Shown: one piece after another, positions 1 through 58,384 of the stretch | Layout of the letters: every line of letters starts with the position of its first letter | Numbering within the stretch: position 1 is the stretch's first letter | Assembly (NCBI GenBank): GCA_017616475.1 | Contig: JAFZYD010000085.1 | Location: 1-58,384 of the forward strand | Length of the DNA: 58,384 nt | Source: Bacteroidales bacterium | Lineage (GTDB): Bacteria; Bacteroidota; Bacteroidia; Bacteroidales; UBA932 | Direction: 5' to 3' | Notes under the pieces: generated by a model | Told to the model about the DNA's origin: nothing | Database searches by the model: none | What the model saw: only the letters and a program-made list of their open reading frames with translations | Program-made: the position numbers and the translations under genes

Positions 1-103
1 AACATTCTAAACCGCCCCTGGTACGACTTTGGCGACATTCCCCAGCCGGGAATCTGGATTATCGGTGGTTTTTCGATGGAAATTTTTTAGTAAATTTGTT
101 CTT

Positions 104-1642
104 ATGTTAAGGACTATCAGAATTATACTGGCAGCGTTAACCTTCACGGCAATAACGCTGCTTTTTTTAGATTTCACCGGCGCCACGCACGCCTTTCTGG
201 GCTGGCTGGCCAAGATCCAGCTGCTGCCGGCAATACTATCTGCAAACGTAGTGGTGATTGTGGCCCTGGTGCTGCTCACCCTCATTTTCGGCCGCATATA
301 TTGCTCTATAATATGCCCGCTGGGCATAATGCAGGACATTATCGCGTGGGCAGGAAAGCGCGGCAAAAAGAAAAACCGCTTCAAATACAGCTACTCCAAG
401 CCCAAAACGGCGCTGCGGGTGGTGATGCTGGTTGTTATGGTGATTGCCGTCGCCCTGGGCATCAGCGCAATCACTGCGCTGCTGGCGCCATACAGCGCCT
501 ACGGCCGCATCGCCTCCAGCTTCTTTGCACCAATATACGCGCTGGTCAACAACCTGTTCGCGGCGATAGCGGAGCGGGCTGGCAGCTATGCCTTCTACCC
601 CACCGAAGTCTGGGGCAAAGCGCTGTCGGTGGTGATTGTGGCGGGGGTTACGCTAGTGGCGCTGGCAATTCTGGCGTGGCGTAACGGCCGCACCTATTGC
701 AGCACAATCTGCCCGGTGGGCACGGTGCTTGGCTTCCTGGCCAAATACTCCCTGTTCAAACCGGTTATAGACACCGAAAAGTGCACCAAATGCACCTTGT
801 GCGAGCGCGGCTGCAAGGCTGCCTGCATCGACTCCAAGAACCACGAGATAGACCGCAGCCGCTGCGTGGCCTGTATGGACTGCATATCCATATGCACGCA
901 CGACGCCATCCATTATAAGCCCGTACGGTTCGGCGTAAAGAAGGCCAAGGCAGCAACAGCAACCGCGGAAACAAGCGCCCCCAAAGCCTCAGAAGCCGCG
1001 CCCAAAGCCGACACCGGGCGCAGGGCGTTCCTAACCGCCGCCGGGCTGCTGGCGGTGACCGCCGCGGAGGCCAAGGTTAAGCGCGGACTGCGCAAAACGG
1101 CCGGCGGCCGGGTCACCTTCCGGGACAATCCCGCCCCCGAATCGTACATCACCCCGCCGGGCAGCGGCAGCCACCTGAATATGCACAAACACTGCATCGC
1201 CTGCCAGCTCTGCGTGCAGGCCTGCCCTAATAATGTGCTGGTGCCCAGCGACCGTCCGGACCGCTTTATGCAGCCTGAGCTTCGCTATAACGACACATAT
1301 TGCCGCCCGGAATGCACCGCCTGCAGCGAGGTTTGCCCCACCGGCGCCATAAGCAAGATAACCAAAGAGCAGAAAAGTTCCATCCAGATTGGGCACGCCG
1401 TATGGCATCCGGAGCTTTGCCTGGCCGCCACCGAAGGGGTTCACTGCCACAGCTGCAGCCGCCACTGCCCCGCCGGCGCCATAACTATGGTAGATTTCCA
1501 AACCGCAGACGGCGCCCAGGCCCGTGTGCCCGCCGTGGACACCGCCAAATGCATAGGCTGCGGCGCCTGTCAGGCCCTCTGTCCCGCCCGGCCACAAAGC
1601 GCCATACGCGTGGAAGGCCACGAAAACCATCACATAATTTAA
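104..1642 (+). CDS. Membrane polyferredoxin; NapH-like N-terminal half fused to a NapG-like multi-[4Fe-4S] C-terminal half
   Basis: ORF 29..1642, with likely start ATG 104 (MLRTIRIIL, first TM helix). Two CX3CP motifs follow TM helices (RIYCSIICPLG, RTYCSTICPVG), as in the NapH/NosR/MauN family. Six ferredoxin-type motifs are present (CTKCTLCERGC, CVACMDCISIC, CIACQLCVQACP, CTACSEVCP, CHSCSRHCP, CIGCGACQALCP). An internal GRRAFLTAAGLLAV segment separates the two halves. Confidence 0.75.
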   Translation: MLRTIRIILAALTFTAITLLFLDFTGATHAFLGWLAKIQLLPAILSANVVVIVALVLLTLIFGRIYCSIICPLGIMQDIIAWAGKRGKKKNRFKYSYSKPKTALRVVMLVVMVIAVALGISAITALLAPYSAYGRIASSFFAPIYALVNNLFAAIAERAGSYAFYPTEVWGKALSVVIVAGVTLVALAILAWRNGRTYCSTICPVGTVLGFLAKYSLFKPVIDTEKCTKCTLCERGCKAACIDSKNHEIDRSRCVACMDCISICTHDAIHYKPVRFGVKKAKAATATAETSAPKASEAAPKADTGRRAFLTAAGLLAVTAAEAKVKRGLRKTAGGRVTFRDNPAPESYITPPGSGSHLNMHKHCIACQLCVQACPNNVLVPSDRPDRFMQPELRYNDTYCRPECTACSEVCPTGAISKITKEQKSSIQIGHAVWHPELCLAATEGVHCHSCSRHCPAGAITMVDFQTADGAQARVPAVDTAKCIGCGACQALCPARPQSAIRVEGHENHHII

Positions 1643-1654
1643 CCGACAGTCATT

Positions 1655-2998
1655 ATGAGCAATATAAACAGAAGAGACTTTTTGAAGGGCCTTTCGCTGG
1701 CCACCGCAGGTGCCGCAATGACCGCCGGCGGAATAGACCTCCGCGCCCAGGACGCCCCGCAGAGCGCCGGCAAAATGGAATACCGCACCAGCAGGACGGG
1801 CGACCGAGTGTCGCTGCTGGGCTATGGGTGTATGCGTATGCCCACCGTAGACGGCACACGCAACGGAGCCGTGGATATGGACGCCCAGATGCGCCTTATA
1901 GACTATGCGATTGAGCACGGAGTGAACTATTTTGACACCGCCCCGGTGTATACCGGCGGCAAGAGCGAGGGGATTATGGGGCAGTGCCTCTCCCGCCACC
2001 CGCGCGACAAATATTTCATTGCCACCAAAATGTCCAACGCGTGGGGCGATTTCTCGTTTGCCGCATCCAAGAAGATGTACCTCAACTCTTTCAAGGAGCT
2101 CAAGACCGACTACATAGACTATTACCTGCTTCACGCAGTGGGCGCCAGCATAGAGTCGTTCAACCAGCGGTTCCTGGAGAACGGGCTGCTGGAGTTCCTG
2201 CTCAAAGAGCGCGAGGCGGGCCGCATCCGCAACCTGGGCTGGAGTTTCCACGGCACCAAGGAGTGCTTCGACTACGTAGTGTCGCTCCACGAAAAGTACA
2301 ACTGGGATTTTGCCCAAATCCAGCACAACTATCTGGACTGGAACCACGCCAGCGGCCGCAACGTGAATTCTTCATATCTTTATGGGGAACTCGCCGGTCG
2401 CGACATACCGATGACGGTTATGGAGCCGCTGCGCGGCGGCGCCCTGGCTAACGTGCCGGAGAAAGTCTCCAAGAAACTGCTGGAGCGCCGGCCCACCGAC
2501 AGCATAGCCCGCTGGGCGTTCCGCTTTGCCGGCAGCCAGCCCAAGATACTCAGCGTGCTTAGCGGTATGACCTATATGGAGCACCTGCAGGACAACATTG
2601 CTACCTATAGCAACTTTGAGCCATGCAGCGAACAGGAGCTGGAGCTTCTGGAGCGGATAGCCAGAGAGATGGTGGAATTCCCGCTTATAGAATGCACCGG
2701 CTGCAACTACTGTATGCCCTGCAAATACGGCGTAGACATACCCGGCGAGTTCGCCCACTACAACAAGTGCGTTAAGGAAGATCTGATGCCGCTGTCGTCC
2801 GGCGACAAGGAATATCGCAAACTGCGCCGCGCCTTCCTGGTCGGCTACGACCGCAGCGTGCCCGCACTGGCCCAGGCCAGCCGATGCATCAGCTGCGGCG
2901 AGTGCACCAGCCACTGCCCCCAGGACATAAAAATCCCCGCCCAGATGAGGCGAATCGACAATTTTGTCGAAAACCTCAAACAGGGCAGGGAGTTTTAA
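1655..2998 (+). CDS. Tat-leader aldo/keto reductase with C-terminal 4Fe-4S cluster domain
   Basis: N-terminal twin-arginine leader MSNINRRDFLKGLSLATAGAA. AKR core is present (GYGCMRMP, NYFDTAPVYTGGKSE, YIDYYLLHAV). The C-terminal Cys clusters are CTGCNYCMPC and CISCGECTSHCP. Confidence 0.85.
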   Translation: MSNINRRDFLKGLSLATAGAAMTAGGIDLRAQDAPQSAGKMEYRTSRTGDRVSLLGYGCMRMPTVDGTRNGAVDMDAQMRLIDYAIEHGVNYFDTAPVYTGGKSEGIMGQCLSRHPRDKYFIATKMSNAWGDFSFAASKKMYLNSFKELKTDYIDYYLLHAVGASIESFNQRFLENGLLEFLLKEREAGRIRNLGWSFHGTKECFDYVVSLHEKYNWDFAQIQHNYLDWNHASGRNVNSSYLYGELAGRDIPMTVMEPLRGGALANVPEKVSKKLLERRPTDSIARWAFRFAGSQPKILSVLSGMTYMEHLQDNIATYSNFEPCSEQELELLERIAREMVEFPLIECTGCNYCMPCKYGVDIPGEFAHYNKCVKEDLMPLSSGDKEYRKLRRAFLVGYDRSVPALAQASRCISCGECTSHCPQDIKIPAQMRRIDNFVENLKQGREF

Positions 2999-3009
2999 CT
3001 ACCCGCGGA

Positions 3010-5814
3010 TTACTCTACACCTACCATTACAAGCGATGTAAAGTTGTCCTGGTCCAGAACGGACTTGAGGACAGCCTTGACATCGTCTATGGTAATAGCG
3101 TCAAGCGTCTCGAGATAGTTTGCGGTCATATCCACTCCGGAGTGCAGATAGTCTGCCAGCTGTGCGGAGAAGAATGAGTTCTCACGCTGGTTGGATTTGA
3201 ACTCCTTGGCCAGATATTCTTTAGCCTTGGTCAGATTCTCTGCAGAGGGGCCGTTCTTTACAAATTCTGCAACGAGCTCCGCAACCCGCTTCTGGGTATA
3301 ATCAACCTTCTCAGGATTTGTCTGATATATAATCTGGATTACGGCATTCTGGTTGGGAATGTCTGTGGTTTCTCCGTATGCGTGAATGGAATAGGTTGCA
3401 CCCTCTTTCTCGCGGATCTCCTCCAGGAGCACCATAGAGAGAGTCTGGCAGGCAATGTCAAACGCAAGGTCGTTCTTGAGGTTGTATGCCAGATCGCCCG
3501 AACTCAGAGTGAAGCTGACGGCAGTGGGAGTACCCATCTGGCGGTCGAACTTGCGCACTACCTCACCCTTATGGTATTCGCTGCCGCTGAGCGCGTAGTT
3601 CTCGCGAACTTTCTTCTTTGCGGGGAGCGATGCAATATACTTGGCAATGAGCGGCTTTGCATCTTCCAGGCTGATGGCGCCGGTAATAACAAAGTTGAAA
3701 TCGGCGGCGTTGGCAAAGCGCTCGGAAGCCATCTGCATTGTGCGGGCGTAATCGACCTTGTCCAAATCGGCCGATTTGAGGCGGTAGCCGCGCTCGGGCC
3801 GTACGTGGATATACTTCAAGCTGTCCTGGATAGCACTCATAGGCTGCGCCTCCTGGTTTGCAAGCGCTGCTGCGGTCTTGGTCTTCCAAGACTGGAAAGC
3901 CTCGTCGTCGCTGCGCAAAGCAGTGAAATAGAGGTAGTTGAGCTGCAGGAGAGTCTCAAAATCCTTGGGTGTGGACTTGCCGCGCAGCGCCTCTGTATAT
4001 TCAGTTACCGAAGGAGCGAGACTTACCTTTTTGCCGCTGAGAGCCTTGGTTATCTCTGTCTGGGAGAAGTTGCCGAGGCCGGCCACGTCAATAAGTTCGT
4101 TTATGGTAGCCAGGTTAACAAGTTCGTTGTCCGGATATAGAGACTTGCCGCCGAGGCTGAAGGCCCTGAAGAGCACCTCGTCCGCATTGAAATCGGTCTG
4201 GCGGAAGTATACAGTTGCGCCGTTGGAAAGGGTGAGCTTGGTGTAGCCGAACTCGGCGGGAGCCTGCTTTTTGATTTTACCCTTCTTGGGCTCCTTGGCC
4301 AGGATTGGCTGGTCCGAAACCTCATCTTCGTAGGGAGCGATATTCTCGGCCTCAACAGCGGCCATAGCGGCTTTTATTTCATCTTCGGTGGGGTAAACCA
4401 CTCCCTCTTTGTCCGGAAGCATACAAACCACCACCAGATTATCTTCCTGCATAAGAGAAGCAATCACCTGATTTACAGCCTCCACAGGGATATTGGGAAG
4501 CAGCTGTTGTGCGATTGTATATTCGTTCTCGATGCCCATAATGGGCTCGCCGTCTATAAAATGGCGCACATATTCGCGGCAGTAGCTGGCGCTGGCCTTT
4601 TTGTCCCTTTGGTTGTAGGAGTTCTCTAAATTGGTAAGGATGTCCTGGCGGGCGCGGTCATATTCGCTGGCGGTGAAACCGTTGCGGGTTATGCGCAGCA
4701 TTTCGCGCCAAACCGAAGTGAGGGCGCGCAGAAGCTTGTTCTCGTCGCACATCACGGTGCCGGAATAAGCCTCCTCTGTCTTTGAAATGAAGAATATATC
4801 GTTGCCTATGATGGCCCTGATAAAGTCGGGATCGGCCTTCTGGGTCATCTCATTGAGACGCTGATGCGTCATATAATTGGCAGCGGTGAGGGCATAATCG
4901 TAAAGATAGTAGTTGAGGTTGCGCTTCTCTTCCGGCTTCACGGCATCGTGTTTCTTGAAGATAAAGGCAGTTGCAATGCTCTGCTCCTTATCTTTGGCGA
5001 TGCTTATGATGGGCTCTTTGTTGCCCTCAATCGGTAGGTAGTAGCGCTCGGCCGCGTCGGGACCGGCTGCGGGCAGGGGACCGAAAACATCCTTTATCTT
5101 GGCCTCGATTGCATCTACGTCGATGTCACCGACAACCACGATGCCCTGCTGGTCGGGACGATACCACTTCTTGTAGTAGGCGCGCAGAGCGTCGTAGGGG
5201 AAATTGTCCACTACCGACATAATGCCGATGGGCATACGGGAAGCGTACTTGTTGCCGGGATAGACCTCGGGGAGAATCTTGTCCAACATACGCATCTGGG
5301 CGCCCTGGCTGGAGCGCCACTCCTCGTGAATAACGCCTCTCTCGTGGTCGATGTCGTCGCCATCGAGCAGCAGCGCACCGGCCCAGTCGTGCAGAATGAG
5401 CAGGCAGGAGTCAATTGCCGTGGGGAAGGTTGCAACCGGCACATTGTCAATATTATAGACAGTTTCGTCTATAGATGTGTAGGCGTTAAGATCGGCGCCG
5501 AACTTGACACCGATGGACTCGCAATATTTGATAATGTTGTTGCCGGGGAAGTGCTCGGTACCGTTGAAGCACATATGCTCCAGGAAGTGGGCCAGACCGC
5601 GCTGGTCTTCTTCTTCCAAGATGGAGCCGACCTTCTGTGCAATGTAGAAGTTAGCCTGTCCCTTGGGCTCTTCGTTGTGACGGATATAATATGTGAGGCC
5701 GTTCTCAAGCTGGCCGATACGTACCGCCTCGTCTACGGGGAGCGGCGGCATTTGTTGCGCAAACGCAACTGCAGTGGCTGCAAGCAGCACTGCCGTAAGC
5801 AATAATTTCTTCAT
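3010..5814 (-). CDS. M16 family zinc metallopeptidase (pitrilysin/insulinase-like), secreted
   Basis: Signal peptide MKKLLLTAVLLAATAVAFAQQ and inverted zinc motif HxxEH (HFLEHMCFNGT). The ~930 aa two-half architecture is typical of Bacteroidota M16 proteases. Confidence 0.9.
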   Translation of the reverse strand: MKKLLLTAVLLAATAVAFAQQMPPLPVDEAVRIGQLENGLTYYIRHNEEPKGQANFYIAQKVGSILEEEDQRGLAHFLEHMCFNGTEHFPGNNIIKYCESIGVKFGADLNAYTSIDETVYNIDNVPVATFPTAIDSCLLILHDWAGALLLDGDDIDHERGVIHEEWRSSQGAQMRMLDKILPEVYPGNKYASRMPIGIMSVVDNFPYDALRAYYKKWYRPDQQGIVVVGDIDVDAIEAKIKDVFGPLPAAGPDAAERYYLPIEGNKEPIISIAKDKEQSIATAFIFKKHDAVKPEEKRNLNYYLYDYALTAANYMTHQRLNEMTQKADPDFIRAIIGNDIFFISKTEEAYSGTVMCDENKLLRALTSVWREMLRITRNGFTASEYDRARQDILTNLENSYNQRDKKASASYCREYVRHFIDGEPIMGIENEYTIAQQLLPNIPVEAVNQVIASLMQEDNLVVVCMLPDKEGVVYPTEDEIKAAMAAVEAENIAPYEDEVSDQPILAKEPKKGKIKKQAPAEFGYTKLTLSNGATVYFRQTDFNADEVLFRAFSLGGKSLYPDNELVNLATINELIDVAGLGNFSQTEITKALSGKKVSLAPSVTEYTEALRGKSTPKDFETLLQLNYLYFTALRSDDEAFQSWKTKTAAALANQEAQPMSAIQDSLKYIHVRPERGYRLKSADLDKVDYARTMQMASERFANAADFNFVITGAISLEDAKPLIAKYIASLPAKKKVRENYALSGSEYHKGEVVRKFDRQMGTPTAVSFTLSSGDLAYNLKNDLAFDIACQTLSMVLLEEIREKEGATYSIHAYGETTDIPNQNAVIQIIYQTNPEKVDYTQKRVAELVAEFVKNGPSAENLTKAKEYLAKEFKSNQRENSFFSAQLADYLHSGVDMTANYLETLDAITIDDVKAVLKSVLDQDNFTSLVMVGVE

Positions 5815-5824
5815 AATTAACGTT

Positions 5825-6724
5825 TTATGCTTGTTCCCACTGATTCTTTATGAGCTCAACGGCAGCGGGGATGGCAACGGCGGGATCGCCAATGTTGCCG
5901 CATTCCAGGCTGATGTACTTGTCGTAGCCCATCTCCTTGAGGGCGCGGAAGCCGTCTACATAGTTGTCGGCCTCGCCGTCCTCGCCGGGGTTGCAGCGGT
6001 TCTTTCTACTTGCAATATGTATGTGCTGGAGATAGTCACGGGCGGACATCAGCGCAGCGTAGTCGCTGGTCTCCTCCTGCATATGCCAGAAATCTCCCAT
6101 ACACTTCACACCTTCGCTCTTGGAGTCGCGGCAGATGGCTGCAGCGGCCGACACGAGACGCAGGTAGAAGCACTCGCGGCGGTTCAGCGGCTCGAGTATG
6201 ACGGTGGTGCCGCATTTGACGGCAAACTCGCCCAGCTCGTGAAGTTGCTCGCACAGATAGTCGTAAGTCTCCTGGTTGTTTGGCTTGCAGGGCTCCTGAC
6301 GGCTGAAGGCAGGCACCATAATGACGCCGGTGGAACCGATGGCTCCGGCGGCCTCGACTATGCGGCGCATAGAGGTGTCAAATGCTTCTTTCTGAGCAGG
6401 GTCATCGGCCAGAATAAAGCCGTCGAAACCGGCGCAGATAGCGGCAATTTTAATATTGCGGCCTTCGATTGCCTTTGCAAGGTTGTCAAAATCGGACACC
6501 AGCTCGCGGCCGCCCGGTTCGAAACCGGTCACGCCCAGCGACTCGCAGTAGTCCAACTGCTCGGCATAGCTCTCGCCGATTGCCTTGCCGCTCTGCAGGC
6601 AGACGTTCAACTTGGCGCCGGTGCCGGCTTTCTTGGGGCCGCAGCAAGACGCCAGCAGACTGGGGGCCGCAGCCACAGCCGCAGCGCCCAATATAGATGT
6701 TTTGAAAAAGTCCTTTCTGTTCAT
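5825..6724 (-). CDS. Sugar phosphate isomerase/epimerase (xylose-isomerase-like TIM barrel) with exported leader
   Basis: ORF 5825..6856 trimmed to ATG 6724 (MNRKDFFKTSILGAAAVAAAPSLLASC, a Tat-like RK leader plus lipobox). TIM-barrel family motifs are present (VILEPLNRRE, GDFWHMQEE, HIHIASR). It lies 5 nt downstream of the Gfo/Idh/MocA gene. Confidence 0.8.
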   Translation of the reverse strand: MNRKDFFKTSILGAAAVAAAPSLLASCCGPKKAGTGAKLNVCLQSGKAIGESYAEQLDYCESLGVTGFEPGGRELVSDFDNLAKAIEGRNIKIAAICAGFDGFILADDPAQKEAFDTSMRRIVEAAGAIGSTGVIMVPAFSRQEPCKPNNQETYDYLCEQLHELGEFAVKCGTTVILEPLNRRECFYLRLVSAAAAICRDSKSEGVKCMGDFWHMQEETSDYAALMSARDYLQHIHIASRKNRCNPGEDGEADNYVDGFRALKEMGYDKYISLECGNIGDPAVAIPAAVELIKNQWEQA

Positions 6725-6729
6725 AGCAA

Positions 6730-8097
6730 TTAGTCGATTGTGCCGTCGCCGGGGACCGCAATTACAGGGTGCTGCACTGCCTCGAGGTTGCCGAGGGTCA
6801 GAGTGTCGGGCTCGCCGGGGAGGAAGTCCATATCCATAGCCATAATCTCGTCCCATGCAATGGTCTTGCCGGTGTAGGCAGCCTCGCGGCCCATTACGCC
6901 TGCCAGCGAAGACATTGCGGTTTCGGTGGCCTGATCCAGCATCTCGCCCTTACGTATGTGGTTGATGAGGTCCACGTGCTCCAGAACGTACGGGTCGTAT
7001 TGTTTGAATTTGGCTTCCTCGTCGTTTTTGAAATCGTACTGCCAGAGAACATTGCCCTTATAGTCACGGATAATGCCGTCGGAAGCCCACCAGCCCTTGG
7101 TACCGCGAACGACCTCGCTCACGTTGTTGGCACAGCCGTTAATCTGACGGCACATAGAGTGCAGGTGTACGCCGTTCTCGAATTCAAAGTCAATGGAGAA
7201 GTTATCGTACTGGTCGCCCGTCACGCGCCTCTGGCGGCTGCCGAAGCCGGTCGCCTTGATGGGGTGCGCACCGCCCATCATCCACATAAATACGTCGATG
7301 TTGTGCACGTGCTGTTCTACGATATGGTCGCCGGACATACATTTCCAGTTGACCCAGTCGCGGATTGCCCACTCCATATCGCTCCAGCCCTTCTCGCGCT
7401 CGCGGAACCAAAGCATACCCTGATTCCAGTAAACGTTACCGCCGGTAATATCGCCAATCATACCTTCCTGGATGCGTTTGAAAGCCTCTACATAGGCGCG
7501 TTGGTGATGGCGCTGGGTGCCGGTAACAACCGCCAGCTTCTTGGCTTGTGCCTGCTTGGCGGCGGCGATTACGGTGCGGCAGCCCTTGGCATCTACAGCC
7601 ACCGGTTTCTCCAGGAACGCGTGCACGCCCTTGGAAACAGCATACTGGAAATGATAGGGACGGAACAACGGAGGAGTGGTGAGGATAACTACGTCCACGC
7701 CGCTGTCTATAACCTTTTTGTAGGCGTCGAAGCCCACGAATTTCTGGACGCCGGAAACGTCGTAGCCCCACTCGGTGAGGTTGGCGATGGATTCCTCTAT
7801 GCGGTCTTCAAACACATCGCCGAAAGCTGTGAACTTGACACCCGCAGCCGCCTCAAGCATATTTGCAGCAGCGCCGGTACCGCGGCCGCCGCAGCCGATG
7901 AGGCCCGCCTTGAGTTCACGGCCGTCGTCTGCCTTATCGTTCAGAACAGGGATGTAATATTCGCCCGGCTGGCGCAGGGGGACCATCTTGTCGCCCTTGC
8001 CGGCGCAGGAAGAGAGTATCGGAGTGGAAGCCACCAGAGCGCCGCCGCCCACCAGGGCTGCGCGTCCAAAAAATTCTCGTCTTGAAATCTTGCTCAT
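6730..8097 (-). CDS. Tat-exported Gfo/Idh/MocA family oxidoreductase
   Basis: Leader MSKISRREFFGRAALVGGGALVASTPILSSC, Rossmann motif GLIGCGGRG, and the EKP motif (FLEKPVAVD) characteristic of Gfo/Idh/MocA. Confidence 0.9.
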   Translation of the reverse strand: MSKISRREFFGRAALVGGGALVASTPILSSCAGKGDKMVPLRQPGEYYIPVLNDKADDGRELKAGLIGCGGRGTGAAANMLEAAAGVKFTAFGDVFEDRIEESIANLTEWGYDVSGVQKFVGFDAYKKVIDSGVDVVILTTPPLFRPYHFQYAVSKGVHAFLEKPVAVDAKGCRTVIAAAKQAQAKKLAVVTGTQRHHQRAYVEAFKRIQEGMIGDITGGNVYWNQGMLWFREREKGWSDMEWAIRDWVNWKCMSGDHIVEQHVHNIDVFMWMMGGAHPIKATGFGSRQRRVTGDQYDNFSIDFEFENGVHLHSMCRQINGCANNVSEVVRGTKGWWASDGIIRDYKGNVLWQYDFKNDEEAKFKQYDPYVLEHVDLINHIRKGEMLDQATETAMSSLAGVMGREAAYTGKTIAWDEIMAMDMDFLPGEPDTLTLGNLEAVQHPVIAVPGDGTID

Positions 8098-8110
8098 ATT
8101 CGGTTTATAT

Positions 8111-9622
8111 TTATTGTTTTATTTCTTCAGGAACTTCGCAAACCACGCGGAAGCCGATGCCCTTTATGTCGGAATACCACCAGATGCTCTTGGGCACCTG
8201 CGGGTCGGTGCGCAGCCAGTCGTCGTGCCGGGTGTGGGCACGGGCGGCGCAGCGCACGTCGGGCGCATCGGAAAGATAGTACCCGCCGCGCACCACATAT
8301 TCTGTGCCGCTTTCGGGGCCTTTGGGGTCAACAGCGCCGTCCGCCAGCTGGCTGTAGGCATCTTCTGCATACCAATCGGAGCAATACTCCATAACGTTGC
8401 CCAGCATATTCTTGAGGCCGAACGGATTGGCGCGGACTGCCTCGGGAAGGGCCGTGCGGTTGCGGCTGTTTTGCGAAAATACCACGTTGCTGGCAATTAC
8501 CGCGGTGTCGGCGCTGTGCAGGAAGCCGTCGGTGAATTTCTTGGGACTACCCTCGAAATAATAGGGGCCGGAGGTGCCGCCGCGGGCAGCGTACTCCCAC
8601 TCAGCCTCGGTCGGGAGGCGATACTTGCGGCCCGTCTTGAGGCTGAGCCACTGACAGAAGGTCTCCGCGCCGTAGTGGGTCATTGTAATGGCGGGGCGGT
8701 CGCCCTTGCCCCAACCTTGGTCCGGGGCGCCGTAGGGCGGCGTGGGGCCGCTTACCGCGTCTATATCTTCGCGCGTGTTGTTAGCGTAAATCTTGGATGG
8801 CGGGGTGCGCCCGGGAGACTGGGTTTCCGCAAAGAAAGACCAGTACTGGGTCCAGGTGACCTCAACCTCCGCCATAAAGAAATCGGAGACGGTGACCTTG
8901 CGCACCGGCCCTTCGTCCGCATTGCGGAAAGGCTCCTTCTCGGGAGAACCCATCTCGAAGGTGCCGCCGGGGACGGCCACCATATTTATGGCGGCGACGG
9001 TGCCCGGCACAGTCTCGGTAAAGTTCTCGAAAGCGGTCACTGTCGCCGCCTCGGTGTAGGGCTCTATGTCCGGCAGGGTTTCGTCGTTTGCCGCAAGGCT
9101 GTGGCCGTGCTGGTAGCTGGGGTTGAAGTGGCCGGCGTCCAGGTGGCAGTTTATGCACTGCAGGTCATAGTCCTTTTGGTGGTCTTCGTAATAAAGGTGA
9201 CTGATCAGCGCTTCGTCGCTGATTCCATCCGGGAAGAGATCCTGATGGCACTTCACGCAAGAAGAATTGAACACAATCTTGCGGGCGTAGTCCAGCTCCT
9301 TCTTGGCCTCCCAGTTAATCTTGCTCTTGTCTTTGAAGATGTAGCTGAAAAGGTCCTTGGTGCCCATTTTGGCCTTGGCCATAAAACGCTCCGACGGGGT
9401 GCCGGCGGGCAGGTGGCAGGCGGCGCAGTCTGTAACAGTGCCGCTGCCGTTGCGGTAGTGCATAGAGAGCATCCACAGCGAATCGGCTTCGGTGTGGACG
9501 TGGCACGACATGCAACTTTCGTTGGAAGAACTCTTTACGTAGAACGAGCTCAAGAATATCATCAAGGCGAACCCCAGAACGAAGCCGCCCAGCGTGAACC
9601 AAACTATTCTCTTATTGTGCAT
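8111..9622 (-). CDS. Membrane-anchored NapC/NirT/NrfH-type tetrahaem cytochrome c fused to an FGE-sulfatase (SUMF1/EgtB/PvdO-like) domain
   Basis: N-terminal TM helix (IVWFTLGGFVLGFALMIFLSSF) followed by four CXXCH motifs (CMSCH, CAACH, CVKCH, CINCH). The C-terminal ~300 aa carries FGE-sulfatase family signatures (VPGGTFEMGSP, YRLPTEAEWEYAARGG, GNVMEYCSDWY, RGGYY...RCAAR). Confidence 0.85.
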   Translation of the reverse strand: MHNKRIVWFTLGGFVLGFALMIFLSSFYVKSSSNESCMSCHVHTEADSLWMLSMHYRNGSGTVTDCAACHLPAGTPSERFMAKAKMGTKDLFSYIFKDKSKINWEAKKELDYARKIVFNSSCVKCHQDLFPDGISDEALISHLYYEDHQKDYDLQCINCHLDAGHFNPSYQHGHSLAANDETLPDIEPYTEAATVTAFENFTETVPGTVAAINMVAVPGGTFEMGSPEKEPFRNADEGPVRKVTVSDFFMAEVEVTWTQYWSFFAETQSPGRTPPSKIYANNTREDIDAVSGPTPPYGAPDQGWGKGDRPAITMTHYGAETFCQWLSLKTGRKYRLPTEAEWEYAARGGTSGPYYFEGSPKKFTDGFLHSADTAVIASNVVFSQNSRNRTALPEAVRANPFGLKNMLGNVMEYCSDWYAEDAYSQLADGAVDPKGPESGTEYVVRGGYYLSDAPDVRCAARAHTRHDDWLRTDPQVPKSIWWYSDIKGIGFRVVCEVPEEIKQ

Positions 9623-9655
9623 CGTGCAAATATATCAAACTAAATCGAGATTCCG

Positions 9656-12268
9656 CTATATTTCGCTTGAGAAATGATGCTTGCCGCTCCCCACCTCGTG
9701 ACGCTCGTAGCCGCCTGCGGTGGGAACGTAAATCTCTGCAGTTGTGTTGAACGGAATTTCCACATCCAAAGTAAAGATGTTCCCCGTAAGAGTCCAGTAA
9801 GAAGAGGCCTTGCCGAAGGGAGTAATCTCCTCCGCCTTCATAAAGTTGAATCCGCCGCCGGGATGGGGTTTGACGCATATTTTCTTGAAGCCGGGAGCCG
9901 CCTCCTTCAGGCCGGCCGCCTCGCGGTAGAGCCAGTCGCCGATGGCGCCGTAGGAGTAGTGATTGAAGGAGTTCATACCGTTGTCGGGGATGGTCCTGTC
10001 GGGCATCATAGAGTTCCACCGCTCCCAGATTGTGGTGGCGCCCATAGTCACGGGGTAGAGCCAGCCGGGATAGCCCTTGTGCAGCAGCAGTTTGTAGGCC
10101 ACGTCGTCCATTCCGCAGGCGGTCAGGGCGTTGGAAATGTGCGAAGTGCCCAAAAAGCCGGTGGTGATGTGGCCGTAACTCTCCACCCGCTCCTTTAATT
10201 TCTCCGCCAGGAGCGGGCGCATATCTTCCGGTACCATATCGTAGATCAGGGCCACCACATAGGCGGTCTGGGTGTGGGAAACCAGGAAACCGTCCGCCGT
10301 GACGTAGGTCTTGCAGAAGGCCTCGCGCGCCTTGGCGGCCAGATTGCTGTAGTATGCGGCATCGCCAGCCTTGCCCAGCACTTCGGCCGCATTGGCAACT
10401 ATAGACGCCGAGTTGGCAAAATGGCACTGCTGCAGGACCGGCACGTAGGTTACGGAAGACTTGCCAGCCACGTCGTTGTCCACGTCAAAGGCCAGCCAGT
10501 CGCCGTAGTGCCAGCCGGTGTTCCAGAGATAACTGTCGCCTGCCGCGCCTGCCATAAAGTCGACCCAGCGCTTCATACTTTCGTACTGATTTTCAAGCAC
10601 CTGTGAATCGCCGTAGGCCATATATATGGTCCAGGGGATTATGGTTGCGGCATCGGCCCAACCTACGTGGCCGGCGCCCACCAGGCCGTGGACCATAGGG
10701 ACTATGTCGGTGACCTGACCGTCCGGCAGCTGGTCAAAGGCCACATCCTTGAGCCACTTGCTATAGAAGGCGCAGGAGCCGCGGTTGAAGGTGGCGGTGC
10801 GGGCAAACACCTCCGCGTCGCCCGTCCAGCCCAGGCGCTCGTCGCGCTGCGGGCAATCGGTGGGAACATCCACAAAGTTGCCGCGGAGGCCCCATTGGAT
10901 ATTGCTCTGGAGCTGGTTAACAAGAGGGTCGGAGCAGACAAAACTGCCGGTCGGTTCCATATCGGAGAAGCGCACCTGCGCCGAAATATCATCCAGATTG
11001 ATCTCTTCTTTGGCAATGCCCTCCAACTTTATGTAGCGGAAGCCGTAGAAGGTGAAGCGGGTGGTGAACCGGCGCGGCGTTCTATCGCAAATGTAGTTGC
11101 TCTGGGCCTTTGCGCTGCGCAGGTTTATGGTGTAGAAATTGCCGTTCTCGTCCAGCACCTCGGCGTGGGAGACGGTAATTTTCTGGCCCGGTTTGCCGGT
11201 GAAAGCGATTACCTCGCTGCCCACCAGATTCTGGCCGAAGTCTATCACAAGTTCCCCTTTAGGGGTCACTAAAAGCTCTTTGGCGGCCACCGTCTGCTCC
11301 GTCTTGACCTGTTCGTTGTCCTGCGGCACAAGGTTGTCGTAGCCGTAGTCGGCGGTGCTCACCGCGGCCCAGCCGGTTGCGTCGAAGCCGGCAGTGCACC
11401 AGAGAGCCTTTTCCCTGGCGGCGTCAAAGGTCTCGCCGTCGTAAATGGCGCTGTGCAGCACGCCGCCGGTGGAGGTGCGCCAGTCGGCGTCGGTAGCCAC
11501 AACTTCCTGGGTACCGTCTTTATAAGTTATAACAATCTGCGCGAGCAGCGCCCATTCCTTCTGCCGGAAATTGCTGCGGTACTGGGCGGGGTCGGTCCAG
11601 CCCATCATACTCAGGTACCAGCCGCGGGCCAGTTCGGCACCCACCACGTTTACTCCGCGACGCAGCTGGGCGGTGATGTCGTAGGTCTGATACATCAAAT
11701 GGTGGTCGTAGCTGGTGTAGCCGGGGGCCATATAGGCCTCCCCTATCTTGGCGCCGTTCAAAAACGGCTCGTAAACGCCGTGGGCGGTGAAATAGGCAAT
11801 GGCGCTCTTAACCGGCTTCTTGACGGTGAAGTCGCGGCGCAGCAGTGGGCTTTCTTCCGTCATTTCCGGCACAATCCACTGCGCCTTCCAAGTGTCCAGG
11901 CCAGTCACGAATGTCTGTTTGGCGCTCCAGCGGCTGGCGCGTCCGGCCGAATCCCAAATGCGCACCTGCCAGGTATAGCGGGTGGCGGGCTTTAGAGCAG
12001 CGCCATCATAACGCACAGCTATCGAATTGTCCGACAGCACTTTACCGGTATTCCACACGGCCCGGCCGTCTATATCGTAAACTTTTATTTCATAAGCGCT
12101 CTGGCTGTCGCTTGAGCGGTCGCTGCTCCCTATCCAACTGAAGGTCGGAGCCCCGGTAATGCCGGAGGGCTCGGACAAATGGTTCACTTTGAGGGAGGCG
12201 ACGTCAACTTTGGCTGCGGCAGGCATTGCGGCCGCCAGCAGCAATATGGCTAATAGTTTTTTCATCAT
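9656..12268 (-). CDS. Alpha-L-rhamnosidase, glycoside hydrolase family 78, secreted
   Basis: ORF 9656..12607 trimmed to ATG 12268 (MMKKLLAILLLAAAMPAAA signal peptide). GH78 hallmark DCPQRDERLGWTGDA is present. The N-terminal region is also rhamnosidase-like (PTFSWIGSS...QSAYEIKVYD, RRDFTVKKPVKSAIAYFTAHGVYEPFLNG). Confidence 0.85.
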   Translation of the reverse strand: MMKKLLAILLLAAAMPAAAKVDVASLKVNHLSEPSGITGAPTFSWIGSSDRSSDSQSAYEIKVYDIDGRAVWNTGKVLSDNSIAVRYDGAALKPATRYTWQVRIWDSAGRASRWSAKQTFVTGLDTWKAQWIVPEMTEESPLLRRDFTVKKPVKSAIAYFTAHGVYEPFLNGAKIGEAYMAPGYTSYDHHLMYQTYDITAQLRRGVNVVGAELARGWYLSMMGWTDPAQYRSNFRQKEWALLAQIVITYKDGTQEVVATDADWRTSTGGVLHSAIYDGETFDAAREKALWCTAGFDATGWAAVSTADYGYDNLVPQDNEQVKTEQTVAAKELLVTPKGELVIDFGQNLVGSEVIAFTGKPGQKITVSHAEVLDENGNFYTINLRSAKAQSNYICDRTPRRFTTRFTFYGFRYIKLEGIAKEEINLDDISAQVRFSDMEPTGSFVCSDPLVNQLQSNIQWGLRGNFVDVPTDCPQRDERLGWTGDAEVFARTATFNRGSCAFYSKWLKDVAFDQLPDGQVTDIVPMVHGLVGAGHVGWADAATIIPWTIYMAYGDSQVLENQYESMKRWVDFMAGAAGDSYLWNTGWHYGDWLAFDVDNDVAGKSSVTYVPVLQQCHFANSASIVANAAEVLGKAGDAAYYSNLAAKAREAFCKTYVTADGFLVSHTQTAYVVALIYDMVPEDMRPLLAEKLKERVESYGHITTGFLGTSHISNALTACGMDDVAYKLLLHKGYPGWLYPVTMGATTIWERWNSMMPDRTIPDNGMNSFNHYSYGAIGDWLYREAAGLKEAAPGFKKICVKPHPGGGFNFMKAEEITPFGKASSYWTLTGNIFTLDVEIPFNTTAEIYVPTAGGYERHEVGSGKHHFSSEI

Positions 12269-12305
12269 AGCCACAAATTTAGCAAGAAAAAGATAACTTT
12301 GCGGT

Positions 12306-13094
12306 ATGAAAGCGACATTTATAGGATGCGGAAATATGGGCGGCGCAATTGCCCGCGGCCTGGTTGCCGGGGGCGTTCTGCAGCCCTCCGAGGTCGTATG
12401 CTGCGACCATAACGACGGCAAGCTCGCCCGTCTTAAAGAGTTCAAAGAGGGCATCACCGTAACCCGCGACAGCCGCGAGGCGGCCGCCGGGGCCGATATC
12501 ATTGTGCTGGCGGTTAAACCTTGGTGCGTGGAGTCTTCCCTGGCGGAGATCCGCGACCTTGTAGACACCGCCCGCACAGACCTGGTGAGCATCGCCGCCG
12601 GCGTCACTTTCGATATGCTAAAAGGCTACATAAACGACCCTGACGCCACCCTTTTCCGGGTGATCCCCAACACCGCCATAGAAGTGGGCAGCAGTATGAC
12701 CTTCGTGTCGGAGTGCAACTCCACTCCGGAGCGCACCAACCGCATAGTAAAGATGTTCGATGCGCTGGGCCGCGCGATGCTTGTGCCGGAAGATAAAATG
12801 AGCGCCGGCACTGCCCTGGCCTCCTGTGGCATCGCCTACGCAATGCGCTATATACGCGCCGCAATGGAAGGGGGCATAGAGCTCGGCTTCAAAGCCGACG
12901 ACGCCCGGGAGATTGTGCTGAACACCGTAAAGGGGGCCACGGACCTGCTGCTTTCCAGCGGAGAGCATCCGGAAGATGCCATAGACAAGGTCACCACCCC
13001 CGGCGGCATTACCATAAAAGGTCTCAATAAAATGGAAGAAGAGGGCTTTACCGCCTCCGTAATAGCGGGCCTCAAGGCCAGCCAAAGTAAGTAG
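12306..13094 (+). CDS. proC: Pyrroline-5-carboxylate reductase
   Basis: N-terminal Rossmann motif FIGCGNMGGAIARGL and C-terminal TTPGGITIKGL motif. It is clustered with proB and proA. Confidence 0.9.
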   Translation: MKATFIGCGNMGGAIARGLVAGGVLQPSEVVCCDHNDGKLARLKEFKEGITVTRDSREAAAGADIIVLAVKPWCVESSLAEIRDLVDTARTDLVSIAAGVTFDMLKGYINDPDATLFRVIPNTAIEVGSSMTFVSECNSTPERTNRIVKMFDALGRAMLVPEDKMSAGTALASCGIAYAMRYIRAAMEGGIELGFKADDAREIVLNTVKGATDLLLSSGEHPEDAIDKVTTPGGITIKGLNKMEEEGFTASVIAGLKASQSK

Positions 13095-13097
13095 CCG

Positions 13098-14177
13098 ATG
13101 GACCGGATAGCAGTCAAAATAGGCAGCAATGTGCTCACCCGAGAGGACGGGAGCCTGGACCACACGCGCATTTCTGCGCTGGTGGACCAGGTGTGCGACC
13201 TGGCCGGTCGCGGCTGCGAGGTAATAATAATCTCCTCCGGCGCAGTGGCCAGCGGGCGGGACTGCCTGGGCACCGCCGGCCGCCTGGACACAGTGTCGCA
13301 GAGGCAGCTCTATTCCGCCGTGGGCCAGGTTCGCCTGATGCACACCTATTATCAGCTATTTAAAGAGCGCGGCTACAGCTGCGGCCAGGTGCTCACCACC
13401 AAGGAGAATTTCTCTACCCGCCACCACTACCTCAACCAGAAAAACTGTATGGAGGTGATGCTTTCGCAGGGCGTCATCCCCATAGTGAACGAGAACGACA
13501 CCATCTCCCTCACGGAGCTTATGTTCACCGACAACGACGAACTGGCGGGGCTTGTGGCCACAATGATGGAAGCCCGGCTGCTTATTATACTCTCCAACGT
13601 GGACGGGATTTTCACCGGCGCTCCGGGCGAGGCCGGCAGCACTCTGGTGCGCGAGATTGAGCCCGGCAGCGACTCCGCGGCGCAGTTCATACAGAAAACC
13701 AAATCTGCCGCCGGCCGCGGCGGGATGCACACCAAATATGCCATAGCCCGCAAATTGGCGGCAGAGGGCATTCCGGTGGCCATTGCGTGCGGCAAGCGGG
13801 ACGGCATACTGCAGGCTGTGGTCTCTGCGGACAGTTCCACCCCGTACACCCTTTTCAAGGCGGCCGACAAGCCTATTTCGGGCGTCAAGAAGTGGATTGC
13901 GCACAGCGGCGGCTTCGCCCGCGGCAGCGTCAGTGTAAACGCCGGGGCTGCGGCGGCCCTGCTTTCCGGTGGCGCCGCATCGCTGCTGCCAGTCGGCATA
14001 ACTGCCGTGGAAGGCGATTTTGAAAAGGACGACATTGTGCGCATCCTGGACCCGGACGGCCGCTGCATAGCTGTGGGTCGGGCCAACTGCGACGCCGCCA
14101 CCGCCCGCCGCAACGCGGGGCGCCAGAATGTGGGCGAATTCGTTCATTATGACTATCTTTACATCGAACAGATATGA
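13098..14177 (+). CDS. proB: Glutamate 5-kinase (with C-terminal PUA domain)
   Basis: IAVKIGSNVLT, IIISSGAVASGR and NENDTIS motifs. A PUA-like C-terminus is present (VEGDFEKDDIVRILDPDGRCIAVGRANCD). The gene overlaps proA by 4 nt. Confidence 0.92.
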   Translation: MDRIAVKIGSNVLTREDGSLDHTRISALVDQVCDLAGRGCEVIIISSGAVASGRDCLGTAGRLDTVSQRQLYSAVGQVRLMHTYYQLFKERGYSCGQVLTTKENFSTRHHYLNQKNCMEVMLSQGVIPIVNENDTISLTELMFTDNDELAGLVATMMEARLLIILSNVDGIFTGAPGEAGSTLVREIEPGSDSAAQFIQKTKSAAGRGGMHTKYAIARKLAAEGIPVAIACGKRDGILQAVVSADSSTPYTLFKAADKPISGVKKWIAHSGGFARGSVSVNAGAAAALLSGGAASLLPVGITAVEGDFEKDDIVRILDPDGRCIAVGRANCDAATARRNAGRQNVGEFVHYDYLYIEQI

Positions 14178-15418
14178 TTACCGATATTCTTAAACAGGCC
14201 AGGGAGGCTTCCGCGACGCTGTCGTTGCTAAGCGACCATCTCACCAGCAAAGTGCTGATGCAGGTGGCCGAGGCCATCGACGCCAACACCCGTTATATCC
14301 TGAACGCCAACAAGGAGGACCTGTTCCGGATGGACCAGGAGGACCCCAAGTACGACCGCCTGATGCTCACTGCAGAACGCATTGCCGGCATCACCGCCGA
14401 TATGCGCGCTGTGGCCGCTTTGCCGTCGCCGCTGGGCAGGACTCTGGAGAGCCGCACCCGGCCCAACGGGATGCAGATAGACAAGGTGTCCGTGCCGTTC
14501 GGCGTGGTGGGCGTCATATACGAGGCCCGGCCCAATGTCACCGCCGACGTCTTCGGCCTCTGTTTCAAGAGCGGTAACGTGGCTGTCCTGAAGGGAGGCC
14601 ACGAGGCGGACGCGTCGAACCGCGCAATAGTGGATGTTATCCGCGACGTGCTGGTGCTCAACGGCATCCCCCGCGAAGTTTGCACTCTGCTCCCCACCGG
14701 CCGCGAATCGAGCTCCGAAATGCTCACCGCGGACGGCCTGATAGACGTAATAATCCCGCGCGGCAGTGCGTCACTTATAAATTACGTGCGCCAGAACGCT
14801 ACAGTGCCCATTATTGAGACTGGAGCGGGAGTGTGCCACACCTATTTCGATTCGGACGGCAACACCTCTATGGGCAAGGAGATTGTCTACAATGCCAAGA
14901 CACGCCGCGTGAGCGTCTGCAACGCGCTGGACTGCCTGCTGATTGCCCGCGACCGCCTCGCCGACCTGCCGGAAATTTGCAAGCGCCTGGCAGATAACAA
15001 CGTAATTATTTATGCCGACGAGGAGTCGTTCGCCGCGCTGGCCGGCAAGTACCCTTCGGACTTGCTGCAGAAGGCCTCTGCAGACGATTACGGCCGCGAA
15101 TGGCTGGACTATAAGATGAGCATCCGCACTGTGTCCGGCGTTGAGGAGGCAATTGAGCACATAGCCCGCTACGGCTCGGGCCACAGCGAGTGCATAATCA
15201 CCCGCGACCAGGAAGTTGCCCGGCAGTTCACCTCCAGGGTGGACGCCGCCTGCGTCTATGTGAACGTCTCCACCGCCTTTACCGACGGAGCCCAGTTCGG
15301 CCTCGGCGCCGAAATAGGCATCAGCACCCAGAAACTCCACGCCCGCGGCCCGATGGGCCTCGCCGAACTCACCACCTACAAATACATCGTCACCGGCAAC
15401 GGCCAGGTCCGCTGGTAG
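14174..15418 (+). CDS. proA: Glutamate-5-semialdehyde dehydrogenase (gamma-glutamyl phosphate reductase)
   Basis: Aldehyde-dehydrogenase-type fold with GVIYEARPNVT, VSVCNALDCLL and GSGHSECIIT motifs. It is translationally coupled to proB. Confidence 0.92.
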   Translation: MITDILKQAREASATLSLLSDHLTSKVLMQVAEAIDANTRYILNANKEDLFRMDQEDPKYDRLMLTAERIAGITADMRAVAALPSPLGRTLESRTRPNGMQIDKVSVPFGVVGVIYEARPNVTADVFGLCFKSGNVAVLKGGHEADASNRAIVDVIRDVLVLNGIPREVCTLLPTGRESSSEMLTADGLIDVIIPRGSASLINYVRQNATVPIIETGAGVCHTYFDSDGNTSMGKEIVYNAKTRRVSVCNALDCLLIARDRLADLPEICKRLADNNVIIYADEESFAALAGKYPSDLLQKASADDYGREWLDYKMSIRTVSGVEEAIEHIARYGSGHSECIITRDQEVARQFTSRVDAACVYVNVSTAFTDGAQFGLGAEIGISTQKLHARGPMGLAELTTYKYIVTGNGQVRW

Positions 15419-15423
15419 GAACC

Positions 15424-15775
15424 GCCACGGCGCCGGAGCGGAGCGGCTCTAACGGTCCAGGAGATGGAACGGTGGGACTACTAATGCAGCGAGATACACG
15501 TGAGAGGCGTCAGGTGGATTTCGTTGCAGGAGATACTGGCATTTCGAGGGGAACCGTGCAGCGAAATACACGTAGGGGGTTCCACGTGTACCTCGTTGCA
15601 AGGGTTGTAGTATGCCGCCCACGCCGGGGCGGAGCTTAAGCGGCGCCGTGGCACCTACACGGCTGATTACCAAGCAATAACGCAATGTCGCTTGTGTAAA
15701 AATGCGCAAGCAAGATGCTGTAAGGTGCTGATAATTAGGCAGGTAAGTGCCACAGATCGCCGCCGGAGCGGAGCG
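15424..15775. repeat. Structured intergenic repeat element between convergent proA and DPP III genes
   Basis: A 15-nt perfect direct repeat CGCCGGAGCGGAGCG occurs at 15431-15445 and 15761-15775. An 11-nt perfect inverted repeat GCCACGGCGCC / GGCGCCGTGGC lies at 15424-15434 and 15642-15652. Two ~50-nt modules are spaced ~71 nt apart (TGCAGCGAGATACACGT..TCGTTGCAGG at 15485-15530; TGCAGCGAAATACACGT..TCGTTGCAAGG at 15556-15603). Confidence 0.6.
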
Positions 15776-15789
15776 CCGACAGGGCTACG

Positions 15790-17784
15790 CTACAGGGTAG
15801 CGTATTTTTCGCCGTATTCGAGCTGCTGGGAGAGGAAGTCGTCGCAGTATTCGAGTTTGTAATCGACTGTTTTGCCGCGTTTTACAACCGGAACTATGGT
15901 GGGATTCACAAAGCCGCGGTAGGGCTTGAGGTCCAGGGCTGCATAGCGTTCCAGCACTTCGCGGTGCAGATAAGGGTCGATGTTAACGGCATATTTCTCC
16001 ACCAGCTCGCGGCCGGCGGTGTAATCGCCCTCGCTCTTGATGCGCTGGATTTCCGCCAGCAGCTCTGCAAAGAGCTCGCGCAGGGCGTCGTAGTCGTTAA
16101 TAACGAAGTAGGTCTTGCCATCCCGCTTCTTCATCTCGATGACATTGGCGGCGGCGCCCTTTTCGAAGCACCAATCGGCAATGAGTTTGCGGTTCTGCAT
16201 ATGCGCCTCGGTGTTCTGTTTGCCCAGTTCGATGCGTGTGAACTGCGTGAAGATGCCGTTGCGGATGTAACTGTCGTACTCCGCCTTGTAGGCCTCGGGG
16301 TCGTTAAGCAAGCCAAGTTCCACCAACTTGGGGTCGGCCAGATAATAAAGCGCGAACAGGTCGGCGCGCGCCTCCTCCAAAGTGGAACTGTACTCCTTTA
16401 GGGCGTTCGGGTTGGTCCCCTCCAGCAGCTGGCCGGAACCGTGTCCAAGGCACTCGTGCAGGTCGGTGTGCAGATTGTCGGTGATGTAGCCATATTTCTT
16501 GGCGCGCGCCTTCTCCGCATCGTCCCAGGCAAACTCGCCCAGCACGCTGTTCTCCTTCTCCAGGGAGGCCTTGTCGTACGCCTCGGTAATGTTGGCGATG
16601 GTCACCGACTTGCTGCCGTGCTCCTTGCGAATCCAATCGGCGTTTGGCAGGTTTATGCCGATGGCCGTTGCCGGGTAGGTGTCGCCCGCAATCACCACTG
16701 CGTTTATTACCTTGGCAGAAACGCCCTTAACCTCCGCCTTGCGGAAGCGCGGGTCTATGGGGGAATTATCCTCGAACCACTGCGCGGCGGCGCTTATAAC
16801 TTCGGTGCGGCGGCTCGCCTCCTCGTCCTTGAAATTCACCATCGCCTCAAAATTGCCCTTGAGGCCCAGCGGATCGCCGTACACCTCAATGAAGCCGTTT
16901 ATAAAATCGACCTTGGAGACGGTATCCTCCGCCCACTCGATATTGTATTTATCCCAGGTGCGCAGGTCGCCCGTGGTGAAATAATCCACCAGATCGGTAA
17001 TAATCTGCTTCTGACGGTCGCTCGGGGCCACTTCCGCAGCCTTGTTCAAATTCTCGCAAATCTTGGTGAGCGCCTCTCCGTACAAGCCGTCGGTCTTGTA
17101 GACCAGCTCCTCCAGCTTGCCGTCGGTATCCTTTATCAACCGGCTGTTGAGGCCGTAAGAGATGGGGCGCGGGTCAAACGGATCTTCCATATCGGCATAG
17201 AACTTCTCCGCCTCGGCCTGGGTGACGCCTTCGTAAAGATGGTTGGCGGAGGCCGCAATCATATCCTTGTCAGTGCCCTGATATTTGCGCCAGGGGGCTA
17301 TGTCGGGGTTATAGATTACCTCTATAAGGCCGCCGTCCTCCACGCCGCACTCCGCGAACAGCGACTCCATATAGCTGCGCTCGCACTCCGGGAAAAACTT
17401 GTGCTCGCCATAGTGATGGTGGATGCCGTTGGAAAAGAACACCCGCTTGGCATAGGAGAGGAACTGCTCCCACTGCTGCCCGCTGCGCTCTCCCGGATAG
17501 TTTTTTATGATGGTTTCAAGCGCCTTGCGAATTGGCAGGCCGCACTCGAAATTCTGCGCCCAAATAATGTCGCGGCCATATTTTGCCGCCTCAGCCAGAT
17601 AGTATGCATACTCCTTGTCCTGGAACGAGAGGCTCTCCCAGCCGGGAATCTGATAGCGTATCACCTCCAGGTCCGCGAAGGACTCCAGACAATACTTAAA
17701 GTCGCCCTGCTGCGCCTTATCGCCGCAGGAAGCAGCCAGCATACAAAAACAAGATGCAATTGCCATAATTTTGAGATTTCTCAT
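15790..17784 (-). CDS. Dipeptidyl-peptidase III (M49 family) lipoprotein
   Basis: Lipobox leader MAIASCFCMLAASCG. M49 zinc motifs are present: HECLGHGSG (HEXXGH) and LEEARADL (EEXRAE/D). Confidence 0.85.
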   Translation of the reverse strand: MRNLKIMAIASCFCMLAASCGDKAQQGDFKYCLESFADLEVIRYQIPGWESLSFQDKEYAYYLAEAAKYGRDIIWAQNFECGLPIRKALETIIKNYPGERSGQQWEQFLSYAKRVFFSNGIHHHYGEHKFFPECERSYMESLFAECGVEDGGLIEVIYNPDIAPWRKYQGTDKDMIAASANHLYEGVTQAEAEKFYADMEDPFDPRPISYGLNSRLIKDTDGKLEELVYKTDGLYGEALTKICENLNKAAEVAPSDRQKQIITDLVDYFTTGDLRTWDKYNIEWAEDTVSKVDFINGFIEVYGDPLGLKGNFEAMVNFKDEEASRRTEVISAAAQWFEDNSPIDPRFRKAEVKGVSAKVINAVVIAGDTYPATAIGINLPNADWIRKEHGSKSVTIANITEAYDKASLEKENSVLGEFAWDDAEKARAKKYGYITDNLHTDLHECLGHGSGQLLEGTNPNALKEYSSTLEEARADLFALYYLADPKLVELGLLNDPEAYKAEYDSYIRNGIFTQFTRIELGKQNTEAHMQNRKLIADWCFEKGAAANVIEMKKRDGKTYFVINDYDALRELFAELLAEIQRIKSEGDYTAGRELVEKYAVNIDPYLHREVLERYAALDLKPYRGFVNPTIVPVVKRGKTVDYKLEYCDDFLSQQLEYGEKYATL

Positions 17785-17802
17785 ATAACCGATTGTTAAT
17801 AA

Positions 17803-18666
17803 TTAAAAGCAAAGTTTGTGGGAGAGCCGGCCGGGCATCACCGCCAGGCCAAAGCGCACCATATGTTTGAGAAAGACGTCCGGCACGGCGCAATCCAGCT
17901 GATTTTCGTCATAGCCATAATGATAGCGGGCGACTATATAAAACCAGTCGCGGCCGGCGGCGCCGGCAATGCCAATGTCGGGCCGGTACGCCACCTCCGC
18001 CTGCACGTTGGCAGGGATATCCCCCGCAAACAGCGGCGTAACGGACGCGGTGGCCATAAACCGGCGGTCCGGAGTGTGGTAGCAGAACCCCAGATTCACG
18101 TAGCCCTGATAGCGGTTGAACATCTCCAGTGAAAAATCGTTGTAGATGGAGCCGATGCCGAAGCGGCCCGTCACCTGCGCGGTGAAGCGGCCGGCGAAGG
18201 TGTGGGTGTAGGTCGCCGCCAGGCAGTCTATGCTGCGCGAAGTTGCCCCGTCATAGCCGTTGGAGCGATGTTCGAGGCTCAGCAGCAGGTCGTTAACCAC
18301 GCCGTAGGCATCGCGCCGGAACGGGTGGTAGGCATAAAGGCCAGGCATATAAATATTGCTGCGGAAAGGGTTCGATGGCTTGAAAACATCCCATACCGAA
18401 AGCTGTGTGTAACCCAGGAAGAGGTTCCAATCCTTGCCCGCAATGTTCTGCATTGCATTGTAGCGGATGCTTATCTGGAAAGTCATATCGTTGGTGTCCC
18501 AATCGGGCCGGGCGTTAAGCGGGATGCCGGCCGTGACATAGTTCTCCTTGAAAATGGAGAGCATCGGAGAGCGGGAACCGGAAGACGTCGGCTCCTGCGC
18601 CCGGGCCGGCAGCAGGGCCGCGTACAGCCCGGCAAAAAACACCAAAATCGAGACTAGTTTTCTCAT
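17803..18666 (-). CDS. Outer-membrane phospholipase A (OMPLA/PldA-like)
   Basis: Signal peptide plus a beta-barrel-like alternating sequence. The LEHRSNG motif matches the catalytic His-x-Ser-Asn-Gly of OMPLA. Confidence 0.7.
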   Translation of the reverse strand: MRKLVSILVFFAGLYAALLPARAQEPTSSGSRSPMLSIFKENYVTAGIPLNARPDWDTNDMTFQISIRYNAMQNIAGKDWNLFLGYTQLSVWDVFKPSNPFRSNIYMPGLYAYHPFRRDAYGVVNDLLLSLEHRSNGYDGATSRSIDCLAATYTHTFAGRFTAQVTGRFGIGSIYNDFSLEMFNRYQGYVNLGFCYHTPDRRFMATASVTPLFAGDIPANVQAEVAYRPDIGIAGAAGRDWFYIVARYHYGYDENQLDCAVPDVFLKHMVRFGLAVMPGRLSHKLCF

Positions 18667-18680
18667 ATTGCCAAAATTAG

Positions 18681-18688
18681 TAACTTTG
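18681..18688 (+). promoter_or_regulatory. Bacteroidota -7 promoter box (TAacTTTG) upstream of purB
   Basis: TAACTTTG lies 29 nt upstream of the purB ATG. Only a weak TTTT stands in for the -33 element about 20 nt upstream. Confidence 0.4.
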
Positions 18689-18717
18689 GCGTTCAGTTAC
18701 GACATAATTTTAAAAAT

Positions 18718-20061
18718 ATGTTATCTCCGCTTACCGCCGTTTCTCCCGTTGACGGCCGCTATCACTCCAAGACAGAGGCTCTGGGAGGCTATTTCTCTGA
18801 ATTTGCACTTATCCGCTACCGCGTCAAAGTAGAAATTGAATATTTCATTGCGCTCTGCAAGATTCCCCTGCCGCAGCTGGCCGGTTTCGATGCGTCCCGT
18901 TTCGACGCGCTGCGCAAAATTTACCAGGATTTCGCCCCGGAAGACGCCAAGGCTGTAAAAGATATTGAGAAAGTCACCAATCACGACGTAAAGGCGGTGG
19001 AATATTTTATAAAGCAGCGCTTTGCGGAACTCAACATAATGCCCCGCTTTGGCGAATTCGTCCACTTTGGCCTCACTTCGCAGGACATCAACAACACCAG
19101 CGTGCCGCTCTCGCTCAAGGACGGCATCCGGGAGGTCTATCTCCCTATGCTTGAGGATGTTCTGGCCACCGTAAAAGGCTTTGCCCAGGAATGGAAGGAT
19201 GTGCCGATGCTGGCCCGCACCCACGGCCAGCCCGCTTCCCCCACCCGCCTGGGCAAGGAGTTCGGCGTGTTCGCCGCCCGTCTGGAAGAGCAGATGCGGC
19301 AGCTGGCCGAATGCCCCTACCCCGCAAAGTTCGGCGGTGCCACCGGCAATATGAACGCCCACCACGTGGCCTACCCCGACATAGACTGGAAGGCCTTCGG
19401 CGACTGCTTTGTAGAGGGAACTTTGGGACTGAAGCGCTCCTGGCCCACCACCCAGATAGAGCATTACGACAACCTGGCGGCCATTTTCGACTGCCTGGCC
19501 CGCATCAACACCATATTGATGGATATGTGCCGCGACATATGGCAATATATATCTATGGAGTATTTCCGCCAGAAGGTGGTTGCCGGCGAGGTCGGCTCGT
19601 CTGCTATGCCGCACAAGGTCAATCCAATCGATTTTGAAAATGCCGAAGGCAACCTGGGCGTGGCCAACGCCGTCTTCCGTCATCTTGCCGAAAAGCTCCC
19701 CATAAGCCGCCTGCAGCGCGATTTGACCGACTCCACGGTGCTTCGCAACGTGGGTGTTCCCGTGGCGCACAGCGTGATTGCACTGGCATCCCTTAAGAAG
19801 GGTCTGGGCAAACTCATTCTTAACGAGGCCAAACTGGCCGCCGACCTCGAAAACAACTGGGCTGTGGTGGCGGAGGCTATCCAGACCATACTGCGCCGCG
19901 AGGGCTATCCCAACCCGTATGAAACGCTAAAGGCGCTCACCCGCACCGGTGCCGGAATCAGCCGCGAAACCATCGCACAATTCATTGATACTCTGGAGGT
20001 AAGCGAAGCCGTGAAGGCCGAGCTGCGCGCCATAACCCCATCGTCTTACACAGGATTATAA
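18718..20061 (+). CDS. purB: Adenylosuccinate lyase
   Basis: Fumarate-lyase superfamily signature GSSAMPHKVNP and N-terminal SPVDGRY, at typical PurB length. Confidence 0.92.
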   Translation: MLSPLTAVSPVDGRYHSKTEALGGYFSEFALIRYRVKVEIEYFIALCKIPLPQLAGFDASRFDALRKIYQDFAPEDAKAVKDIEKVTNHDVKAVEYFIKQRFAELNIMPRFGEFVHFGLTSQDINNTSVPLSLKDGIREVYLPMLEDVLATVKGFAQEWKDVPMLARTHGQPASPTRLGKEFGVFAARLEEQMRQLAECPYPAKFGGATGNMNAHHVAYPDIDWKAFGDCFVEGTLGLKRSWPTTQIEHYDNLAAIFDCLARINTILMDMCRDIWQYISMEYFRQKVVAGEVGSSAMPHKVNPIDFENAEGNLGVANAVFRHLAEKLPISRLQRDLTDSTVLRNVGVPVAHSVIALASLKKGLGKLILNEAKLAADLENNWAVVAEAIQTILRREGYPNPYETLKALTRTGAGISRETIAQFIDTLEVSEAVKAELRAITPSSYTGL

Positions 20062-20068
20062 TATAGTT

Positions 20069-21772
20069 ATGAAGCATATCACACTTTCGCTTGCATTGCT
20101 GATTGCCTGCCTGCAGATGGCGGCGCAGCCATATTGGAACATCAACACCCGCATTATGCCGCTGCGCGTGCCGGTGGGCGAACGGCCCGAATTCCTGGAC
20201 CTCAACAACGACGGACGGCAGGACGCCGTAAAGAGCTACATCCGCGGCGACATCCCCATCCTGTGGCTGGACGAGGACGGCAATATGAAGGCGGGCGACA
20301 TTGAGGGCGACGTTGTGAACGACTGCCTGCTGGTGGACCGCGACAAGGACGGCATCTACGACCTTATTGTTAAACACGCAGACCAGACCGGCAACGGCGT
20401 GGCGGACGTTCAGTTGGTGATAGACTACCCACACTGCGGCAAGGACGGCTGGATTAACTTTATGTATGTGTTTGACGACGACGGCGACGGCGTCTTCAAC
20501 TATATCGACTGGAATGCGATGGAGCTTTGGTGCTGGGAGAAGAACGGCATAAGCGACTTCTACACCGACTACAGCGGCAATTCCACCTTCCTCAAGACCC
20601 ACCGCAAGCCCGACGTGATGGAAGACCTCCGCTACCAGTGGGAGAACCCATTCATTTTCTACGACTACGACGGCGACGGCCTCAGCGAGATGGCGGTGCG
20701 CTTCTGCGACGGCTCCTTCCCCAAGGAATCGGCACAGGCGGCCGGCTACGACCTCTGGCAGCACCAGGGTTGGATGCACTGGTTCTCGATGGGCATAGAT
20801 ATGGACAACGACAACGCCCCGGGCAACGATTTTGACTTTGATATGACGCTGTGCTATCGCGGCGACAAAGCGGTTAACTACAGCGACTGCGTCCATCCGC
20901 TGCGGGGTATGCGCGGCCTGCCGGAGGCAGACAAATTCTTCCCGGACCCACGCTACCGACTGCTCACGGAACTCATTTACCCGGACCGCAACCAGGCCTT
21001 CAAGGTGGGCTTTTCCGGCAACTGGGCCCGTGCATTCTTTGTATGGGACGAAGATGACGACTGCGGCCGCTGGGAGCGTGTAGAACTTTACGACAATATG
21101 GACGCCTTTAAGATGGGCGCGGGCCAGGGCGGGCTTGACAACAACCCGCAGGCTGACGTCACGGGCGACCGCGGCGAGTGGGATATGGATTTCTCCGGCG
21201 GCGGCGACATATACATAGGCCGGTTTGACGGGCGCGTGCACCTATACGGAGCGGAGCGGGGCGTGTGGCGCATAGACCAGAACACCCAGTACTACCAGGG
21301 CTTCAACCGCACCTGGCAGAACACCGCCCCTGGCAACTGCGCCACCGTGGAATACACGGACGAGAACGGCAACGGCTTTTTAGATTGCATAAAATATGAC
21401 CTCAACGGCGACCACGAATACGAGATTACCGTATCGCTGCTGGAACTCGGGCTGGACGACACCTGCTCCGTGCTGGACGTCTCCAAAATGAAATACAAAG
21501 ACTACACCCGCCTGTTCAAGCGCGTGTCGGGCGGAATGTGGGCCCGCGCGCAGGACGCCCGCAAAGTGGCCCGCGTGCTGGGAGTGGAGACCTACTGGTA
21601 TTCCAAGCTTTTGACCGGCGGCAGCGCCCGCAAGAAATATCACGACGGCTGGTGGTTCCAGTTCTACGTTTACAAAGATCTGGAGCAGCGCTACATCGCC
21701 GCCGGCGACACCGAGGCGTTGCAACGACTGACCCGCGCCTACTACTCCGGCGACTGGAAGTCGCTAATCTAA
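20069..21772 (+). CDS. Secreted protein with multiple DxDxDG calcium-binding loops (FG-GAP/integrin-alpha-like repeats); function unknown
   Basis: Signal peptide MKHITLSLALLIACLQMAAQ. Acidic loops recur throughout: DLNNDGRQD, DRDKDGIYD, DDDGDGVFN, DYDGDGLSE, DMDNDNAPGND, DENGNGFLD, DLNGDHEYE. Confidence 0.7.
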   Translation: MKHITLSLALLIACLQMAAQPYWNINTRIMPLRVPVGERPEFLDLNNDGRQDAVKSYIRGDIPILWLDEDGNMKAGDIEGDVVNDCLLVDRDKDGIYDLIVKHADQTGNGVADVQLVIDYPHCGKDGWINFMYVFDDDGDGVFNYIDWNAMELWCWEKNGISDFYTDYSGNSTFLKTHRKPDVMEDLRYQWENPFIFYDYDGDGLSEMAVRFCDGSFPKESAQAAGYDLWQHQGWMHWFSMGIDMDNDNAPGNDFDFDMTLCYRGDKAVNYSDCVHPLRGMRGLPEADKFFPDPRYRLLTELIYPDRNQAFKVGFSGNWARAFFVWDEDDDCGRWERVELYDNMDAFKMGAGQGGLDNNPQADVTGDRGEWDMDFSGGGDIYIGRFDGRVHLYGAERGVWRIDQNTQYYQGFNRTWQNTAPGNCATVEYTDENGNGFLDCIKYDLNGDHEYEITVSLLELGLDDTCSVLDVSKMKYKDYTRLFKRVSGGMWARAQDARKVARVLGVETYWYSKLLTGGSARKKYHDGWWFQFYVYKDLEQRYIAAGDTEALQRLTRAYYSGDWKSLI

Positions 21773-21816
21773 CCCCGTGGAGGGTAAACAACTGACACAC
21801 AACTCTATATAAAAAA

Positions 21817-21846
21817 GTCACCCTCTCTTGCACAGAGGGGGTAACT
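21817..21846. terminator. Bidirectional hairpin between convergent genes (better as the tpiA terminator)
   Basis: CCCTCT (21821-26) pairs with AGAGGG (21834-39). An A6 run at 21811-16 reads as a T-run on the minus strand, and there is a weak TTTT on the plus side. Confidence 0.45.
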
Positions 21847-21982
21847 TTTAATAATTCGCTAGCCCACAAGCATTTATTCTCCATTCAACTTAACAATCGC
21901 CATCAGGCGATAGCGTAGCGCGTGCGGGCCGATTAGCAGAATAGCCAGCGCGGAGCGGCGGGGTTTGGGGCAGCGCCCCAGT

Positions 21983-22738
21983 TTAATAGGACTGCGCGAT
22001 GGCGAGGAAGTCCTCTGCCTTGAGGGAAGCGCCGCCGATAAGGCCGCCGTCGATGTCGGGCTGTGCGAACAGTTCCTTGGCGTTGGAAGGCTTGCAGCTG
22101 CCGCCATAGAGAATGGTGCAATCTTCAGCCACCTTTGCGCCGAACTTGTCAGCAAGGAGTTTGCGGATGAATGCGTGAATTTCCTGTGCCTGTTCGTTGC
22201 TGGCGGTAAGGCCGGTACCGATGGCCCAAACGGGCTCGTATGCAATCACAATGTGACCCATCTGCTCTGCAGTGAGGCCAAAGAGAACCTCTTCTATCTG
22301 TGCCTTTACAACATCGAAATGCTTGCCTGCAAGGCGCTCGTCTTTCATTTCACCTACGCAGTAGATGGGCTGCAGACCGTTCTCGAGTGCGAGAGCTATT
22401 TTCTCCACCAGGGTTGCGGAGGTCTCGCCGTAGTACTGACGGCGCTCGGAGTGGCCGAGAATAACAAACTGGCAGCCGATGCCTGCGAGCATACCCGCAG
22501 CCACCTCACCGGTATACGCACCCTTTGCCTTGTCTGCGCAGTTCTGTGCGGAGAGGGCTATCTTGGTGCCCTTTATGGCCTCGGCAACGCTTGTAAGATG
22601 TACGAACGGCGGTGCCACTACCAGATTGACGTCAGCGGGAACTTGATTGAAATTTGCGGCCAGCTCGCTTGCCAGAGCCACACCTTCGGCAACGGTGGTA
22701 TTCATTTTCCAGTTGCCGGCTACTATTTTTCTACGCAT
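21983..22738 (-). CDS. tpiA: Triosephosphate isomerase
   Basis: [28 protein letters not shown] and ILYGGS motifs. Confidence 0.95.
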
Positions 22739-22815
22739 ATTTTGTAAATTTATTGTTTGTAATCTGTCTTTTGCGGAAGCGCAAAGATAAGATAATAATC
22801 GCTAACTTTGCAAGG

Positions 22816-25434
22816 ATGGACAAGCTATTCTTAATTGACGGACATTCGCTGATCTTCAGGATGTACTACGCCTTTATGAGGCGCCCTATGGTCAACTCCA
22901 AAGGGGTTGACACCTCCATCCTGTACGGTTTCACAAAATATTTGCTGGAGATTATCTCCAAGCAGCAGCCCACCCACCTTGCGGTGGCGTTCGACCCCCA
23001 CGCGGCCACCTTCCGCCACGAGGCCTACCCACCCTACAAGGCCAACCGCAGCGAGGCGCCGGAGCTGGTACACCAGGCGCTGGAACCCCTATGCGAGCTG
23101 CTCAAGGCAATGGAAATCCCCGTGCTGATGCGCCCCGGGTTCGAGGCGGACGACGTTATATGCAGCGCCGCCAAGCATTTTGCCGGCAGCAATATGCAGG
23201 TGTATATGGTGACCCCTGACAAAGACTTTGGCCAGGCTGTGACGGGCAACATCTTCCAGTTCAAGCCGGGCAAGGCGGGCGACGACGACATAATCCTGGA
23301 CGAGGCGGCCATCTGCGCCAACTACGGCATCAGCAGTTCACGTCAGGTGATTGACATCCTCACTATCTGGGGCGACGCCTCCGACAACGTCCCGGGCGTG
23401 GCTGGCGTGGGCGAAGTCGGCGCCAAAAAGCTTATCGGCACCTACGGCAGCGTAGAGAACATATACGCCCATCTGGACGAACTCACACCCAAGCTGCGCG
23501 AGAACTTCGAAGCGGCGCGTGACCATATAGAAATGAGCAAGTTCCTGGTCACCATTAAGGACGATATCGATATAGGGGTGGCCCTGGACGACCTGCGCCT
23601 CACCGCCCGCTGCAGCGCCGCGGTGCGCGAACTCTTCGATAAATACGAATTCCCGAGCCTTATTAAGATGCTGCCGGAAGGAGAAGGCAGCGCCTGCTCA
23701 GTGGCACAGACAAGGCACCTGCAGTGCAGCGAAGCCTCCCCCGCTGCAGTGATTGCCGCAGCCCGCAAGGCGCAGAGCGTGGCTGTGAGCGTCGGAGAAA
23801 AGATAATCCTGGCGGCCGGCGGCAGCTACGCCCAGTTCGACAAGAGCGACGCCGCAGCCCGCGAGTTGCTGCAAGACGCCGCCATTGCCAAAGCCGGCCA
23901 CGGCCTCAAAGATTCGATGCATCGTCTGGGCGCCGGATTTGCGGGCCCATTGATGGACATCGAAATAATGCACTATCTGCTGAACCCGGAAGTCAATCAC
24001 AAGACCGAATACCTGCTGCGCAGCTACCTGCAGCTGGAGCTGGAGGGCGAGGCTAAAACAGAAGAAGATGCCGCGCCGGTGCAGTTCGACCTCTTTTCTA
24101 TGGCCACTGGCCAGGCCGACGCCCGCGAAACCGAAACCGCCTGCCGCAGCTGCGTGGCGGCCGGGATGCTGGCCCCGGTCATCGAAAAGGATCTCCGCGA
24201 AAAGAACCTCTGGAGCCTCTACGAAAAGATAGAGATGCCGCTCATAGGCGTCCTGTACGATATTGAGTCGGAAGGAGTCAAGATAGACACCGCCCAGCTG
24301 GCGGCCTTCGGCGCCTCTCTGGAGGGGGACATAGCCCGGCTGGAGAGGGAGATACGCGACATAGCCGGCGACCCCGCCCTCAATGTATCTTCGCCAAAGC
24401 AAATAGGCGTGCTGCTTTTTGAAAAGCTCAAGCTGGACCCGAAGGTCAAGAAGAGCCGTACCGGCGCCTACACCACCGACGAGGAGACGCTCCAGGCGCT
24501 GGCCGACCGCCACCCGGTGATAGGGAAGATTCTGGAATACCGCGGCCTCAAGAAACTGATGTCCACCTACATAGCGCCGCTGCCGGGCTACATCGACCCC
24601 GCCGACGGCCGCGTGCACACCACCTTCACCCAGGCGCTCACCGCCACCGGCCGCCTCTCCAGCATCAAGCCCAACCTGCAGAATATTCCGGTGCGCACCT
24701 CACTGGGCCAGGAGATACGCCGCGCCTTTGTGCCCGGCGCCGACTGGATTGTGGCGGCGGACTATTCGCAAATCGAACTCAGGATAATGGCGCACCTCTC
24801 CGGCGACCCCTCGCTGGTGGCCGATTTTGCCACTGGCGACGACATACACGCCGCCACCGCCGCCAAGATATTCGGTGTGCCGGTGTCCGAGGTCACCAAG
24901 GACCAGCGGCGGCAGGCCAAGACGGCCAACTTCGGCATAATGTACGGCATATCGTCGTTTGGCCTGGCGCAGCGGCTGGGCATTGCCCGCGGCGATGCCA
25001 AGGCGCTCATAGACGACTACTACCGCACCTTCCCCGGCATCCGCGCCTACATCGACAAGGTGATTGCGCAGGCCCGCGAAAAGGGCTACGTAGAGACCAT
25101 CTTCGGCCGGCGGCGCTACCTGCCCGACATAGTCTCCAAGAACTTCACCGTGCGCAGCCTGGCAGAGCGAAACGCCGTGAACGCCCCCATACAGGGGAGC
25201 AGCGCCGACATAATTAAACTGGCAATGATTAACGTCCACAGCAAGCTCAAGGAGGGCGGCTACCGCAGCCGTATGGTGCTGCAGATTCACGACGAGCTGT
25301 TGTTCGATGTGTACGAAGACGAGCGGGAACGCCTTATGGCGATGGTGGTGGACCAGATGCAGAACGTCTGCCGCCTCGCAGTCCCGGTGATTGTAGATTG
25401 CAACGCCGGCAAAAACTGGCTGGAGGCCCACTAG
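22816..25434 (+). CDS. polA: DNA polymerase I
   Basis: ORF 22654..25434 trimmed to ATG 22816 (MDKLFLIDGHSLIFRMYYAF, 5'-nuclease start). Pol motifs are present (RRQAKTANFGIMYG, LQIHDELLF). A TAACTTTG -7 box sits at 22803-22810. Confidence 0.95.
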   Translation: MDKLFLIDGHSLIFRMYYAFMRRPMVNSKGVDTSILYGFTKYLLEIISKQQPTHLAVAFDPHAATFRHEAYPPYKANRSEAPELVHQALEPLCELLKAMEIPVLMRPGFEADDVICSAAKHFAGSNMQVYMVTPDKDFGQAVTGNIFQFKPGKAGDDDIILDEAAICANYGISSSRQVIDILTIWGDASDNVPGVAGVGEVGAKKLIGTYGSVENIYAHLDELTPKLRENFEAARDHIEMSKFLVTIKDDIDIGVALDDLRLTARCSAAVRELFDKYEFPSLIKMLPEGEGSACSVAQTRHLQCSEASPAAVIAAARKAQSVAVSVGEKIILAAGGSYAQFDKSDAAARELLQDAAIAKAGHGLKDSMHRLGAGFAGPLMDIEIMHYLLNPEVNHKTEYLLRSYLQLELEGEAKTEEDAAPVQFDLFSMATGQADARETETACRSCVAAGMLAPVIEKDLREKNLWSLYEKIEMPLIGVLYDIESEGVKIDTAQLAAFGASLEGDIARLEREIRDIAGDPALNVSSPKQIGVLLFEKLKLDPKVKKSRTGAYTTDEETLQALADRHPVIGKILEYRGLKKLMSTYIAPLPGYIDPADGRVHTTFTQALTATGRLSSIKPNLQNIPVRTSLGQEIRRAFVPGADWIVAADYSQIELRIMAHLSGDPSLVADFATGDDIHAATAAKIFGVPVSEVTKDQRRQAKTANFGIMYGISSFGLAQRLGIARGDAKALIDDYYRTFPGIRAYIDKVIAQAREKGYVETIFGRRRYLPDIVSKNFTVRSLAERNAVNAPIQGSSADIIKLAMINVHSKLKEGGYRSRMVLQIHDELLFDVYEDERERLMAMVVDQMQNVCRLAVPVIVDCNAGKNWLEAH

Positions 25435-26061
25435 ATGGAACAGATACTCAAATATTTCCCAGCGCTGACCGACCTGCAGAAGGAGCGGTTTGCCGCCCTG
25501 CGGGCGCTATACGAAGATTGGAATTCCAAGATAAACGTCATATCCAGAAAGGATATGGAGAGTTTCTACGAACACCACGTGCTCCACTCCCTGGCCGTTG
25601 CGGCCGCGTTCGACGGAGTGCTCTCGGCTCCGGGCCAGACCATCCTTGACGTAGGCACCGGGGGAGGCTTTCCCGGCATCCCGCTGGCCATCTTCTACCC
25701 GGAGGCAAAGTTCACCCTGTGCGACTCGGTCGGCAAAAAGATTAAGGTGGCAAGTGCGGTGGCCGGGGCGCTGCAGTTGGACAACGTCACCTGCGTGAAC
25801 AGCCGTGCGGAGGCGCTCGAGGGTCCGTTCGACTGGGTCGTGTCGCGCGCGGTTACATCGCTGGACAATTTCCTGCCGTGGGTCCGCGGCAAATTTGGCA
25901 AAGGGGTCATCTATCTAAAGGGGGGCGACGTAGATGCGGAAATAGCGGTGTGCAGGCAGCGCCGGCTGCTGGACCCGAAGAAGGTGATGGTCAGCGATAT
26001 AAGCCTGTTTTTCAAAGAAGAATGGTTCGAAACAAAAAAAGTTGTGTTCATCTCGAAATAA
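25435..26061 (+). CDS. rsmG: 16S rRNA (guanine527-N7)-methyltransferase
   Basis: GidB/RsmG family with SAM motif LDVGTGGGFPGIPLAI. It starts immediately after the polA stop. Confidence 0.9.
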   Translation: MEQILKYFPALTDLQKERFAALRALYEDWNSKINVISRKDMESFYEHHVLHSLAVAAAFDGVLSAPGQTILDVGTGGGFPGIPLAIFYPEAKFTLCDSVGKKIKVASAVAGALQLDNVTCVNSRAEALEGPFDWVVSRAVTSLDNFLPWVRGKFGKGVIYLKGGDVDAEIAVCRQRRLLDPKKVMVSDISLFFKEEWFETKKVVFISK

Positions 26062-26063
26062 TT

Positions 26064-26095
26064 TTTGGTAATTTGCTCAAGACTATTTACTTTTG
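26064..26095 (+). promoter_or_regulatory. Bacteroidota sigma-A type promoter for rpmH (-33 TTTG, -7 TActTTTG)
   Basis: TTTG at 26064-67 and TACTTTTG at 26088-95, with a 20-nt spacer. The promoter lies 36 nt upstream of the rpmH ATG. Confidence 0.5.
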
Positions 26096-26131
26096 CAGTC
26101 CCAAAATTTGAAATAATAAAAATTATACGAT

Positions 26132-26284
26132 ATGAAACGCACATTTCAGCCCTCTATCCGCAAGCGTCGCAACAAACACGGCTTCCGTGAGCGTATGTCC
26201 ACTCCCAACGGCCGCCGCGTGCTTGCAGCTCGCCGTCGTCACGGTCGCAAGAAACTCACCGTTTCCAGCGAGGACCGTTTCTAA
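26132..26284 (+). CDS. rpmH: 50S ribosomal protein L34 (50 aa; absent from the supplied ORF track)
   Basis: Hand translation gives [50 protein letters not shown], a canonical L34 sequence. Confidence 0.93.
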
Positions 26285-26305
26285 TAAAGAATAACGGCAA
26301 GCAAG

Positions 26306-26333
26306 GAGAGGCCCCAACAGGGTCTCTTTTTTT
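26306..26333 (+). terminator. Intrinsic terminator after rpmH
   Basis: Hairpin GAGA(GG)CCC / GGGTCTC with a 5-nt loop, followed by a run of seven T at 26327-26333. Confidence 0.55.
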
Positions 26334-26362
26334 ATATCATTTTTTACTATCTTTGCTTTGTT

Positions 26363-27139
26363 ATGGCTAAAAATGGACTCAAAGATAAACCTTTGCTGCG
26401 CAATTTCTTGTGGGGCATAGGGTTTCTGGTTGCAATGATACTTGTGTTGCAGCTGGCTCTCACAATATTCACCCGTCACAACCGCGAACTCACGGTGCCC
26501 GATTTCACCGCGCTCGATATGAAAACCGTGAACCGAGTGGCCAAGAACCTCCATCTGCGCACAGAAATTGCCGATTCTGTGTTTGTGCGGCACCTGCCGC
26601 TGGGCGTGGTGTTCTCGCAGAATCCGGTGGCCGGCAGCCGCGTCAAGAAGAACCGCCGCATATTTATAACCATCAACTCCACCGTGCCGCGTATGGTCAC
26701 CGTGCCATCCGTGATAGGTTATTCGCTGCGCCAGGCTCAGGCGGAGCTTGCCGCCAACGGCCTCAACGTAGGCAAACTGACCTACGTTAGCGACATCGCC
26801 ACCAACAATGTGCTGCGCCAGCAGTACAAGGGCAAGGATATAGGCAGCGGCCGCAAGGTGGAAACCGAAAGCAAGATTGACCTCGTGCTGGGCCTGAACA
26901 GCGAAGACAACACCACCGACGTGCCCAATGTGAAGGGTTTCACCTATTCCGTGGCCTCGGCAAACTTAATTGAGAATTCCCTCAACGTGGGCAAGGTGCG
27001 CTACGACGACAGCGTCAAGAACTACGCCGACAGCCTCCACGCAGTTGTCTACAGCCAGTCCCCGGCCGCCCCCGCACACGTGGGGATGGGCCGCAGCGTG
27101 GACATCTATCTCACCGTCGACCCCGAAAAAACCAAGTAA
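26363..27139 (+). CDS. Stand-alone membrane-anchored PASTA-domain protein (three PASTA repeats)
   Basis: N-terminal TM helix (GIGFLVAMILVLQLALTIF). Three ~65-aa repeats begin VPDFTALDMKTV, VTVPSVIGYSLRQAQAEL and VPNVKGFTYSVASANL. No kinase or transpeptidase domain is present. Confidence 0.8.
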   Translation: MAKNGLKDKPLLRNFLWGIGFLVAMILVLQLALTIFTRHNRELTVPDFTALDMKTVNRVAKNLHLRTEIADSVFVRHLPLGVVFSQNPVAGSRVKKNRRIFITINSTVPRMVTVPSVIGYSLRQAQAELAANGLNVGKLTYVSDIATNNVLRQQYKGKDIGSGRKVETESKIDLVLGLNSEDNTTDVPNVKGFTYSVASANLIENSLNVGKVRYDDSVKNYADSLHAVVYSQSPAAPAHVGMGRSVDIYLTVDPEKTK

Positions 27140-28237
27140 ATGGCGGAAGAGGCTCTCAGGGAAGAAGATATTCTGGACGAAGAACTGGAACAGGCAGAAG
27201 GTGACGAACAAATGTTCGAGCACTACCGCTTTGTGGTAGACAAAGGGCAGGCACCGTTGCGCATAGACCGCTTTATTGTGAGCAAGATGGAGCAGACCTC
27301 GCGCCACCGCGTGCAGCTGGCGCTGGAGGCGCAGTACGTGCGGGTGAACAGCAAGCCGGTCAAGGCCAACTATAAGGTGAAGCCCGCCGACCTCATCACC
27401 ATAATGCTCCCCTACCAGCGGCGCGGCTTCGAAGTGCATCCCGAGCCGATTCCCCTGGATATTGTATACGAAGACGACGACCTGCTTATTGTTAACAAGC
27501 CCGCCGGGATGGTTGTGCACCCCGGTTTCGGCCACTTTTCCGGGACTCTCATAAACGCACTGGCCTTCCATCTCGGCATCAGCCAGGACGCCGATGCAGC
27601 AGACGAGCGTATGGGGGTGCTGGTGCACCGCATCGACAAGGACACCTCCGGACTGCTGGTGGTGGCCAAGAACGAAATCTCCCAGATGCGGCTGGCTGGC
27701 CAATTCTTTGACCACACCATAAAGCGCACCTACTGGGCGCTGGTCTGGGGCAACATTTCGGAGGATTCGGGCACGATTGAAGGAAACATAGGCCGCGACC
27801 CCAACGACCGGATGCGGTTCAAGGTGTTCGAAGACGGCAGCCAGGGCAAGACCGCCATCACGCATTACCGCGTGCTGGAGCGTTTCGGCTACACCACCCT
27901 GGTGGAATGCAACCTGGAGACCGGCCGCACCCACCAGATCCGCGTCCATATGAATTATATAGGCCACCCGCTGTTCAACGACGACCGCTACGGCGGCGAC
28001 CGGGTGCTAAAGGGCCCCCTCTACGCCAAGTACAAACAGTTCATAGACAACTGCTTTGCCATTATGCCCCGCCAGGCGCTGCACGCCAAGACTCTGGGTT
28101 TCACCCACCCCGGCACCCATAAGGAGATATTCTTCGACAGCGAAATTCCCGCCGACTTCACTGCGCTGCTGGCCAAATGGCGCAGCTACAGCGAAGGCCG
28201 CGACATCCTCAGAAACGTTCAGGAAGAAGAAGATTAA
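27140..28237 (+). CDS. rluD: 23S rRNA pseudouridine synthase, RluA/RluD family
   Basis: S4-like N-terminus, catalytic HRIDKDTSGLLVVAKN motif, and GRTHQIRVH. Confidence 0.9.
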   Translation: MAEEALREEDILDEELEQAEGDEQMFEHYRFVVDKGQAPLRIDRFIVSKMEQTSRHRVQLALEAQYVRVNSKPVKANYKVKPADLITIMLPYQRRGFEVHPEPIPLDIVYEDDDLLIVNKPAGMVVHPGFGHFSGTLINALAFHLGISQDADAADERMGVLVHRIDKDTSGLLVVAKNEISQMRLAGQFFDHTIKRTYWALVWGNISEDSGTIEGNIGRDPNDRMRFKVFEDGSQGKTAITHYRVLERFGYTTLVECNLETGRTHQIRVHMNYIGHPLFNDDRYGGDRVLKGPLYAKYKQFIDNCFAIMPRQALHAKTLGFTHPGTHKEIFFDSEIPADFTALLAKWRSYSEGRDILRNVQEEED

Positions 28238-28800
28238 CTTTTCACCACGCGGTCTGCGTGGGCTTCTATGAATTTTTTCCAGTTTGTGGAGGCCTGCTTG
28301 TCCGCCATAGGGTTTGTGAGCTGGTAGAAGTGGCACATCGCGATAGCGATGGCGTCGCTGGCGTCCAGATATTTTATATCCAATTTAACATCCATAGTGC
28401 GCTCCAAAATGGCCTTGACCTGCTCTTTGCTGGCGGCGCCCTTGCCCGTTATGGCCATCTTGACCTTTCTGGGAGCGTATTCAAAGATGGGGATGTTCCG
28501 CTGCAGGGCGGCGGCGATGGCGGCCCCCTGCGCCCGGCCCAGCTTGAGCATCACCTGCGGGTTCTTGCCGTAGAACGGCGCCTCTATGGCCAGATCGTCC
28601 GGCCGGTACTGGTCGTAGAGCTGTCCCACCTCGGTAAAGATGCGCTGCAGTTTGGCAAAATGGTCCTTCTCCTTGCGCAAATCTATGATGCCCAAATCTA
28701 CAAAATGGACCTTTTTGCCATCAACAAGAATGACCCCGTAGCCCATTATGCTGGTGCCGGGGTCTATTCCCATTATTACACGCTGTCCCTGATGATTCAT
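28234..28800 (-). CDS. ruvC: Crossover junction endodeoxyribonuclease RuvC
   Basis: IMGIDPGTSIMGYGVI N-terminus and ASDAIAIAMCH near the C-terminus, at typical length. Confidence 0.9.
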   Translation of the reverse strand: MNHQGQRVIMGIDPGTSIMGYGVILVDGKKVHFVDLGIIDLRKEKDHFAKLQRIFTEVGQLYDQYRPDDLAIEAPFYGKNPQVMLKLGRAQGAAIAAALQRNIPIFEYAPRKVKMAITGKGAASKEQVKAILERTMDVKLDIKYLDASDAIAIAMCHFYQLTNPMADKQASTNWKKFIEAHADRVVKS

Positions 28801-28813
28801 CCCGGGGGAGCGG

Positions 28814-30085
28814 TTAGTCTATGCGGTCGAAGCCGGTGTATTTGCGCAGAACCTCGGGCACCTCTATGTAGTCGCCCTTCTGGTTGTTCTCGAGGAGTGC
28901 GGCAACAATGCGCGGCAAAGCCAGCGAACTGCCGTTGAGGGTGTGGGCCAGCTGGGTCTTGCCAGCCTCGTCTTTGTAGCGGAGTTTGAGACGGTTGGCC
29001 TGGTAGGACTCAAAATTGGAAACGGAGCTCACCTCCAGCCAGCGCTCCTGCGCTGCGCTGAACACCTCGAAATCGTAGGTGATGGCACTTGTGAAGCTCA
29101 TATCGCCGCCGCAAAGCCGCACGATGCGGAACGGCAGCCCCAGGCTGGCAACCAGCGCCTCTACGTGGGCAACCATACCGTCCAGCGCCTCATACGATTT
29201 CTCCGGCAGGCTCAGCTGAACTATTTCCACCTTGTCGAACTGATGCAGACGGTTCAATCCGCGAACGTCCTTGCCGTAGCTGCCGGCCTCGCGGCGGAAG
29301 CACGGGGTGTAGGCGGTCATCTTCACGGGGAAATCTTTGGTAGCGAGGATAACGTCGCGGTAGATGTTGGTCACGGGCACCTCAGCGGTGGGTACCAGAT
29401 AGAAATTATCCAAAGTTGCGTGGTACATCTGCCCCTCCTTGTCGGGGAGCTGGCCGGTGCCGAAACCGGAAGCCTCGTTCACCATTACCGGCGGTTCCAC
29501 CTCAAGATAGCCGTCGGCGGTGTTGAACTCCAGGAAATAGTTTATGAGCGCGCGCTGCAGTTTGGCACCCTTCCCCTTATAAACCGGGAATCCGGCGCCG
29601 GTGAGCTTCACGCCCAGGTCGAAATCTATTATGTCGAACTTCTTGGCCAGTTCCCAGTGAGGGAGTTTGTTCTCGCCAAGGTCGGGCATCTGCCCCTCCA
29701 TCTTGACAATAACATTGTCTGCAGCGGTCTTACCCTCGGGCACCTGCGCGCAAGGGAGGTTGGGGAGCAGCACCAGCAGGTCGTTCTGGCGCTTCTCGGC
29801 TTCCGCCATCTTATCTTCCAAAGATTTGGACTTCTCCTTGAGAGCCGCCACCGATGCCTTTGCGGCCTCTGCGCTGGCCTTGTCACCCGCCTTCATAAAG
29901 GCGCCTATTTCGGCTGCCTTGGCCTTCTGCTGCTGCAGCAGGGCGTCCATTTCGCTCTGTGCGGCGCGGCGGTCACGGTCGCAATCCAGTATCTGTGCAA
30001 CAATCTCCTTTGCGTCAAAATTCTTGACGGCGAGGCGTTCAACTACAAAATCGGGCTTTTCCCGGAGAAGTTTGAGTGTAAGCAT
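28814..30085 (-). CDS. serS: Serine--tRNA ligase
   Basis: N-terminal coiled-coil arm plus class II motifs (CFRREAGSYGKDVRGLNRLHQFDKVE, GSSLALPRIVAALLE). Confidence 0.95.
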   Translation of the reverse strand: MLTLKLLREKPDFVVERLAVKNFDAKEIVAQILDCDRDRRAAQSEMDALLQQQKAKAAEIGAFMKAGDKASAEAAKASVAALKEKSKSLEDKMAEAEKRQNDLLVLLPNLPCAQVPEGKTAADNVIVKMEGQMPDLGENKLPHWELAKKFDIIDFDLGVKLTGAGFPVYKGKGAKLQRALINYFLEFNTADGYLEVEPPVMVNEASGFGTGQLPDKEGQMYHATLDNFYLVPTAEVPVTNIYRDVILATKDFPVKMTAYTPCFRREAGSYGKDVRGLNRLHQFDKVEIVQLSLPEKSYEALDGMVAHVEALVASLGLPFRIVRLCGGDMSFTSAITYDFEVFSAAQERWLEVSSVSNFESYQANRLKLRYKDEAGKTQLAHTLNGSSLALPRIVAALLENNQKGDYIEVPEVLRKYTGFDRID

Positions 30086-30126
30086 TATCTTGAGGTTTTA
30101 TTTTTCGAACTCGCAAATATAATCAT

Positions 30127-30642
30127 TTATAGCGGATCTGGCAGGATGATTACCGTTGTACCCACCTCCACCCTGTTTTTAAGGTCGGTGACATCTTCGT
30201 TGCGCATTCTTATGCACCCTTCCGTGGCCCGCGAGCCTATCGATTCGGGGAACGGGGTGCCGTGTATGCCGATATCTATGAAGCCGGGCACGTTAAGCCG
30301 CAAAAACCACGGCCCGTAGGCGTCGCGCACCGGCCCTTTGCCGTCGCCAAAGTCGTGCGAAAGACCTTTGGCATAGAGCAACTGGTTGATTTTGAAAGTC
30401 CCCTCCGGCGTGCGGTGGTCGCCGCGCCGCTCTTTAGGGCCGTAGTTCACCGCGCAGGCGATGCCATATTCCTTTATGGCATCTCCGGCCGTATCTACCA
30501 GCGTAAGGGTGAAGGCCTGCTTGTCCACTACGATGAACGGCTTACCGCCGGAACGGTCCAGATATTCCGCAAAGCGTCCCCGGGCCGAAGCCCCGGAGCA
30601 GAACATCGTAATACAGAGCAAAATGAGGGTTATCCTTTTCAT
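30127..30642 (-). CDS. L,D-transpeptidase (YkuD domain), secreted
   Basis: Signal peptide and catalytic motif IHGTPFPESIGSRATEGCIRMRNEDV. Confidence 0.85.
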   Translation of the reverse strand: MKRITLILLCITMFCSGASARGRFAEYLDRSGGKPFIVVDKQAFTLTLVDTAGDAIKEYGIACAVNYGPKERRGDHRTPEGTFKINQLLYAKGLSHDFGDGKGPVRDAYGPWFLRLNVPGFIDIGIHGTPFPESIGSRATEGCIRMRNEDVTDLKNRVEVGTTVIILPDPL

Positions 30643-30729
30643 TCCAACCGCGAAGATAACAAAAATCTGGTAAGCATATTTTTGGAAGAACGGCCAAAAG
30701 TGTGCACCTTTGGGAAAATATTACGCCTA

Positions 30730-32547
30730 ATGAAAGGGAAGGTTGTTTTTGAAAAGGACGCTTTGCAGGAGAATCTGCGTCTCAAGGGACGCTGGGGCAA
30801 GTTCCTTACAAATGTGCTGTTCCACGTGCTGGAATTGGGCAGCATCAATAGTAAGTGCGCGGGCGTAATGGACCTCGAAGGGCCCGAATTCTCCGCCGGG
30901 GTGCTGCGCGCAATGGGCATATCCTACAACATACCCGAAAGCCAATTGGACTACATCCCCGCCGAGGGGGGCTTCATAACCATCTCCAACCACCATTACG
31001 GCGGCGCCGACGGGCTCATACTGAACACCGTCGTGGGCTCCCGCAGGAGAGATTTCAAAATCATCACAACATTCATATTGGGCCAGATAGAGAACCTCAA
31101 GAGGAACTTTATCCCTGTAGACAATTTTTCCACCGTGGGCAGCCGGAGCATCTCCGGAATGCGCGCCGCGCTGGGGCATATAGCCTCCGGCTCCCCGCTG
31201 GGCCTGTTTCCGGCGGGCGAAGTGGCCACCTGGCAAAAAAAAGGCAGTCGCACCGCCGTGACAGGGCGCCGTGTGGTAGAAGACAAACCCTGGCCAGACA
31301 ACATAATCCGGCTTATTAAGAACTCCAAACTGCCGGTGGTGCCAATCTATTTTGACGGGGAAAATTCAGCCCCGTTCCACATCCTGGGGCGAATCCACCC
31401 CAGGTTCCGCACTGCCCGGCTGGCCCGAGAAATAATCAACAAAAACGGCAAGACCATAGAGGTGCGCATAGGCAAGCCGATAGCCGCCGACGACATCGCC
31501 AAGATGGAGCTCAGCGACCTCGGGCCCTATCTGCGCAGCCGCTGCTACGCCCTTGAAGCGCAGTGCGCGGAGCCGGTGAAGGACATTGCTGCAACTGCTA
31601 TGAGTCCCATTGCGGAGCCCGTGGACCCCAGCACCGTGCGCGCCCAGATGGATGCCGTAAAAGGCAAGATGATGTTCGAGACGGGCGGCTATCAAGTATA
31701 TTTGCTTGAAGAAAGTGACGCCCCGGAAGCAATGCGGGAACTCTACCGCCTGCGCGAAGAGACTTTCCGCGGCGTGGGCGAAGGGACCGGCAAACCGCTG
31801 GATACCGACGAATACGACAAGTATTACAAGCATTTGGTTATCTGGAACCCGGCGGATGGTGACATTGTGGGCTCCTACCGCATCGGCTATGGTTCCGAAA
31901 TATATGCCTCCAAGGGCATCGGCGGGTTCTATACCTCCACCCTTATCCACTACGGCCCGGAGGCCAAGGATTACCTGCCGCACTGCCTGGAGCTGGGCCG
32001 CTCTTTCATTACCGCCAAGTATCAGCGGGAGGTGCTCCCGCTCAAGCTCCTTTTCACCGGCCTTATGGTGGCGGTGGCAAAAGATCCGCAAGCGCGATAC
32101 CTTATGGGCACCGTGAGCATCAGCAACAGTATGCCCGACTTTTACAAGAGCCTGGCCGTCAGGTTTATAGAAAAGAATTACAAAATGGCGGACGCCGACT
32201 CCTGCGCCACTCCTACCCACCCATTCAAGCCCAATTATCTCCGGGTGAACCCGGACGATATGATTCGGGTACTCGGCGGCGACATTGATCTGTTCGACAG
32301 AATGCTGGTCACTATTTCGGACGGCGGCAGCCGACTGCCTGTGCTGCTTCGCAAATATTTCAGCTGCGGGGCGCGTCTGGCCTGCTTCAATGTGGACCCG
32401 CTGTTCTGCAACAGCCTGGATGGTATGATTGCCCTCAATGTTAGCGATTTCCCCGCCAACACAATGCGATCTTTCGTGCGCCCCCTGCCGGAAGATATGC
32501 AGAAAGCGATATTCAAACATTGCCTTGGCACAGAAACTCCTGAATAA
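30730..32547 (+). CDS. Bifunctional OlsF-type aminolipid synthase: PlsC-like O-acyltransferase fused to OlsB/GlsB-like (hemolysin-type GNAT) N-acyltransferase
   Basis: ORF 30262..32547 trimmed to ATG 30730 (MKGKVVF), because upstream codons overlap the L,D-transpeptidase gene on the other strand. HX4D acyltransferase motif (ISNHHYGGADG) and FPAGEV block are present. The C-terminal half resembles OlsB-type N-acyltransferases (LYRLREETFRGVGEGTGKPLDTDEYDKYYKHLVIWN, GSYRIG). Confidence 0.8.
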   Translation: MKGKVVFEKDALQENLRLKGRWGKFLTNVLFHVLELGSINSKCAGVMDLEGPEFSAGVLRAMGISYNIPESQLDYIPAEGGFITISNHHYGGADGLILNTVVGSRRRDFKIITTFILGQIENLKRNFIPVDNFSTVGSRSISGMRAALGHIASGSPLGLFPAGEVATWQKKGSRTAVTGRRVVEDKPWPDNIIRLIKNSKLPVVPIYFDGENSAPFHILGRIHPRFRTARLAREIINKNGKTIEVRIGKPIAADDIAKMELSDLGPYLRSRCYALEAQCAEPVKDIAATAMSPIAEPVDPSTVRAQMDAVKGKMMFETGGYQVYLLEESDAPEAMRELYRLREETFRGVGEGTGKPLDTDEYDKYYKHLVIWNPADGDIVGSYRIGYGSEIYASKGIGGFYTSTLIHYGPEAKDYLPHCLELGRSFITAKYQREVLPLKLLFTGLMVAVAKDPQARYLMGTVSISNSMPDFYKSLAVRFIEKNYKMADADSCATPTHPFKPNYLRVNPDDMIRVLGGDIDLFDRMLVTISDGGSRLPVLLRKYFSCGARLACFNVDPLFCNSLDGMIALNVSDFPANTMRSFVRPLPEDMQKAIFKHCLGTETPE

Positions 32548-34100
32548 TGGATAGTCCGGTTTGGGTATATCTCCTGGGGCTCTCCGGGATGGCCATATAT
32601 GGTTCGCGAATCCTCATTCAATGGTGGATGTCAGAAAAGTCCCACCAGGTGGAATCGCCCGCCATCTATTGGATTCTGAGCAGCATCGGGGCCATTCCGC
32701 TGTACATCTACGGCTGGCTCCGCAAAGATTTCTCCATCATTCTCGGGGAGAGTCTGGGCTACTACATATATATGTGGAACATCGGCATAATGGGGCTCTA
32801 CAAGAAGGTTCCCAAGACCGTCTTCATTGTTCAGGCGCTCTTCCCCCTCATAATCCTGGCCCTTATTACCAAAGATTTCAAGGTATTTGCCGACACTTTC
32901 CTGCGCAACGAATATGTACCGCTCAAACTCCTGCTGTTCGGCGTGCTGGGGCAGGTGACATACGAATCGCGCACCATATACCAGCTCATTTACAGCTACC
33001 GCAGGCGCGGCTCCTACCTCCCGCTGGGGCACTGGATACTGGCGGTGGCGGGGAGCACAATGATAATAATATACGGCCTCATCCGGCACGACTGGGTGCT
33101 GGCCATTGGCCAGTTCTCCATCTTCTTCTCTATCCGCAACCTTATGCTGAGCGTGGCCTCGCGCCGCCGCCGCAAGATTGTCACCACCTTGTTTATGGTG
33201 CGCCCGGTGCGTTTCGGCTTCAACACCCAGACCGCCGGCAACAACCATTTCCAGCACCAGGCCGACGGGAGCGACATCCAGGCCAGGGCCCTGGCCGAAT
33301 TCGACGGGATGGTGACACTCCTCAAGCGGAACGAAATCCCCGTGATGGTCTACGAAGACACCCCGGAGCCGGAGACGCCCGATTCAATATTCCCCAACAA
33401 CTGGTTCTCCACCCATATAGACGGGAGCCTGGTGCTCTACCCTATGTTCGCCCCCAACCGCCGCAGCGAGCGCACCCCGGAAGCCATCGAGGCCATAAAG
33501 AAGGCCGCCGACACCCGCCGCGTGATTGACCTGACCGGATGGGAGAAGAAGAAAAAGTTTCTGGAGGGCACCGGCAGTATGGTGCTGGACCGCAAGAACC
33601 GCATTGCCTATGCCTGCCGCTCGCCCCGTACCTCAAAACCGGTGCTGGATGAGTTCTGCCTCAAGATGGGCTTCATCCCCTGCTTGTTCGACGCCAAGGA
33701 CAGGGACGGCAACCCCATCTACCACACCAACGTTATAATGTCCATTGGAGACGATTTCGCGGTGGTTTGCCGCGACGTTGTTGTTTCTCTGCCGGAATAC
33801 ACCGAACTGGTAGGCCGCCTCTCCTCCGCTGGCAAAAGGGTTGTGGAAATTACCTACGAGCAGATGATGCAATTTGCCTGCAATATCCTGGAGGTAGAAA
33901 ACATCCGGGGCGAAAAGTTTGTGGTGATGTCCGAAACGGCCCTGGGCAGCCTGCGTCAGGACCAGATTGCCGCCATCAAGGGGGAGCGGCGCAACATACT
34001 CCCCGTCCACATCCCCACCATAGAGGAGATTGGCGGCGGCGGCGCCCGCTGTATGATGGCGGAGATTCTCCACCCTATGTCCGAGCCGGAAAGCGAATAA
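32547..34100 (+). CDS. Fusion protein: two LAB_N (lipid-A-disaccharide-synthase N-terminal type) membrane domains plus a CtlX/arginine-deiminase-related amidinotransferase-fold domain
   Basis: The start overlaps the upstream stop by 1 nt (TAATG). Residues 1-200 form two repeats of a 3-TM module (GSRILIQWWMSEK..., ESRTIYQLIYSYRRRG...). From Met217 (nt 33195) the sequence resembles COG4874/CtlX enzymes (PDSIFPNNWFSTH, FLEGTGSMVLD, YHTNVIMS, catalytic GGGGARCMMAEI). Confidence 0.75.
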   Translation: MDSPVWVYLLGLSGMAIYGSRILIQWWMSEKSHQVESPAIYWILSSIGAIPLYIYGWLRKDFSIILGESLGYYIYMWNIGIMGLYKKVPKTVFIVQALFPLIILALITKDFKVFADTFLRNEYVPLKLLLFGVLGQVTYESRTIYQLIYSYRRRGSYLPLGHWILAVAGSTMIIIYGLIRHDWVLAIGQFSIFFSIRNLMLSVASRRRRKIVTTLFMVRPVRFGFNTQTAGNNHFQHQADGSDIQARALAEFDGMVTLLKRNEIPVMVYEDTPEPETPDSIFPNNWFSTHIDGSLVLYPMFAPNRRSERTPEAIEAIKKAADTRRVIDLTGWEKKKKFLEGTGSMVLDRKNRIAYACRSPRTSKPVLDEFCLKMGFIPCLFDAKDRDGNPIYHTNVIMSIGDDFAVVCRDVVVSLPEYTELVGRLSSAGKRVVEITYEQMMQFACNILEVENIRGEKFVVMSETALGSLRQDQIAAIKGERRNILPVHIPTIEEIGGGGARCMMAEILHPMSEPESE

Positions 34101-34156
34101 AAAAATGGACAACCCGGGGGTTGTCCATTTATTCTGTAGTAAAAGACCTTAAAGCC

Positions 34157-34432
34157 TTACGCCTCTGCCTGAGCGGGAGCTGCAGGAACTACCGAAACAT
34201 AAGATTTGTTGTTCTTGGTCTTCTTGAATGCCACTGTGCCATCGACCAACGCATAAAGAGTATGGTCTCTGCCCATTCCGACGTTTTCGCCGGGATTGTG
34301 TACAGTGCCTCTCTGACGAACGAGGATGTTGCCAGCCTTGGCAACCTGTCCGCCAAACAACTTAACGCCCAAGCGTTTGCTTTCCGATTCACGGCCGTTC
34401 TTGGAACTACCGACACCTTTTTTGTGAGCCAT
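34157..34432 (-). CDS. rpmA: 50S ribosomal protein L27
   Basis: [24 protein letters not shown] is a canonical L27 N-terminus. Confidence 0.95.
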
Positions 34433-34445
34433 AGTCTAATGTGTT

Positions 34446-34754
34446 TTAAGCGATTTCGTCAATTTGAAGTTTGGTGAGATACTGACGGTGACCGTTCTTC
34501 TTGGTCATACCTTTGCGGCGGATCTTGTGGAAAACGATAACCTTGTCAGCTTTGCAATGCTCCATAACGGTAGCTTTAACAGTAGCGCCATCTACATAGG
34601 GCGCGCCGACCTTGACAGAACCCTCGTTGTCTACCAGGAGGACCTTGTCAAAATCTACGGAAGCGTTGACATCAGCTGCGAGACGGTTTACATAAATCTT
34701 GCTCCCCTTCTCTACTTTGAACTGCTGTCCTGCAATGTCTACAATTGCGTACAT
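34446..34754 (-). CDS. rplU: 50S ribosomal protein L21
   Basis: MYAIVDIAGQQFKVEKG is a canonical L21 N-terminus. The gene sits directly upstream of rpmA. Confidence 0.95.
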   Translation of the reverse strand: MYAIVDIAGQQFKVEKGSKIYVNRLAADVNASVDFDKVLLVDNEGSVKVGAPYVDGATVKATVMEHCKADKVIVFHKIRRKGMTKKNGHRQYLTKLQIDEIA

Positions 34755-34852
34755 AAATTAATTATTAAAAATTAATAGCCGTAAGCGGATATTTCTCTTA
34801 AATATCTCTTTGTCAAGAGCTTAGCGACTGTCGTGTGCCCATACGGGGAGTG

Positions 34853-34882
34853 CAAAGGTACAATAATTATTTGAATTGCAAA
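34853..34882 (-). promoter_or_regulatory. Bacteroidota promoter for rplU-rpmA (-33 TTTG, -7 TAccTTTG) followed by a ~90-nt structured leader
   Basis: On the minus strand, TTTG lies at 34882-34879 and TACCTTTG at 34860-34853, with an 18-nt spacer. The leader (34755-34845) contains small palindromes CTCTTTGTCAAGAG and CCGTAAGCGG. Confidence 0.5.
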
Positions 34883-34901
34883 ATTATTATTTATACATTT
34901 G
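34870..34901 (+). promoter_or_regulatory. Divergent promoter for the ATPase-Sir2-MFS genes (-33 TTTG, -7 TAcaTTTG)
   Basis: TTTG at 34870-73 and TACATTTG at 34894-34901, with a 20-nt spacer. The promoter lies 31 nt upstream of ATG 34933. Confidence 0.4.
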
Positions 34902-34932
34902 TAACACTTGTGTTATTTTATTGATTATTAGT

Positions 34933-35988
34933 ATGGTCTCTTATTTTGACTGTCAACATACCGCCCAGGGCGACAAGTTCATTTCCAGGACCGACGCCGT
35001 CCGTCTTTTGGCGGCCCAGATCAAAGAAAAGAAATTCTCCACCATATACGCAGCTCCCGGCTACGGCAAGAAGTCGCTGGTGGAAAAGGCGCTGCATATG
35101 CTAAAGAACGGCGCCTACCCTTTCACCCTCATCACCATAGACCTGTTCAACGTGACCAACGCCGAGGCGCTGGCGGCGCAGTATGTAGCCGCCCTGCGCA
35201 AGCCCATCGAGGAGTACAATAAAGACGCCCTGTTCCCAATCCGGATAGATTTCGAGAACGTCAGCACGTCCCTGGCCATAAACCTGCCCAACATAACCGG
35301 CAGCGTTGCAGGCACCAACTTCGTAGTCTATTTCAAGGAGTTCCAGAACATCCTCAATATGAGCGGCGGGGAAAAGTTGCTCAAACTTATGGAGAAGGAG
35401 TTCCCCGGACACCAGTCGGTGGCCTATGTAGTGACCGGCGAGCAAGTGAACCGTATGAAGGATATTTTCGAAAATCGCAAGTTCTTCCACGAGATAAACT
35501 GCAATATTGAATTGGAGCCGTTGGAGCGGGCGGCCAGCAAAGCTTATCTGCGCAACGGGTTCCTCCACTCCGGCAAAGACCTTGAAGACGAGACCGGCGA
35601 CGCTCTGTACGACACCGCCTGCGGCAACCCCATTGTAATGAACCGGCTGGCAACTATTTGCGACTCGCTCGCCATAGGCTACATAAACAAGCGCATCCTG
35701 CGCAGCGCCGTGGAGAGTTATTTCCTGGACCAGGAGGCTCAGTACCGCTACATTATGAGCAACCTCACGGACAACCAGGTGAACTTTGTAAGGGCCGTTT
35801 GCGACGGCGTGGAGCGCTTCAGTTCTTCCGAGATTCTCAAGAAATACAAGTTGAACAGCTCCGCCAACGTGTTCCGTCTCAAGGAGGCGCTCTGCAAGAA
35901 GGAGATAGTGACTTTTGACAGCGACGAACGCGCCCGGGTTATAGACCCTATGTTCGAATTGTGGCTTAAGAAGCGCTATTTCGCATAA
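34933..35988 (+). CDS. P-loop ATPase of the archaeal-ATPase/ATPase_2 type with a C-terminal winged-helix-like region
   Basis: ORF 34876..35988; ATG 34933 is preferred because the longer start lies inside the promoter. Walker A-like APGYGKKS is present. The Walker B position reads VVYFKEFQ, where the family consensus is DEFQ. Confidence 0.65.
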   Translation: MVSYFDCQHTAQGDKFISRTDAVRLLAAQIKEKKFSTIYAAPGYGKKSLVEKALHMLKNGAYPFTLITIDLFNVTNAEALAAQYVAALRKPIEEYNKDALFPIRIDFENVSTSLAINLPNITGSVAGTNFVVYFKEFQNILNMSGGEKLLKLMEKEFPGHQSVAYVVTGEQVNRMKDIFENRKFFHEINCNIELEPLERAASKAYLRNGFLHSGKDLEDETGDALYDTACGNPIVMNRLATICDSLAIGYINKRILRSAVESYFLDQEAQYRYIMSNLTDNQVNFVRAVCDGVERFSSSEILKKYKLNSSANVFRLKEALCKKEIVTFDSDERARVIDPMFELWLKKRYFA

Positions 35989-36000
35989 ACACAGAATGTT

Positions 36001-36696
36001 ATGAAGAAGCTAGTAGTACTTACAGGCGCGGGAGTGAGCGCCGAAAGCGGCATAAGCACCTTCCGCGACAGCAACGGCCTGTGGGAGAATTACAACGTAG
36101 AGGACGTAGCTACAATCGAAGGGTGGTGGCGCAACCGGGCCCTGGTGCTGGAGTTCTACAACCAGCGCCGCGGCGAACTGGCCACCAAAAAGCCCAACGA
36201 AGCGCACAAGCTCATAGCCTCCCTCGAAAAAGATTACGACGTCACAGTGGTGACCCAGAATATTGACAACCTGCACGAGCAGGGCGGCAGCACCAAAATA
36301 ATCCATCTGCACGGCGAAGCCACCAAAGTGCGCCCGGAAGATGCGGATCAGGACTGCCGCACGGTAGATGTTGGGTACGCGCCTGTGAATCTGGGCGATA
36401 CAGATTCCCGCGGCGTGCAGCTGCGCCCCAATATAGTCTGGTTCGGCGAGGCGGTACCTAAGTTCGAAACTGCGGCCCGCATCGCCTCCGAGGCGGACAT
36501 TATGCTGATTGTGGGCACTTCTATGCAGGTTTACCCTGCCGCCGGCCTGGTTCAATATGCCCGGCCCGGCATCCCAATCTACCTCATTGACCCCAAACCG
36601 GTTTATGTTGCAGCCAGCAACTTCACGCAGATTACCGACGTGGCCACCAGGGGAATGGAAAAATTCATCGAATTATTGAAAATACAAAAGATATGA
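36001..36696 (+). CDS. cobB: Sir2-family NAD-dependent protein deacylase
   Basis: GAGVSAESGISTFRD, VTQNIDNLHEQ (catalytic His), RPNIVWFGE and GTSMQVYPAA motifs. Confidence 0.85.
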   Translation: MKKLVVLTGAGVSAESGISTFRDSNGLWENYNVEDVATIEGWWRNRALVLEFYNQRRGELATKKPNEAHKLIASLEKDYDVTVVTQNIDNLHEQGGSTKIIHLHGEATKVRPEDADQDCRTVDVGYAPVNLGDTDSRGVQLRPNIVWFGEAVPKFETAARIASEADIMLIVGTSMQVYPAAGLVQYARPGIPIYLIDPKPVYVAASNFTQITDVATRGMEKFIELLKIQKI

Positions 36697-38060
36697 CAGA
36701 AAAGCTTACCAAGTTCCTGAACGACAACGCGTGGGCGCGTTGGGGGGCACTCGTGCTGATTGCCTCTATGATGTTTTTTGCCTATATGTTCGTGGACGTG
36801 ATGTCCCCGCTCAAAAGTATGATTGAGGCACAGCGCGGCTGGAGCAGCACCACCTTCGGCACATATGCCGCCAGCGAATACATCCTCAATGTGTGCGGCT
36901 TCCTTATCCTGGCCGGCATAATTCTGGACAAGATGGGCGTGCGCCACACCGGCGTGCTGTCCGCTTCGCTTATGGTTGTGGGGGCCTGCATCAAATATAT
37001 CGGCATAAGCGACTGGTTCCAGACCACCTCTTTCTGCCAGTGGCTGGGCAGTTGGTGGACCGCTCTCCCCGGCAGCGCCAAGATGGCCTCCCTGGGCTTT
37101 ATGATTTTCGGCTGCGGCTGCGAAATGGCCGGCACCACCGTCTCCAAGGCCATTGCCAAATGGTTCAAGGGCAAGGAGATGTCCCTGGCGATGGGCGTGG
37201 AAATGGCCATCGCCCGCTTGGGCGTGTTCGCGGTGATGTGGATTTCCCCGCTCATCTACAACAAGTTCGGCAGTGTCGTGGCGCCGCTGGCCTTCTGCAC
37301 AGCGCTGTTGTTCATCGGCCTCATCTTCTTTATTGTCTTCACCGTTATGGACCGCAAGTTGGACCGCCAGCTTATCGCAGCCGGTATGATGTCGGAGGAG
37401 CAGAATCCGGAAGACGAATTCCACGTAAGCGACCTTAAACAGATTTTCTCCAGCAAGATGTTCTGGATCGTGGCCCTGATGTGCGTGCTTTACTACAGCG
37501 CCATCTTCCCGTTCCAGCGCTATGCCCCTAACTATCTGGAAAGCACTCTGGGCATAGACGCCTCCACCGCGGCGCATCTGTTCAGCTTCTTCCCCATCCT
37601 GGCGATGGTGCTCACCCCGTTCCTGGGCGGCTTCATCTCCTTCAAGGGCAAAGCGGCCAGTATGTTGCTGATAGGTTCGCTCATTATGGTGGCCTGCCAC
37701 CTGAGTTTCGCCTTCCTGCTGCCGGCATTCCCTTCCAAGTGGCTGGCGCTCACCCTCATCCTCATACTGGGCGTGTCGTTCTCCCTGGTGCCCGCGGCCC
37801 TGTGGCCTTCGGTGCCCAAAATTATAGACGAGAAGGTGCTCGGCAGCGCATACTGCCTCATCTTCTGGGTGCAGAACATCGGCCTCTGCCTGGTGCCGCT
37901 GCTCATTGGCGTGGTGCTGGACAAGACCGGCGGCTATCTGGCCCCGATGCTCATTTTCTCCTCGTTCGGCGTGCTTGCGTTCATCTTCACCTTCCTGCTT
38001 AAGCTGGAGGACAAGCGCAAAGGCTACGGACTGGAACTCCCCGAAGTAAAAAAAGACTAA
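36693..38060 (+). CDS. Major facilitator superfamily transporter
   Basis: About 12 predicted hydrophobic helices in an MFS-like two-half organisation. The gene overlaps the cobB stop by 4 nt. Confidence 0.8.
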   Translation: MTEKLTKFLNDNAWARWGALVLIASMMFFAYMFVDVMSPLKSMIEAQRGWSSTTFGTYAASEYILNVCGFLILAGIILDKMGVRHTGVLSASLMVVGACIKYIGISDWFQTTSFCQWLGSWWTALPGSAKMASLGFMIFGCGCEMAGTTVSKAIAKWFKGKEMSLAMGVEMAIARLGVFAVMWISPLIYNKFGSVVAPLAFCTALLFIGLIFFIVFTVMDRKLDRQLIAAGMMSEEQNPEDEFHVSDLKQIFSSKMFWIVALMCVLYYSAIFPFQRYAPNYLESTLGIDASTAAHLFSFFPILAMVLTPFLGGFISFKGKAASMLLIGSLIMVACHLSFAFLLPAFPSKWLALTLILILGVSFSLVPAALWPSVPKIIDEKVLGSAYCLIFWVQNIGLCLVPLLIGVVLDKTGGYLAPMLIFSSFGVLAFIFTFLLKLEDKRKGYGLELPEVKKD

Positions 38061-38066
38061 TCTGAT

Positions 38067-39008
38067 ATGAAGAATTTTAAATTATTCTGCACAGTTGCGC
38101 TCCTGGCCGCCTTTACCGCCCTTGTTGCGGGCTGCGGCAAGGTGAATATGAAGCAGTTCAAGCAGCCCAAAGAGACTGTCAAGATTATCACAACCACCAG
38201 TTTCCGCCCGTCGGCGGAGAACCCCGCCGAGTGCGGCGAGCCCTACGACGACAACGACCTGTATCCCAACAAGACAGAGTATCTTGACAGCTACGGCAAC
38301 CCGATGTTGGAAACTTGGAACCACCCCGCCGGCGAGCCCTACATCTACGCCCGCTACTACTATTCCAACCGCACCTACGGGCAGTTGGAGAAGGTTGTCA
38401 AATACCAGCCCCCTATGAAACCGCAGACCGCCAGGTTCACCCGCGACGAGACCGGCGCAGTGATTGGCGTTTCCGAGACCCTCGTGCTCCCGGACAAGTT
38501 CTTTGAGAAGAAGGAGATAGAGCGCCCCACCCTCAAAGAAGAGAAAACCGTGACCGAGACCAAGGAGACCGTAGAAGAGAAAACCCCGCTGGAGGAGAAC
38601 CAGGTGCAGATAGACTACAAGACCACCCGCACCGACTCCGTTGTGGAGCTGGGCACCAAGGTCTACGACCAGAACACCGGCAAACTCACTCAACACTCTG
38701 GCATAGAATATGATAAAGCAGAGGTCGTATACGCTTTCGGCAAGACGTACGAATACACCCCGGACGGCAAGGTAAAGCGCATTGTGAACCGCGACAACAC
38801 CGGCACAGGCTTCTACACCTGGGAATACGACGACCACGGCAACTGGGTCGACTATAAATACTGGAAGGAGCCCGACGACGGCAAAGCATATTCGCAGAGC
38901 AAGGCATATGAATATAACGAAAACGGTGAATGGACCCGCTGCGTCACCACTACCAACGGTGAGGTGGAGGCCATCGTGCTCCGTACTTTCGAATATCTTG
39001 ACAAATAA
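38067..39008 (+). CDS. Hypothetical lipoprotein
   Basis: Lipobox leader LLAAFTALVAGCGK. No recognisable catalytic motif. Confidence 0.65.
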   Translation: MKNFKLFCTVALLAAFTALVAGCGKVNMKQFKQPKETVKIITTTSFRPSAENPAECGEPYDDNDLYPNKTEYLDSYGNPMLETWNHPAGEPYIYARYYYSNRTYGQLEKVVKYQPPMKPQTARFTRDETGAVIGVSETLVLPDKFFEKKEIERPTLKEEKTVTETKETVEEKTPLEENQVQIDYKTTRTDSVVELGTKVYDQNTGKLTQHSGIEYDKAEVVYAFGKTYEYTPDGKVKRIVNRDNTGTGFYTWEYDDHGNWVDYKYWKEPDDGKAYSQSKAYEYNENGEWTRCVTTTNGEVEAIVLRTFEYLDK

Positions 39009-39030
39009 TCTATAACCAATCAACTTAATT

Positions 39031-39546
39031 TTGAAAATGAAAAAGATTTTATCGGCTATCGCAGCCCTCACCCTCACCGCAATGTTGACCGTTTCCTGCG
39101 GTCTGCTTGGCGGCAGCAGTGCTACCACCTCCACCGACAGCACCACCAGCGGCACCACTGCAGGTAAAGTGCTCACCGCACTGCTTTCCCAGTACCTCAC
39201 CGACGGCAAGTTTGACACCAGCAACCTGTCCAACCTGATTAACCTGGCCACCCTGGCCACCACTCTCCAGACCCTCAAGGGCAACGGCAACAACCAGAGC
39301 ATACTCGGCAACTTTGCCGGCGGTCTGGTGAATGGTTCCAACAACCAGATAAGCACCACCAACAGCTCCACAATCACGAGCATTCTGGCCAGCCTGGTGA
39401 ACAACACCGACCTGTCGTCACTGGCAAGCCTGCTGACCCGCTCCGGCGAAGTAGACCAGGAGGCTGCAAAGGCCGTTGTGGAGACCGACGCTTTCGGCGC
39501 CGCCACCAACGCCCTCACCAACGTCTTCAAGTTGATGAGCCACTAA
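39031..39546 (+). CDS. Hypothetical low-complexity (Ser/Thr/Asn/Leu-rich) lipoprotein
   Basis: Lipobox leader LTAMLTVSCG. The ORF is followed by a strong terminator. Confidence 0.55.
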   Translation: MKMKKILSAIAALTLTAMLTVSCGLLGGSSATTSTDSTTSGTTAGKVLTALLSQYLTDGKFDTSNLSNLINLATLATTLQTLKGNGNNQSILGNFAGGLVNGSNNQISTTNSSTITSILASLVNNTDLSSLASLLTRSGEVDQEAAKAVVETDAFGAATNALTNVFKLMSH

Positions 39547-39570
39547 ACCAAACCTTGGTAAGAGTAAAAA

Positions 39571-39594
39571 AGCGACCTTCGGGCCGCTTTTTTA
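39571..39594 (+). terminator. Intrinsic terminator (TTCG tetraloop hairpin plus T-run)
   Basis: AGCGACC-TTCG-GGCCGCT stem-loop followed by TTTTTT and preceded by an A-run. Confidence 0.7.
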
Positions 39595-39641
39595 TTTGCC
39601 AAATGAATTCACTACATTTGTAGGAGTAAGTTTAACCAAAA

Positions 39642-41282
39642 ATGACTCCTCATCTCCGCATCGCGGCCGCGGCAACCGTCCTGGCCTTCTTCAGTTTTTT
39701 AATGGGATGCAGCACCCCCACCCCTCCGGAATTTGACTACGACGCCCTAAACCAGCAGGCGGCGGCGGAATATCTGCAGCCGGTGCACCCCGGCGTCAAG
39801 GGAGAGGTCCCCTTCTGGAACGGTTATTCCTTCAAGTTCATCTACGCCCCGGCATTCGATTTTGAAGATGTCGAAGGGGCGGCGCAATATGTCTACAGTG
39901 CCACCTCGGGCGACACGAGCCTGATGTTCGCTGCCGAAAGCCCCCGCGAAGCGCTCACCCCCGTATGGAACAGTCTTCCGATTGGCCCGGTGACCCTCAC
40001 GGTGCAGGCGGTGGACGGCGATGGCCAGAGCCTGGGCTCTCCCCAAGTGCGGGAATTTGAGAGAGACAACCCGTTCACGGGCCCGTACGACCCCGCCCCG
40101 CGCGGCTACCGCGAAGCTGCCCTCAAGGCGGCGGAGTTCATCCATAAGAGCATCATCGCCCGGAATTGGATAAAAGACACCGTCCCCAGCCTGGAATATC
40201 AGCTCAACTGCTACCCCAACAAGATTTGGGGCGGCGCCATCCAGTTGGAGTGCTTCGTAGCCCGGGAGTTGCCGCAATACCGCGAGGAAGCGCTCACCGC
40301 CGCCCGCAACGCCGCCGACGCCCTTATCCGCTACGCCCAGGGCCCGGACGGCCCCCTGCCATACTTCCCGCCCACCTATTTCGGCCGCGAGGGCGACTCT
40401 CTGGTTTGGTACATTAAGCGGGTGATAGACCGCAACAAAGATCTCACGATGTTCGCCGACGCCGTTATGGCGGCCGACGGTCTGCTGGACCTCTACGACA
40501 CCACCAAAGACAAGAAATATCTCGACCACGCCTGCCGCATTGCCGAGACCTACCGTGACAAGCAGGCCGCAGACGGCTCCTGGCCCGTAAAGGTAAGCTG
40601 GAGCACCGGCGAGTCCATAACCTCGGCCCGCTGTATGCCAACCACCATACTTACGCTGGCGCAGCGGCTGCGCGACCGCTACCGCATAAAAGGTTTCGAC
40701 AATATGATTGCCGTCACAGAAGATTGGCTATGGAAGAACACCATCTCCAACTTCAATTTCAACGGCCAGTTCGAAGATGTCAACGTGGCGGACAAGGCTA
40801 CCTATCAGAACCTCACCAACTGCGTCGCGGTAGATTGCATCGATTATTTGTTGCAGAAGCGCCGCCCCACTGAGCAGGAGATTGCCTCCTGCGTGGAAAT
40901 GGCCCGCTTTGCGGAGGACCAGTTCACCCGCTGGCATTCGCCGGTCGATGAAGAGGCCGACGCGCTTTGCACCGACGCCTTCTCCACACCGTTCGTGTTC
41001 GAGCAGTACTCGTTCCAATGCCCGATAGACGACAGCACCCTTGGCGTCGCCAGAGCCTTTATGCGGGTATATCTGGCCACGGGCGACCTTCTCTCGCTGG
41101 CCAAGGCCACGGCGTTGGCAGACAGCATCGTAAAAATTCAGGACGCCGAAAGCGGCTGCATCCCCACCAGCCTGAACCAGAGCGTGAAGGACCCCATCAG
41201 CGAGCATTGGGTCAACTGCACCTTCAACAGCATTTACACCCTCCTTATGTTGGACGATATATTAAACGGAAAAATAAAATGA
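39642..41282 (+). CDS. Lipoprotein, paralog 1 of 3; predicted alpha/alpha-toroid with QW-like motifs, function unknown
   Basis: Lipobox FLMGCS. Blocks are shared with the next two ORFs (VHPG..GEVPFWN, F(K/Y)IYAP(A/V)F, NPF(T/H)GPY, FNFNGQFEDV, ARFAEDQFTRW). QW-like motif YRDKQAADGSWPVKV is present. Confidence 0.8.
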   Translation: MTPHLRIAAAATVLAFFSFLMGCSTPTPPEFDYDALNQQAAAEYLQPVHPGVKGEVPFWNGYSFKFIYAPAFDFEDVEGAAQYVYSATSGDTSLMFAAESPREALTPVWNSLPIGPVTLTVQAVDGDGQSLGSPQVREFERDNPFTGPYDPAPRGYREAALKAAEFIHKSIIARNWIKDTVPSLEYQLNCYPNKIWGGAIQLECFVARELPQYREEALTAARNAADALIRYAQGPDGPLPYFPPTYFGREGDSLVWYIKRVIDRNKDLTMFADAVMAADGLLDLYDTTKDKKYLDHACRIAETYRDKQAADGSWPVKVSWSTGESITSARCMPTTILTLAQRLRDRYRIKGFDNMIAVTEDWLWKNTISNFNFNGQFEDVNVADKATYQNLTNCVAVDCIDYLLQKRRPTEQEIASCVEMARFAEDQFTRWHSPVDEEADALCTDAFSTPFVFEQYSFQCPIDDSTLGVARAFMRVYLATGDLLSLAKATALADSIVKIQDAESGCIPTSLNQSVKDPISEHWVNCTFNSIYTLLMLDDILNGKIK

Positions 41283-42886
41283 AACGGATTGTCACCATTA
41301 TCGCCGCCGCTCTTTTGATTGCCGGCTGCAGCGACTCCGGCAAGAACGTGCTGGATTTTGACTACGACTCCCTCAACGCCCGGGCGCTGGCGGAATACGA
41401 AATTCCGGTGCACCCCGGCATACCCGGCGAGGTGCCTTTCTGGAACCAATATGCCTTCAAATTCATCTACGCCCCGGCTTTCGGGTTCGAGAAGGTGGAT
41501 GAAGCCGGCCACTACTCCTACACCGCGGAGGCGGGCGGACAGTTCTTTATTTTCACCGCCGAAAATCCCAACGAGCCCCTCACCGACATTTGGAGCGACA
41601 TTCCCGTGGGGCCGGTGCACCTTGTTGTGCAGGCCTACGGCAGCAACGGCGAGGCGCTGGGCGAGCCGCAGATACGCGATTTTTCAAAGGACGACCCCTT
41701 CCACGGCCCTTACGAAACAGAGGCTCTGGATTACGCCGCAGCCACGGTAAAAGCGGCAGAATATATCCACTTCAGTCCCATCGGACAGTTGTGGCTCAAG
41801 ACGGGCGAACCCGACCCGGAATACCGTTTCAACAGCTACGCGTGCAAGATTTGGAGCGCCACCGTGCAGTGCGAGTGCTTTTTGGCCGCCAACAAACCGG
41901 AGCTTAAGGAGGATGCGCTTGCCGTAGCCCGCGCCGCAGCCGCAGCCCTTATGAAGTATTCCCGCCCGGAAGGCGAGCCGCTGGCTTTTTTCCCGCCGAC
42001 CTACTTCAAAAGCGCGGGCGACGAGAGTCTCTCCGGTGTTCTGGACTACAACCAGGTGACCACTATGTTTGTGGAGGCGGTTTGCGCCGCCAAAGCGCTG
42101 CTGGACCTTTACGACGCCACCGGAGAGCAGCAGTATTTCGATTTCGCCCGCCATATCGCAGAGACATACCGCAATTTGCAGAGCGAGGACGGCTACTGGC
42201 CTATGAAGGTGAATTATTACACCGGGGAGCCGACCATCCCGGCGCCGTGTATGCCCACCACCATCCTTCAGTTGGCACAGCGGCTCAAAGATCAGTATAA
42301 TGTAGATGGTTTCGAAGATATGATTGTCCGGTCGGAGGCTTGGCTGTGGCAGAATACCCTGGCCACGTTCAATTTCAACGGGCAGTTCGAGGATGTCCCG
42401 GTGGAAGGGCACGCTCCGTTCCAGGACCTTACCAATTGCGTCGCGGTAGATTGCATCGACTATCTGCTGGCAAAGCCCGATCCTTCGAACGCGGAGGTGA
42501 AGGTGTGCATAGAAATGGCCCGTTTCGCAGAGGATCAGTTCACCCGCTGGAACGCGCCACTGGATGTGGCTTTCGGCAGCGAGAGCGTGCAGGACGTCCT
42601 GCCGTTCGTTTACGAGCAGTTTGTGTTCCAGGTGCCGGTGGACCACAGCACGGCCGGAGTCGCTATGGCCTGGATGCGCATCTGGGAGCAAACCGGCGAC
42701 CCGCTGGCACTGGCCAAAGCCAAGACACTGGTAGACAGTCTTGTAAAGGTTCAGCAGGAGAATGGCCGCATCCCCACAGTGATGTACAACGAAGATCCTG
42801 ACAATCACAACGATATATGGGCCAATTGCACTTGGCAGAGCATTGTTGCCCTGGACCGTTTCAACAGAATAATCAACTCAAAATAG
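41279..42886 (+). CDS. Lipoprotein, paralog 2 of 3 (same family)
   Basis: ORF 40967..42886 trimmed to ATG 41279 (MKRIVTIIAAALLIAGCS). It overlaps the paralog 1 stop in ATGA. QW-like motif YRNLQSEDGYWPMKV is present. Confidence 0.8.
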   Translation: MKRIVTIIAAALLIAGCSDSGKNVLDFDYDSLNARALAEYEIPVHPGIPGEVPFWNQYAFKFIYAPAFGFEKVDEAGHYSYTAEAGGQFFIFTAENPNEPLTDIWSDIPVGPVHLVVQAYGSNGEALGEPQIRDFSKDDPFHGPYETEALDYAAATVKAAEYIHFSPIGQLWLKTGEPDPEYRFNSYACKIWSATVQCECFLAANKPELKEDALAVARAAAAALMKYSRPEGEPLAFFPPTYFKSAGDESLSGVLDYNQVTTMFVEAVCAAKALLDLYDATGEQQYFDFARHIAETYRNLQSEDGYWPMKVNYYTGEPTIPAPCMPTTILQLAQRLKDQYNVDGFEDMIVRSEAWLWQNTLATFNFNGQFEDVPVEGHAPFQDLTNCVAVDCIDYLLAKPDPSNAEVKVCIEMARFAEDQFTRWNAPLDVAFGSESVQDVLPFVYEQFVFQVPVDHSTAGVAMAWMRIWEQTGDPLALAKAKTLVDSLVKVQQENGRIPTVMYNEDPDNHNDIWANCTWQSIVALDRFNRIINSK

Positions 42887-42887
42887 T

Positions 42888-44510
42888 ATGAAAAAGATAT
42901 TTGCAGCCATCGCGGCCGCCGTTTTGCTGGCCGCGTGCAACCAGCCGTATCAGAATCCCCTTGAAAGTTTGGACTACGACGCCCTCAACGCTCAGGCGCT
43001 GGAAGAGTATTTGTCGCCCGTCCATCCCGGTGTGCCGGGCGAAGTTCCTTTCTGGAACAAGTTTGCCACCAAGTATATATACGCTCCGGTGTTCGAGTTC
43101 GAACAGGTGGATGGTGCCGCCAATTATTGCCTTAGCATTCCCTCCGGCGGAGAGTCGCTGTTTGTTTGCAACAACGCCCCGGTCATCGCCCTCTCCCCTA
43201 TTTGGAACGAGTTGCCGGTGGGTTGGATAGAGGCGACTATGCAGGCCACCGGTGCGGATGGCATGGCGGTCGGTTCTCCCGTCGCCCTTAAGTTCGAAAA
43301 GGACAATCCTTTCCACGGCCCGTACGAACCCGCCCCCATCGGCTACCGGGAGTCGGCAATAAAGGCCGCCAAAGCGCTACACGACAGCCCGTTAGGCCAG
43401 AGTTGGACTGGAGGCAACAAACCGGACACCACATATTTCTACAATTGCTACGCCTGCAAAATCTGGAGCGGCATCGCCCAGACGGAGTGTTTCCTTGCTC
43501 GCGAGGTACCGGAATATCACGACGCCGCCCTGGCCATCGCCCGCAATGCCTGCGACGGCCTCATTGCCATTGCTCAGCCGGAAGGTGCCCCGCTGGCCTT
43601 TTTCCCTCCCACATACTACTACGGAGAGAACAACGAAATCAGCACAAGCGTGCTCCGTTTTAATGTAGGCAAGACAATGTTTCTTGAGGCGACCTATGCC
43701 GCCAACGCTTTGCTTGACCTTTACGATCTTACAAAAGAAGAGAAATACCTCGACCACGCCCTTGGCATAGCAAAGACCTATCAGAGGCTTCAGGCAGAGG
43801 ACGGTTCCTGGCCCGTGAAGGTTATGTTCGAGACAGGCGAACCGGTGAACGAGGCCCGCTGCCTTCCCGCCGACATCCTTATGCTTGCCAACCGTCTCAA
43901 GGTAAAATACGGCGTGGAAGGTTTCGACGATATGGTGGCAAAGGGCGAGAAATGGATGTGGGACAACACCATCTCAGGTTTCCACTTTGACGGCCAGTTC
44001 GAGGATGTTCCCATCGAGGACAAGGTTCCTTATCAGAATTTGACCCACTGCACCGCCGGCGACTGCGTGGAGTATCTTATGACCAAGCCGCAGCAGACTC
44101 AGAAAGACCTTGACGCCTGCATAGAGATTGCCCGCTGGGCAGAAGACCAGTTTACCCGCTGGCACTCCGAAATAGAATATGAAGCCGACGCCCTCAGCGC
44201 CGTGGACAGCGTGTTCTCTTCGCCGTTCGTCTTCGAGCAGTATCACTGGAGGAATCCCGTGGATGCCAGCATCGCCAAGGTTGCCAACAACTTTATGCAC
44301 ATCTACCACAAAACCGGCGACCTGCTTGCACTTGCCAAGGCCAAGGCTCTGGTCGACACCCTGGTCAAGATACAAGATCCCGAAACGGGTATGATGCCCA
44401 CCCTTCCCAACAGCGAGACCAAGTTCTCCCAAGATGACATCTGGGCCAACTGCGTCTTCTACAGCATCAACATCCTTATGCGTATGCACCGCATCGCCAC
44501 CGGGGAGTAG
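42888..44510 (+). CDS. Lipoprotein, paralog 3 of 3 (same family)
   Basis: Lipobox AVLLAACN, starting 1 nt after the paralog 2 stop. QW-like motif YQRLQAEDGSWPVKV is present. Confidence 0.8.
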   Translation: MKKIFAAIAAAVLLAACNQPYQNPLESLDYDALNAQALEEYLSPVHPGVPGEVPFWNKFATKYIYAPVFEFEQVDGAANYCLSIPSGGESLFVCNNAPVIALSPIWNELPVGWIEATMQATGADGMAVGSPVALKFEKDNPFHGPYEPAPIGYRESAIKAAKALHDSPLGQSWTGGNKPDTTYFYNCYACKIWSGIAQTECFLAREVPEYHDAALAIARNACDGLIAIAQPEGAPLAFFPPTYYYGENNEISTSVLRFNVGKTMFLEATYAANALLDLYDLTKEEKYLDHALGIAKTYQRLQAEDGSWPVKVMFETGEPVNEARCLPADILMLANRLKVKYGVEGFDDMVAKGEKWMWDNTISGFHFDGQFEDVPIEDKVPYQNLTHCTAGDCVEYLMTKPQQTQKDLDACIEIARWAEDQFTRWHSEIEYEADALSAVDSVFSSPFVFEQYHWRNPVDASIAKVANNFMHIYHKTGDLLALAKAKALVDTLVKIQDPETGMMPTLPNSETKFSQDDIWANCVFYSINILMRMHRIATGE

Positions 44511-44544
44511 CATACGGCGGGCAAATACTGTTTCGCAAGTGCGT

Positions 44545-44770
44545 CCGCTCCGGGCGTAAGCCTCCGCTTGCAAGTTTTTCTCTGGCGAAGATCCGCCCCT
44601 GAAAAACTTCAAGCTCCGGACTCTTTTACGCCCGTTCGCTCTTCCCCTGCAGCCCCGCCAAACCGCCCTCCGGCCCCAAAATGGCCAAGAAACCCCGTCG
44701 CGACGCAACCCGCCACCCCGTGAAAGCCGGCAGCCGGCCACCCCCCGAAAGGCAGCTCCTCCTGTCGCCG
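44545..44770. repeat. Left arm of a ~225-bp imperfect inverted repeat flanking the R-M/NERD cassette
   Basis: The reverse complement of 44545-44770 aligns by eye with 48589-48809. Both ends match strongly (CGGCGACAGGAGG..CTTTCACGGGGTGGCGGGT and GTCCGGAGCTTGAA..GGCGGATCTTCGCC..CTTGCAAGCG..CCCGGAGCGG); the centre is weaker. The arm contains its own hairpin at 44566-44614. Confidence 0.8.
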
Positions 44771-44888
44771 CGAAAACCGATGCGGTTTGGCGGGGCGGTG
44801 GACTGCGGCAATCCTGCTAGCTATTACCAACTGAGAGAATAACGCAGAAAAAGATTAATAATCTCTTCCTTCCGATCTATTCTTTTTA

Positions 44889-44896
44889 TAACTTTG
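44889..44896 (+). promoter_or_regulatory. -7 promoter box (TAacTTTG) upstream of the first methyltransferase
   Basis: TAACTTTG lies 17 nt upstream of ATG 44914. No clear -33 TTTG is present. Confidence 0.35.
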
Positions 44897-44913
44897 TCGG
44901 AAAAGATGTGCTT

Positions 44914-45825
44914 ATGAAATTGTTTGAAGAAACGACACAAGCCCGTCCGTTCATAAAATGGGTTGGAGGGAAGACGCAATTGCTAGACGAGGTGCGAGAA
45001 TCGCTGCCACGCGATTTCGCAGAGCGCAAGCATTTCACATACGTAGAGCCATTTGTTGGCGGCGGAGCCGTCCTTTTCTGGATTCTTCAAACTTACCCGA
45101 ACATTGAGTATGCAGTCATTAACGACATTAACGAGGAATTAATTTGCACATATCGAGTCATCAAAAGCGACGTTGAATCTCTTATTGAAGCATTATCCAT
45201 AATACAAGACGAATACTCCAGATTAGACACCAACGCAAGAAAGGAGTATTATCTGGCTAAGCGAGCTCTATTTAATACTAAACAGACCTCTCAAATTGAG
45301 ACTGCCACACTTTTTATTTTTCTGAATCGAACCTGCTTCAACGGGCTCTATAGGGTCAATTCTAAGGGCGAATTCAATGTACCTCACGGGAAATATGCAA
45401 ATCCGCGCATCTGTGACGCATCAAACCTTATAGCGGTCTCAAAAGTCCTTCAAAAGGTAGAAATCCTTTGTGGTGACTTTGCCCAGACTGGCAAATATGC
45501 TAATACAAGCACATTGTTCTACTTGGACCCGCCTTATAAGCCAATCACGGAAACATCGTCGTTTACCTCATACGCACAAGGCGGCTTCGATGATTCCGAA
45601 CAGATTAGACTCCGTGACTTCTGTAATCAAATTTCCACCGCTGGGGCTCTGTTCGTTGCCAGTAACTCAGATCCCACAGAAGTACACTCCGAAGAAACAT
45701 TCTTTGATAGAATCTATAATCATTTTTTCATCAAACGGGTATCAGCTGCTCGTATGATAAACTCCGACCCCAACGGGCGCGGGTGTATATCGGAGCTGAT
45801 GATTTCTAACGTAATAAATGCTTAA
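44914..45825 (+). CDS. Dam-family (alpha-class) N6-adenine DNA methyltransferase, M.MboIA/DpnM-like, predicted GATC specificity
   Basis: The ORF track starts at GTG 44908, but ATG 44914 is more likely. Motifs are PFIKWVGGKTQLL, motif I VEPFVGGGAV, NRTCFNGLYRVN, and motif IV LDPPY near the C-terminus. Confidence 0.9.
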   Translation: MKLFEETTQARPFIKWVGGKTQLLDEVRESLPRDFAERKHFTYVEPFVGGGAVLFWILQTYPNIEYAVINDINEELICTYRVIKSDVESLIEALSIIQDEYSRLDTNARKEYYLAKRALFNTKQTSQIETATLFIFLNRTCFNGLYRVNSKGEFNVPHGKYANPRICDASNLIAVSKVLQKVEILCGDFAQTGKYANTSTLFYLDPPYKPITETSSFTSYAQGGFDDSEQIRLRDFCNQISTAGALFVASNSDPTEVHSEETFFDRIYNHFFIKRVSAARMINSDPNGRGCISELMISNVINA

Positions 45826-45827
45826 AT

Positions 45828-46685
45828 ATGAGGGATTTTGATGTGTGGATGGCTGGTTTTCGCACAGCCATCTCAGGATATAAGTATTATACCGATTTTG
45901 AGAAGGTGCACCGCAACGTCGATGCCATTAGAGTAGAACTTAATATTATGAACTCTCTTATTGGAAGTGATGATATTGAGACTGATTTTGTCGCATTGTG
46001 CAGAAGGTACCCTGAGATTCTAAAGTGTATTCCTATTCTTCTTGCCAAGCGCGAGACTGAGATTCTTACAGTCGATTTTGACGGCGAGCACCTATTCAGT
46101 TTCAAGAAAAAGAATTACCCGATAGAAGACTATATTGTCTTTATGCAGGAAACCGGACTTTTCGATCTTATGAGAAATAAACGCATTCATAGTCTCGTTG
46201 ACTATGTCACTGGCGTAGAAACTGGATTAGACTCGAATGCCCGCAAAAACCGTGGCGGTCACGCAATGGAAGATCTTGTGGAGAGCTATCTTGTTAGGGC
46301 TGGACTGCAAAAAGGCAAGACTTACTTTAAGGAAATGTATATTCACGACATCGAAAAGAAATGGGATGTTGATCTATCTTGTATATCTAATGAGGGTAGT
46401 ACTGAGAAAAGGTTCGATTTTGTTATTAAGCGGCCCAGGATGATATATGGCATTGAGACCAACTTTTATACCAGCGGCGGCTCAAAATTAAATGAAACAG
46501 CTCGTAGCTATAAGACAATAGCACTGGAGACCAAGGACCTTCCATACTTCAAATTTGTATGGATTACAGACGGCCGTGGCTGGGGCTCCGCTCGTAACAA
46601 TCTTAAAGAGACCTTTGACGTGCTGGAGAATCTGTATAACATTATGGACCTCGATGAGGGTGTAATATTCACCAATCTTGTTTAG
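45828..46685 (+). CDS. Type II restriction endonuclease of the DpnII/MboI family (GATC)
   Basis: Long conserved blocks match what I recall of R.DpnII: YYTDFEKV, LNIMNSLIGS, YPEILK, LVDYVTGVETGLDSNARKNRGGHAMED, KRFDFVIK, NFYTSGGSKLNETARSYK, WITDGRGW, NNLKETFD. Confidence 0.88.
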   Translation: MRDFDVWMAGFRTAISGYKYYTDFEKVHRNVDAIRVELNIMNSLIGSDDIETDFVALCRRYPEILKCIPILLAKRETEILTVDFDGEHLFSFKKKNYPIEDYIVFMQETGLFDLMRNKRIHSLVDYVTGVETGLDSNARKNRGGHAMEDLVESYLVRAGLQKGKTYFKEMYIHDIEKKWDVDLSCISNEGSTEKRFDFVIKRPRMIYGIETNFYTSGGSKLNETARSYKTIALETKDLPYFKFVWITDGRGWGSARNNLKETFDVLENLYNIMDLDEGVIFTNLV

Positions 46686-46690
46686 TGAGT

Positions 46691-47572
46691 ATGCCTATTG
46701 CATATTACAAATCACCTGATAAGAACTTCACCCTCTTGAAGGGAGATTGTATCAAACTACTGAATTCATTTGATTTCAAGTTCGATATGATCTTCGCAGA
46801 TCCGCCTTATCACCTTTCAAACGGAGGAATCAGCATACAGAGTGGCGTTCCAGTTTCCGTAAATAAAGGTAAGTGGGACAAGTCTCAAGGGTTCGAAGAA
46901 GACTACAAATTTGACAAGTCCTGGCTTGCCGCTTGTCGCACGCACTTGAAGTCAGACGGTACAATATGGGTCAGCGGCACATACCACAATATTTTTTCCG
47001 TAGCCCGCTGTCTTACAGAACTTGATTTCAAGATACTCAATTGTATAACTTGGGTTAAAACAAATCCTCCACCCAATCTATCTTGTCGATACTTCACATA
47101 CTCAGCAGAATACATACTGTGGGCTCGTAAGGAACAGAAAGTAGCCCACTACTACAACTATGAGTTAATGAAGGATATTAACGGCGGCACACAGATGCGT
47201 GATGTCTGGACTCTACCAGCTATTGCAAAATGGGAGAAGTCCTGCGGGAAGCACCCAACCCAGAAACCGCTCTGCGTACTTTCTCGTATAATACAAGCAT
47301 CCACATGGCCAGGTGCATGGGTACTTGACCCATTCACAGGCAGCAGTACGACTGGTATAGCAGCCAATCTTCTTGGACGCCGATTCCTTGGCATTGACCA
47401 GAGTGAACCATTTCTTGAAATAAGTAGGGCTCGCAGAGAGGAGTTGAACAACGCTGACCGTCGATGCGAATTGTTGGAGAAACTAGAAAAACAAGCCAAA
47501 CTCTTCCAAGATAATGATATTCGCGTGCTAGGCGAGCCCGAGGCATATTACGGCCCAGAACTTCCTTTCTAG
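46691..47572 (+). CDS. Beta-class N6/N4 DNA methyltransferase (M.MboIC/DpnA-like second methylase)
   Basis: The track starts at GTG 46685, but ATG 46691 is more likely. Motif IV (IFADPPYHLSNGG) precedes motif I (VLDPFTGSSTTGIAA), giving the beta-class order. Confidence 0.88.
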   Translation: MPIAYYKSPDKNFTLLKGDCIKLLNSFDFKFDMIFADPPYHLSNGGISIQSGVPVSVNKGKWDKSQGFEEDYKFDKSWLAACRTHLKSDGTIWVSGTYHNIFSVARCLTELDFKILNCITWVKTNPPPNLSCRYFTYSAEYILWARKEQKVAHYYNYELMKDINGGTQMRDVWTLPAIAKWEKSCGKHPTQKPLCVLSRIIQASTWPGAWVLDPFTGSSTTGIAANLLGRRFLGIDQSEPFLEISRARREELNNADRRCELLEKLEKQAKLFQDNDIRVLGEPEAYYGPELPF

Positions 47573-47586
47573 TATTGTTTCTTTCT

Positions 47587-48339
47587 ATGGCCTTTTCCCC
47601 TTACATAATAGGCATCCTCCTTTTCATAGGGCTATTTACCCTTTTCCTTAGAAGGGGTGAGTTGAGGGGTAAGATAGGTGAATCTTTAGTATCGAATAAG
47701 TTGGATAGGCTACCCAAAGACAAATATAGGGTACTGAACAATGTTACTATACCTACGCCAAAAGGCAGTTCTCAAATAGACCATCTGGTCATCTCAATTT
47801 TTGGCATTTTCGTCATAGAAACAAAGAACCTAAAGGGCTGGGTTTATGGTGGCGAGCAGAGCGAATACTGGACGCAAAACATATACGGCAAGAAATACCA
47901 ACTCTATAACCCCATCTTGCAGAATGCCGGTCACATCCGTGCCCTTCGCCGTATACTCAAAGAATACGAACCACTTCCCTTTTTTTCGATAGTAGCATTC
48001 TCAGGCAGGGCTGACCTCAAAGTCAAAATAGAAGATGCCTGCGTTGTCTATATGGGCCAGATACTTTCTGTGATTCGGCAATTTGAAGCTAGCCGCCTGA
48101 CATGGGGGCAGGTCAACTCCATCTACGGTGCAGTCATTTCGGCACAAATCGAACCAAGCAGAGAAAACAGCAGGCAGCACAAAGAAGACATATACAATGC
48201 TCGCGTCCAAAAGAACGAAGCCTTTACTTCTGGTAGATGTCCACGTTGCGGCGGCAAACTTGTACTTCGCTCTGGTAAATACGGAAAATTTTACGGGTGT
48301 TCCAGCTACCCAAAATGCCGTTATACACATCCGTATTGA
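47587..48339 (+). CDS. Membrane-anchored NERD (nuclease-related domain) protein with C-terminal topoisomerase-type C4 zinc ribbon
   Basis: The track starts at TTG 47575, but ATG 47587 is more likely. N-terminal TM helix is IIGILLFIGLFTLFL. NERD/PD-(D/E)xK-like core is QIDHLVISIFGIFVIETKNLKGW. C-terminus is CPRCGGKLVLRSGKYGKFYGCSSYPKCRY. Confidence 0.8.
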   Translation: MAFSPYIIGILLFIGLFTLFLRRGELRGKIGESLVSNKLDRLPKDKYRVLNNVTIPTPKGSSQIDHLVISIFGIFVIETKNLKGWVYGGEQSEYWTQNIYGKKYQLYNPILQNAGHIRALRRILKEYEPLPFFSIVAFSGRADLKVKIEDACVVYMGQILSVIRQFEASRLTWGQVNSIYGAVISAQIEPSRENSRQHKEDIYNARVQKNEAFTSGRCPRCGGKLVLRSGKYGKFYGCSSYPKCRYTHPY

Positions 48340-48393
48340 CATAAGAGCTTTCCATTTTCCATATGCACTATTGATGTTTGTCCGCTTTGACCT

Positions 48394-48547
48394 CAACCCG
48401 AAATTCGCAGGCTGCAAATGGTGGCCGCTGGTGGGGGTCTGGGGCGGGTTGTTGCAGCCTGCGGGGCGATTTGGCTGCGGAGGCTGCGCGGTAGTCCCTC
48501 ACAGGGGCTTCTGAAGCACATTTCCGCAGCCTCAGAATTTCGGGTTG
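48394..48547. repeat. ~154-bp GC-rich hairpin-forming element closed by a 22-nt inverted repeat
   Basis: CAACCCGAAATTCGCAGGCTGC (48394-48415) pairs with GCAGCCTCAGAATTTCGGGTTG (48526-48547), with 20 of 22 positions complementary. There is an internal alternative pairing between CGCAGGCTGCAA and TTGCAGCCTGCG (48451-62). Confidence 0.75.
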
Positions 48548-48588
48548 ACAGCCGCTGCCGGCGCCCCGGCAAAATGCTCTTCTTATGA

Positions 48589-48809
48589 GGCGACAGGAGG
48601 GGCTTCCTTTCGGGTGGTGGCAGACGGAGGGCTTTCACGGGGTGGCGGGTGGCGCGGTTGTGCCGGTATTCGGCCATTGGGGAACGTGTGAGCATTTTGC
48701 CGGGTGAAGACGAATAGCGTGCGGGCAGAAATGGTCCGGAGCTTGAAAGTTTTTAAGGGCGGATCTTCGCCCAAGAAAACTTTGCAAGCGCAGGCTCTGC
48801 CCGGAGCGG
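48589..48809. repeat. Right arm of the ~225-bp imperfect inverted repeat
   Basis: See the left arm (44545-44770). The internal hairpin is retained (CTTGAAAGTTTTT..AAGAAAACTTTGCAAG). Confidence 0.8.
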
Positions 48810-48927
48810 GCCATAAATAAGCCCGTAATTCCTGGCCGGCAGGGCAAAAAACGCCAGCGGGGCCATAAATAACCCCGTAATTCCTGGCCGGCAGGGCAAA
48901 TATCGGGAGCGGGCCAGGGAAAACGCC
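48805..48927. repeat. Tandem 51-52-bp direct repeat (2 full copies plus 1 truncated) upstream of the 725-aa ORF
   Basis: Copy 1 spans 48805-48855 (AGCGGGCCATAAATAAGCCCGTAATTCCTGGCCGGCAGGGCAAA...). Copy 2 spans 48856-48906 (AGCGGGGCCATAAATAACCCCGTAATTCCTGGCCGGCAGGGCAAA...). The truncated copy spans 48908-48927 (AGCGGGCCAGGGAAAACGCC). Confidence 0.8.
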
Positions 48928-49022
48928 CTTCATTATGGCCGGCGGTGCATATTTCGGGGACGTTTGGATTTGTGCGGCGAAAGTGGTAAGTTTAGGGGGT
49001 AATTCAGAAACGTTTTGGCTTT

Positions 49023-51200
49023 ATGAAAACACCCAGACAGTGCGACGTGTACGTCCTGATGAGGATTTATAACGACAATTCGAACCCTCTGTTCGAGAGC
49101 AACCTGCGGCAGGCCTTGGAATCGGTGGCGAAAAACCGGGACAAATATGGCGACCGGGGCCGCGTTCGGCTTATAGTATTCGACGACTCGGGGCAAGACG
49201 TTCACAAAGCCAAACTGCTGGAGATGCTTCGCGGCTACGGCTTTGACTTAAAAGACGGGACGCTGGACTACACCAATCTGCCGGAGCGCAAGCAATCGGC
49301 CTATGGTCTCTTTTACCTGCGCAAACAATTCGTCCGGAAGGCCAAGGATGGCGACATCGCGATTATTCTGGACCAGGACGACGAACTTGCCCAAGACGCC
49401 ATCCGCAGCATAGCGGGCGCTATGCCGTGCTGCGGCGTGGTGCTCTCCCCTTTCGATATGAATGGCCCGGACGGCTTGAACAACGTTGATGCCGCCCGGC
49501 GTCTGCACAACAACCTGACGAGCAGCCTCGCCCGCAGCAAGCGCGGCAATGCTGACCCTGATATTGTAATGGCAGCCAGTATGTGCTGGACAAAGGCCTA
49601 TTCCAGGGAAGCTATGCAGATATATGTCGATGCCCTGGAGAGTTTTTTAGAGCGCGAGCGCGGAGGCTGGGAGCGCTTCTTTGGCGAGCATCCGTCCTAC
49701 GACGATTTTATAGATTATTATGTCCTGCTAAGGCGCGATATCACCCTTGCCTCCGTTAAGCAGCGCACCCACGTGTACAAGAAACACGGCGCCTCCATCA
49801 CTGGCAATCCGTCCGTGGGAGATTTCCTGTACCACAGGACCGCCGCCCTCATCACCCTCATAGATCTTTCTTATTGCGATTCGGCACAACTTGTTCCGGA
49901 ATGGAAGTCGCGCCTGTTCCGCCACGTTTCCATCAAGACAATGTTCATCGAGGGGCTTCTTGCCAAGTACAGGGGCGATTTCGAGCGGGGCGACAGCAGC
50001 AAGGCCGCCTTTTCGGAGAAGACTCACAACGGGTATTTCATAAATAAGTTCTGCCGGATGGCCACTGGCCGCAGGAAACAAGATGCCAGCGACGATTTGT
50101 TCCGTTACGAGAGCACCTCCCGCGGTGCCTCCAGCGAGGGCAACTTCTGCAATTTGTTCAGCTGCAGCCAGATAAACAGCATCCAGGAATACCGTCCTGA
50201 TTTCGGCGGCGTGGAATATGCCGACAGCCGCTACATACTGCAAGTGGCAGTGGATTTAGAAAGAGGCATAATTAAGCCGGACGGCAAGAAGAAGGAGGAA
50301 ACGGAAGAAGAACTGTATGCGAAGTATGGCATCAAGGACACTCCCAACAAGCAGCGTTACAAAACTATATCCTGGATTGCCTGGTTGTTCGCGGCCACCC
50401 TCCCTCTGGCCATAGGTTTCAGTTTCTTGCCGGAGAAGTGCGGTTTGCGCACCTTCCTGCGGCCGGTTTGGGAAGCAATCACTCTGTCTAACCCGAACGT
50501 CAAGGCGGCAATGGTGTCGCTCTACGGTGTGATTGTTACTTATTTGTTCAAGAGCCGCAACGACATCCGTCTGCTTGCCAGCGAGGAGCAGTCGCAAATG
50601 AAGTTGTATTTTTCCGAGTTCGAGGATCTTATACGCCACCTGGAGGCGAATCTCAAGGTGATGATTCAGATTGTCAAGCAGATACGCGAGAAGAAATTGG
50701 ATTACCCTGCCGGCATCCATCTCACCAATCTTGCCTGGCCGTTGACCTCGTACCTGTTCTCGGACGACTTTGCAAAGATAATCAACAAGGAGCGGGTAGA
50801 CGACTTCGCCAGGTTGAAGGTGAACCTTCGCAACATAAACAACAGCTCTGCCTGGCTCGCGGAATTCGTAAGAAACGAGCGCGACCCGGAAAAGATAATC
50901 GAAGCCATCGAGTGGGAAATCGCCCGCCACTTCGGTTACTTGGTGAACTTTAAATACCTAAAAGAGAACGGTTTCCACTTTGCAAAGCAGGAAGAACTGG
51001 ACAAATACATCAACGAGAACCACGTACGCAACAGCCTGACCTCGCTCTTTATGGATTATTACTCCGACGAGAGCGAAGACGAGGCCCGGAAGACCGCCAC
51101 CCGCATGGACTTCGTAGAAAAATACATCACGATGTACTACGACGACCGCCGTATGAAACGCAACGTCCTCGTATACAAAAACTCAGACAGCGTACGATAA
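49023..51200 (+). CDS. Orphan multidomain protein: N-terminal GT-A (family 2-like) glycosyltransferase fold, two TM helices, uncharacterised alpha-helical C-terminal domain
   Basis: GT2-like blocks are present (VYVLMRIYNDN..LRQALESV, LIVFDDSGQD, DxD-type IAIILDQDDEL). Hydrophobic helices lie at residues ~447-469 (TISWIAWLFAATLPLAIGFSFLP) and ~494-510 (AAMVSLYGVIVTYLF). I see no recognisable motif in residues 511-725. Confidence 0.7.
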   Translation: MKTPRQCDVYVLMRIYNDNSNPLFESNLRQALESVAKNRDKYGDRGRVRLIVFDDSGQDVHKAKLLEMLRGYGFDLKDGTLDYTNLPERKQSAYGLFYLRKQFVRKAKDGDIAIILDQDDELAQDAIRSIAGAMPCCGVVLSPFDMNGPDGLNNVDAARRLHNNLTSSLARSKRGNADPDIVMAASMCWTKAYSREAMQIYVDALESFLERERGGWERFFGEHPSYDDFIDYYVLLRRDITLASVKQRTHVYKKHGASITGNPSVGDFLYHRTAALITLIDLSYCDSAQLVPEWKSRLFRHVSIKTMFIEGLLAKYRGDFERGDSSKAAFSEKTHNGYFINKFCRMATGRRKQDASDDLFRYESTSRGASSEGNFCNLFSCSQINSIQEYRPDFGGVEYADSRYILQVAVDLERGIIKPDGKKKEETEEELYAKYGIKDTPNKQRYKTISWIAWLFAATLPLAIGFSFLPEKCGLRTFLRPVWEAITLSNPNVKAAMVSLYGVIVTYLFKSRNDIRLLASEEQSQMKLYFSEFEDLIRHLEANLKVMIQIVKQIREKKLDYPAGIHLTNLAWPLTSYLFSDDFAKIINKERVDDFARLKVNLRNINNSSAWLAEFVRNERDPEKIIEAIEWEIARHFGYLVNFKYLKENGFHFAKQEELDKYINENHVRNSLTSLFMDYYSDESEDEARKTATRMDFVEKYITMYYDDRRMKRNVLVYKNSDSVR

Positions 51201-53849
51201 CTATATCCTGGCGATATCCGCTGCGGGGATCCAGCCTTGGCGGCCGTCGGAGATTTGGACTTTGAGCCAGTTGCCGACTGAGTCGAGCACACAGACTTTT
51301 GTGCCCTCGTGCAGGATGAACAGCGCCTTGCCGTCCTCGCCCGGCGAACTCTTTACGGAAGAGACGGGCAGCATTACGATGGCCTCCTTCTGGCTCACTA
51401 TGTCGTGCCGCTCGCTAAGGGCTAAAATCCAGGCCGAAACCGACAACAGGAACAGCACACACGCCAGCACGAAAGACAAAGTGCGCGAGCCGCGGCGGCC
51501 AAGGAACCGGAAGCCCAACAGCGCGAGTGCCACCAGCACCATAAGCGCAAGTGCGACCCACGCCCAAGCATTGCTGGAAAGCAGGTACTTTATATCGCGT
51601 ATCCACTTTACCAGTATGAACTCCGGCACTACCTCAATGCGGTCCAGCACCGATTCGCGGGCGATGGCAAGGTTGAACTTGGCGTCGTCGTAAGAAGGAT
51701 TCAACTTGAGCGCCTTCTCGTAATAAAGGATGGACTCGCCCAGCGCGCCTGTCTTATAATACGAATTCGCAATATTGTAATACAACTTGTCTGACACCAA
51801 CCCGGACTGCTCGATGTCCAGATAAGCATCCAGTGCAGCCTGATAATCACCGGAAGAATAGGCCTGCGCTGCCTGCTCCCAAGCCTGGCTGCCGGCCGCA
51901 GCGGCATTAAAACTCAAGCTCAGGGCAAACAACAGTGCGACAGCCACCGTCGCCCCCCTGGCGCCCTTTGCGCTGCGCTTAACGCCGGACTCGATGGCCG
52001 TGATGGTATCCAACGCATCCTTATACTGATTCTCCATCTGCTCCGGAGTGTAATCGGGCGCATACCGCGCCGCTTCGCAAATGGCAATAATTCCCATAAG
52101 ACTATCTATAGTGGCCTGAGGCACCCCGCGCGCGGCGAGCTGCTCGCTTATATTATCTTTGCTGAGGTCGCTGCCGGGCATAGAAAGCTTGTCGCTCACA
52201 TACCCCATAACCGCCTTGTGAAGCTCCTCGTAGTAGGCTCCGACCAGCCCCTGCTTGAGGTAATCTTTGCTGCGGCGCAGGCGCTCGGTGGCAATCTTGT
52301 TGGCGCGACGGTTGCGCATACCGGCCACGTCCGCGCGACGCTCGCGGGCCTTGCTCATAGCTGCGCCCACAATAAAGAACAGCGCCACAATTGCGGCCAG
52401 GATGGCGTAGAACGGCCACGAAGTAACAAAGAAACTGCCCTCCTTGCGCAAAGCGGGAGAACCGGTGGCGATATAGCGTATGTCGCTGCCGATGTTGCGC
52501 ACGCTCTGCCGCACGCCGCCCCCGATTCCATCGGAAGCCCCCTGTTCGGCTCCGTCAGACGAAACTTTGATGGTGACCGCCGGCGCCTCGGTGGTAACAT
52601 AGGAACCCTTGCTGATATCGTAATAACTATACTTTATTGGGCCGATGGTAAAATCGCCGTAGCTGCGGGCGATGAACGGATATTCGAACACCTTGCTGCC
52701 AGTCACGCCCGAACCGTCGCTGCGGTCCGTCGTTTTAACGTCGTACACGTCGAACTCGCTCGGGAATGAAATCTTGGGGGCGGAGAGCATTGTTACATTG
52801 CCCTTGCCGCTCACCGTCACAATGAGGCTGGAGGCCTCGTTGGCGGCAATGGAATCGTTGGCAAAGCGGGCGGTGATGGTGAACTGCCCCACCCCGCCGC
52901 CGAACGACGCAGGAGCGCCCGCCGGCAGCGGATTCACGTGCACATTGATACTACCCGTGGAGACCCGCTTGCGGATGGTTTGGTAACTGTCAAAGAAATC
53001 GTCGAAGATAGAGCGCGCGCGGCCGTTGTTTGCCCTTACGCGCAACTGGCACACAGCCTCCGCCGGCTCTATGTTTATGACACCCTCTTGCTGTGGAATC
53101 AGCATATAGCGGCGGATTACCGTGGTGTTGTATATCTTGCCGTTTATATTCTCCTTGTTGAACTCCAGATTGTTTGGAGCGTAGGTCTCCTTGCTCCAGA
53201 AACCGTTGAAGGTGGGGAGCTTGAAATCTTCGAAACCGGCAATATCCGCACGGGTATATAGCTTGAGCACAGCAGTGAGAGGCTCGCCCTTAACAGCACT
53301 TGTCTTGCTCAAATTGAGCCGCATAAAGATATCCTCGTTAGGCACAGTGCCCGTTATGGAAGGGTCCGACTGAGCTGCACCGGCGCCCTGCGAGGGCTGT
53401 TGCTGTTGGCTCTGGCCGCCGCCCTGCGACGCCTGGCCGCCCTGCTGACTCTGGCCCGCACTCTGGCCTGCCGGAGCTTCGTCCACAACCTCAACCACCG
53501 CCGTGCCGCTGGAAACCTCTGTGCCTTTTACCTTGCAGGTCGCCGCCGGAATGGTATAAGTGCCCTTGGTGTCGGCAGAAAGCAGGTAAGTGTATGTAAC
53601 AGTCTCGCTGGACTCCCGCTTGCCATTGATTATGGTCAAGTTGGAGGACGTCCCCTTTGACGGACCCCACATAAGGGTGAGGCCAGCGGGAGGTGCCCAT
53701 TCAAAATCGGTAATCTTGCCATCCGCGGTGAACACCACGCGGAACGGCTCGTCCGTGGCGACCACGCTGGGCGCCTCCATCCGGAGGCTCTGCGCGCGCA
53801 CGCCTACTGCAGCAAACAATACAAGCAAAAATGCGAGGTATCTTTTCAT
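51201..53849 (-). CDS. batD: BatD-BatE fusion protein (BatD oxygen-tolerance domain, TM, TPR repeats, TM, C-terminal SH3-like)
   Basis: BatD-like N-terminus (SLRMEAPSVVATDEPFRVVFTADGKITDFEWAPP). TPR region is present (YYNIANSYYKTGALGESILYYEKALKLNPSYDDAKFNL). SH3-like tail is GTKVCVLDSVGNWLKVQISDGRQGWIPAADIARI. Confidence 0.8.
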   Translation of the reverse strand: MKRYLAFLLVLFAAVGVRAQSLRMEAPSVVATDEPFRVVFTADGKITDFEWAPPAGLTLMWGPSKGTSSNLTIINGKRESSETVTYTYLLSADTKGTYTIPAATCKVKGTEVSSGTAVVEVVDEAPAGQSAGQSQQGGQASQGGGQSQQQQPSQGAGAAQSDPSITGTVPNEDIFMRLNLSKTSAVKGEPLTAVLKLYTRADIAGFEDFKLPTFNGFWSKETYAPNNLEFNKENINGKIYNTTVIRRYMLIPQQEGVINIEPAEAVCQLRVRANNGRARSIFDDFFDSYQTIRKRVSTGSINVHVNPLPAGAPASFGGGVGQFTITARFANDSIAANEASSLIVTVSGKGNVTMLSAPKISFPSEFDVYDVKTTDRSDGSGVTGSKVFEYPFIARSYGDFTIGPIKYSYYDISKGSYVTTEAPAVTIKVSSDGAEQGASDGIGGGVRQSVRNIGSDIRYIATGSPALRKEGSFFVTSWPFYAILAAIVALFFIVGAAMSKARERRADVAGMRNRRANKIATERLRRSKDYLKQGLVGAYYEELHKAVMGYVSDKLSMPGSDLSKDNISEQLAARGVPQATIDSLMGIIAICEAARYAPDYTPEQMENQYKDALDTITAIESGVKRSAKGARGATVAVALLFALSLSFNAAAAGSQAWEQAAQAYSSGDYQAALDAYLDIEQSGLVSDKLYYNIANSYYKTGALGESILYYEKALKLNPSYDDAKFNLAIARESVLDRIEVVPEFILVKWIRDIKYLLSSNAWAWVALALMVLVALALLGFRFLGRRGSRTLSFVLACVLFLLSVSAWILALSERHDIVSQKEAIVMLPVSSVKSSPGEDGKALFILHEGTKVCVLDSVGNWLKVQISDGRQGWIPAADIARI

Positions 53850-53873
53850 AGCGTCAATATCTTTTAGAAGGGC

Positions 53874-54653
53874 CTACCAGTTCTTCTCTTTCTGGCGGGT
53901 TTTCAAAGCGGCCGCCTTTTCTTTATTGACCTTGTCCTGGGTCTCGTTTTCCTTGGCCTGGATGGCCTGCAGCATCTGCTCCGCCGCGTCCGGGCTTATC
54001 TTGGGCTGCGGCTGGTCCTGGGCAGGGGGCTGCTGGTTGTCCTGATTCTGGTCTTGGTTCTGATCCTGATTCTGGTCGTTATCCTTGTTCTGGTCGTCGT
54101 TCTGGTCTTTATTCTGGTCCTGGTTATCCTGGTTCTGATCTTGGTTCTGGTCCTGATTCTGATCCTGGTTGTCCTGGCTTTGGTCGTTCTGCTGATCCTG
54201 GTTCTGGTCCTGTTGCTGCTGTTCGTTCTCCAGCATCTTCTGGGCGTAAGCCAGGTTGCTCTTGGCATCCATATCGCCGGGGTTGCGGCGCAGGGAGTTC
54301 TTGAAAGCCTCCACCGCCTCGCCCCACTTGCGCTGCTGCAGATATATGTCTCCGGCGTTGAAATATGCATCGGCGGCGCGGCTGCTGCGGGACAAGCTGT
54401 CCAGAGAAGCGTTCATAAACTTCTCCGCCTCCGTGTAATTCTCAATTCTGTAAAGGTCGTTACCCAGGTTGTACTGCGCCGCCACGGAGGTAGAATCCTT
54501 AAGCAGCGCCTTTTTATAGTCGACTTCAGCCCGGTAGAACTCCCCCTTGCGGAAGTTGCGGTTGCCGCTGCGCACCTCGCGCCGGTCCACCTGCGCAAAG
54601 GCCTGCGAAGCGGCCGTCAGTGCCAGAAGCGCTATTACTATTATCCTTTTCAT
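53874..54653 (-). CDS. batC: BatC (TPR protein) with a long Gln/Asp/Asn low-complexity insert
   Basis: Signal peptide and TPR repeats (YNLGNDLYRIENYTEAEKFM, YFNAGDIYLQQRKWGEAVEAFKNSLRRNP). Its position is between batB and batD. Confidence 0.8.
   Translation of the reverse strand: MKRIIVIALLALTAASQAFAQVDRREVRSGNRNFRKGEFYRAEVDYKKALLKDSTSVAAQYNLGNDLYRIENYTEAEKFMNASLDSLSRSSRAADAYFNAGDIYLQQRKWGEAVEAFKNSLRRNPGDMDAKSNLAYAQKMLENEQQQQDQNQDQQNDQSQDNQDQNQDQNQDQNQDNQDQNKDQNDDQNKDNDQNQDQNQDQNQDNQQPPAQDQPQPKISPDAAEQMLQAIQAKENETQDKVNKEKAAALKTRQKEKNW
54000..54221. repeat. Imperfect hexanucleotide (CTGGTY/CTGATY) coding repeat giving (QDQN)n low complexity in BatC
   Basis: Residues 145-218 read QQQQDQNQDQQNDQSQDNQDQNQDQNQDQNQDNQDQNKDQNDDQNKDNDQNQDQNQDQNQDNQQPPAQDQPQPK. 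Confidence 0.85.
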
Positions 54654-54664
54654 TTTGCTCTCTC

Positions 54665-55666
54665 CTATTTGAACAACTTCACGCGGCTGCGGCGCTCGCC
54701 CACCAACATCTCCAGTATAAAGAAGAGCAGGGCGATGCCGAAAAAGTACATATATTGTTCGTCAAAATCTTCAAACACAACCGATTGCAGCTTGGAAGCC
54801 TCAATGGTGCGGATGTTCTCTATAATCGGGTTCAGGCCGAACTCGCCCGCCGCGGCGCGCACATACTCGCCGTTTCCGGCCGAGGCAATTTCGCGAAGAG
54901 TCTGCTCATTGAGACGGGTAACCACAATGTTGCCGTCTTTGTCGCGCAGCATATCGCCCCCCATAGGGATGGGTTCGCCCTTGGTGGAGCCGACTCCTAT
55001 GCAATAGATACGGATACCCTCCTGGGCGATGCTCTCCGCCGTCTCCAGCACATCGCCTTCGTGGTCCTCGCCGTCCGATATCACTATTATCGCGCGGCTC
55101 TTCTCGCTCTGGGAACTGAAGCTGCGGGCGCAGGTCACAAGGGCCTCTGCAGTCGCAGTGCCCTGGATGGGTATCGATTCGGTGTTTATGCTGTTAAGGA
55201 AGGCCTTGGCCGATACATAATCGGTTGTGATAGGGAGCTGCACAAAGCTTTCGCCAGCGAACAGCACCAGGCCGATGCGGTCGCCGGCAAGCTTGTCCAC
55301 CAGCCGCGAAATGGCCAGCTTGGCGCGCTCCAGGCGGTTGGGGGAATAATCCTGCGCCAGCATCGAATTGGAGACGTCCAGCGCAATCATAATTTCCACG
55401 CCGTTGGTCTCGCGCTCCTGCAGGCGGGCGCCCAGCTGCGGGCGGCAGAGCCCCAGCACAAAGAAGAAGAACGCCAGCGAAAAGAAGGAAACCTTAAGCC
55501 ACCCTTTGGAACGGGACACTTCGGGCATAAGCTTCTTTACCAGCGCGGGGTCGCCGAGGCGGGACGCACGGGCCTTCTGCCTCTTGAGATACCACCAATA
55601 CCCCAGGAAAAAGAGGGGAATGAGCAGCCACAGCAGCAAATATTGGGGTTGAGCTATGTGTATCAT
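54665..55666 (-). CDS. batB: BatB, von Willebrand factor A domain membrane protein
   Basis: N-terminal TM pair plus a VWA MIDAS motif (IALDVSNSM). Its operon position is after batA. Confidence 0.88.
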   Translation of the reverse strand: MIHIAQPQYLLLWLLIPLFFLGYWWYLKRQKARASRLGDPALVKKLMPEVSRSKGWLKVSFFSLAFFFFVLGLCRPQLGARLQERETNGVEIMIALDVSNSMLAQDYSPNRLERAKLAISRLVDKLAGDRIGLVLFAGESFVQLPITTDYVSAKAFLNSINTESIPIQGTATAEALVTCARSFSSQSEKSRAIIVISDGEDHEGDVLETAESIAQEGIRIYCIGVGSTKGEPIPMGGDMLRDKDGNIVVTRLNEQTLREIASAGNGEYVRAAAGEFGLNPIIENIRTIEASKLQSVVFEDFDEQYMYFFGIALLFFILEMLVGERRSRVKLFK

Positions 55667-55667
55667 A

Positions 55668-56654
55668 TTACGGCAACCTCCTTATTATTACAAACTTGAA
55701 CAGCAACTCCAGCAGTAGCGCGGCCAACGCCAGCAGGGCGTAGGTCATAAACTTCTCCGAATAGATTGGGAAGCTGTCCACCGTGGTGCGGTTCTTTTCC
55801 ATCTGGTTGATTTCGCCGTATATCTCCATCAGCTTGGTATTGTCCGTAGCGCGGAAATACTTTCCGCCGGTGGTTTCGGCTATCTTTTTGAGCAGCGGTT
55901 CGTCTATCTCCACCTTCATATTCTGAACCTGGATACCCCAGGGTGTCTGCACCGGGTAAGGCGCCTCACCCATTGCCCCGACACCGATGGTGTAGACGCG
56001 AATGCCGTAGGTCTTGGCAATCTCCGCCGCCGTCTCGGGAGCAATTTCGCCGCGGTTGTTCACGCCGTCGGTGAGCAGAATCACCACGCGGCTCTTTGCG
56101 TCGGAATCTTTGAGGCGCGCCACGGCGGTGGCCAGGCCGTTGCCAATGGCTGTGCCGTCCTCAATAAGGCCCGTGGTCACCTCCTTCATCATATTGATTA
56201 AGGTGATGCGGTCTGTGGTAACGGGACACTGGGTGTAGCTCTCACCCGCGAACACCACAATGCCTATGCGGTCCGTAGGGCGGCTGGCAATGAACTCTAC
56301 GGCGATATCTTTTGCAGCGCCAATGCGGTCCGGCTTGAAGTCGCGGGCCAGCATAGATGTGGAAACGTCCATATCCAGCACTATGTCGATTCCCTCGGTG
56401 TCTACCTTTTCAAAGTTTTTGGAGTCGCGAGGACGGGCGATGGCCACTATCAGCAGCGCCAGGGCAGCCAGCCGCAGCACAAACGGGACGTGGCGCAGGT
56501 AGCGCTTGAACCAGGAGGGCTTGTAGCTCCACTGCTTGAGGTTGCTCACCTGCAGTGCCGGGGCGCGCCCCTTTATCTCCCTGAATATGTAGAGGGCTAT
56601 CAGGGGAATTAGCAGCAACTCCAGCCAAAGCAGTTTGGGATATTCAAAAAACAT
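55668..56654 (-). CDS. batA: BatA, von Willebrand factor A domain membrane protein
   Basis: MFFEYPKLLWLELLLIPLIALYIF N-terminus, VWA MIDAS motif (LDMDVSTSM), and a C-terminal TM helix. Confidence 0.88.
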   Translation of the reverse strand: MFFEYPKLLWLELLLIPLIALYIFREIKGRAPALQVSNLKQWSYKPSWFKRYLRHVPFVLRLAALALLIVAIARPRDSKNFEKVDTEGIDIVLDMDVSTSMLARDFKPDRIGAAKDIAVEFIASRPTDRIGIVVFAGESYTQCPVTTDRITLINMMKEVTTGLIEDGTAIGNGLATAVARLKDSDAKSRVVILLTDGVNNRGEIAPETAAEIAKTYGIRVYTIGVGAMGEAPYPVQTPWGIQVQNMKVEIDEPLLKKIAETTGGKYFRATDNTKLMEIYGEINQMEKNRTTVDSFPIYSEKFMTYALLALAALLLELLFKFVIIRRLP

Positions 56655-56655
56655 A

Positions 56656-57597
56656 TTACTTATCCTCCTTCTCCTCGTCTATTTCTTTCATATAGGTGGC
56701 GTTAACAAAGCGGACGGCATCCGGAATGACCTCCTCGTTCTCCTCTGCGCCGGCTTCGTATTTGGCGAATTTCACCAGGTCGGCGGTAGAGAACAACTGC
56801 TCCATATTTTCGTATAGCTTCTCCTCTATATCCTGCTTCTTGAGGTCGGCAAGCATCTCCTTGGAGGGGCGCTCCAGGGCCACGATGCCGTAACGGTCTG
56901 CAATGTAGACGCGCAGGGCGTCGGTCACCTCGGTGTAGAACTGCTTCTGCTTGTTGTTCTGCCACAGCTTCTGTTTGCGAATCTTATCCAGGGCCCGCAG
57001 CGCCACTATGTGCGGCGGATCCTTCACAATCGGGCGCCCCAGGAAGGTGCGGTTTTCGCGGCGCATCTTTATAAAGCGCACCAGCGCATAGATGAGCGCG
57101 GCCAGCAGCAAAGCCAGCAGCAGCCACGGCAGCACCTCCTTGAATTTGACGGGGTACTTTATCTGCCCCTTGATGTCCTTAATCACGTAGGTGGCGGTAT
57201 CGATGGGGATGGTGGTCACCTCCAGCGTGGGGCCGTCCATATAGAGCGTGTCCACGTCGCCGCCCGCGTGCTCAATCATAGCAATCAGCGGCGGCAGATA
57301 GTAGCTGCCGGAGTCAAAGCTGGTGAGAATCACCCGCCCCTCAATTTTGAGCTCCTTTCGGTTGCTGGCCACAGTATCTATCTGGATGGGCTTTATAATC
57401 TCCACACCGGGTGCCGGCGGGTTGTCTATATCTTCCAGGAAGAATTTCTCGCCCGGGGCCATTTCGAGGGGGATTATCCACTCTATCTGGTCGCCTATCA
57501 ATATGGTGTCACGGCTCAGCCGGGTCGCGCCCCGCTCCATTTGGGCGGCGCACGGCAGCGAAAGCAAGACAGCCGCTATGAGCATTAATCTTCTCAT
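56656..57597 (-). CDS. Bat-operon membrane protein of unknown function
   Basis: Signal peptide and a central TM helix (LPWLLLALLLAALIYALVRFI). It is tightly coupled to its neighbours, with a 1-nt gap to batA and an ATGA overlap with the DUF58 gene. Confidence 0.7.
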   Translation of the reverse strand: MRRLMLIAAVLLSLPCAAQMERGATRLSRDTILIGDQIEWIIPLEMAPGEKFFLEDIDNPPAPGVEIIKPIQIDTVASNRKELKIEGRVILTSFDSGSYYLPPLIAMIEHAGGDVDTLYMDGPTLEVTTIPIDTATYVIKDIKGQIKYPVKFKEVLPWLLLALLLAALIYALVRFIKMRRENRTFLGRPIVKDPPHIVALRALDKIRKQKLWQNNKQKQFYTEVTDALRVYIADRYGIVALERPSKEMLADLKKQDIEEKLYENMEQLFSTADLVKFAKYEAGAEENEEVIPDAVRFVNATYMKEIDEEKEDK

Positions 57598-58384
57598 TTC
57601 AAACCTCTGCTATTAAAGAAACTGGTGAGCCCCTTCACATAATCTTGGTCCGTGGCGATGCTCACGTTGTCTATACGATATTTCTGAAGCACCCCGCGGC
57701 ACTCCTCTTCGAACGTGCGGGCCCGTTTTTCGTAGGCCTTGCGCATTGCGCGGGACGATGTGTCCACCCACTCGGTAGCGCCCGTTTCGGCGTCACGCAC
57801 CCGCACCAGCCCGATATCCGGGAGTTGCTTTTCCCGTTTGTCATAGATGTTGATTACGGATATGTCGTGCCGGTTGGCGGCAATCTTGAGGGCATCTTCG
57901 AACCGCAGGTGGCCTTCGGCGTCGGTATCCATCAAATCGGACAGGACAAACGCCGTGCAGCGCTTCTTGAGGGCGTTGGTGAGGTAGTGCAGCGCCTCGC
58001 CCACGTCGGTGGCCTGGTTCTCCGGGGTGAATTCCACCAACTCGCGGATAATGTGCAGCAAGTGGCTGCGCCCCTTCTTGGGCGGGATGAACTTCTCCAC
58101 TTTGTCACTGAAGAAGAGCGCCCCGACCTTGTCGTTGTTGATGGAGGCGGAGAACGACAGTACGGCCGCAACCTCGGTAATCATATCTTTCTTGGACTGC
58201 ACCGTCGTGCCGAACGCGCGCGAGCCGCTCACGTCTATTAGCAGCATCACGGTGAGTTCGCGCTCCTCTTCGAACACCTTGACGTAGGGCGAGCGCAGCC
58301 GGGCGGTGACATTCCAGTCCATATTGCGCACGTCGTCGCCATATTGGTACTCACGCACCTCGGAAAAGGTCATACCGCGCCCTT
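57594..58384 (-). CDS. DUF58 (MoxR-associated VWA-like) protein, N-terminus truncated by the window edge
   Basis: Family motif EVREYQYGDDVRNMDWN and VWA-like LLIDVSGS are present. The reading frame stays open to the window end (KGRG precedes the first Met). Confidence 0.85.
   Translation of the reverse strand, partial: GRGMTFSEVREYQYGDDVRNMDWNVTARLRSPYVKVFEEERELTVMLLIDVSGSRAFGTTVQSKKDMITEVAAVLSFSASINNDKVGALFFSDKVEKFIPPKKGRSHLLHIIRELVEFTPENQATDVGEALHYLTNALKKRCTAFVLSDLMDTDAEGHLRFEDALKIAANRHDISVINIYDKREKQLPDIGLVRVRDAETGATEWVDTSSRAMRKAYEKRARTFEEECRGVLQKYRIDNVSIATDQDYVKGLTSFFNSRGLK

Follow-up and report, generated by a model that had tools for sequence, protein, structure and literature searches.

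The locus described here raises the question why a putative citrulline hydrolase of the CtlX type should be built into a membrane protein whose gene directly follows that of an aminolipid synthase. It lies in a stretch of 58,384 nucleotides (contig JAFZYD010000085.1, hereafter the window) that originates from a rumen Bacteroidales bacterium. A sequence-only reading had offered two answers, namely a local supply of ornithine as lipid head group or the interconversion of head groups on the lipid itself; our analysis favours the first and makes the second less likely. We see an even chance that the two genes (Table 1) form an operon that serves to make an acyloxyacyl aminolipid of the ornithine type.

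Table 1. Features of the locus, in coordinates of the window
Feature	Position	Strand	Basis
TATTTTTG, candidate -7 promoter element TAnnTTTG	30677..30684	+	read by eye; tentative
Gene 1, OlsF-architecture bifunctional aminolipid synthase, 605 aa	30730..32547	+	Pfam, NCBIfam OlsF
O-acyltransferase domain (Acyltransf_2/GlsA-like), aa 29-273	30814..31548	+	PF19576 53 bits; GlsA model aa 24-260
Acyltransferase motif NHHYGGAD	30988..31011	+	N87, H88, D94 invariant across family
N-acyltransferase domain (OlsB/GlsB-like), aa 294-553	31609..32388	+	PF13444 72 bits; GlsB model aa 294-553
TAATG, gene 1 stop overlapping gene 2 start	32545..32549	+	sequence
Gene 2, LAB_Nx2 seven-helix membrane module fused to CtlX domain, 517 aa	32547..34100	+	Pfam, NCBIfam, AF2 model
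LAB_N repeat 1, helices 1-3, aa 10-79	32574..32783	+	Pfam; AF2 helices; weak SemiSWEET matches
Linker helix 4, aa 90-109	32814..32873	+	AF2 model; repeats align either side
LAB_N repeat 2, helices 5-7, aa 124-205	32916..33161	+	Pfam, two stretches; hhalign
RRRRK, aa 206-210, straight after helix 7	33162..33176	+	sequence
CtlX domain, putative citrulline to ornithine hydrolase, aa 214-507	33186..34067	+	NCBIfam; Foldseek; active-site positions
FPNN motif, F282-N285	33390..33401	+	CtlX signature in place of FTRD of guanidino-acting enzymes
HTN motif, H393-N395	33723..33731	+	catalytic His plus Asn in place of Asp
Cys502 codon, presumed nucleophile, in GGGGARCMMAE	34050..34052	+	sequence, alignment
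Hairpin, 12-bp stem, between convergent gene 2 and rpmA	34103..34130		sequence

Gene 1 (ATG at 30730, TAA at 32545-32547) was found to encode an O-/N-acyltransferase fusion of the OlsF type, as had been proposed. The full-length OlsF model gave the highest NCBIfam score (357 bits, aa 23-578), followed by the GlsB (128 bits) and GlsA (98 bits) models; all three scores are below the respective cut-offs (620, 300 and 260), and homologues from Flavobacterium and other Bacteroidota likewise stay below the OlsF cut-off (378-423 bits). The O-acyltransferase domain is N-terminal and the N-acyltransferase domain C-terminal, the latter with an Acetyltransf_5 (PF13444) core at aa 341-437 (72 bits). Among the models that had been suggested for a search of both genes, PF13444 and PF07578 were matched, and PF01553 was narrowly missed (22.4 bits against a cut-off of 23). 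The HX4D motif pointed out earlier is indeed present, but since His89 is replaced by Pro in half of the relatives, the form that is conserved in the family is N-H-x5-D (N87, H88 ... D94).

The same order of the two domains is found in OlsF of Serratia proteamaculans and of Flavobacterium johnsoniae (Fjoh_0833), the latter of which makes ornithine and lysine lipids (PMC12971839). With the Flavobacterium homologues, which score in a similar range, the gene 1 product shares ~36% identity, but unlike the known OlsF proteins it falls into a Bacteroidales clade of its own and its gene is followed by a dedicated gene for two LAB_N repeats (LAB_Nx2), with or without CtlX, a partner of OlsF that is not mentioned in a 2026 review. 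GlsB and GlsA of Bacteroides thetaiotaomicron (BT_3459 and BT_3458) have homologous domains, come from the same phylum and carry out the same acyloxyacyl aminolipid chemistry, but here both activities are combined in one protein. We propose that gene 1 specifies an OlsF-like enzyme that would be soluble or peripheral; its head group is probably ornithine, and it is the association with CtlX that argues for ornithine rather than glycine.

The translational coupling of the two genes was borne out, the TAA of gene 1 and the ATG of gene 2 (32547) having one base in common, and in the relatives OlsF and the next gene overlap by up to 14 nt or lie up to 20 nt apart. In TATTTTTG, 46 nt ahead of gene 1, we see a putative -7 element that matches the Bacteroidetes -7 promoter consensus (TAnnTTTG); a sigma-70 promoter scan is not applicable to the phylum Bacteroidota. 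The hairpin behind gene 2 probably acts as a terminator in both directions and would mark the end of the operon.

Two LAB_N repeats (PF07578, 135 bits) had been recognised at the N-terminus of the gene 2 product and both are present, but the membrane part is fuller than two such modules. In the AF2 model it is a unit of seven helices (3+1+3), in which both repeats run parallel owing to helix 4, as they do in SWEET proteins, and the repeats can be aligned to each other (hhalign, probability 95%, E 1.8e-8). The arrangement of two three-helix repeats around a linker helix is that of the SWEET, SemiSWEET and PQ-loop proteins, yet a sequence comparison gave no significant match that would place LAB_Nx2 in the SWEET family (E about 0.2). 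A polar core that is highly conserved throughout the LAB_Nx2 family is kept. The RRRRK stretch directly after helix 7 is a positive-inside signal, and on this ground the CtlX domain is predicted to face the cytoplasm; the linker between the two counts only ~8 residues, with pLDDT values below 50 at residues 206-208. LAB_N-LpxB fusions (e.g. in Chlamydia) have the same order of seven helices followed by a cytoplasmic enzyme, but the partner in gene 2 is an amino-acid hydrolase instead of a lipid A enzyme.

The CtlX domain is complete from the internal Met onwards, as had been read from the sequence: in alignments, Met217 (nt 33195) coincides with the initiator Met of standalone CtlX proteins (e.g. 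P0031), the NCBIfam CtlX model NF046062 is matched well above its cut-off (393.9 versus 334 bits) and PF19420 covers aa 223-507 (325 bits). Cys502, contained in GGGGARCMMAEI, does not vary among 19 fused and 77 standalone CtlX sequences, and neither do the Cys/His/acid residues as a set. In the 77 standalone proteins 72 positions reach a conservation of 95% or more, and 63 of them are retained in the OlsF-associated CtlX; at 7 of the other 9 the usual residue remains the most frequent, leaving a new majority residue at two (Gly to Ser at 341 and Phe to Tyr at 443). Judged from these residues, the active site of CtlX at OlsF loci is indistinguishable from that of standalone CtlX.

A Foldseek search with the domain returned ArgZ/AgrE, DDAH and AstB, with the cyanobacterial arginine dihydrolase ArgZ/AgrE (PDB 6juy and 6lrf; E 2e-11, target TM-score 0.81) and AstB as the best structural matches. 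These share the guanidino-group-modifying fold and Cys/His/acid catalysis with CtlX at a sequence identity of 14-18%, and their cycles include the hydrolysis of a ureido group to an amine, yielding ornithine or succinylornithine. As Asn takes the place of the guanidino-binding Asp, CtlX is expected to start from citrulline and not from arginine. Editing of arginine lipids, a variant that was also considered, is unlikely given the same replacements in FPNN and HTN.

The FPNN and HTN motifs and the catalytic Cys are also found in the CtlX proteins of Pseudomonas simiae, P. fluorescens and Phaeobacter inhibens (PMC9007349), whose description as citrullinases is based on genetic inference only (PMC9007349). 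In Proteobacteria the CtlX genes adjoin ocd or aruG, which encode consumers of free ornithine (PMC9007349), and in a Bacteroidales MAG (L176) we found a CtlX gene beside that of an ornithine-oxo-acid transaminase (TIGR01885, 695 bits). Gene 2 likewise adjoins the gene of an enzyme that would consume the ornithine produced. However, standalone CtlX is a soluble protein of ~300 aa with catabolic partners (ocd or aruFG), whereas here it is fused to a seven-helix membrane module and accompanied by a lipid synthase, implying a role in anabolic supply and not in using citrulline as a source of carbon.

The two genes are neighbours in related genomes too. An OlsF-like gene was found immediately upstream of a close LAB_Nx2 homologue at 13 of 13 distinct loci (the window, L006, L007, L009, L013, L089-L092, L106, L169, L174 and L175). 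CtlX occurs at nine distinct OlsF loci in four layouts: fused to LAB_Nx2 (the window, L006, L089 and L169), as a separate third gene (L174 and L175), directly after OlsF without LAB_N (L086 and L170), and fused to OlsF in one ORF through an in-frame deletion of ~20 nt (L001, protein P0045). Other loci of the clade have OlsF and LAB_Nx2 but no CtlX (L009, L013, L090, L091, L092 and L106) or OlsF alone (L010-L012 and L015), and CtlX at the locus is therefore dispensable. The flanking genes vary (YkuD/rpmA, Mfa-like/Metallophos, NUDIX/isochorismatase, ThrE or GH97 with DUF1846), so that the linkage was selected rather than inherited as synteny, and its repeated occurrence between such different flanks indicates a functional link among OlsF, LAB_Nx2 and CtlX. 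What stays constant is the pairing of OlsF with LAB_Nx2, and CtlX is a recurrent add-on. The view of gene 2 as a membrane-tethered CtlX thus holds in that the domain is attached, but LAB_Nx2, being the constant partner of OlsF, is more than a tether.

The commonest form of LAB_Nx2 in the OlsF clade is a standalone protein of ~210 aa, and the OlsF-associated proteins form a narrow clade with 72-79% identity to the module of the window and at most 42% to other LAB_Nx2. At 75 loci of standalone CtlX, from other environments, no OlsF-like synthase gene was found within 5 kb; one of these loci (L124) showed a weak O-acyltransferase-domain match ~3 kb away. OlsF homologues of at most 43% identity, at 69 more distant loci, had neither LAB_Nx2 nor CtlX at the locus. 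The three are associated in a single clade of Bacteroidales from rumen and gut, and not beyond it.

For the proposal that tethered CtlX supplies ornithine to OlsF at the membrane we judge the chances to be about equal either way. Arginine synthesis via N-succinylated intermediates would make free citrulline but never free ornithine. Of 70 Bacteroidetes genomes in which the arginine pathway is complete, 69 were reported to use this route, with N-succinylcitrulline as precursor of citrulline (PMC7311316); the window contains no arginine-pathway genes, and the route is assumed for the host from its phylum. At the membrane's inner face, tethered CtlX would convert free citrulline to ornithine, CO2 and NH3, and OlsF would take this ornithine at once as head group, N-acylating the amino acid and then O-acylating the 3-hydroxyacyl chain. 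The docking of the enzymes at the membrane would fall to LAB_Nx2, which may also accept the lipid product, to flip it or pass it on; in the lineage of the window its cytoplasmic C-terminus would have acquired a complete CtlX hydrolase. The direction of flux, from citrulline via ornithine to the lipid, is inferred, and so would be any physical complex of the enzymes and any lipid-translocating activity of LAB_Nx2. Local supply is favoured by the unchanged CtlX site, by the position of CtlX genes beside those of ornithine consumers and by the lack of free ornithine in the arginine synthesis of Bacteroidota.

Editing on the lipid would require that OlsF N-acylates citrulline, an abundant free intermediate, and that CtlX then removes the ureido group from the (lyso-)citrulline lipid, giving ornithine lipid or tuning the ratio of citrulline to ornithine lipid and the charge of the membrane. 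The short linker, which places CtlX against the membrane surface, fits this reaction and the direct OlsF-CtlX fusion is compatible with either order of the steps; furthermore, the other enzymes found fused to LAB_Nx2 relatives (LpxB, an LpxL-like acyltransferase and ArnT-like GT-C enzymes) all act on a membrane lipid, which tips the balance slightly towards a lipid as substrate of the fused CtlX. We nevertheless regard editing as unlikely because the active site is unchanged from that of standalone CtlX, and the re-specialisation expected for an N-alpha-acylated substrate is not seen in the CtlX sequences; those from OlsF loci share 63-64% identity with a standalone protein from an unrelated locus (L087) and 62-71% among themselves. 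The two reviews on aminolipids that were searched make no mention of a citrulline lipid.

It is similarly improbable that LAB_Nx2 is a SWEET/PQ-loop-like importer of citrulline or a cationic amino acid (ornithine, lysine) that handles no lipid, with the fused CtlX turning incoming citrulline into ornithine for OlsF. The 3+1+3 topology with its internal repeat, the weak resemblance to SemiSWEET and AtSWEET13 in both sequence and fold and the conserved polar core are in line with such a function, an enzyme at the cytoplasmic exit of a transporter would be a sensible design, and PQ-loop relatives such as PQLC2 carry cationic amino acids. However, GT2 - LAB_Nx2 - GT-C cassettes (L171-L173) harbour the closest LAB_Nx2 relatives (36-42% identity), in the position that the small flippases GtrA and ArnE/ArnF occupy in three-component glycosylation systems, and others are fused to lipid A enzymes, which points to lipid-linked substrates and not to amino acids. 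These relatives have the polar core as well, and OlsF-CtlX pairs exist without any LAB_N. For LAB_N proteins the searchable literature reports neither transport nor flipping.

Slightly less probable still is a head group other than ornithine (glycine, serine-glycine, lysine or another aminolipid, gene 1 acting as a fused GlsA/GlsB), with CtlX co-located for nitrogen release or stress co-regulation and not feeding the lipid pathway. The sub-threshold OlsF score, the additional GlsB and GlsA matches, the glycine lipids and flavolipin as the characterised aminolipids of Bacteroides, and the many clade relatives without CtlX at the locus agree with it. The OlsF model is nevertheless matched far better than the other two, the Flavobacterium homologues, with a relative that makes ornithine lipid, fall below its cut-off as well, and the repeated recruitment of CtlX in four layouts, among them the single-ORF fusion to OlsF, would be difficult to account for if no metabolite were shared.

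That misassembly or a frameshift joined functionally unconnected genes is most improbable: every sequence comes from a metagenome assembly and the OlsF-CtlX ORF from one contig only, but the identical gene 2 protein was found on four contigs from different samples, ~30 diverged clusters (62-71% identity) have the same LAB_Nx2-CtlX architecture, DNA runs of four samples contain 82-100% of the words sampled from the region, and the L001 fusion stems from its in-frame deletion and not from a single-base error.

The sequence-only reading knew of no comparable system, and we found no description of one in the searchable literature. The locus represents an undescribed conserved module, and it suggests a role for the LAB_N membrane domain, which is uncharacterised.

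In a clade of rumen and gut Bacteroidales loci, in which OlsF is 50-64% identical to the protein of the window, the OlsF-like acyltransferase gene (gene 1) was found with the seven-helix membrane module LAB_Nx2, with the putative citrulline hydrolase CtlX, with both, or alone. These loci (L-numbers below) were obtained with an OlsF alignment run against a species-level genome collection, with an alignment of the LAB_Nx2-CtlX fusion (gene 2 of the window) run against the JGI metagenomes, and by looking up individual proteins; all loci were scored by tblastn and HMMs and all sequences compared are metagenome-derived. OlsF is followed by the fusion in the window, L006, L089 and L169 (layout A), by LAB_Nx2 only in L009, L013, L090, L091, L092 and L106 (layout B), by CtlX in L086 and L170 (layout C) and by LAB_Nx2 and CtlX as two further genes in L174 and L175 (layout E), and it stands alone in L010-L012 and L015 (layout D). 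In L007 the contig ends after OlsF and LAB_Nx2, before any third gene. A fused form of layout C, a single OlsF-CtlX ORF of 894 aa, was found on one contig only (L001), where a deletion of about 20 nt relative to L170 and L086 (L001, 9730-9840) removed the OlsF stop codon and the spacer. The sequence-only reading had treated the two genes as a unit, and they are indeed adjacent in related genomes, in several fused and unfused layouts.

We observed a strict relation between LAB_Nx2 and the synthase: close LAB_Nx2 homologues occur at 13 distinct loci, and at every one of them OlsF lies directly upstream. The flanking genes vary by locus, which implies that the linkage itself is conserved; simple inherited synteny was rejected for the same reason. 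The best 120 matches in a search with the LAB_N part were all standalone proteins (about 210-236 aa, sharing 72-79% identity with the query), indicating that the standalone module is the common form and the CtlX fusion, found in about 30 clusters, a derived minority. Neither partner was found near OlsF homologues of at most 43% identity (in Muribaculaceae, Rikenellaceae, Flavobacteriia and Marinilabiliales), and no OlsF-like synthase gene was found within 5 kb of CtlX at 75 standalone CtlX loci from other environments, one of which (L124) has a weak match to the O-acyltransferase domain only, about 3 kb away. That OlsF, LAB_Nx2 and CtlX are functionally linked is well supported and, in our view, highly probable. 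The component families are known; as the sequence-only reading had supposed, no description of their combination was found in a literature search.

The C-terminal part of gene 2 appears from its sequence to be a complete and unmodified CtlX domain. It scores 393.9 bits against NCBIfam model NF046062 (equivalog cut-off 334), aa 214-507 covering positions 2-298 of the 299 in the model. CtlX proteins are defined by being genetically required for citrulline use and by the replacement of two guanidino-binding Asp residues by Asn, which gives the motifs FPNN and HTN; the assignment of the founding members as citrulline hydrolases rests on genetic evidence only (PMC9007349), and a search for newer biochemical work on CtlX found none. 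Both motifs are present in gene 2 (F282-P-N-N285 and H393-T-N395); they do not vary among 19 fused sequences, and their conservation among 77 standalone ones is 95% or more. Arginine-lipid deimination by CtlX was rejected on account of this Asn-for-Asp signature. All 19 fused sequences have Cys502 (in GGGGARCMMAE) and His393, those displayed also have Glu340 (in LEGTGS) without exception, and each of the three positions reaches 95% conservation or more among the 77 standalone proteins, in line with the complete domain described before; Glu340 was assigned as the putative third catalytic residue (the acid) by its spacing and invariance. When 21 OlsF-associated CtlX sequences were compared with the 77 standalone ones, 63 of the 72 positions that are at least 95% conserved in the latter were equally conserved in the former, and 7 of the remaining 9 keep the standalone residue as the commonest one; a new majority residue was found at two positions (Gly to Ser at 341 and Phe to Tyr at 443). 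An alignment-based AlphaFold model of gene 2 (mean pLDDT 82) gave the arginine dihydrolases ArgZ/AgrE as best Foldseek matches in the PDB (E 2e-11, TM-score 0.81 on target); DDAH, amidinotransferases and AstB came next. When the PDB was searched by sequence with the full protein, a profile of the fusion or the CtlX domain alone, no significant match for CtlX was obtained. Another CtlX fusion, likewise undescribed, is found in two proteins of about 503-506 aa (P0093 and P0117), in which a CtlX domain 53-54% identical to that of the window is joined to HEAT/PBS-lyase-type repeats (PF02985, PF13646, PF20168).

CtlX genes elsewhere adjoin genes for enzymes that consume free ornithine. In Proteobacteria these are ocd or aruG (PMC9007349), and in a Bacteroidales MAG (GCA_054813735.1; L176, 4750-6903) we found a standalone CtlX gene preceded, at a distance of 22 nt, by one for ornithine-oxo-acid transaminase (TIGR01885, 695 bits), a pair that suggests a route from citrulline via ornithine to glutamate-semialdehyde. 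The repeated occurrence of CtlX beside, or fused to, the OlsF-like enzyme argues by analogy that the latter would consume ornithine as well. Arginine synthesis in most Bacteroidetes runs via N-succinylornithine and N-succinylcitrulline, with desuccinylation only at the step that gives citrulline, hence free citrulline is available and free ornithine is not an intermediate (PMC7311316). One hydrolytic step from citrulline, catalysed by CtlX, would then yield the ornithine head group, and LAB_Nx2 would be the membrane platform where this ornithine reaches the OlsF-type synthase. We consider such a local, citrulline-derived supply the most likely mechanism, with about an even chance of being correct.

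The membrane part of gene 2 matches PF07578 above the gathering score in two stretches (135 bits). Seven helices are present in the AF2 model (aa 5-31, 38-58, 62-81, 90-109, 126-153, 160-179 and, interrupted at 189-190, 183-206), and repeat 1 (aa 3-68) and repeat 2 (aa 124-189) share 30% identity (95% probability). The seven helices and the internal repeat imply a 3+1+3 layout as in eukaryotic SWEET proteins, i.e. an arrangement of two homologous triple-helix repeats. The two LAB_N modules noticed in the sequence-only reading were thus recovered; they form one seven-helix 3+1+3 unit, more than a plain anchor. The resemblance to SWEET and SemiSWEET proteins is one of topology and clan, not of family membership, and the matches are weak and recurrent: SemiSWEET_3 reaches 16 bits against a cut-off of 100, SemiSWEET sequences in the PDB match only at E of about 0.2, and AtSWEET13 was found by Foldseek with E 0.15 and probability 0.69. 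A single-sequence AlphaFold model of the LAB_N part was unusable (pLDDT 52). The family-wide polar core (R21, Q25, E30, D61, N78, R142, Q146 and R197) is retained in gene 2, and 90% or more of 17 sequences conserve D182. Among members of the fusion family, conservation of the membrane portion equals or exceeds that of the enzyme portion; many polar residues of the former are invariant, and these also occur in more distant LAB_Nx2 proteins.

The distribution of basic residues favours an N-out, C-in topology for LAB_Nx2. The stretch RRRRK directly after helix 7, together with the occurrence of LpxB, a cytoplasmic enzyme, in the same position in relatives, indicates that CtlX is most likely cytoplasmic, about 8 residues from the membrane; a periplasmic CtlX was rejected on the grounds of this positive-inside stretch and the analogous LpxB fusions. 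An enzyme held so close to the membrane might also edit head groups on the lipid itself, as the sequence-only reading had offered next to ornithine supply; the enzymes that CtlX adjoins elsewhere act on free ornithine, and we regard editing as unlikely.

The relatives of LAB_Nx2 are numerous: in a representative library, 895 clusters at 50% identity match LAB_N at E up to 0.001. Longer LAB_Nx2 members are fused to PMT_2/ArnT-like GT-C enzymes, LpxB or an LpxL-type lipid A acyltransferase, and single LAB_N repeats were found in proteins with an NAD-dependent epimerase or metallophosphatase domain, which may be partial or chimeric gene calls (the fusion proteins considered were P0263, P0309, P0360, P0361, P0363, P0371, P0303 and P0288). 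The nearest out-group LAB_Nx2 genes, 36-42% identical to that of the window, lie among glycosyltransferase genes (L171, 456-3502; L172, 4270-7177; L173, 3233-7209). L172 and L173 have GT2, LAB_Nx2 and a large downstream gene in this order; the last encodes a PMT_2/ArnT-like GT-C enzyme in L173 and has no Pfam match in L172. L173 has an epimerase gene upstream as well, and L171 has a GT-C gene as the second gene before LAB_Nx2. In three-component glycosylation systems the place directly after GT2 is occupied by small flippases, GtrA or ArnE/ArnF, and by analogy LAB_Nx2 of L172 and L173 stands where a polyprenyl-phosphate-sugar flippase would be expected. The fusions to lipid enzymes and the glycosyltransferase contexts indicate that LAB_Nx2 is a companion of enzymes acting on membrane lipids. 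It might dock these enzymes, bind the lipid substrate or translocate it. Its SWEET-like layout could also be that of an amino-acid importer feeding CtlX, which, next to this lipid-related company, seems improbable to us.

A more daring possibility, which we put forward tentatively and think rather less than probable, is that LAB_Nx2 is a SWEET-like translocator of lipids with polar head groups and, at this locus, an ornithine-lipid flippase that would form an assembly line with OlsF and CtlX. No functional study was found in the literature on LAB_N/PF07578 (one Chlamydia paper uses the term), and the aminolipid reviews searched mention no flippase or transporter. If this proposal is true, LAB_Nx2 in its commonest contexts would be the missing flippase of GT2/GT-C glycosylation cassettes, and its paralogue in this clade would be the first flippase known for an aminolipid, ornithine lipid; citrulline would be converted to ornithine, ornithine to lipid and the lipid moved to the outer leaflet in one membrane assembly line. 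A widespread uncharacterised domain would thereby gain a function, and the exit of aminolipids from the inner leaflet would be explained.

Gene 1 has the OlsF-type architecture ascribed to it earlier: an N-terminal PlsC-like O-acyltransferase domain (Acyltransf_2, PF19576, aa 29-273) and a C-terminal OlsB-like N-acyltransferase domain (Acetyltransf_5, PF13444, aa 341-437) in one polypeptide, with full-length OlsF as the best NCBIfam model (357 bits, aa 23-578). This score is below the OlsF equivalog cut-off of model NF052615 (620 bits). As a calibration, homologues from Flavobacterium, Marinifilum, Muribaculaceae and other Bacteroidales reach 378-423 bits (e.g. 405 bits for one Flavobacterium homologue), likewise under 620, which implies that the cut-off excludes Bacteroidota OlsF-like proteins in general; the score of gene 1 is not an argument against an ornithine-consuming role. 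Gene 1 also stays below the NCBIfam cut-offs for GlsB (128 against 300 bits) and GlsA (98 against 260 bits), which are encoded by two separate genes, whereas the equivalent activities are fused into one protein in gene 1. In Bacteroides thetaiotaomicron, which uses the succinylated arginine route, the aminolipids characterised are glycine lipids and flavolipin. The HX4D motif claimed earlier did not hold up, as it needs His89, which is Pro in half of the relatives; the conserved spacing is H-x5-D (N87-H88-x5-D94, invariant in 18 relatives), and the pattern N-H/Q-x2-G/A-x2-D is present in 89 of 90 OlsF-like ORFs. PDB sequence searches with the gene 1 protein gave no significant match. The OlsF of F. 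johnsoniae makes lysine lipids as well as ornithine lipids (PMC12971839). In line with such a product range, the head group might be something else than ornithine and CtlX might be there for a different reason; set beside the recurrent pairing with CtlX, this reading is improbable.

The stop codon of gene 1 overlaps the start codon of gene 2 in TAATG (32545-32549), as noticed earlier from the sequence, and the junctions at the loci of relatives vary between an overlap of 14 nt and a gap of 20 nt. A sigma-70 promoter scan is uninformative for Bacteroidota. Four contigs, from different rumen or gut metagenome samples, encode an identical gene 2 protein, and DNA runs of four samples contain 82-100% of the sampled words of the region; the runs found to contain it were DNA runs only, none being RNA. 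An assembly artefact is thus hardly credible. The nearest genomes are those of Candidatus Cryptobacteroides and rumen Bacteroidales. The divergent YkuD-type gene upstream of gene 1 is absent from that position at other loci and therefore probably lies outside the module.

Several other features were found in the window (see the table). The 503-aa protein is an unusual pairing: a NapC/NirT multihaem cytochrome c domain forms its N-terminal part and an FGE-sulfatase domain, similar to formylglycine-generating enzyme, its C-terminal part. Its gene is adjoined by one for a GFO/IDH/MocA oxidoreductase with a Tat-like signal. Two neighbouring ORFs start with lipoprotein-like signals, with weak GH127-like matches alongside. 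The gene run at the end of the window looks, from its BatD gene only, like an operon of the Bacteroides aerotolerance (Bat) type.

Features of the window with their positions
Feature	Position	Strand	Remarks
NapC/NirT-FGE-sulfatase gene	8111-9622	-	503 aa
ORF	20069-21772	+	567 aa; no Pfam match at E up to 1e-5
YkuD-type L,D-transpeptidase gene	30127-30642	-	signal peptide; 87 nt upstream of gene 1
Gene 1 (OlsF-like)	ATG 30730 to TAA 32545-32547	+	605 aa
Gene 2 (LAB_Nx2-CtlX)	from 32547	+	517 aa; two LAB_N repeats and C-terminal CtlX domain
Hairpin	34103-34130		12-bp stem; between gene 2 and convergent rpmA
ORF	34933-35988	+	351 aa; no Pfam match at E up to 1e-5
ORF	39642-41282	+	546 aa; no Pfam match at E up to 1e-5; lipoprotein-like signal
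Neighbouring ORF	42888-44510		lipoprotein-like signal
DpnII-type restriction-modification cassette and following NERD gene	44914-48339	+	
D12-class Dam methylase	44914-45825	+	
DpnII endonuclease	45828-46685	+	351 bits
N6_N4 methylase	46691-47572	+	
NERD nuclease domain with topoisomerase-type zinc ribbon	47587-48339	+	after DpnII cassette
ORF	49023-51200	+	725 aa; no Pfam match at E up to 1e-5
Same-strand gene run	51201-58373	-	starts with BatD/TPR/SH3 protein (882 aa)

Ornithine lipids and their aminolipid relatives affect the charge of the membrane, the tolerance of stress and recognition by the host. The source of ornithine in Bacteroidota is puzzling since the arginine pathway bypasses free ornithine, and, judging by this locus, a single step that branches off from citrulline may provide it, in physical connection with the synthase. 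Both the putative assignment of CtlX as a citrullinase and an ornithine specificity of the OlsF-like enzymes in this Bacteroidales clade gain independent genomic support from the locus. With OlsF and LAB_Nx2 so strictly paired, LAB_Nx2 becomes a concrete candidate for moving aminolipids after synthesis, and the company of LAB_N (lipid A enzymes, GT2/GT-C cassettes and, here, an aminolipid synthase) allows the testable proposal that it works with lipid-linked substrates. The main value of the locus is that two questions can now be tested directly: where Bacteroidota obtain the ornithine head group, and what LAB_N does.

Follow-up and report, generated by a model that had tools for sequence, protein, structure and literature searches.

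A horizontally acquired inner-membrane protein, in which a divergent GT2-type GT-A glycosyltransferase is joined to an orphan helical domain, is encoded by an intact open reading frame (49023..51200, plus strand, ATG start, TAA stop, 725 aa) in the window, i.e., the whole 58,384-nt stretch of DNA analysed here. Based on its genomic association, this protein is tentatively proposed to be a stand-alone conflict or phage-resistance determinant that would glycosylate a membrane-proximal target, a reading to which we assign a probability of roughly 0.45.

Domain architecture of the encoded protein

The assignment of residues 1–260 to the GT-A fold is real but divergent. The window protein scores 21.7 bits (E = 2e-4) against Pfam PF00535, under the gathering cut-off of 23.3, and four paralogues of the GT module score above this cut-off at 23.9–25.3 bits. 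A profile of the GT module matches the GT2 structure 5HEA (E = 1.1e-6), with the DxD region of the family aligned to the VDSDD of 5HEA. All 28 PDB matches returned by Foldseek at E <= 1e-3 for the whole-protein AlphaFold model (pLDDT 83.8) are GT-A enzymes (best E 4e-6); a profile including full-length family members (alignment A2) found no relative among PDB sequences. In the family alignment, D54/D55, the DxD aspartates (D117, D119, D120), D228, and D231 are all invariant; in a 24-sequence alignment of the GT module, which includes the multi-TM and short forms, the DxD and D231 are invariant and D55 and D228 are conserved in at least 90%. The YDDFIDYY segment is taken here, from general knowledge of GT2 motifs, to be the equivalent of the GT2 "ED" catalytic-base motif. 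The nucleotide-sugar and metal motifs of the GT domain are all conserved, and glycosyl transfer is the activity predicted from them. A sequence-only reading of this DNA had described a family-2-like glycosyltransferase N-terminus with a DxD-type ILDQDDEL motif, which agrees with the position of the motif and the matched GT-A fold, and the three-part architecture that it gave (glycosyltransferase, membrane hairpin, C-terminal domain) holds for the 725-aa ORF. Like the GT2 GT-A enzymes Streptococcus GalT1 (5HEA) and SpsA, the protein combines a Rossmann-like GT-A fold with an Asp-rich N-terminal motif for nucleotide binding, an aligned DxD, and a later acidic ED-type motif. However, it is very divergent, falling below the Pfam gathering score, and it is extended by a helical stalk of 180 aa, a TM hairpin, and an orphan domain of ~200 aa.

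Table 1. Features of the target gene and its surroundings (window coordinates)
Feature	Position	Strand	Remarks
Whole gene	49023..51200	+	GT-A domain, helical stalk, TM hairpin, orphan helical domain; 725 aa
GT2-like GT-A glycosyltransferase domain, residues 1–260	49023..49802	+	Pfam, Foldseek, profile match to 5HEA
D54-D55 invariant pair	49182..49187	+	Aligns with GT2 nucleotide-binding Asp region (IND in 5HEA)
ILDQDDEL, DxD metal/NDP-sugar motif, residues 115–122	49365..49388	+	L116, D117, Q118, D119, D120 invariant in family
YDDFIDYY (family consensus YEDFIDFY)	49698..49721	+	D228, D231 invariant
Helical stalk/linker, residues 261–440	49803..50342	+	Conserved within family
TM helix 1, residues 449–469	50367..50429	+	Strongly hydrophobic
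TM helix 2, residues 495–509	50505..50549	+	Weakly hydrophobic here; continues into 65-residue helix
Orphan all-helical domain, residues 512–711	50556..51155	+	Probably on cytoplasmic side; isolated model pLDDT 86.7, pTM 0.80
SEFEDLIRHLEANLKV	50613..50660	+	E532, D535, R538, H539 on one helix face
VDDFARLKVNLRNINNSSAWL	50796..50858	+	R603, N604 invariant in all forms; S608 at would-be HEPN His position
Segment missing in relatives: R-M/NERD cassette and target gene	44511..51200	.	Comparison with 70 related species
Upstream intergenic region	48340..49022	.	GC 0.57; promoter presumably here

The protein has two TM segments only, and the two helices read earlier from the sequence are confirmed as a hairpin spanning residues 449–509, with TM2 the weaker of the two; about one in two of the scanned relatives has a second hydrophobic segment above the same threshold. 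The order of a GT-A domain followed by two TM helices is also that of GtrB, DPMS, ArnC, and CsbB, and GtrB-type enzymes are likewise accessory and alter phage receptors. However, those proteins end shortly after the hairpin (~310–330 aa), whereas the target adds a further ~215 aa and places its hairpin after the 180-aa stalk. GtrB-type enzymes, typically carried by prophages, also operate together with a GtrA flippase and a periplasmic transferase of the GtrC type, whereas no such partner adjoins the target gene and no phage copies were found; none of the GtrB, DPMS, ArnC, or CsbB structures is among the top 50 Foldseek fold matches. The best Foldseek matches (E 4e-6 to 2e-4) are processive GT2 synthases, i.e., Chlorella virus hyaluronan synthase, BcsA, and chitin synthase, in which, as in the target, the GT-A domain packs against interface helices and TM helices. 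In BcsA, the TM helices are further followed by a regulatory PilZ domain at the C-terminus, an arrangement analogous to that of the target. In contrast to these synthases, to which the TM-scores are 0.22–0.30 with very high rmsd, the target has two TM helices and no multi-helix channel, its sequence lacks the QxxRW acceptor motif (Q..RW), and its C-domain is not a PilZ domain.

The C-terminal domain (~200 aa) has no match in Pfam, NCBIfam, PADLOC, PHROGs, PDB, or BFVD. No Pfam match to this domain was obtained in 26 family members, a PDB sequence-profile comparison gave none, and the best Foldseek hits of the isolated model are at E 0.2 (PDB) and 0.24 (BFVD), with no HEPN protein among the matches. 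A profile search for further fusion partners of the domain retrieved only fragments of the same family. The earlier description of a helical C-terminal domain without a recognised relative is in line with these results, and within it lies a conserved polar constellation consisting of E532, D535, R538, H539, H566, R603, and N604, of which R538 is invariant even in distant stand-alone forms of the domain. The LRNINNSSAW segment (residues 602–611) had been likened to the HEPN motif, and the domain does resemble HEPN-domain RNases in being all-helical and in having a conserved helix segment (RNINNS) that opens with the dipeptide "RN". However, position 608 is a nearly invariant Ser rather than His, so that no Rx4-6H motif is present, and there is no HEPN match in Pfam or by fold; the HEPN reading was rejected.

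That the gene might be a decaying, non-functional remnant or an annotation artefact can be given next to no probability and is effectively refuted by the conservation data. A 580-aa "truncated" version (P0001) in the protein database would favour such a view, but it arises from a run of N at a scaffold gap and is not a pseudogenised allele. Six independent assemblies contain the same full-length ORF without any difference, the members of the family retain their full length and share dozens of invariant residues at identities of 30–60%, and the structure models are confident.

Insertion site in the window

The window places the gene between an R-M/NERD cassette (two MTases, a DpnII REase, and NERD+Zn-ribbon) and the Bat operon (BatD/TPR/VWA), as the sequence-only reading had it, and outside any polysaccharide locus, which it had also noted. 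Comparative genomics establishes an insertion at the batD/lipoprotein site: 0 of the 70 related species carry, at this position, either the target gene or the DpnII R-M/NERD cassette, and in L016, L018, and L023 batD and the lipoprotein gene are immediate neighbours. The gene is thus accessory here, a point that had been raised earlier as one for genome comparison. The TAA stop of the target gene does abut the batD stop (51201–51203), as had been pointed out. However, its interpretation as an insertion junction fails, because in the relative L023 batD likewise abuts the convergent lipoprotein gene or overlaps with it, i.e., the ancestral junction is equally tight, and the abutting stops were dismissed as an insertion scar. 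A 24-nt direct repeat (50352–50375 and 51188–51211) was also considered as a target-site duplication and rejected as a chance match with one copy inside the coding region.

The inverted repeat of the R-M cassette has its right arm (48562–48809) in the intergenic region upstream of the gene, which also contains a 52-nt tandem duplication (48808–48911). A scan of the region for sigma-70 promoters and terminators gave counts equal to the shuffled expectation, with Bacteroidales promoters lying outside what the scan covers. The target gene is separated from NERD by 683 bp, and its GC content is 0.53, compared with 0.42–0.45 for the R-M/NERD cassette. Since it lies outside the inverted repeats of the cassette and differs from it in GC, the gene is not part of that cassette. 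With its near-host GC (0.53 vs. 0.56), the window copy is not a recent arrival.

The family and its genomic contexts

The target family comprises 19 clusters among 5.8 billion proteins and has 117 matches in 1.84 billion representatives, 59 of them at E <= 1e-30, and "hypothetical protein" is the only name that any source gives it. It occurs in gut and rumen metagenomes, and the source genome of the target gene is that of an uncultured rumen Bacteroidales. No phage or plasmid carriage was found in IMG/VR, INPHARED, PLSDB, or PHROGs. The target protein matches none of the 5027 PADLOC models (PADLOC-DB v2.0.0) at E <= 1, and a literature search for GT-containing defence systems or for this architecture found nothing relevant; we know of no described defence system that uses a GT-A enzyme. 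The modules of the protein are shuffled: the GT module, together with the first ~90 residues of the stalk, is also fused to a different multi-TM domain, the C-module is found alone with its own TM hairpin, and a split two-gene form exists (L103–106) with a 10-nt gap between the halves. The encoding of the halves as two adjacent genes in one lineage shows that the GT half and the TM-C half form a functional pair. A seemingly TM-less free C-domain (P0132) was excluded as a 5′-truncated remnant at a GC break.

Among 17 independent contexts of the family, about 10 hold defence or conflict genes, with PARIS-like, AbiL-like, HEC-01, AbiEii, HicAB, NYN, NERD, cas6b, and STAND types represented. In one case, the family gene and a PARIS-like AriA/AriB pair lie together in a single island of GC 0.33; AbiLi/PDC-M38-like genes lie near the family gene in three groups, as do NYN genes in three, and NERD+Zn-ribbon is again its neighbour in L091; cas6b, HEC-01, AbiEii, a triple-AAA gene, HicA, and STAND/NACHT-like genes are also found around relatives. 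Several contexts have housekeeping neighbours only. In every relative's locus measured, the GC of the family gene is below that of the flanks (0.32–0.47 vs. mostly 0.50–0.58). AAA_15/21, NYN, NERD, or DUF3226 genes occur in 9/17 family contexts vs. 1/70 control loci, a crude control consisting of one conserved core locus and scored with HMMs built from family-locus genes. Because of this single core-locus control and the origin of the HMMs, the enrichment supports a "variable region" more securely than a "defence island"; with islands of one or the other kind, variable or defence, the homologues show a strong association. The family shares with defence-island systems (Abi, PARIS, AbiL, HEC) a rare and patchy distribution, low GC, modular domain shuffling, and a place in variable hot spots beside R-M, PARIS-like, AbiL-like, AbiE, and toxin–antitoxin genes, but differs from them in its lack of sequence relationship to the PADLOC models and in the GT-A enzyme that it would use.

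These same island contexts would also suit an abortive-infection protein, in which the TM hairpin and the long helical domain, once triggered, would form oligomers that make the membrane permeable while the GT-A domain served as a sensor (e.g., of a phage product or of the nucleotide-sugar state). Membrane-spanning effectors are common in known Abi systems, the TM hairpin with the C-domain occurs independently, both as a protein in its own right and encoded by a gene of its own, and the 65-residue helix leaves TM2. However, the GT catalytic residues are all invariant, which suggests catalysis rather than sensing alone, neither SLATT nor any other 2TM effector family resembles the protein, TM2 is weakly hydrophobic, and elsewhere the GT module is joined to a polytopic membrane domain of quite another kind; such a mechanism is considered quite unlikely.

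The recurrence of certain neighbours raises the question of whether the protein is one component of a multi-gene system, with the NERD/Zn-ribbon nuclease here and with the triple-AAA ATPase or the NYN nuclease elsewhere. NERD+Zn-ribbon genes are found close to the family gene in two lineages, between which the proteins share just 34–38% identity, a 1082-aa AAA protein of the SpoVK/EccA/CbbX class is encoded immediately upstream in two lineages and accompanies a truncated remnant in L085, and NYN genes are adjacent in three lineages. However, no partner gene is common to more than 3/17 contexts. In the window, the NERD gene, 683 bp away, is a member of the low-GC R-M cassette that inverted repeats delimit, and the side on which NYN lies, upstream or downstream, differs between loci. 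GC is 0.55 in the AAA gene vs. 0.38–0.41 in the family gene, and the 90%-identity cluster of the AAA protein has 252 members vs. a total of about 40 in the adjoining family-gene clusters, so that the AAA protein probably occurs in the absence of the family gene as well. As an obligatory partner, the triple-AAA protein found no support, given its different GC, a cluster several times the size of the adjoining family-gene clusters, and its absence from the window, and for a multi-gene system as a whole only a slim chance is left. Since no obligatory partner gene exists across the 17 contexts, a single-gene determinant is plausible, in keeping with the candidate single-gene system proposed from the sequence.

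Other contexts point to sugar chemistry. In two lineages, whose family proteins are 41% identical, the family gene forms an operon-like, low-GC four-gene cassette with a KdsC-like gene, a KpsF/KdsD-like gene, and a paralogous multi-TM GT; in L014 it adjoins kdsC/API/kdsA, and in L104/L105 a GT2 cluster is nearby. The statement that the gene stands outside glycan loci is thus correct for the window and most contexts but not for the two cassette lineages and the third one beside kds genes. The sugar-cassette, kds, and GT2-cluster contexts fit ordinary envelope-glycan chemistry. The ugd genes flanking the family gene in L008 were not accepted as a functional link, as they are duplicates of host GC, 99.6% identical to each other, on either side of a GC-0.33 island.

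Accordingly worded, the protein would be an ordinary accessory, membrane-anchored envelope-glycan GT2 that varies the surface by decorating a lipid-linked intermediate of LPS, Kdo, or capsule, with the C-domain as a scaffold to the assembly machinery and with any phage effect arising indirectly through receptor change. This alternative, somewhat unlikely in our estimate, draws on the GT2-like catalytic core with its membrane anchor, on the membrane-integrated GT2 synthases among the best structural matches, and on the retention of the KdsC-like/KpsF-like cassette in two such distant lineages. However, the dominant neighbours are defence genes, and no flippase, GT-C, or polymerase partner adjoins the gene; among the annotated neighbours in the window and the 17 contexts, no GtrA-type flippase, GtrC/GT-C partner, or arn/dpm operon was seen. 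In addition, unlike seroconversion GTs, no family member was found on phages or plasmids, and the strongly conserved polar C-domain is hard to square with a mere scaffold.

Proposed function and implications

In the preferred reading of a stand-alone resistance determinant, both soluble domains probably face the cytoplasm, and the protein would act on that side of the inner membrane. There, the GT domain would use an NDP-sugar as donor to glycosylate a membrane-proximal acceptor. This might be a precursor of a lipid-linked or LPS-type glycan, modified in such a way that a phage receptor changes, or else a component of the host or of an incoming phage. The C-terminal domain may serve as a regulatory, ligand-binding, or partner-docking module, in a role analogous to that of PilZ in BcsA. 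Against a defence function count the zero matches to PADLOC models, the lack of GT-A enzymes among the described defence systems known to us, the sugar-cassette and kds contexts, the contexts with housekeeping neighbours only, and the near-host GC in the window. The earlier suggestion of a defence or surface-modification determinant is credible by genomic association, although an envelope-glycan role also fits the two cassette lineages. A bolder version, which we regard as rather unlikely, is that of a self-contained anti-phage immune protein of a new kind, acting by GT-A glycosyl transfer or by NDP-sugar consumption at the inner membrane under the control of a hitherto undescribed helical sensor domain, whose conserved E/D/R/H/N pocket might bind a nucleotide or a phage-derived ligand.

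If the protein is an immune protein of this new kind, glycosylation would join the known intracellular defence mechanisms. If it is instead an envelope-modifying enzyme, it would still represent an unnamed, structurally distinctive family, whose GT module pairs with two alternative membrane modules and which has a natural split-gene form; in that case, too, the family travels with defence islands and could account for strain-level differences in phage susceptibility. If it is a defence determinant, it would be, to our knowledge, the first with a GT-A glycosyltransferase as its core enzyme, and it would introduce a type of protein domain not known before, marked by its conserved polar site. Immunity genes have so far been poorly explored in the gut and rumen Bacteroidales in which the family occurs.

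Architecture of the protein and extent of its family

The reading frame runs from ATG to TAA and encodes 725 aa, exactly as the sequence-only reading had it, with the motifs ILDQDDEL at residues 115–122 and LRNINNSSAW at residues 602–611. The N-terminus, which that reading took for a family-2-like glycosyltransferase (GT), is indeed a member of the GT-A/GT2 superfamily by fold and motifs, and is borderline by the curated sequence threshold. The Pfam GT2 model PF00535 scores 21.7 bits against residues 11–135, under its cut-off of 23.3 bits, which is exceeded by four paralogues with the same GT module. A profile of this module, built from 24 diverse copies, matches the GT2 crystal structure 5HEA with E = 1.1e-6 and aligns the family's LDxDD with VDSDD of 5HEA. 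An AlphaFold2 model of the whole protein (19-sequence alignment, pLDDT 83.8, pTM 0.68) matched only GT-A enzymes in the PDB (E 4e-6 to 1e-3), including hyaluronan, cellulose and chitin synthases, GalNAc-transferases, UGGT and LgtC. Residues D54, D55, L116–D120, W189, K191, D228, F229, D231, H250, Y252 and K254 are invariant family-wide at 30–60% identity, and the acidic GT motifs are still invariant or at least 90% conserved when an alternative architecture is added to the alignment. Since these residues are invariant or nearly so, the GT domain is probably a catalytically competent enzyme, judging from sequence conservation; that the gene is non-functional is highly improbable.

The stalk that follows (residues 261–440) is helical and conserved within the family, and matched nothing in the searches. 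The first TM helix (residues 449–469) is strongly hydrophobic; the second (residues 495–509) is weaker in this protein, but roughly half of the scanned relatives have a second hydrophobic segment above the same threshold. A Lys-rich N-terminus precedes TM1 in the TM-plus-C-domain protein of a split form of the gene, which, together with the need of GT-A enzymes for cytoplasmic NDP-sugars, would place both soluble domains in the cytoplasm.

Modelled alone, the C-domain (residues ~512–711) folds with good confidence as a helical bundle (pLDDT 86.7, pTM 0.80), whose best Foldseek hits are generic helical proteins at E = 0.2 (PDB) and 0.24 (BFVD). It has zero matches in Pfam, NCBIfam, PADLOC and PHROGs, its sequence profiles found no PDB chain, and 26 diverse members searched individually against Pfam have no family in common. 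Across distant stand-alone forms of the domain, R538, H566, R603 and N604 are invariant and E532, D535 and H539 nearly so. Their spacing puts these residues on single faces of four helices, suggesting a polar pocket as a candidate ligand-binding or catalytic site. The HEPN resemblance once seen in LRNINNSSAW does not hold, as a conserved Ser occupies the would-be His position and no HEPN fold or model was matched.

The gene encodes an intact GT2-like enzyme anchored in the membrane and joined to a conserved helical orphan domain; in one lineage the two are adjacent instead of fused. It differs from GtrB/DPMS/ArnC-type enzymes by its extra stalk and C-domain, and has neither their flippase or GT-C partners nor phage carriage; unlike processive synthases, it lacks a QxxRW motif and has only two TM helices; nor is it a HEPN member. 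It is not in PADLOC v2.0.0, and literature searches found neither this architecture nor a defence system based on a GT. The catalytic module is already known in kind; neither the C-domain nor the architecture nor the family has been described.

A word-indexed search of 5.8 billion proteins returned 19 clusters, nearly all full length (680–820 aa) and none with a Pfam domain or functional name, and an exhaustive search of 1.84 billion representatives returned 117 matches (59 at E ≤ 1e-30); "hypothetical protein" is the sole name from any source. No copies were found in IMG/VR viral contigs, GenBank phages or PLSDB plasmids. The family is modular: the TM hairpin with the C-domain also stands alone in proteins of 250–330 aa, and the GT module, together with the start of the stalk, is C-terminal in 600–760-aa proteins that begin with a different polytopic membrane domain. 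In one lineage (L103–L106; e.g., L105, 9986–12077) two separate genes 10 nt apart encode a 415-aa GT and a 276-aa TM-hairpin-plus-C-domain protein, showing that the two halves act together. A 580-aa "truncated" database protein (P0001), considered as a frameshifted allele, is due to a run of Ns in a scaffold of the same strain (L115, window position ~49400).

The batD site and the restriction cassette

The neighbours listed from sequence were borne out by Pfam (table).

Features of the window around the glycosyltransferase gene
Feature	Position	Remark	Source
Three tandem paralogous ~540-aa lipoproteins	39642-44510	last gene 42888-44510; faint GH127-like match	
Inverted repeat, left copy	44545-44797	~256 nt, 74% identity between copies	
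Dam-type MTase	44908-45825		Pfam
DpnII endonuclease	45828-46685		Pfam
N6/N4 MTase	46685-47572		Pfam
NERD + topoisomerase-type Zn-ribbon protein	47575-48339		Pfam
Inverted repeat, right copy	48562-48809		
Tandem duplicate of 52-nt unit	48808-48911	90% identity; just 5' of the GT gene; 26-nt core has no other occurrence in the window	
GT gene	49023-51200 (+)	725 aa	
BatD-TPR-SH3	51201-53849	convergent with the GT gene, opposite side from the R-M genes	Pfam
TPR and VWA/BatA genes		beyond BatD-TPR-SH3	Pfam

The prediction that the gene is accessory between the lipoprotein array and batD was confirmed: the GT gene, both MTases, DpnII and NERD are absent from all 70 batD loci of related species, the best of which are 72–75% identical in BatD. 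By its BatD, the organism is an uncultured Bacteroidales of rumen type. The same arrangement recurs in six assemblies from different samples, found via an identical BatD protein. Next to batD in the closest relatives comes a convergent homologue of the last lipoprotein gene, with a gap of 25 nt (L016) or 184 nt (L018), or with the two abutting or overlapping (L023), and from this adjacency the 6.7-kb segment 44511–51200 is extra. The abutting stops had been read as an insertion junction; the same tight meeting in relatives means that this is an ancestral feature of the site, not a scar. The lipoprotein place holds one to three copies in related species, and the spot 3' of batD is variable in five of their loci, holding either a beta-lactamase-like gene of 422 aa, accompanied in some cases by a 230-aa gene, or an ORF6N/KilA-N-like gene of ~200 aa.

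The R-M/NERD cassette (GC 0.42–0.45; host 0.56), flanked by the inverted repeats, resembles a self-contained mobile or invertible unit. The GT gene (GC 0.53) is situated beyond the repeats, so the two were probably gained separately, the GT gene being the older or better-adapted resident. The repeat also has a single weak copy (76% over 75 nt) in one related locus (L025).

Genomic contexts of relatives

Exact-protein lookups, together with a scan of metagenomes, yielded 17 contexts differing at 80% protein identity. The family gene is lower in GC than its flanks wherever measured (0.32–0.47 vs mostly 0.50–0.58) and is probably foreign. Defence or conflict neighbours include AbiLi/PDC-M38-like AAA_15/21 + DUF3226 pairs (three contexts), NYN nuclease genes (three contexts), HicAB, a second NERD + Zn-ribbon gene, a TIR-like gene and STAND/NACHT-like giants. 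The closest homologue (61% identity; L110, 918–4127) lies between an NYN gene, 24 nt upstream, and cas6b, 2 nt downstream; L089 and L090 likewise have NYN genes beside the family gene. In L008 (5847–13494; also L095), a PARIS-like AriA/AriB pair is immediately upstream, within a 4.7-kb island of GC 0.33 (129-aa gene, AriA-like, AriB-like, family gene) flanked by two 99.6%-identical host UDP-glucose dehydrogenase (ugd) copies of GC 0.57. HEC-01 A/B, AbiEii, DUF3791/DUF3990 and a 1082-aa triple-AAA protein (SpoVK/EccA/CbbX class, weak IetA/IteA similarity) mark a hot spot between core genes. In a crude control with HMMs for AAA_15/21, NYN, NERD and DUF3226, at least one occurred in 9 of the 17 family contexts (~0.46 Mb) vs 1 of 70 batD loci (1.2 Mb); for AAA_15/21 alone, Fisher p = 0.004. 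The gene is accessory, its protein is modular, and it lives in variable regions where defence genes abound.

This triple-AAA protein (~1085 aa) is 56–65% identical between three loci (L004, 6700–9948; L089, 11–1120; L085, 6010–9288). Its gene is directly left of the family gene in two lineages, and in L085 adjoins a 5'-truncated C-domain remnant, by an nSTAND1 NTPase, on a conjugative element. It could be a partner gene, or the region 3' of it could be an insertion hot spot. No neighbour is universal across the 17 contexts, and for want of a constant partner the protein is taken to act alone; dependence on a neighbouring partner is the less likely, by a little, of two unlikely alternatives, the other being that the protein is of an Abi type, with its membrane module as the effector.

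A pure defence reading is opposed by other contexts. Two lineages share a tight low-GC same-strand four-gene cassette (L002, 1245–6785; L094, 207–5395) of the family gene, a KdsC-family HAD phosphatase, a single-SIS KpsF/KdsD-like isomerase and a multi-TM GT-module paralogue (643–717 aa), although their family proteins are only 41% identical; this suggests a possible connection with the chemistry of 8- or 9-carbon ulosonic-acid sugars. In a third context the gene is convergent with housekeeping kdsC/API/rpe/kdsA, in one it is near a GT2 cluster beyond IS66, and a few have housekeeping neighbours only. The claim that the gene avoids glycan loci therefore stands for the R-M/NERD/Bat surroundings in the window, but not for those relatives with sugar-related neighbours, and the proposed defence-island enrichment, suggested by the crude control, is tempered by the same contexts. 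An ordinary envelope-glycan GT is thus a serious, if less probable, alternative to a role in defence.

Proposed function

By association, the protein is read as a conflict or phage-resistance determinant (probability about 0.45). It would work at the cytoplasmic face of the inner membrane, where the GT may transfer a sugar onto a membrane-proximal acceptor, with the C-domain as a regulatory, ligand-binding or docking module; the outcome could be either receptor/envelope modification or an intracellular block. The stricter form, an immune protein complete in itself, with glycosyl transfer as its effector chemistry and a new sensor domain in control, is doubtful. Residence in defence islands is not known from other GT-A enzymes. 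The evidence on function is associative, and the family is a well-defined candidate open to direct testing.
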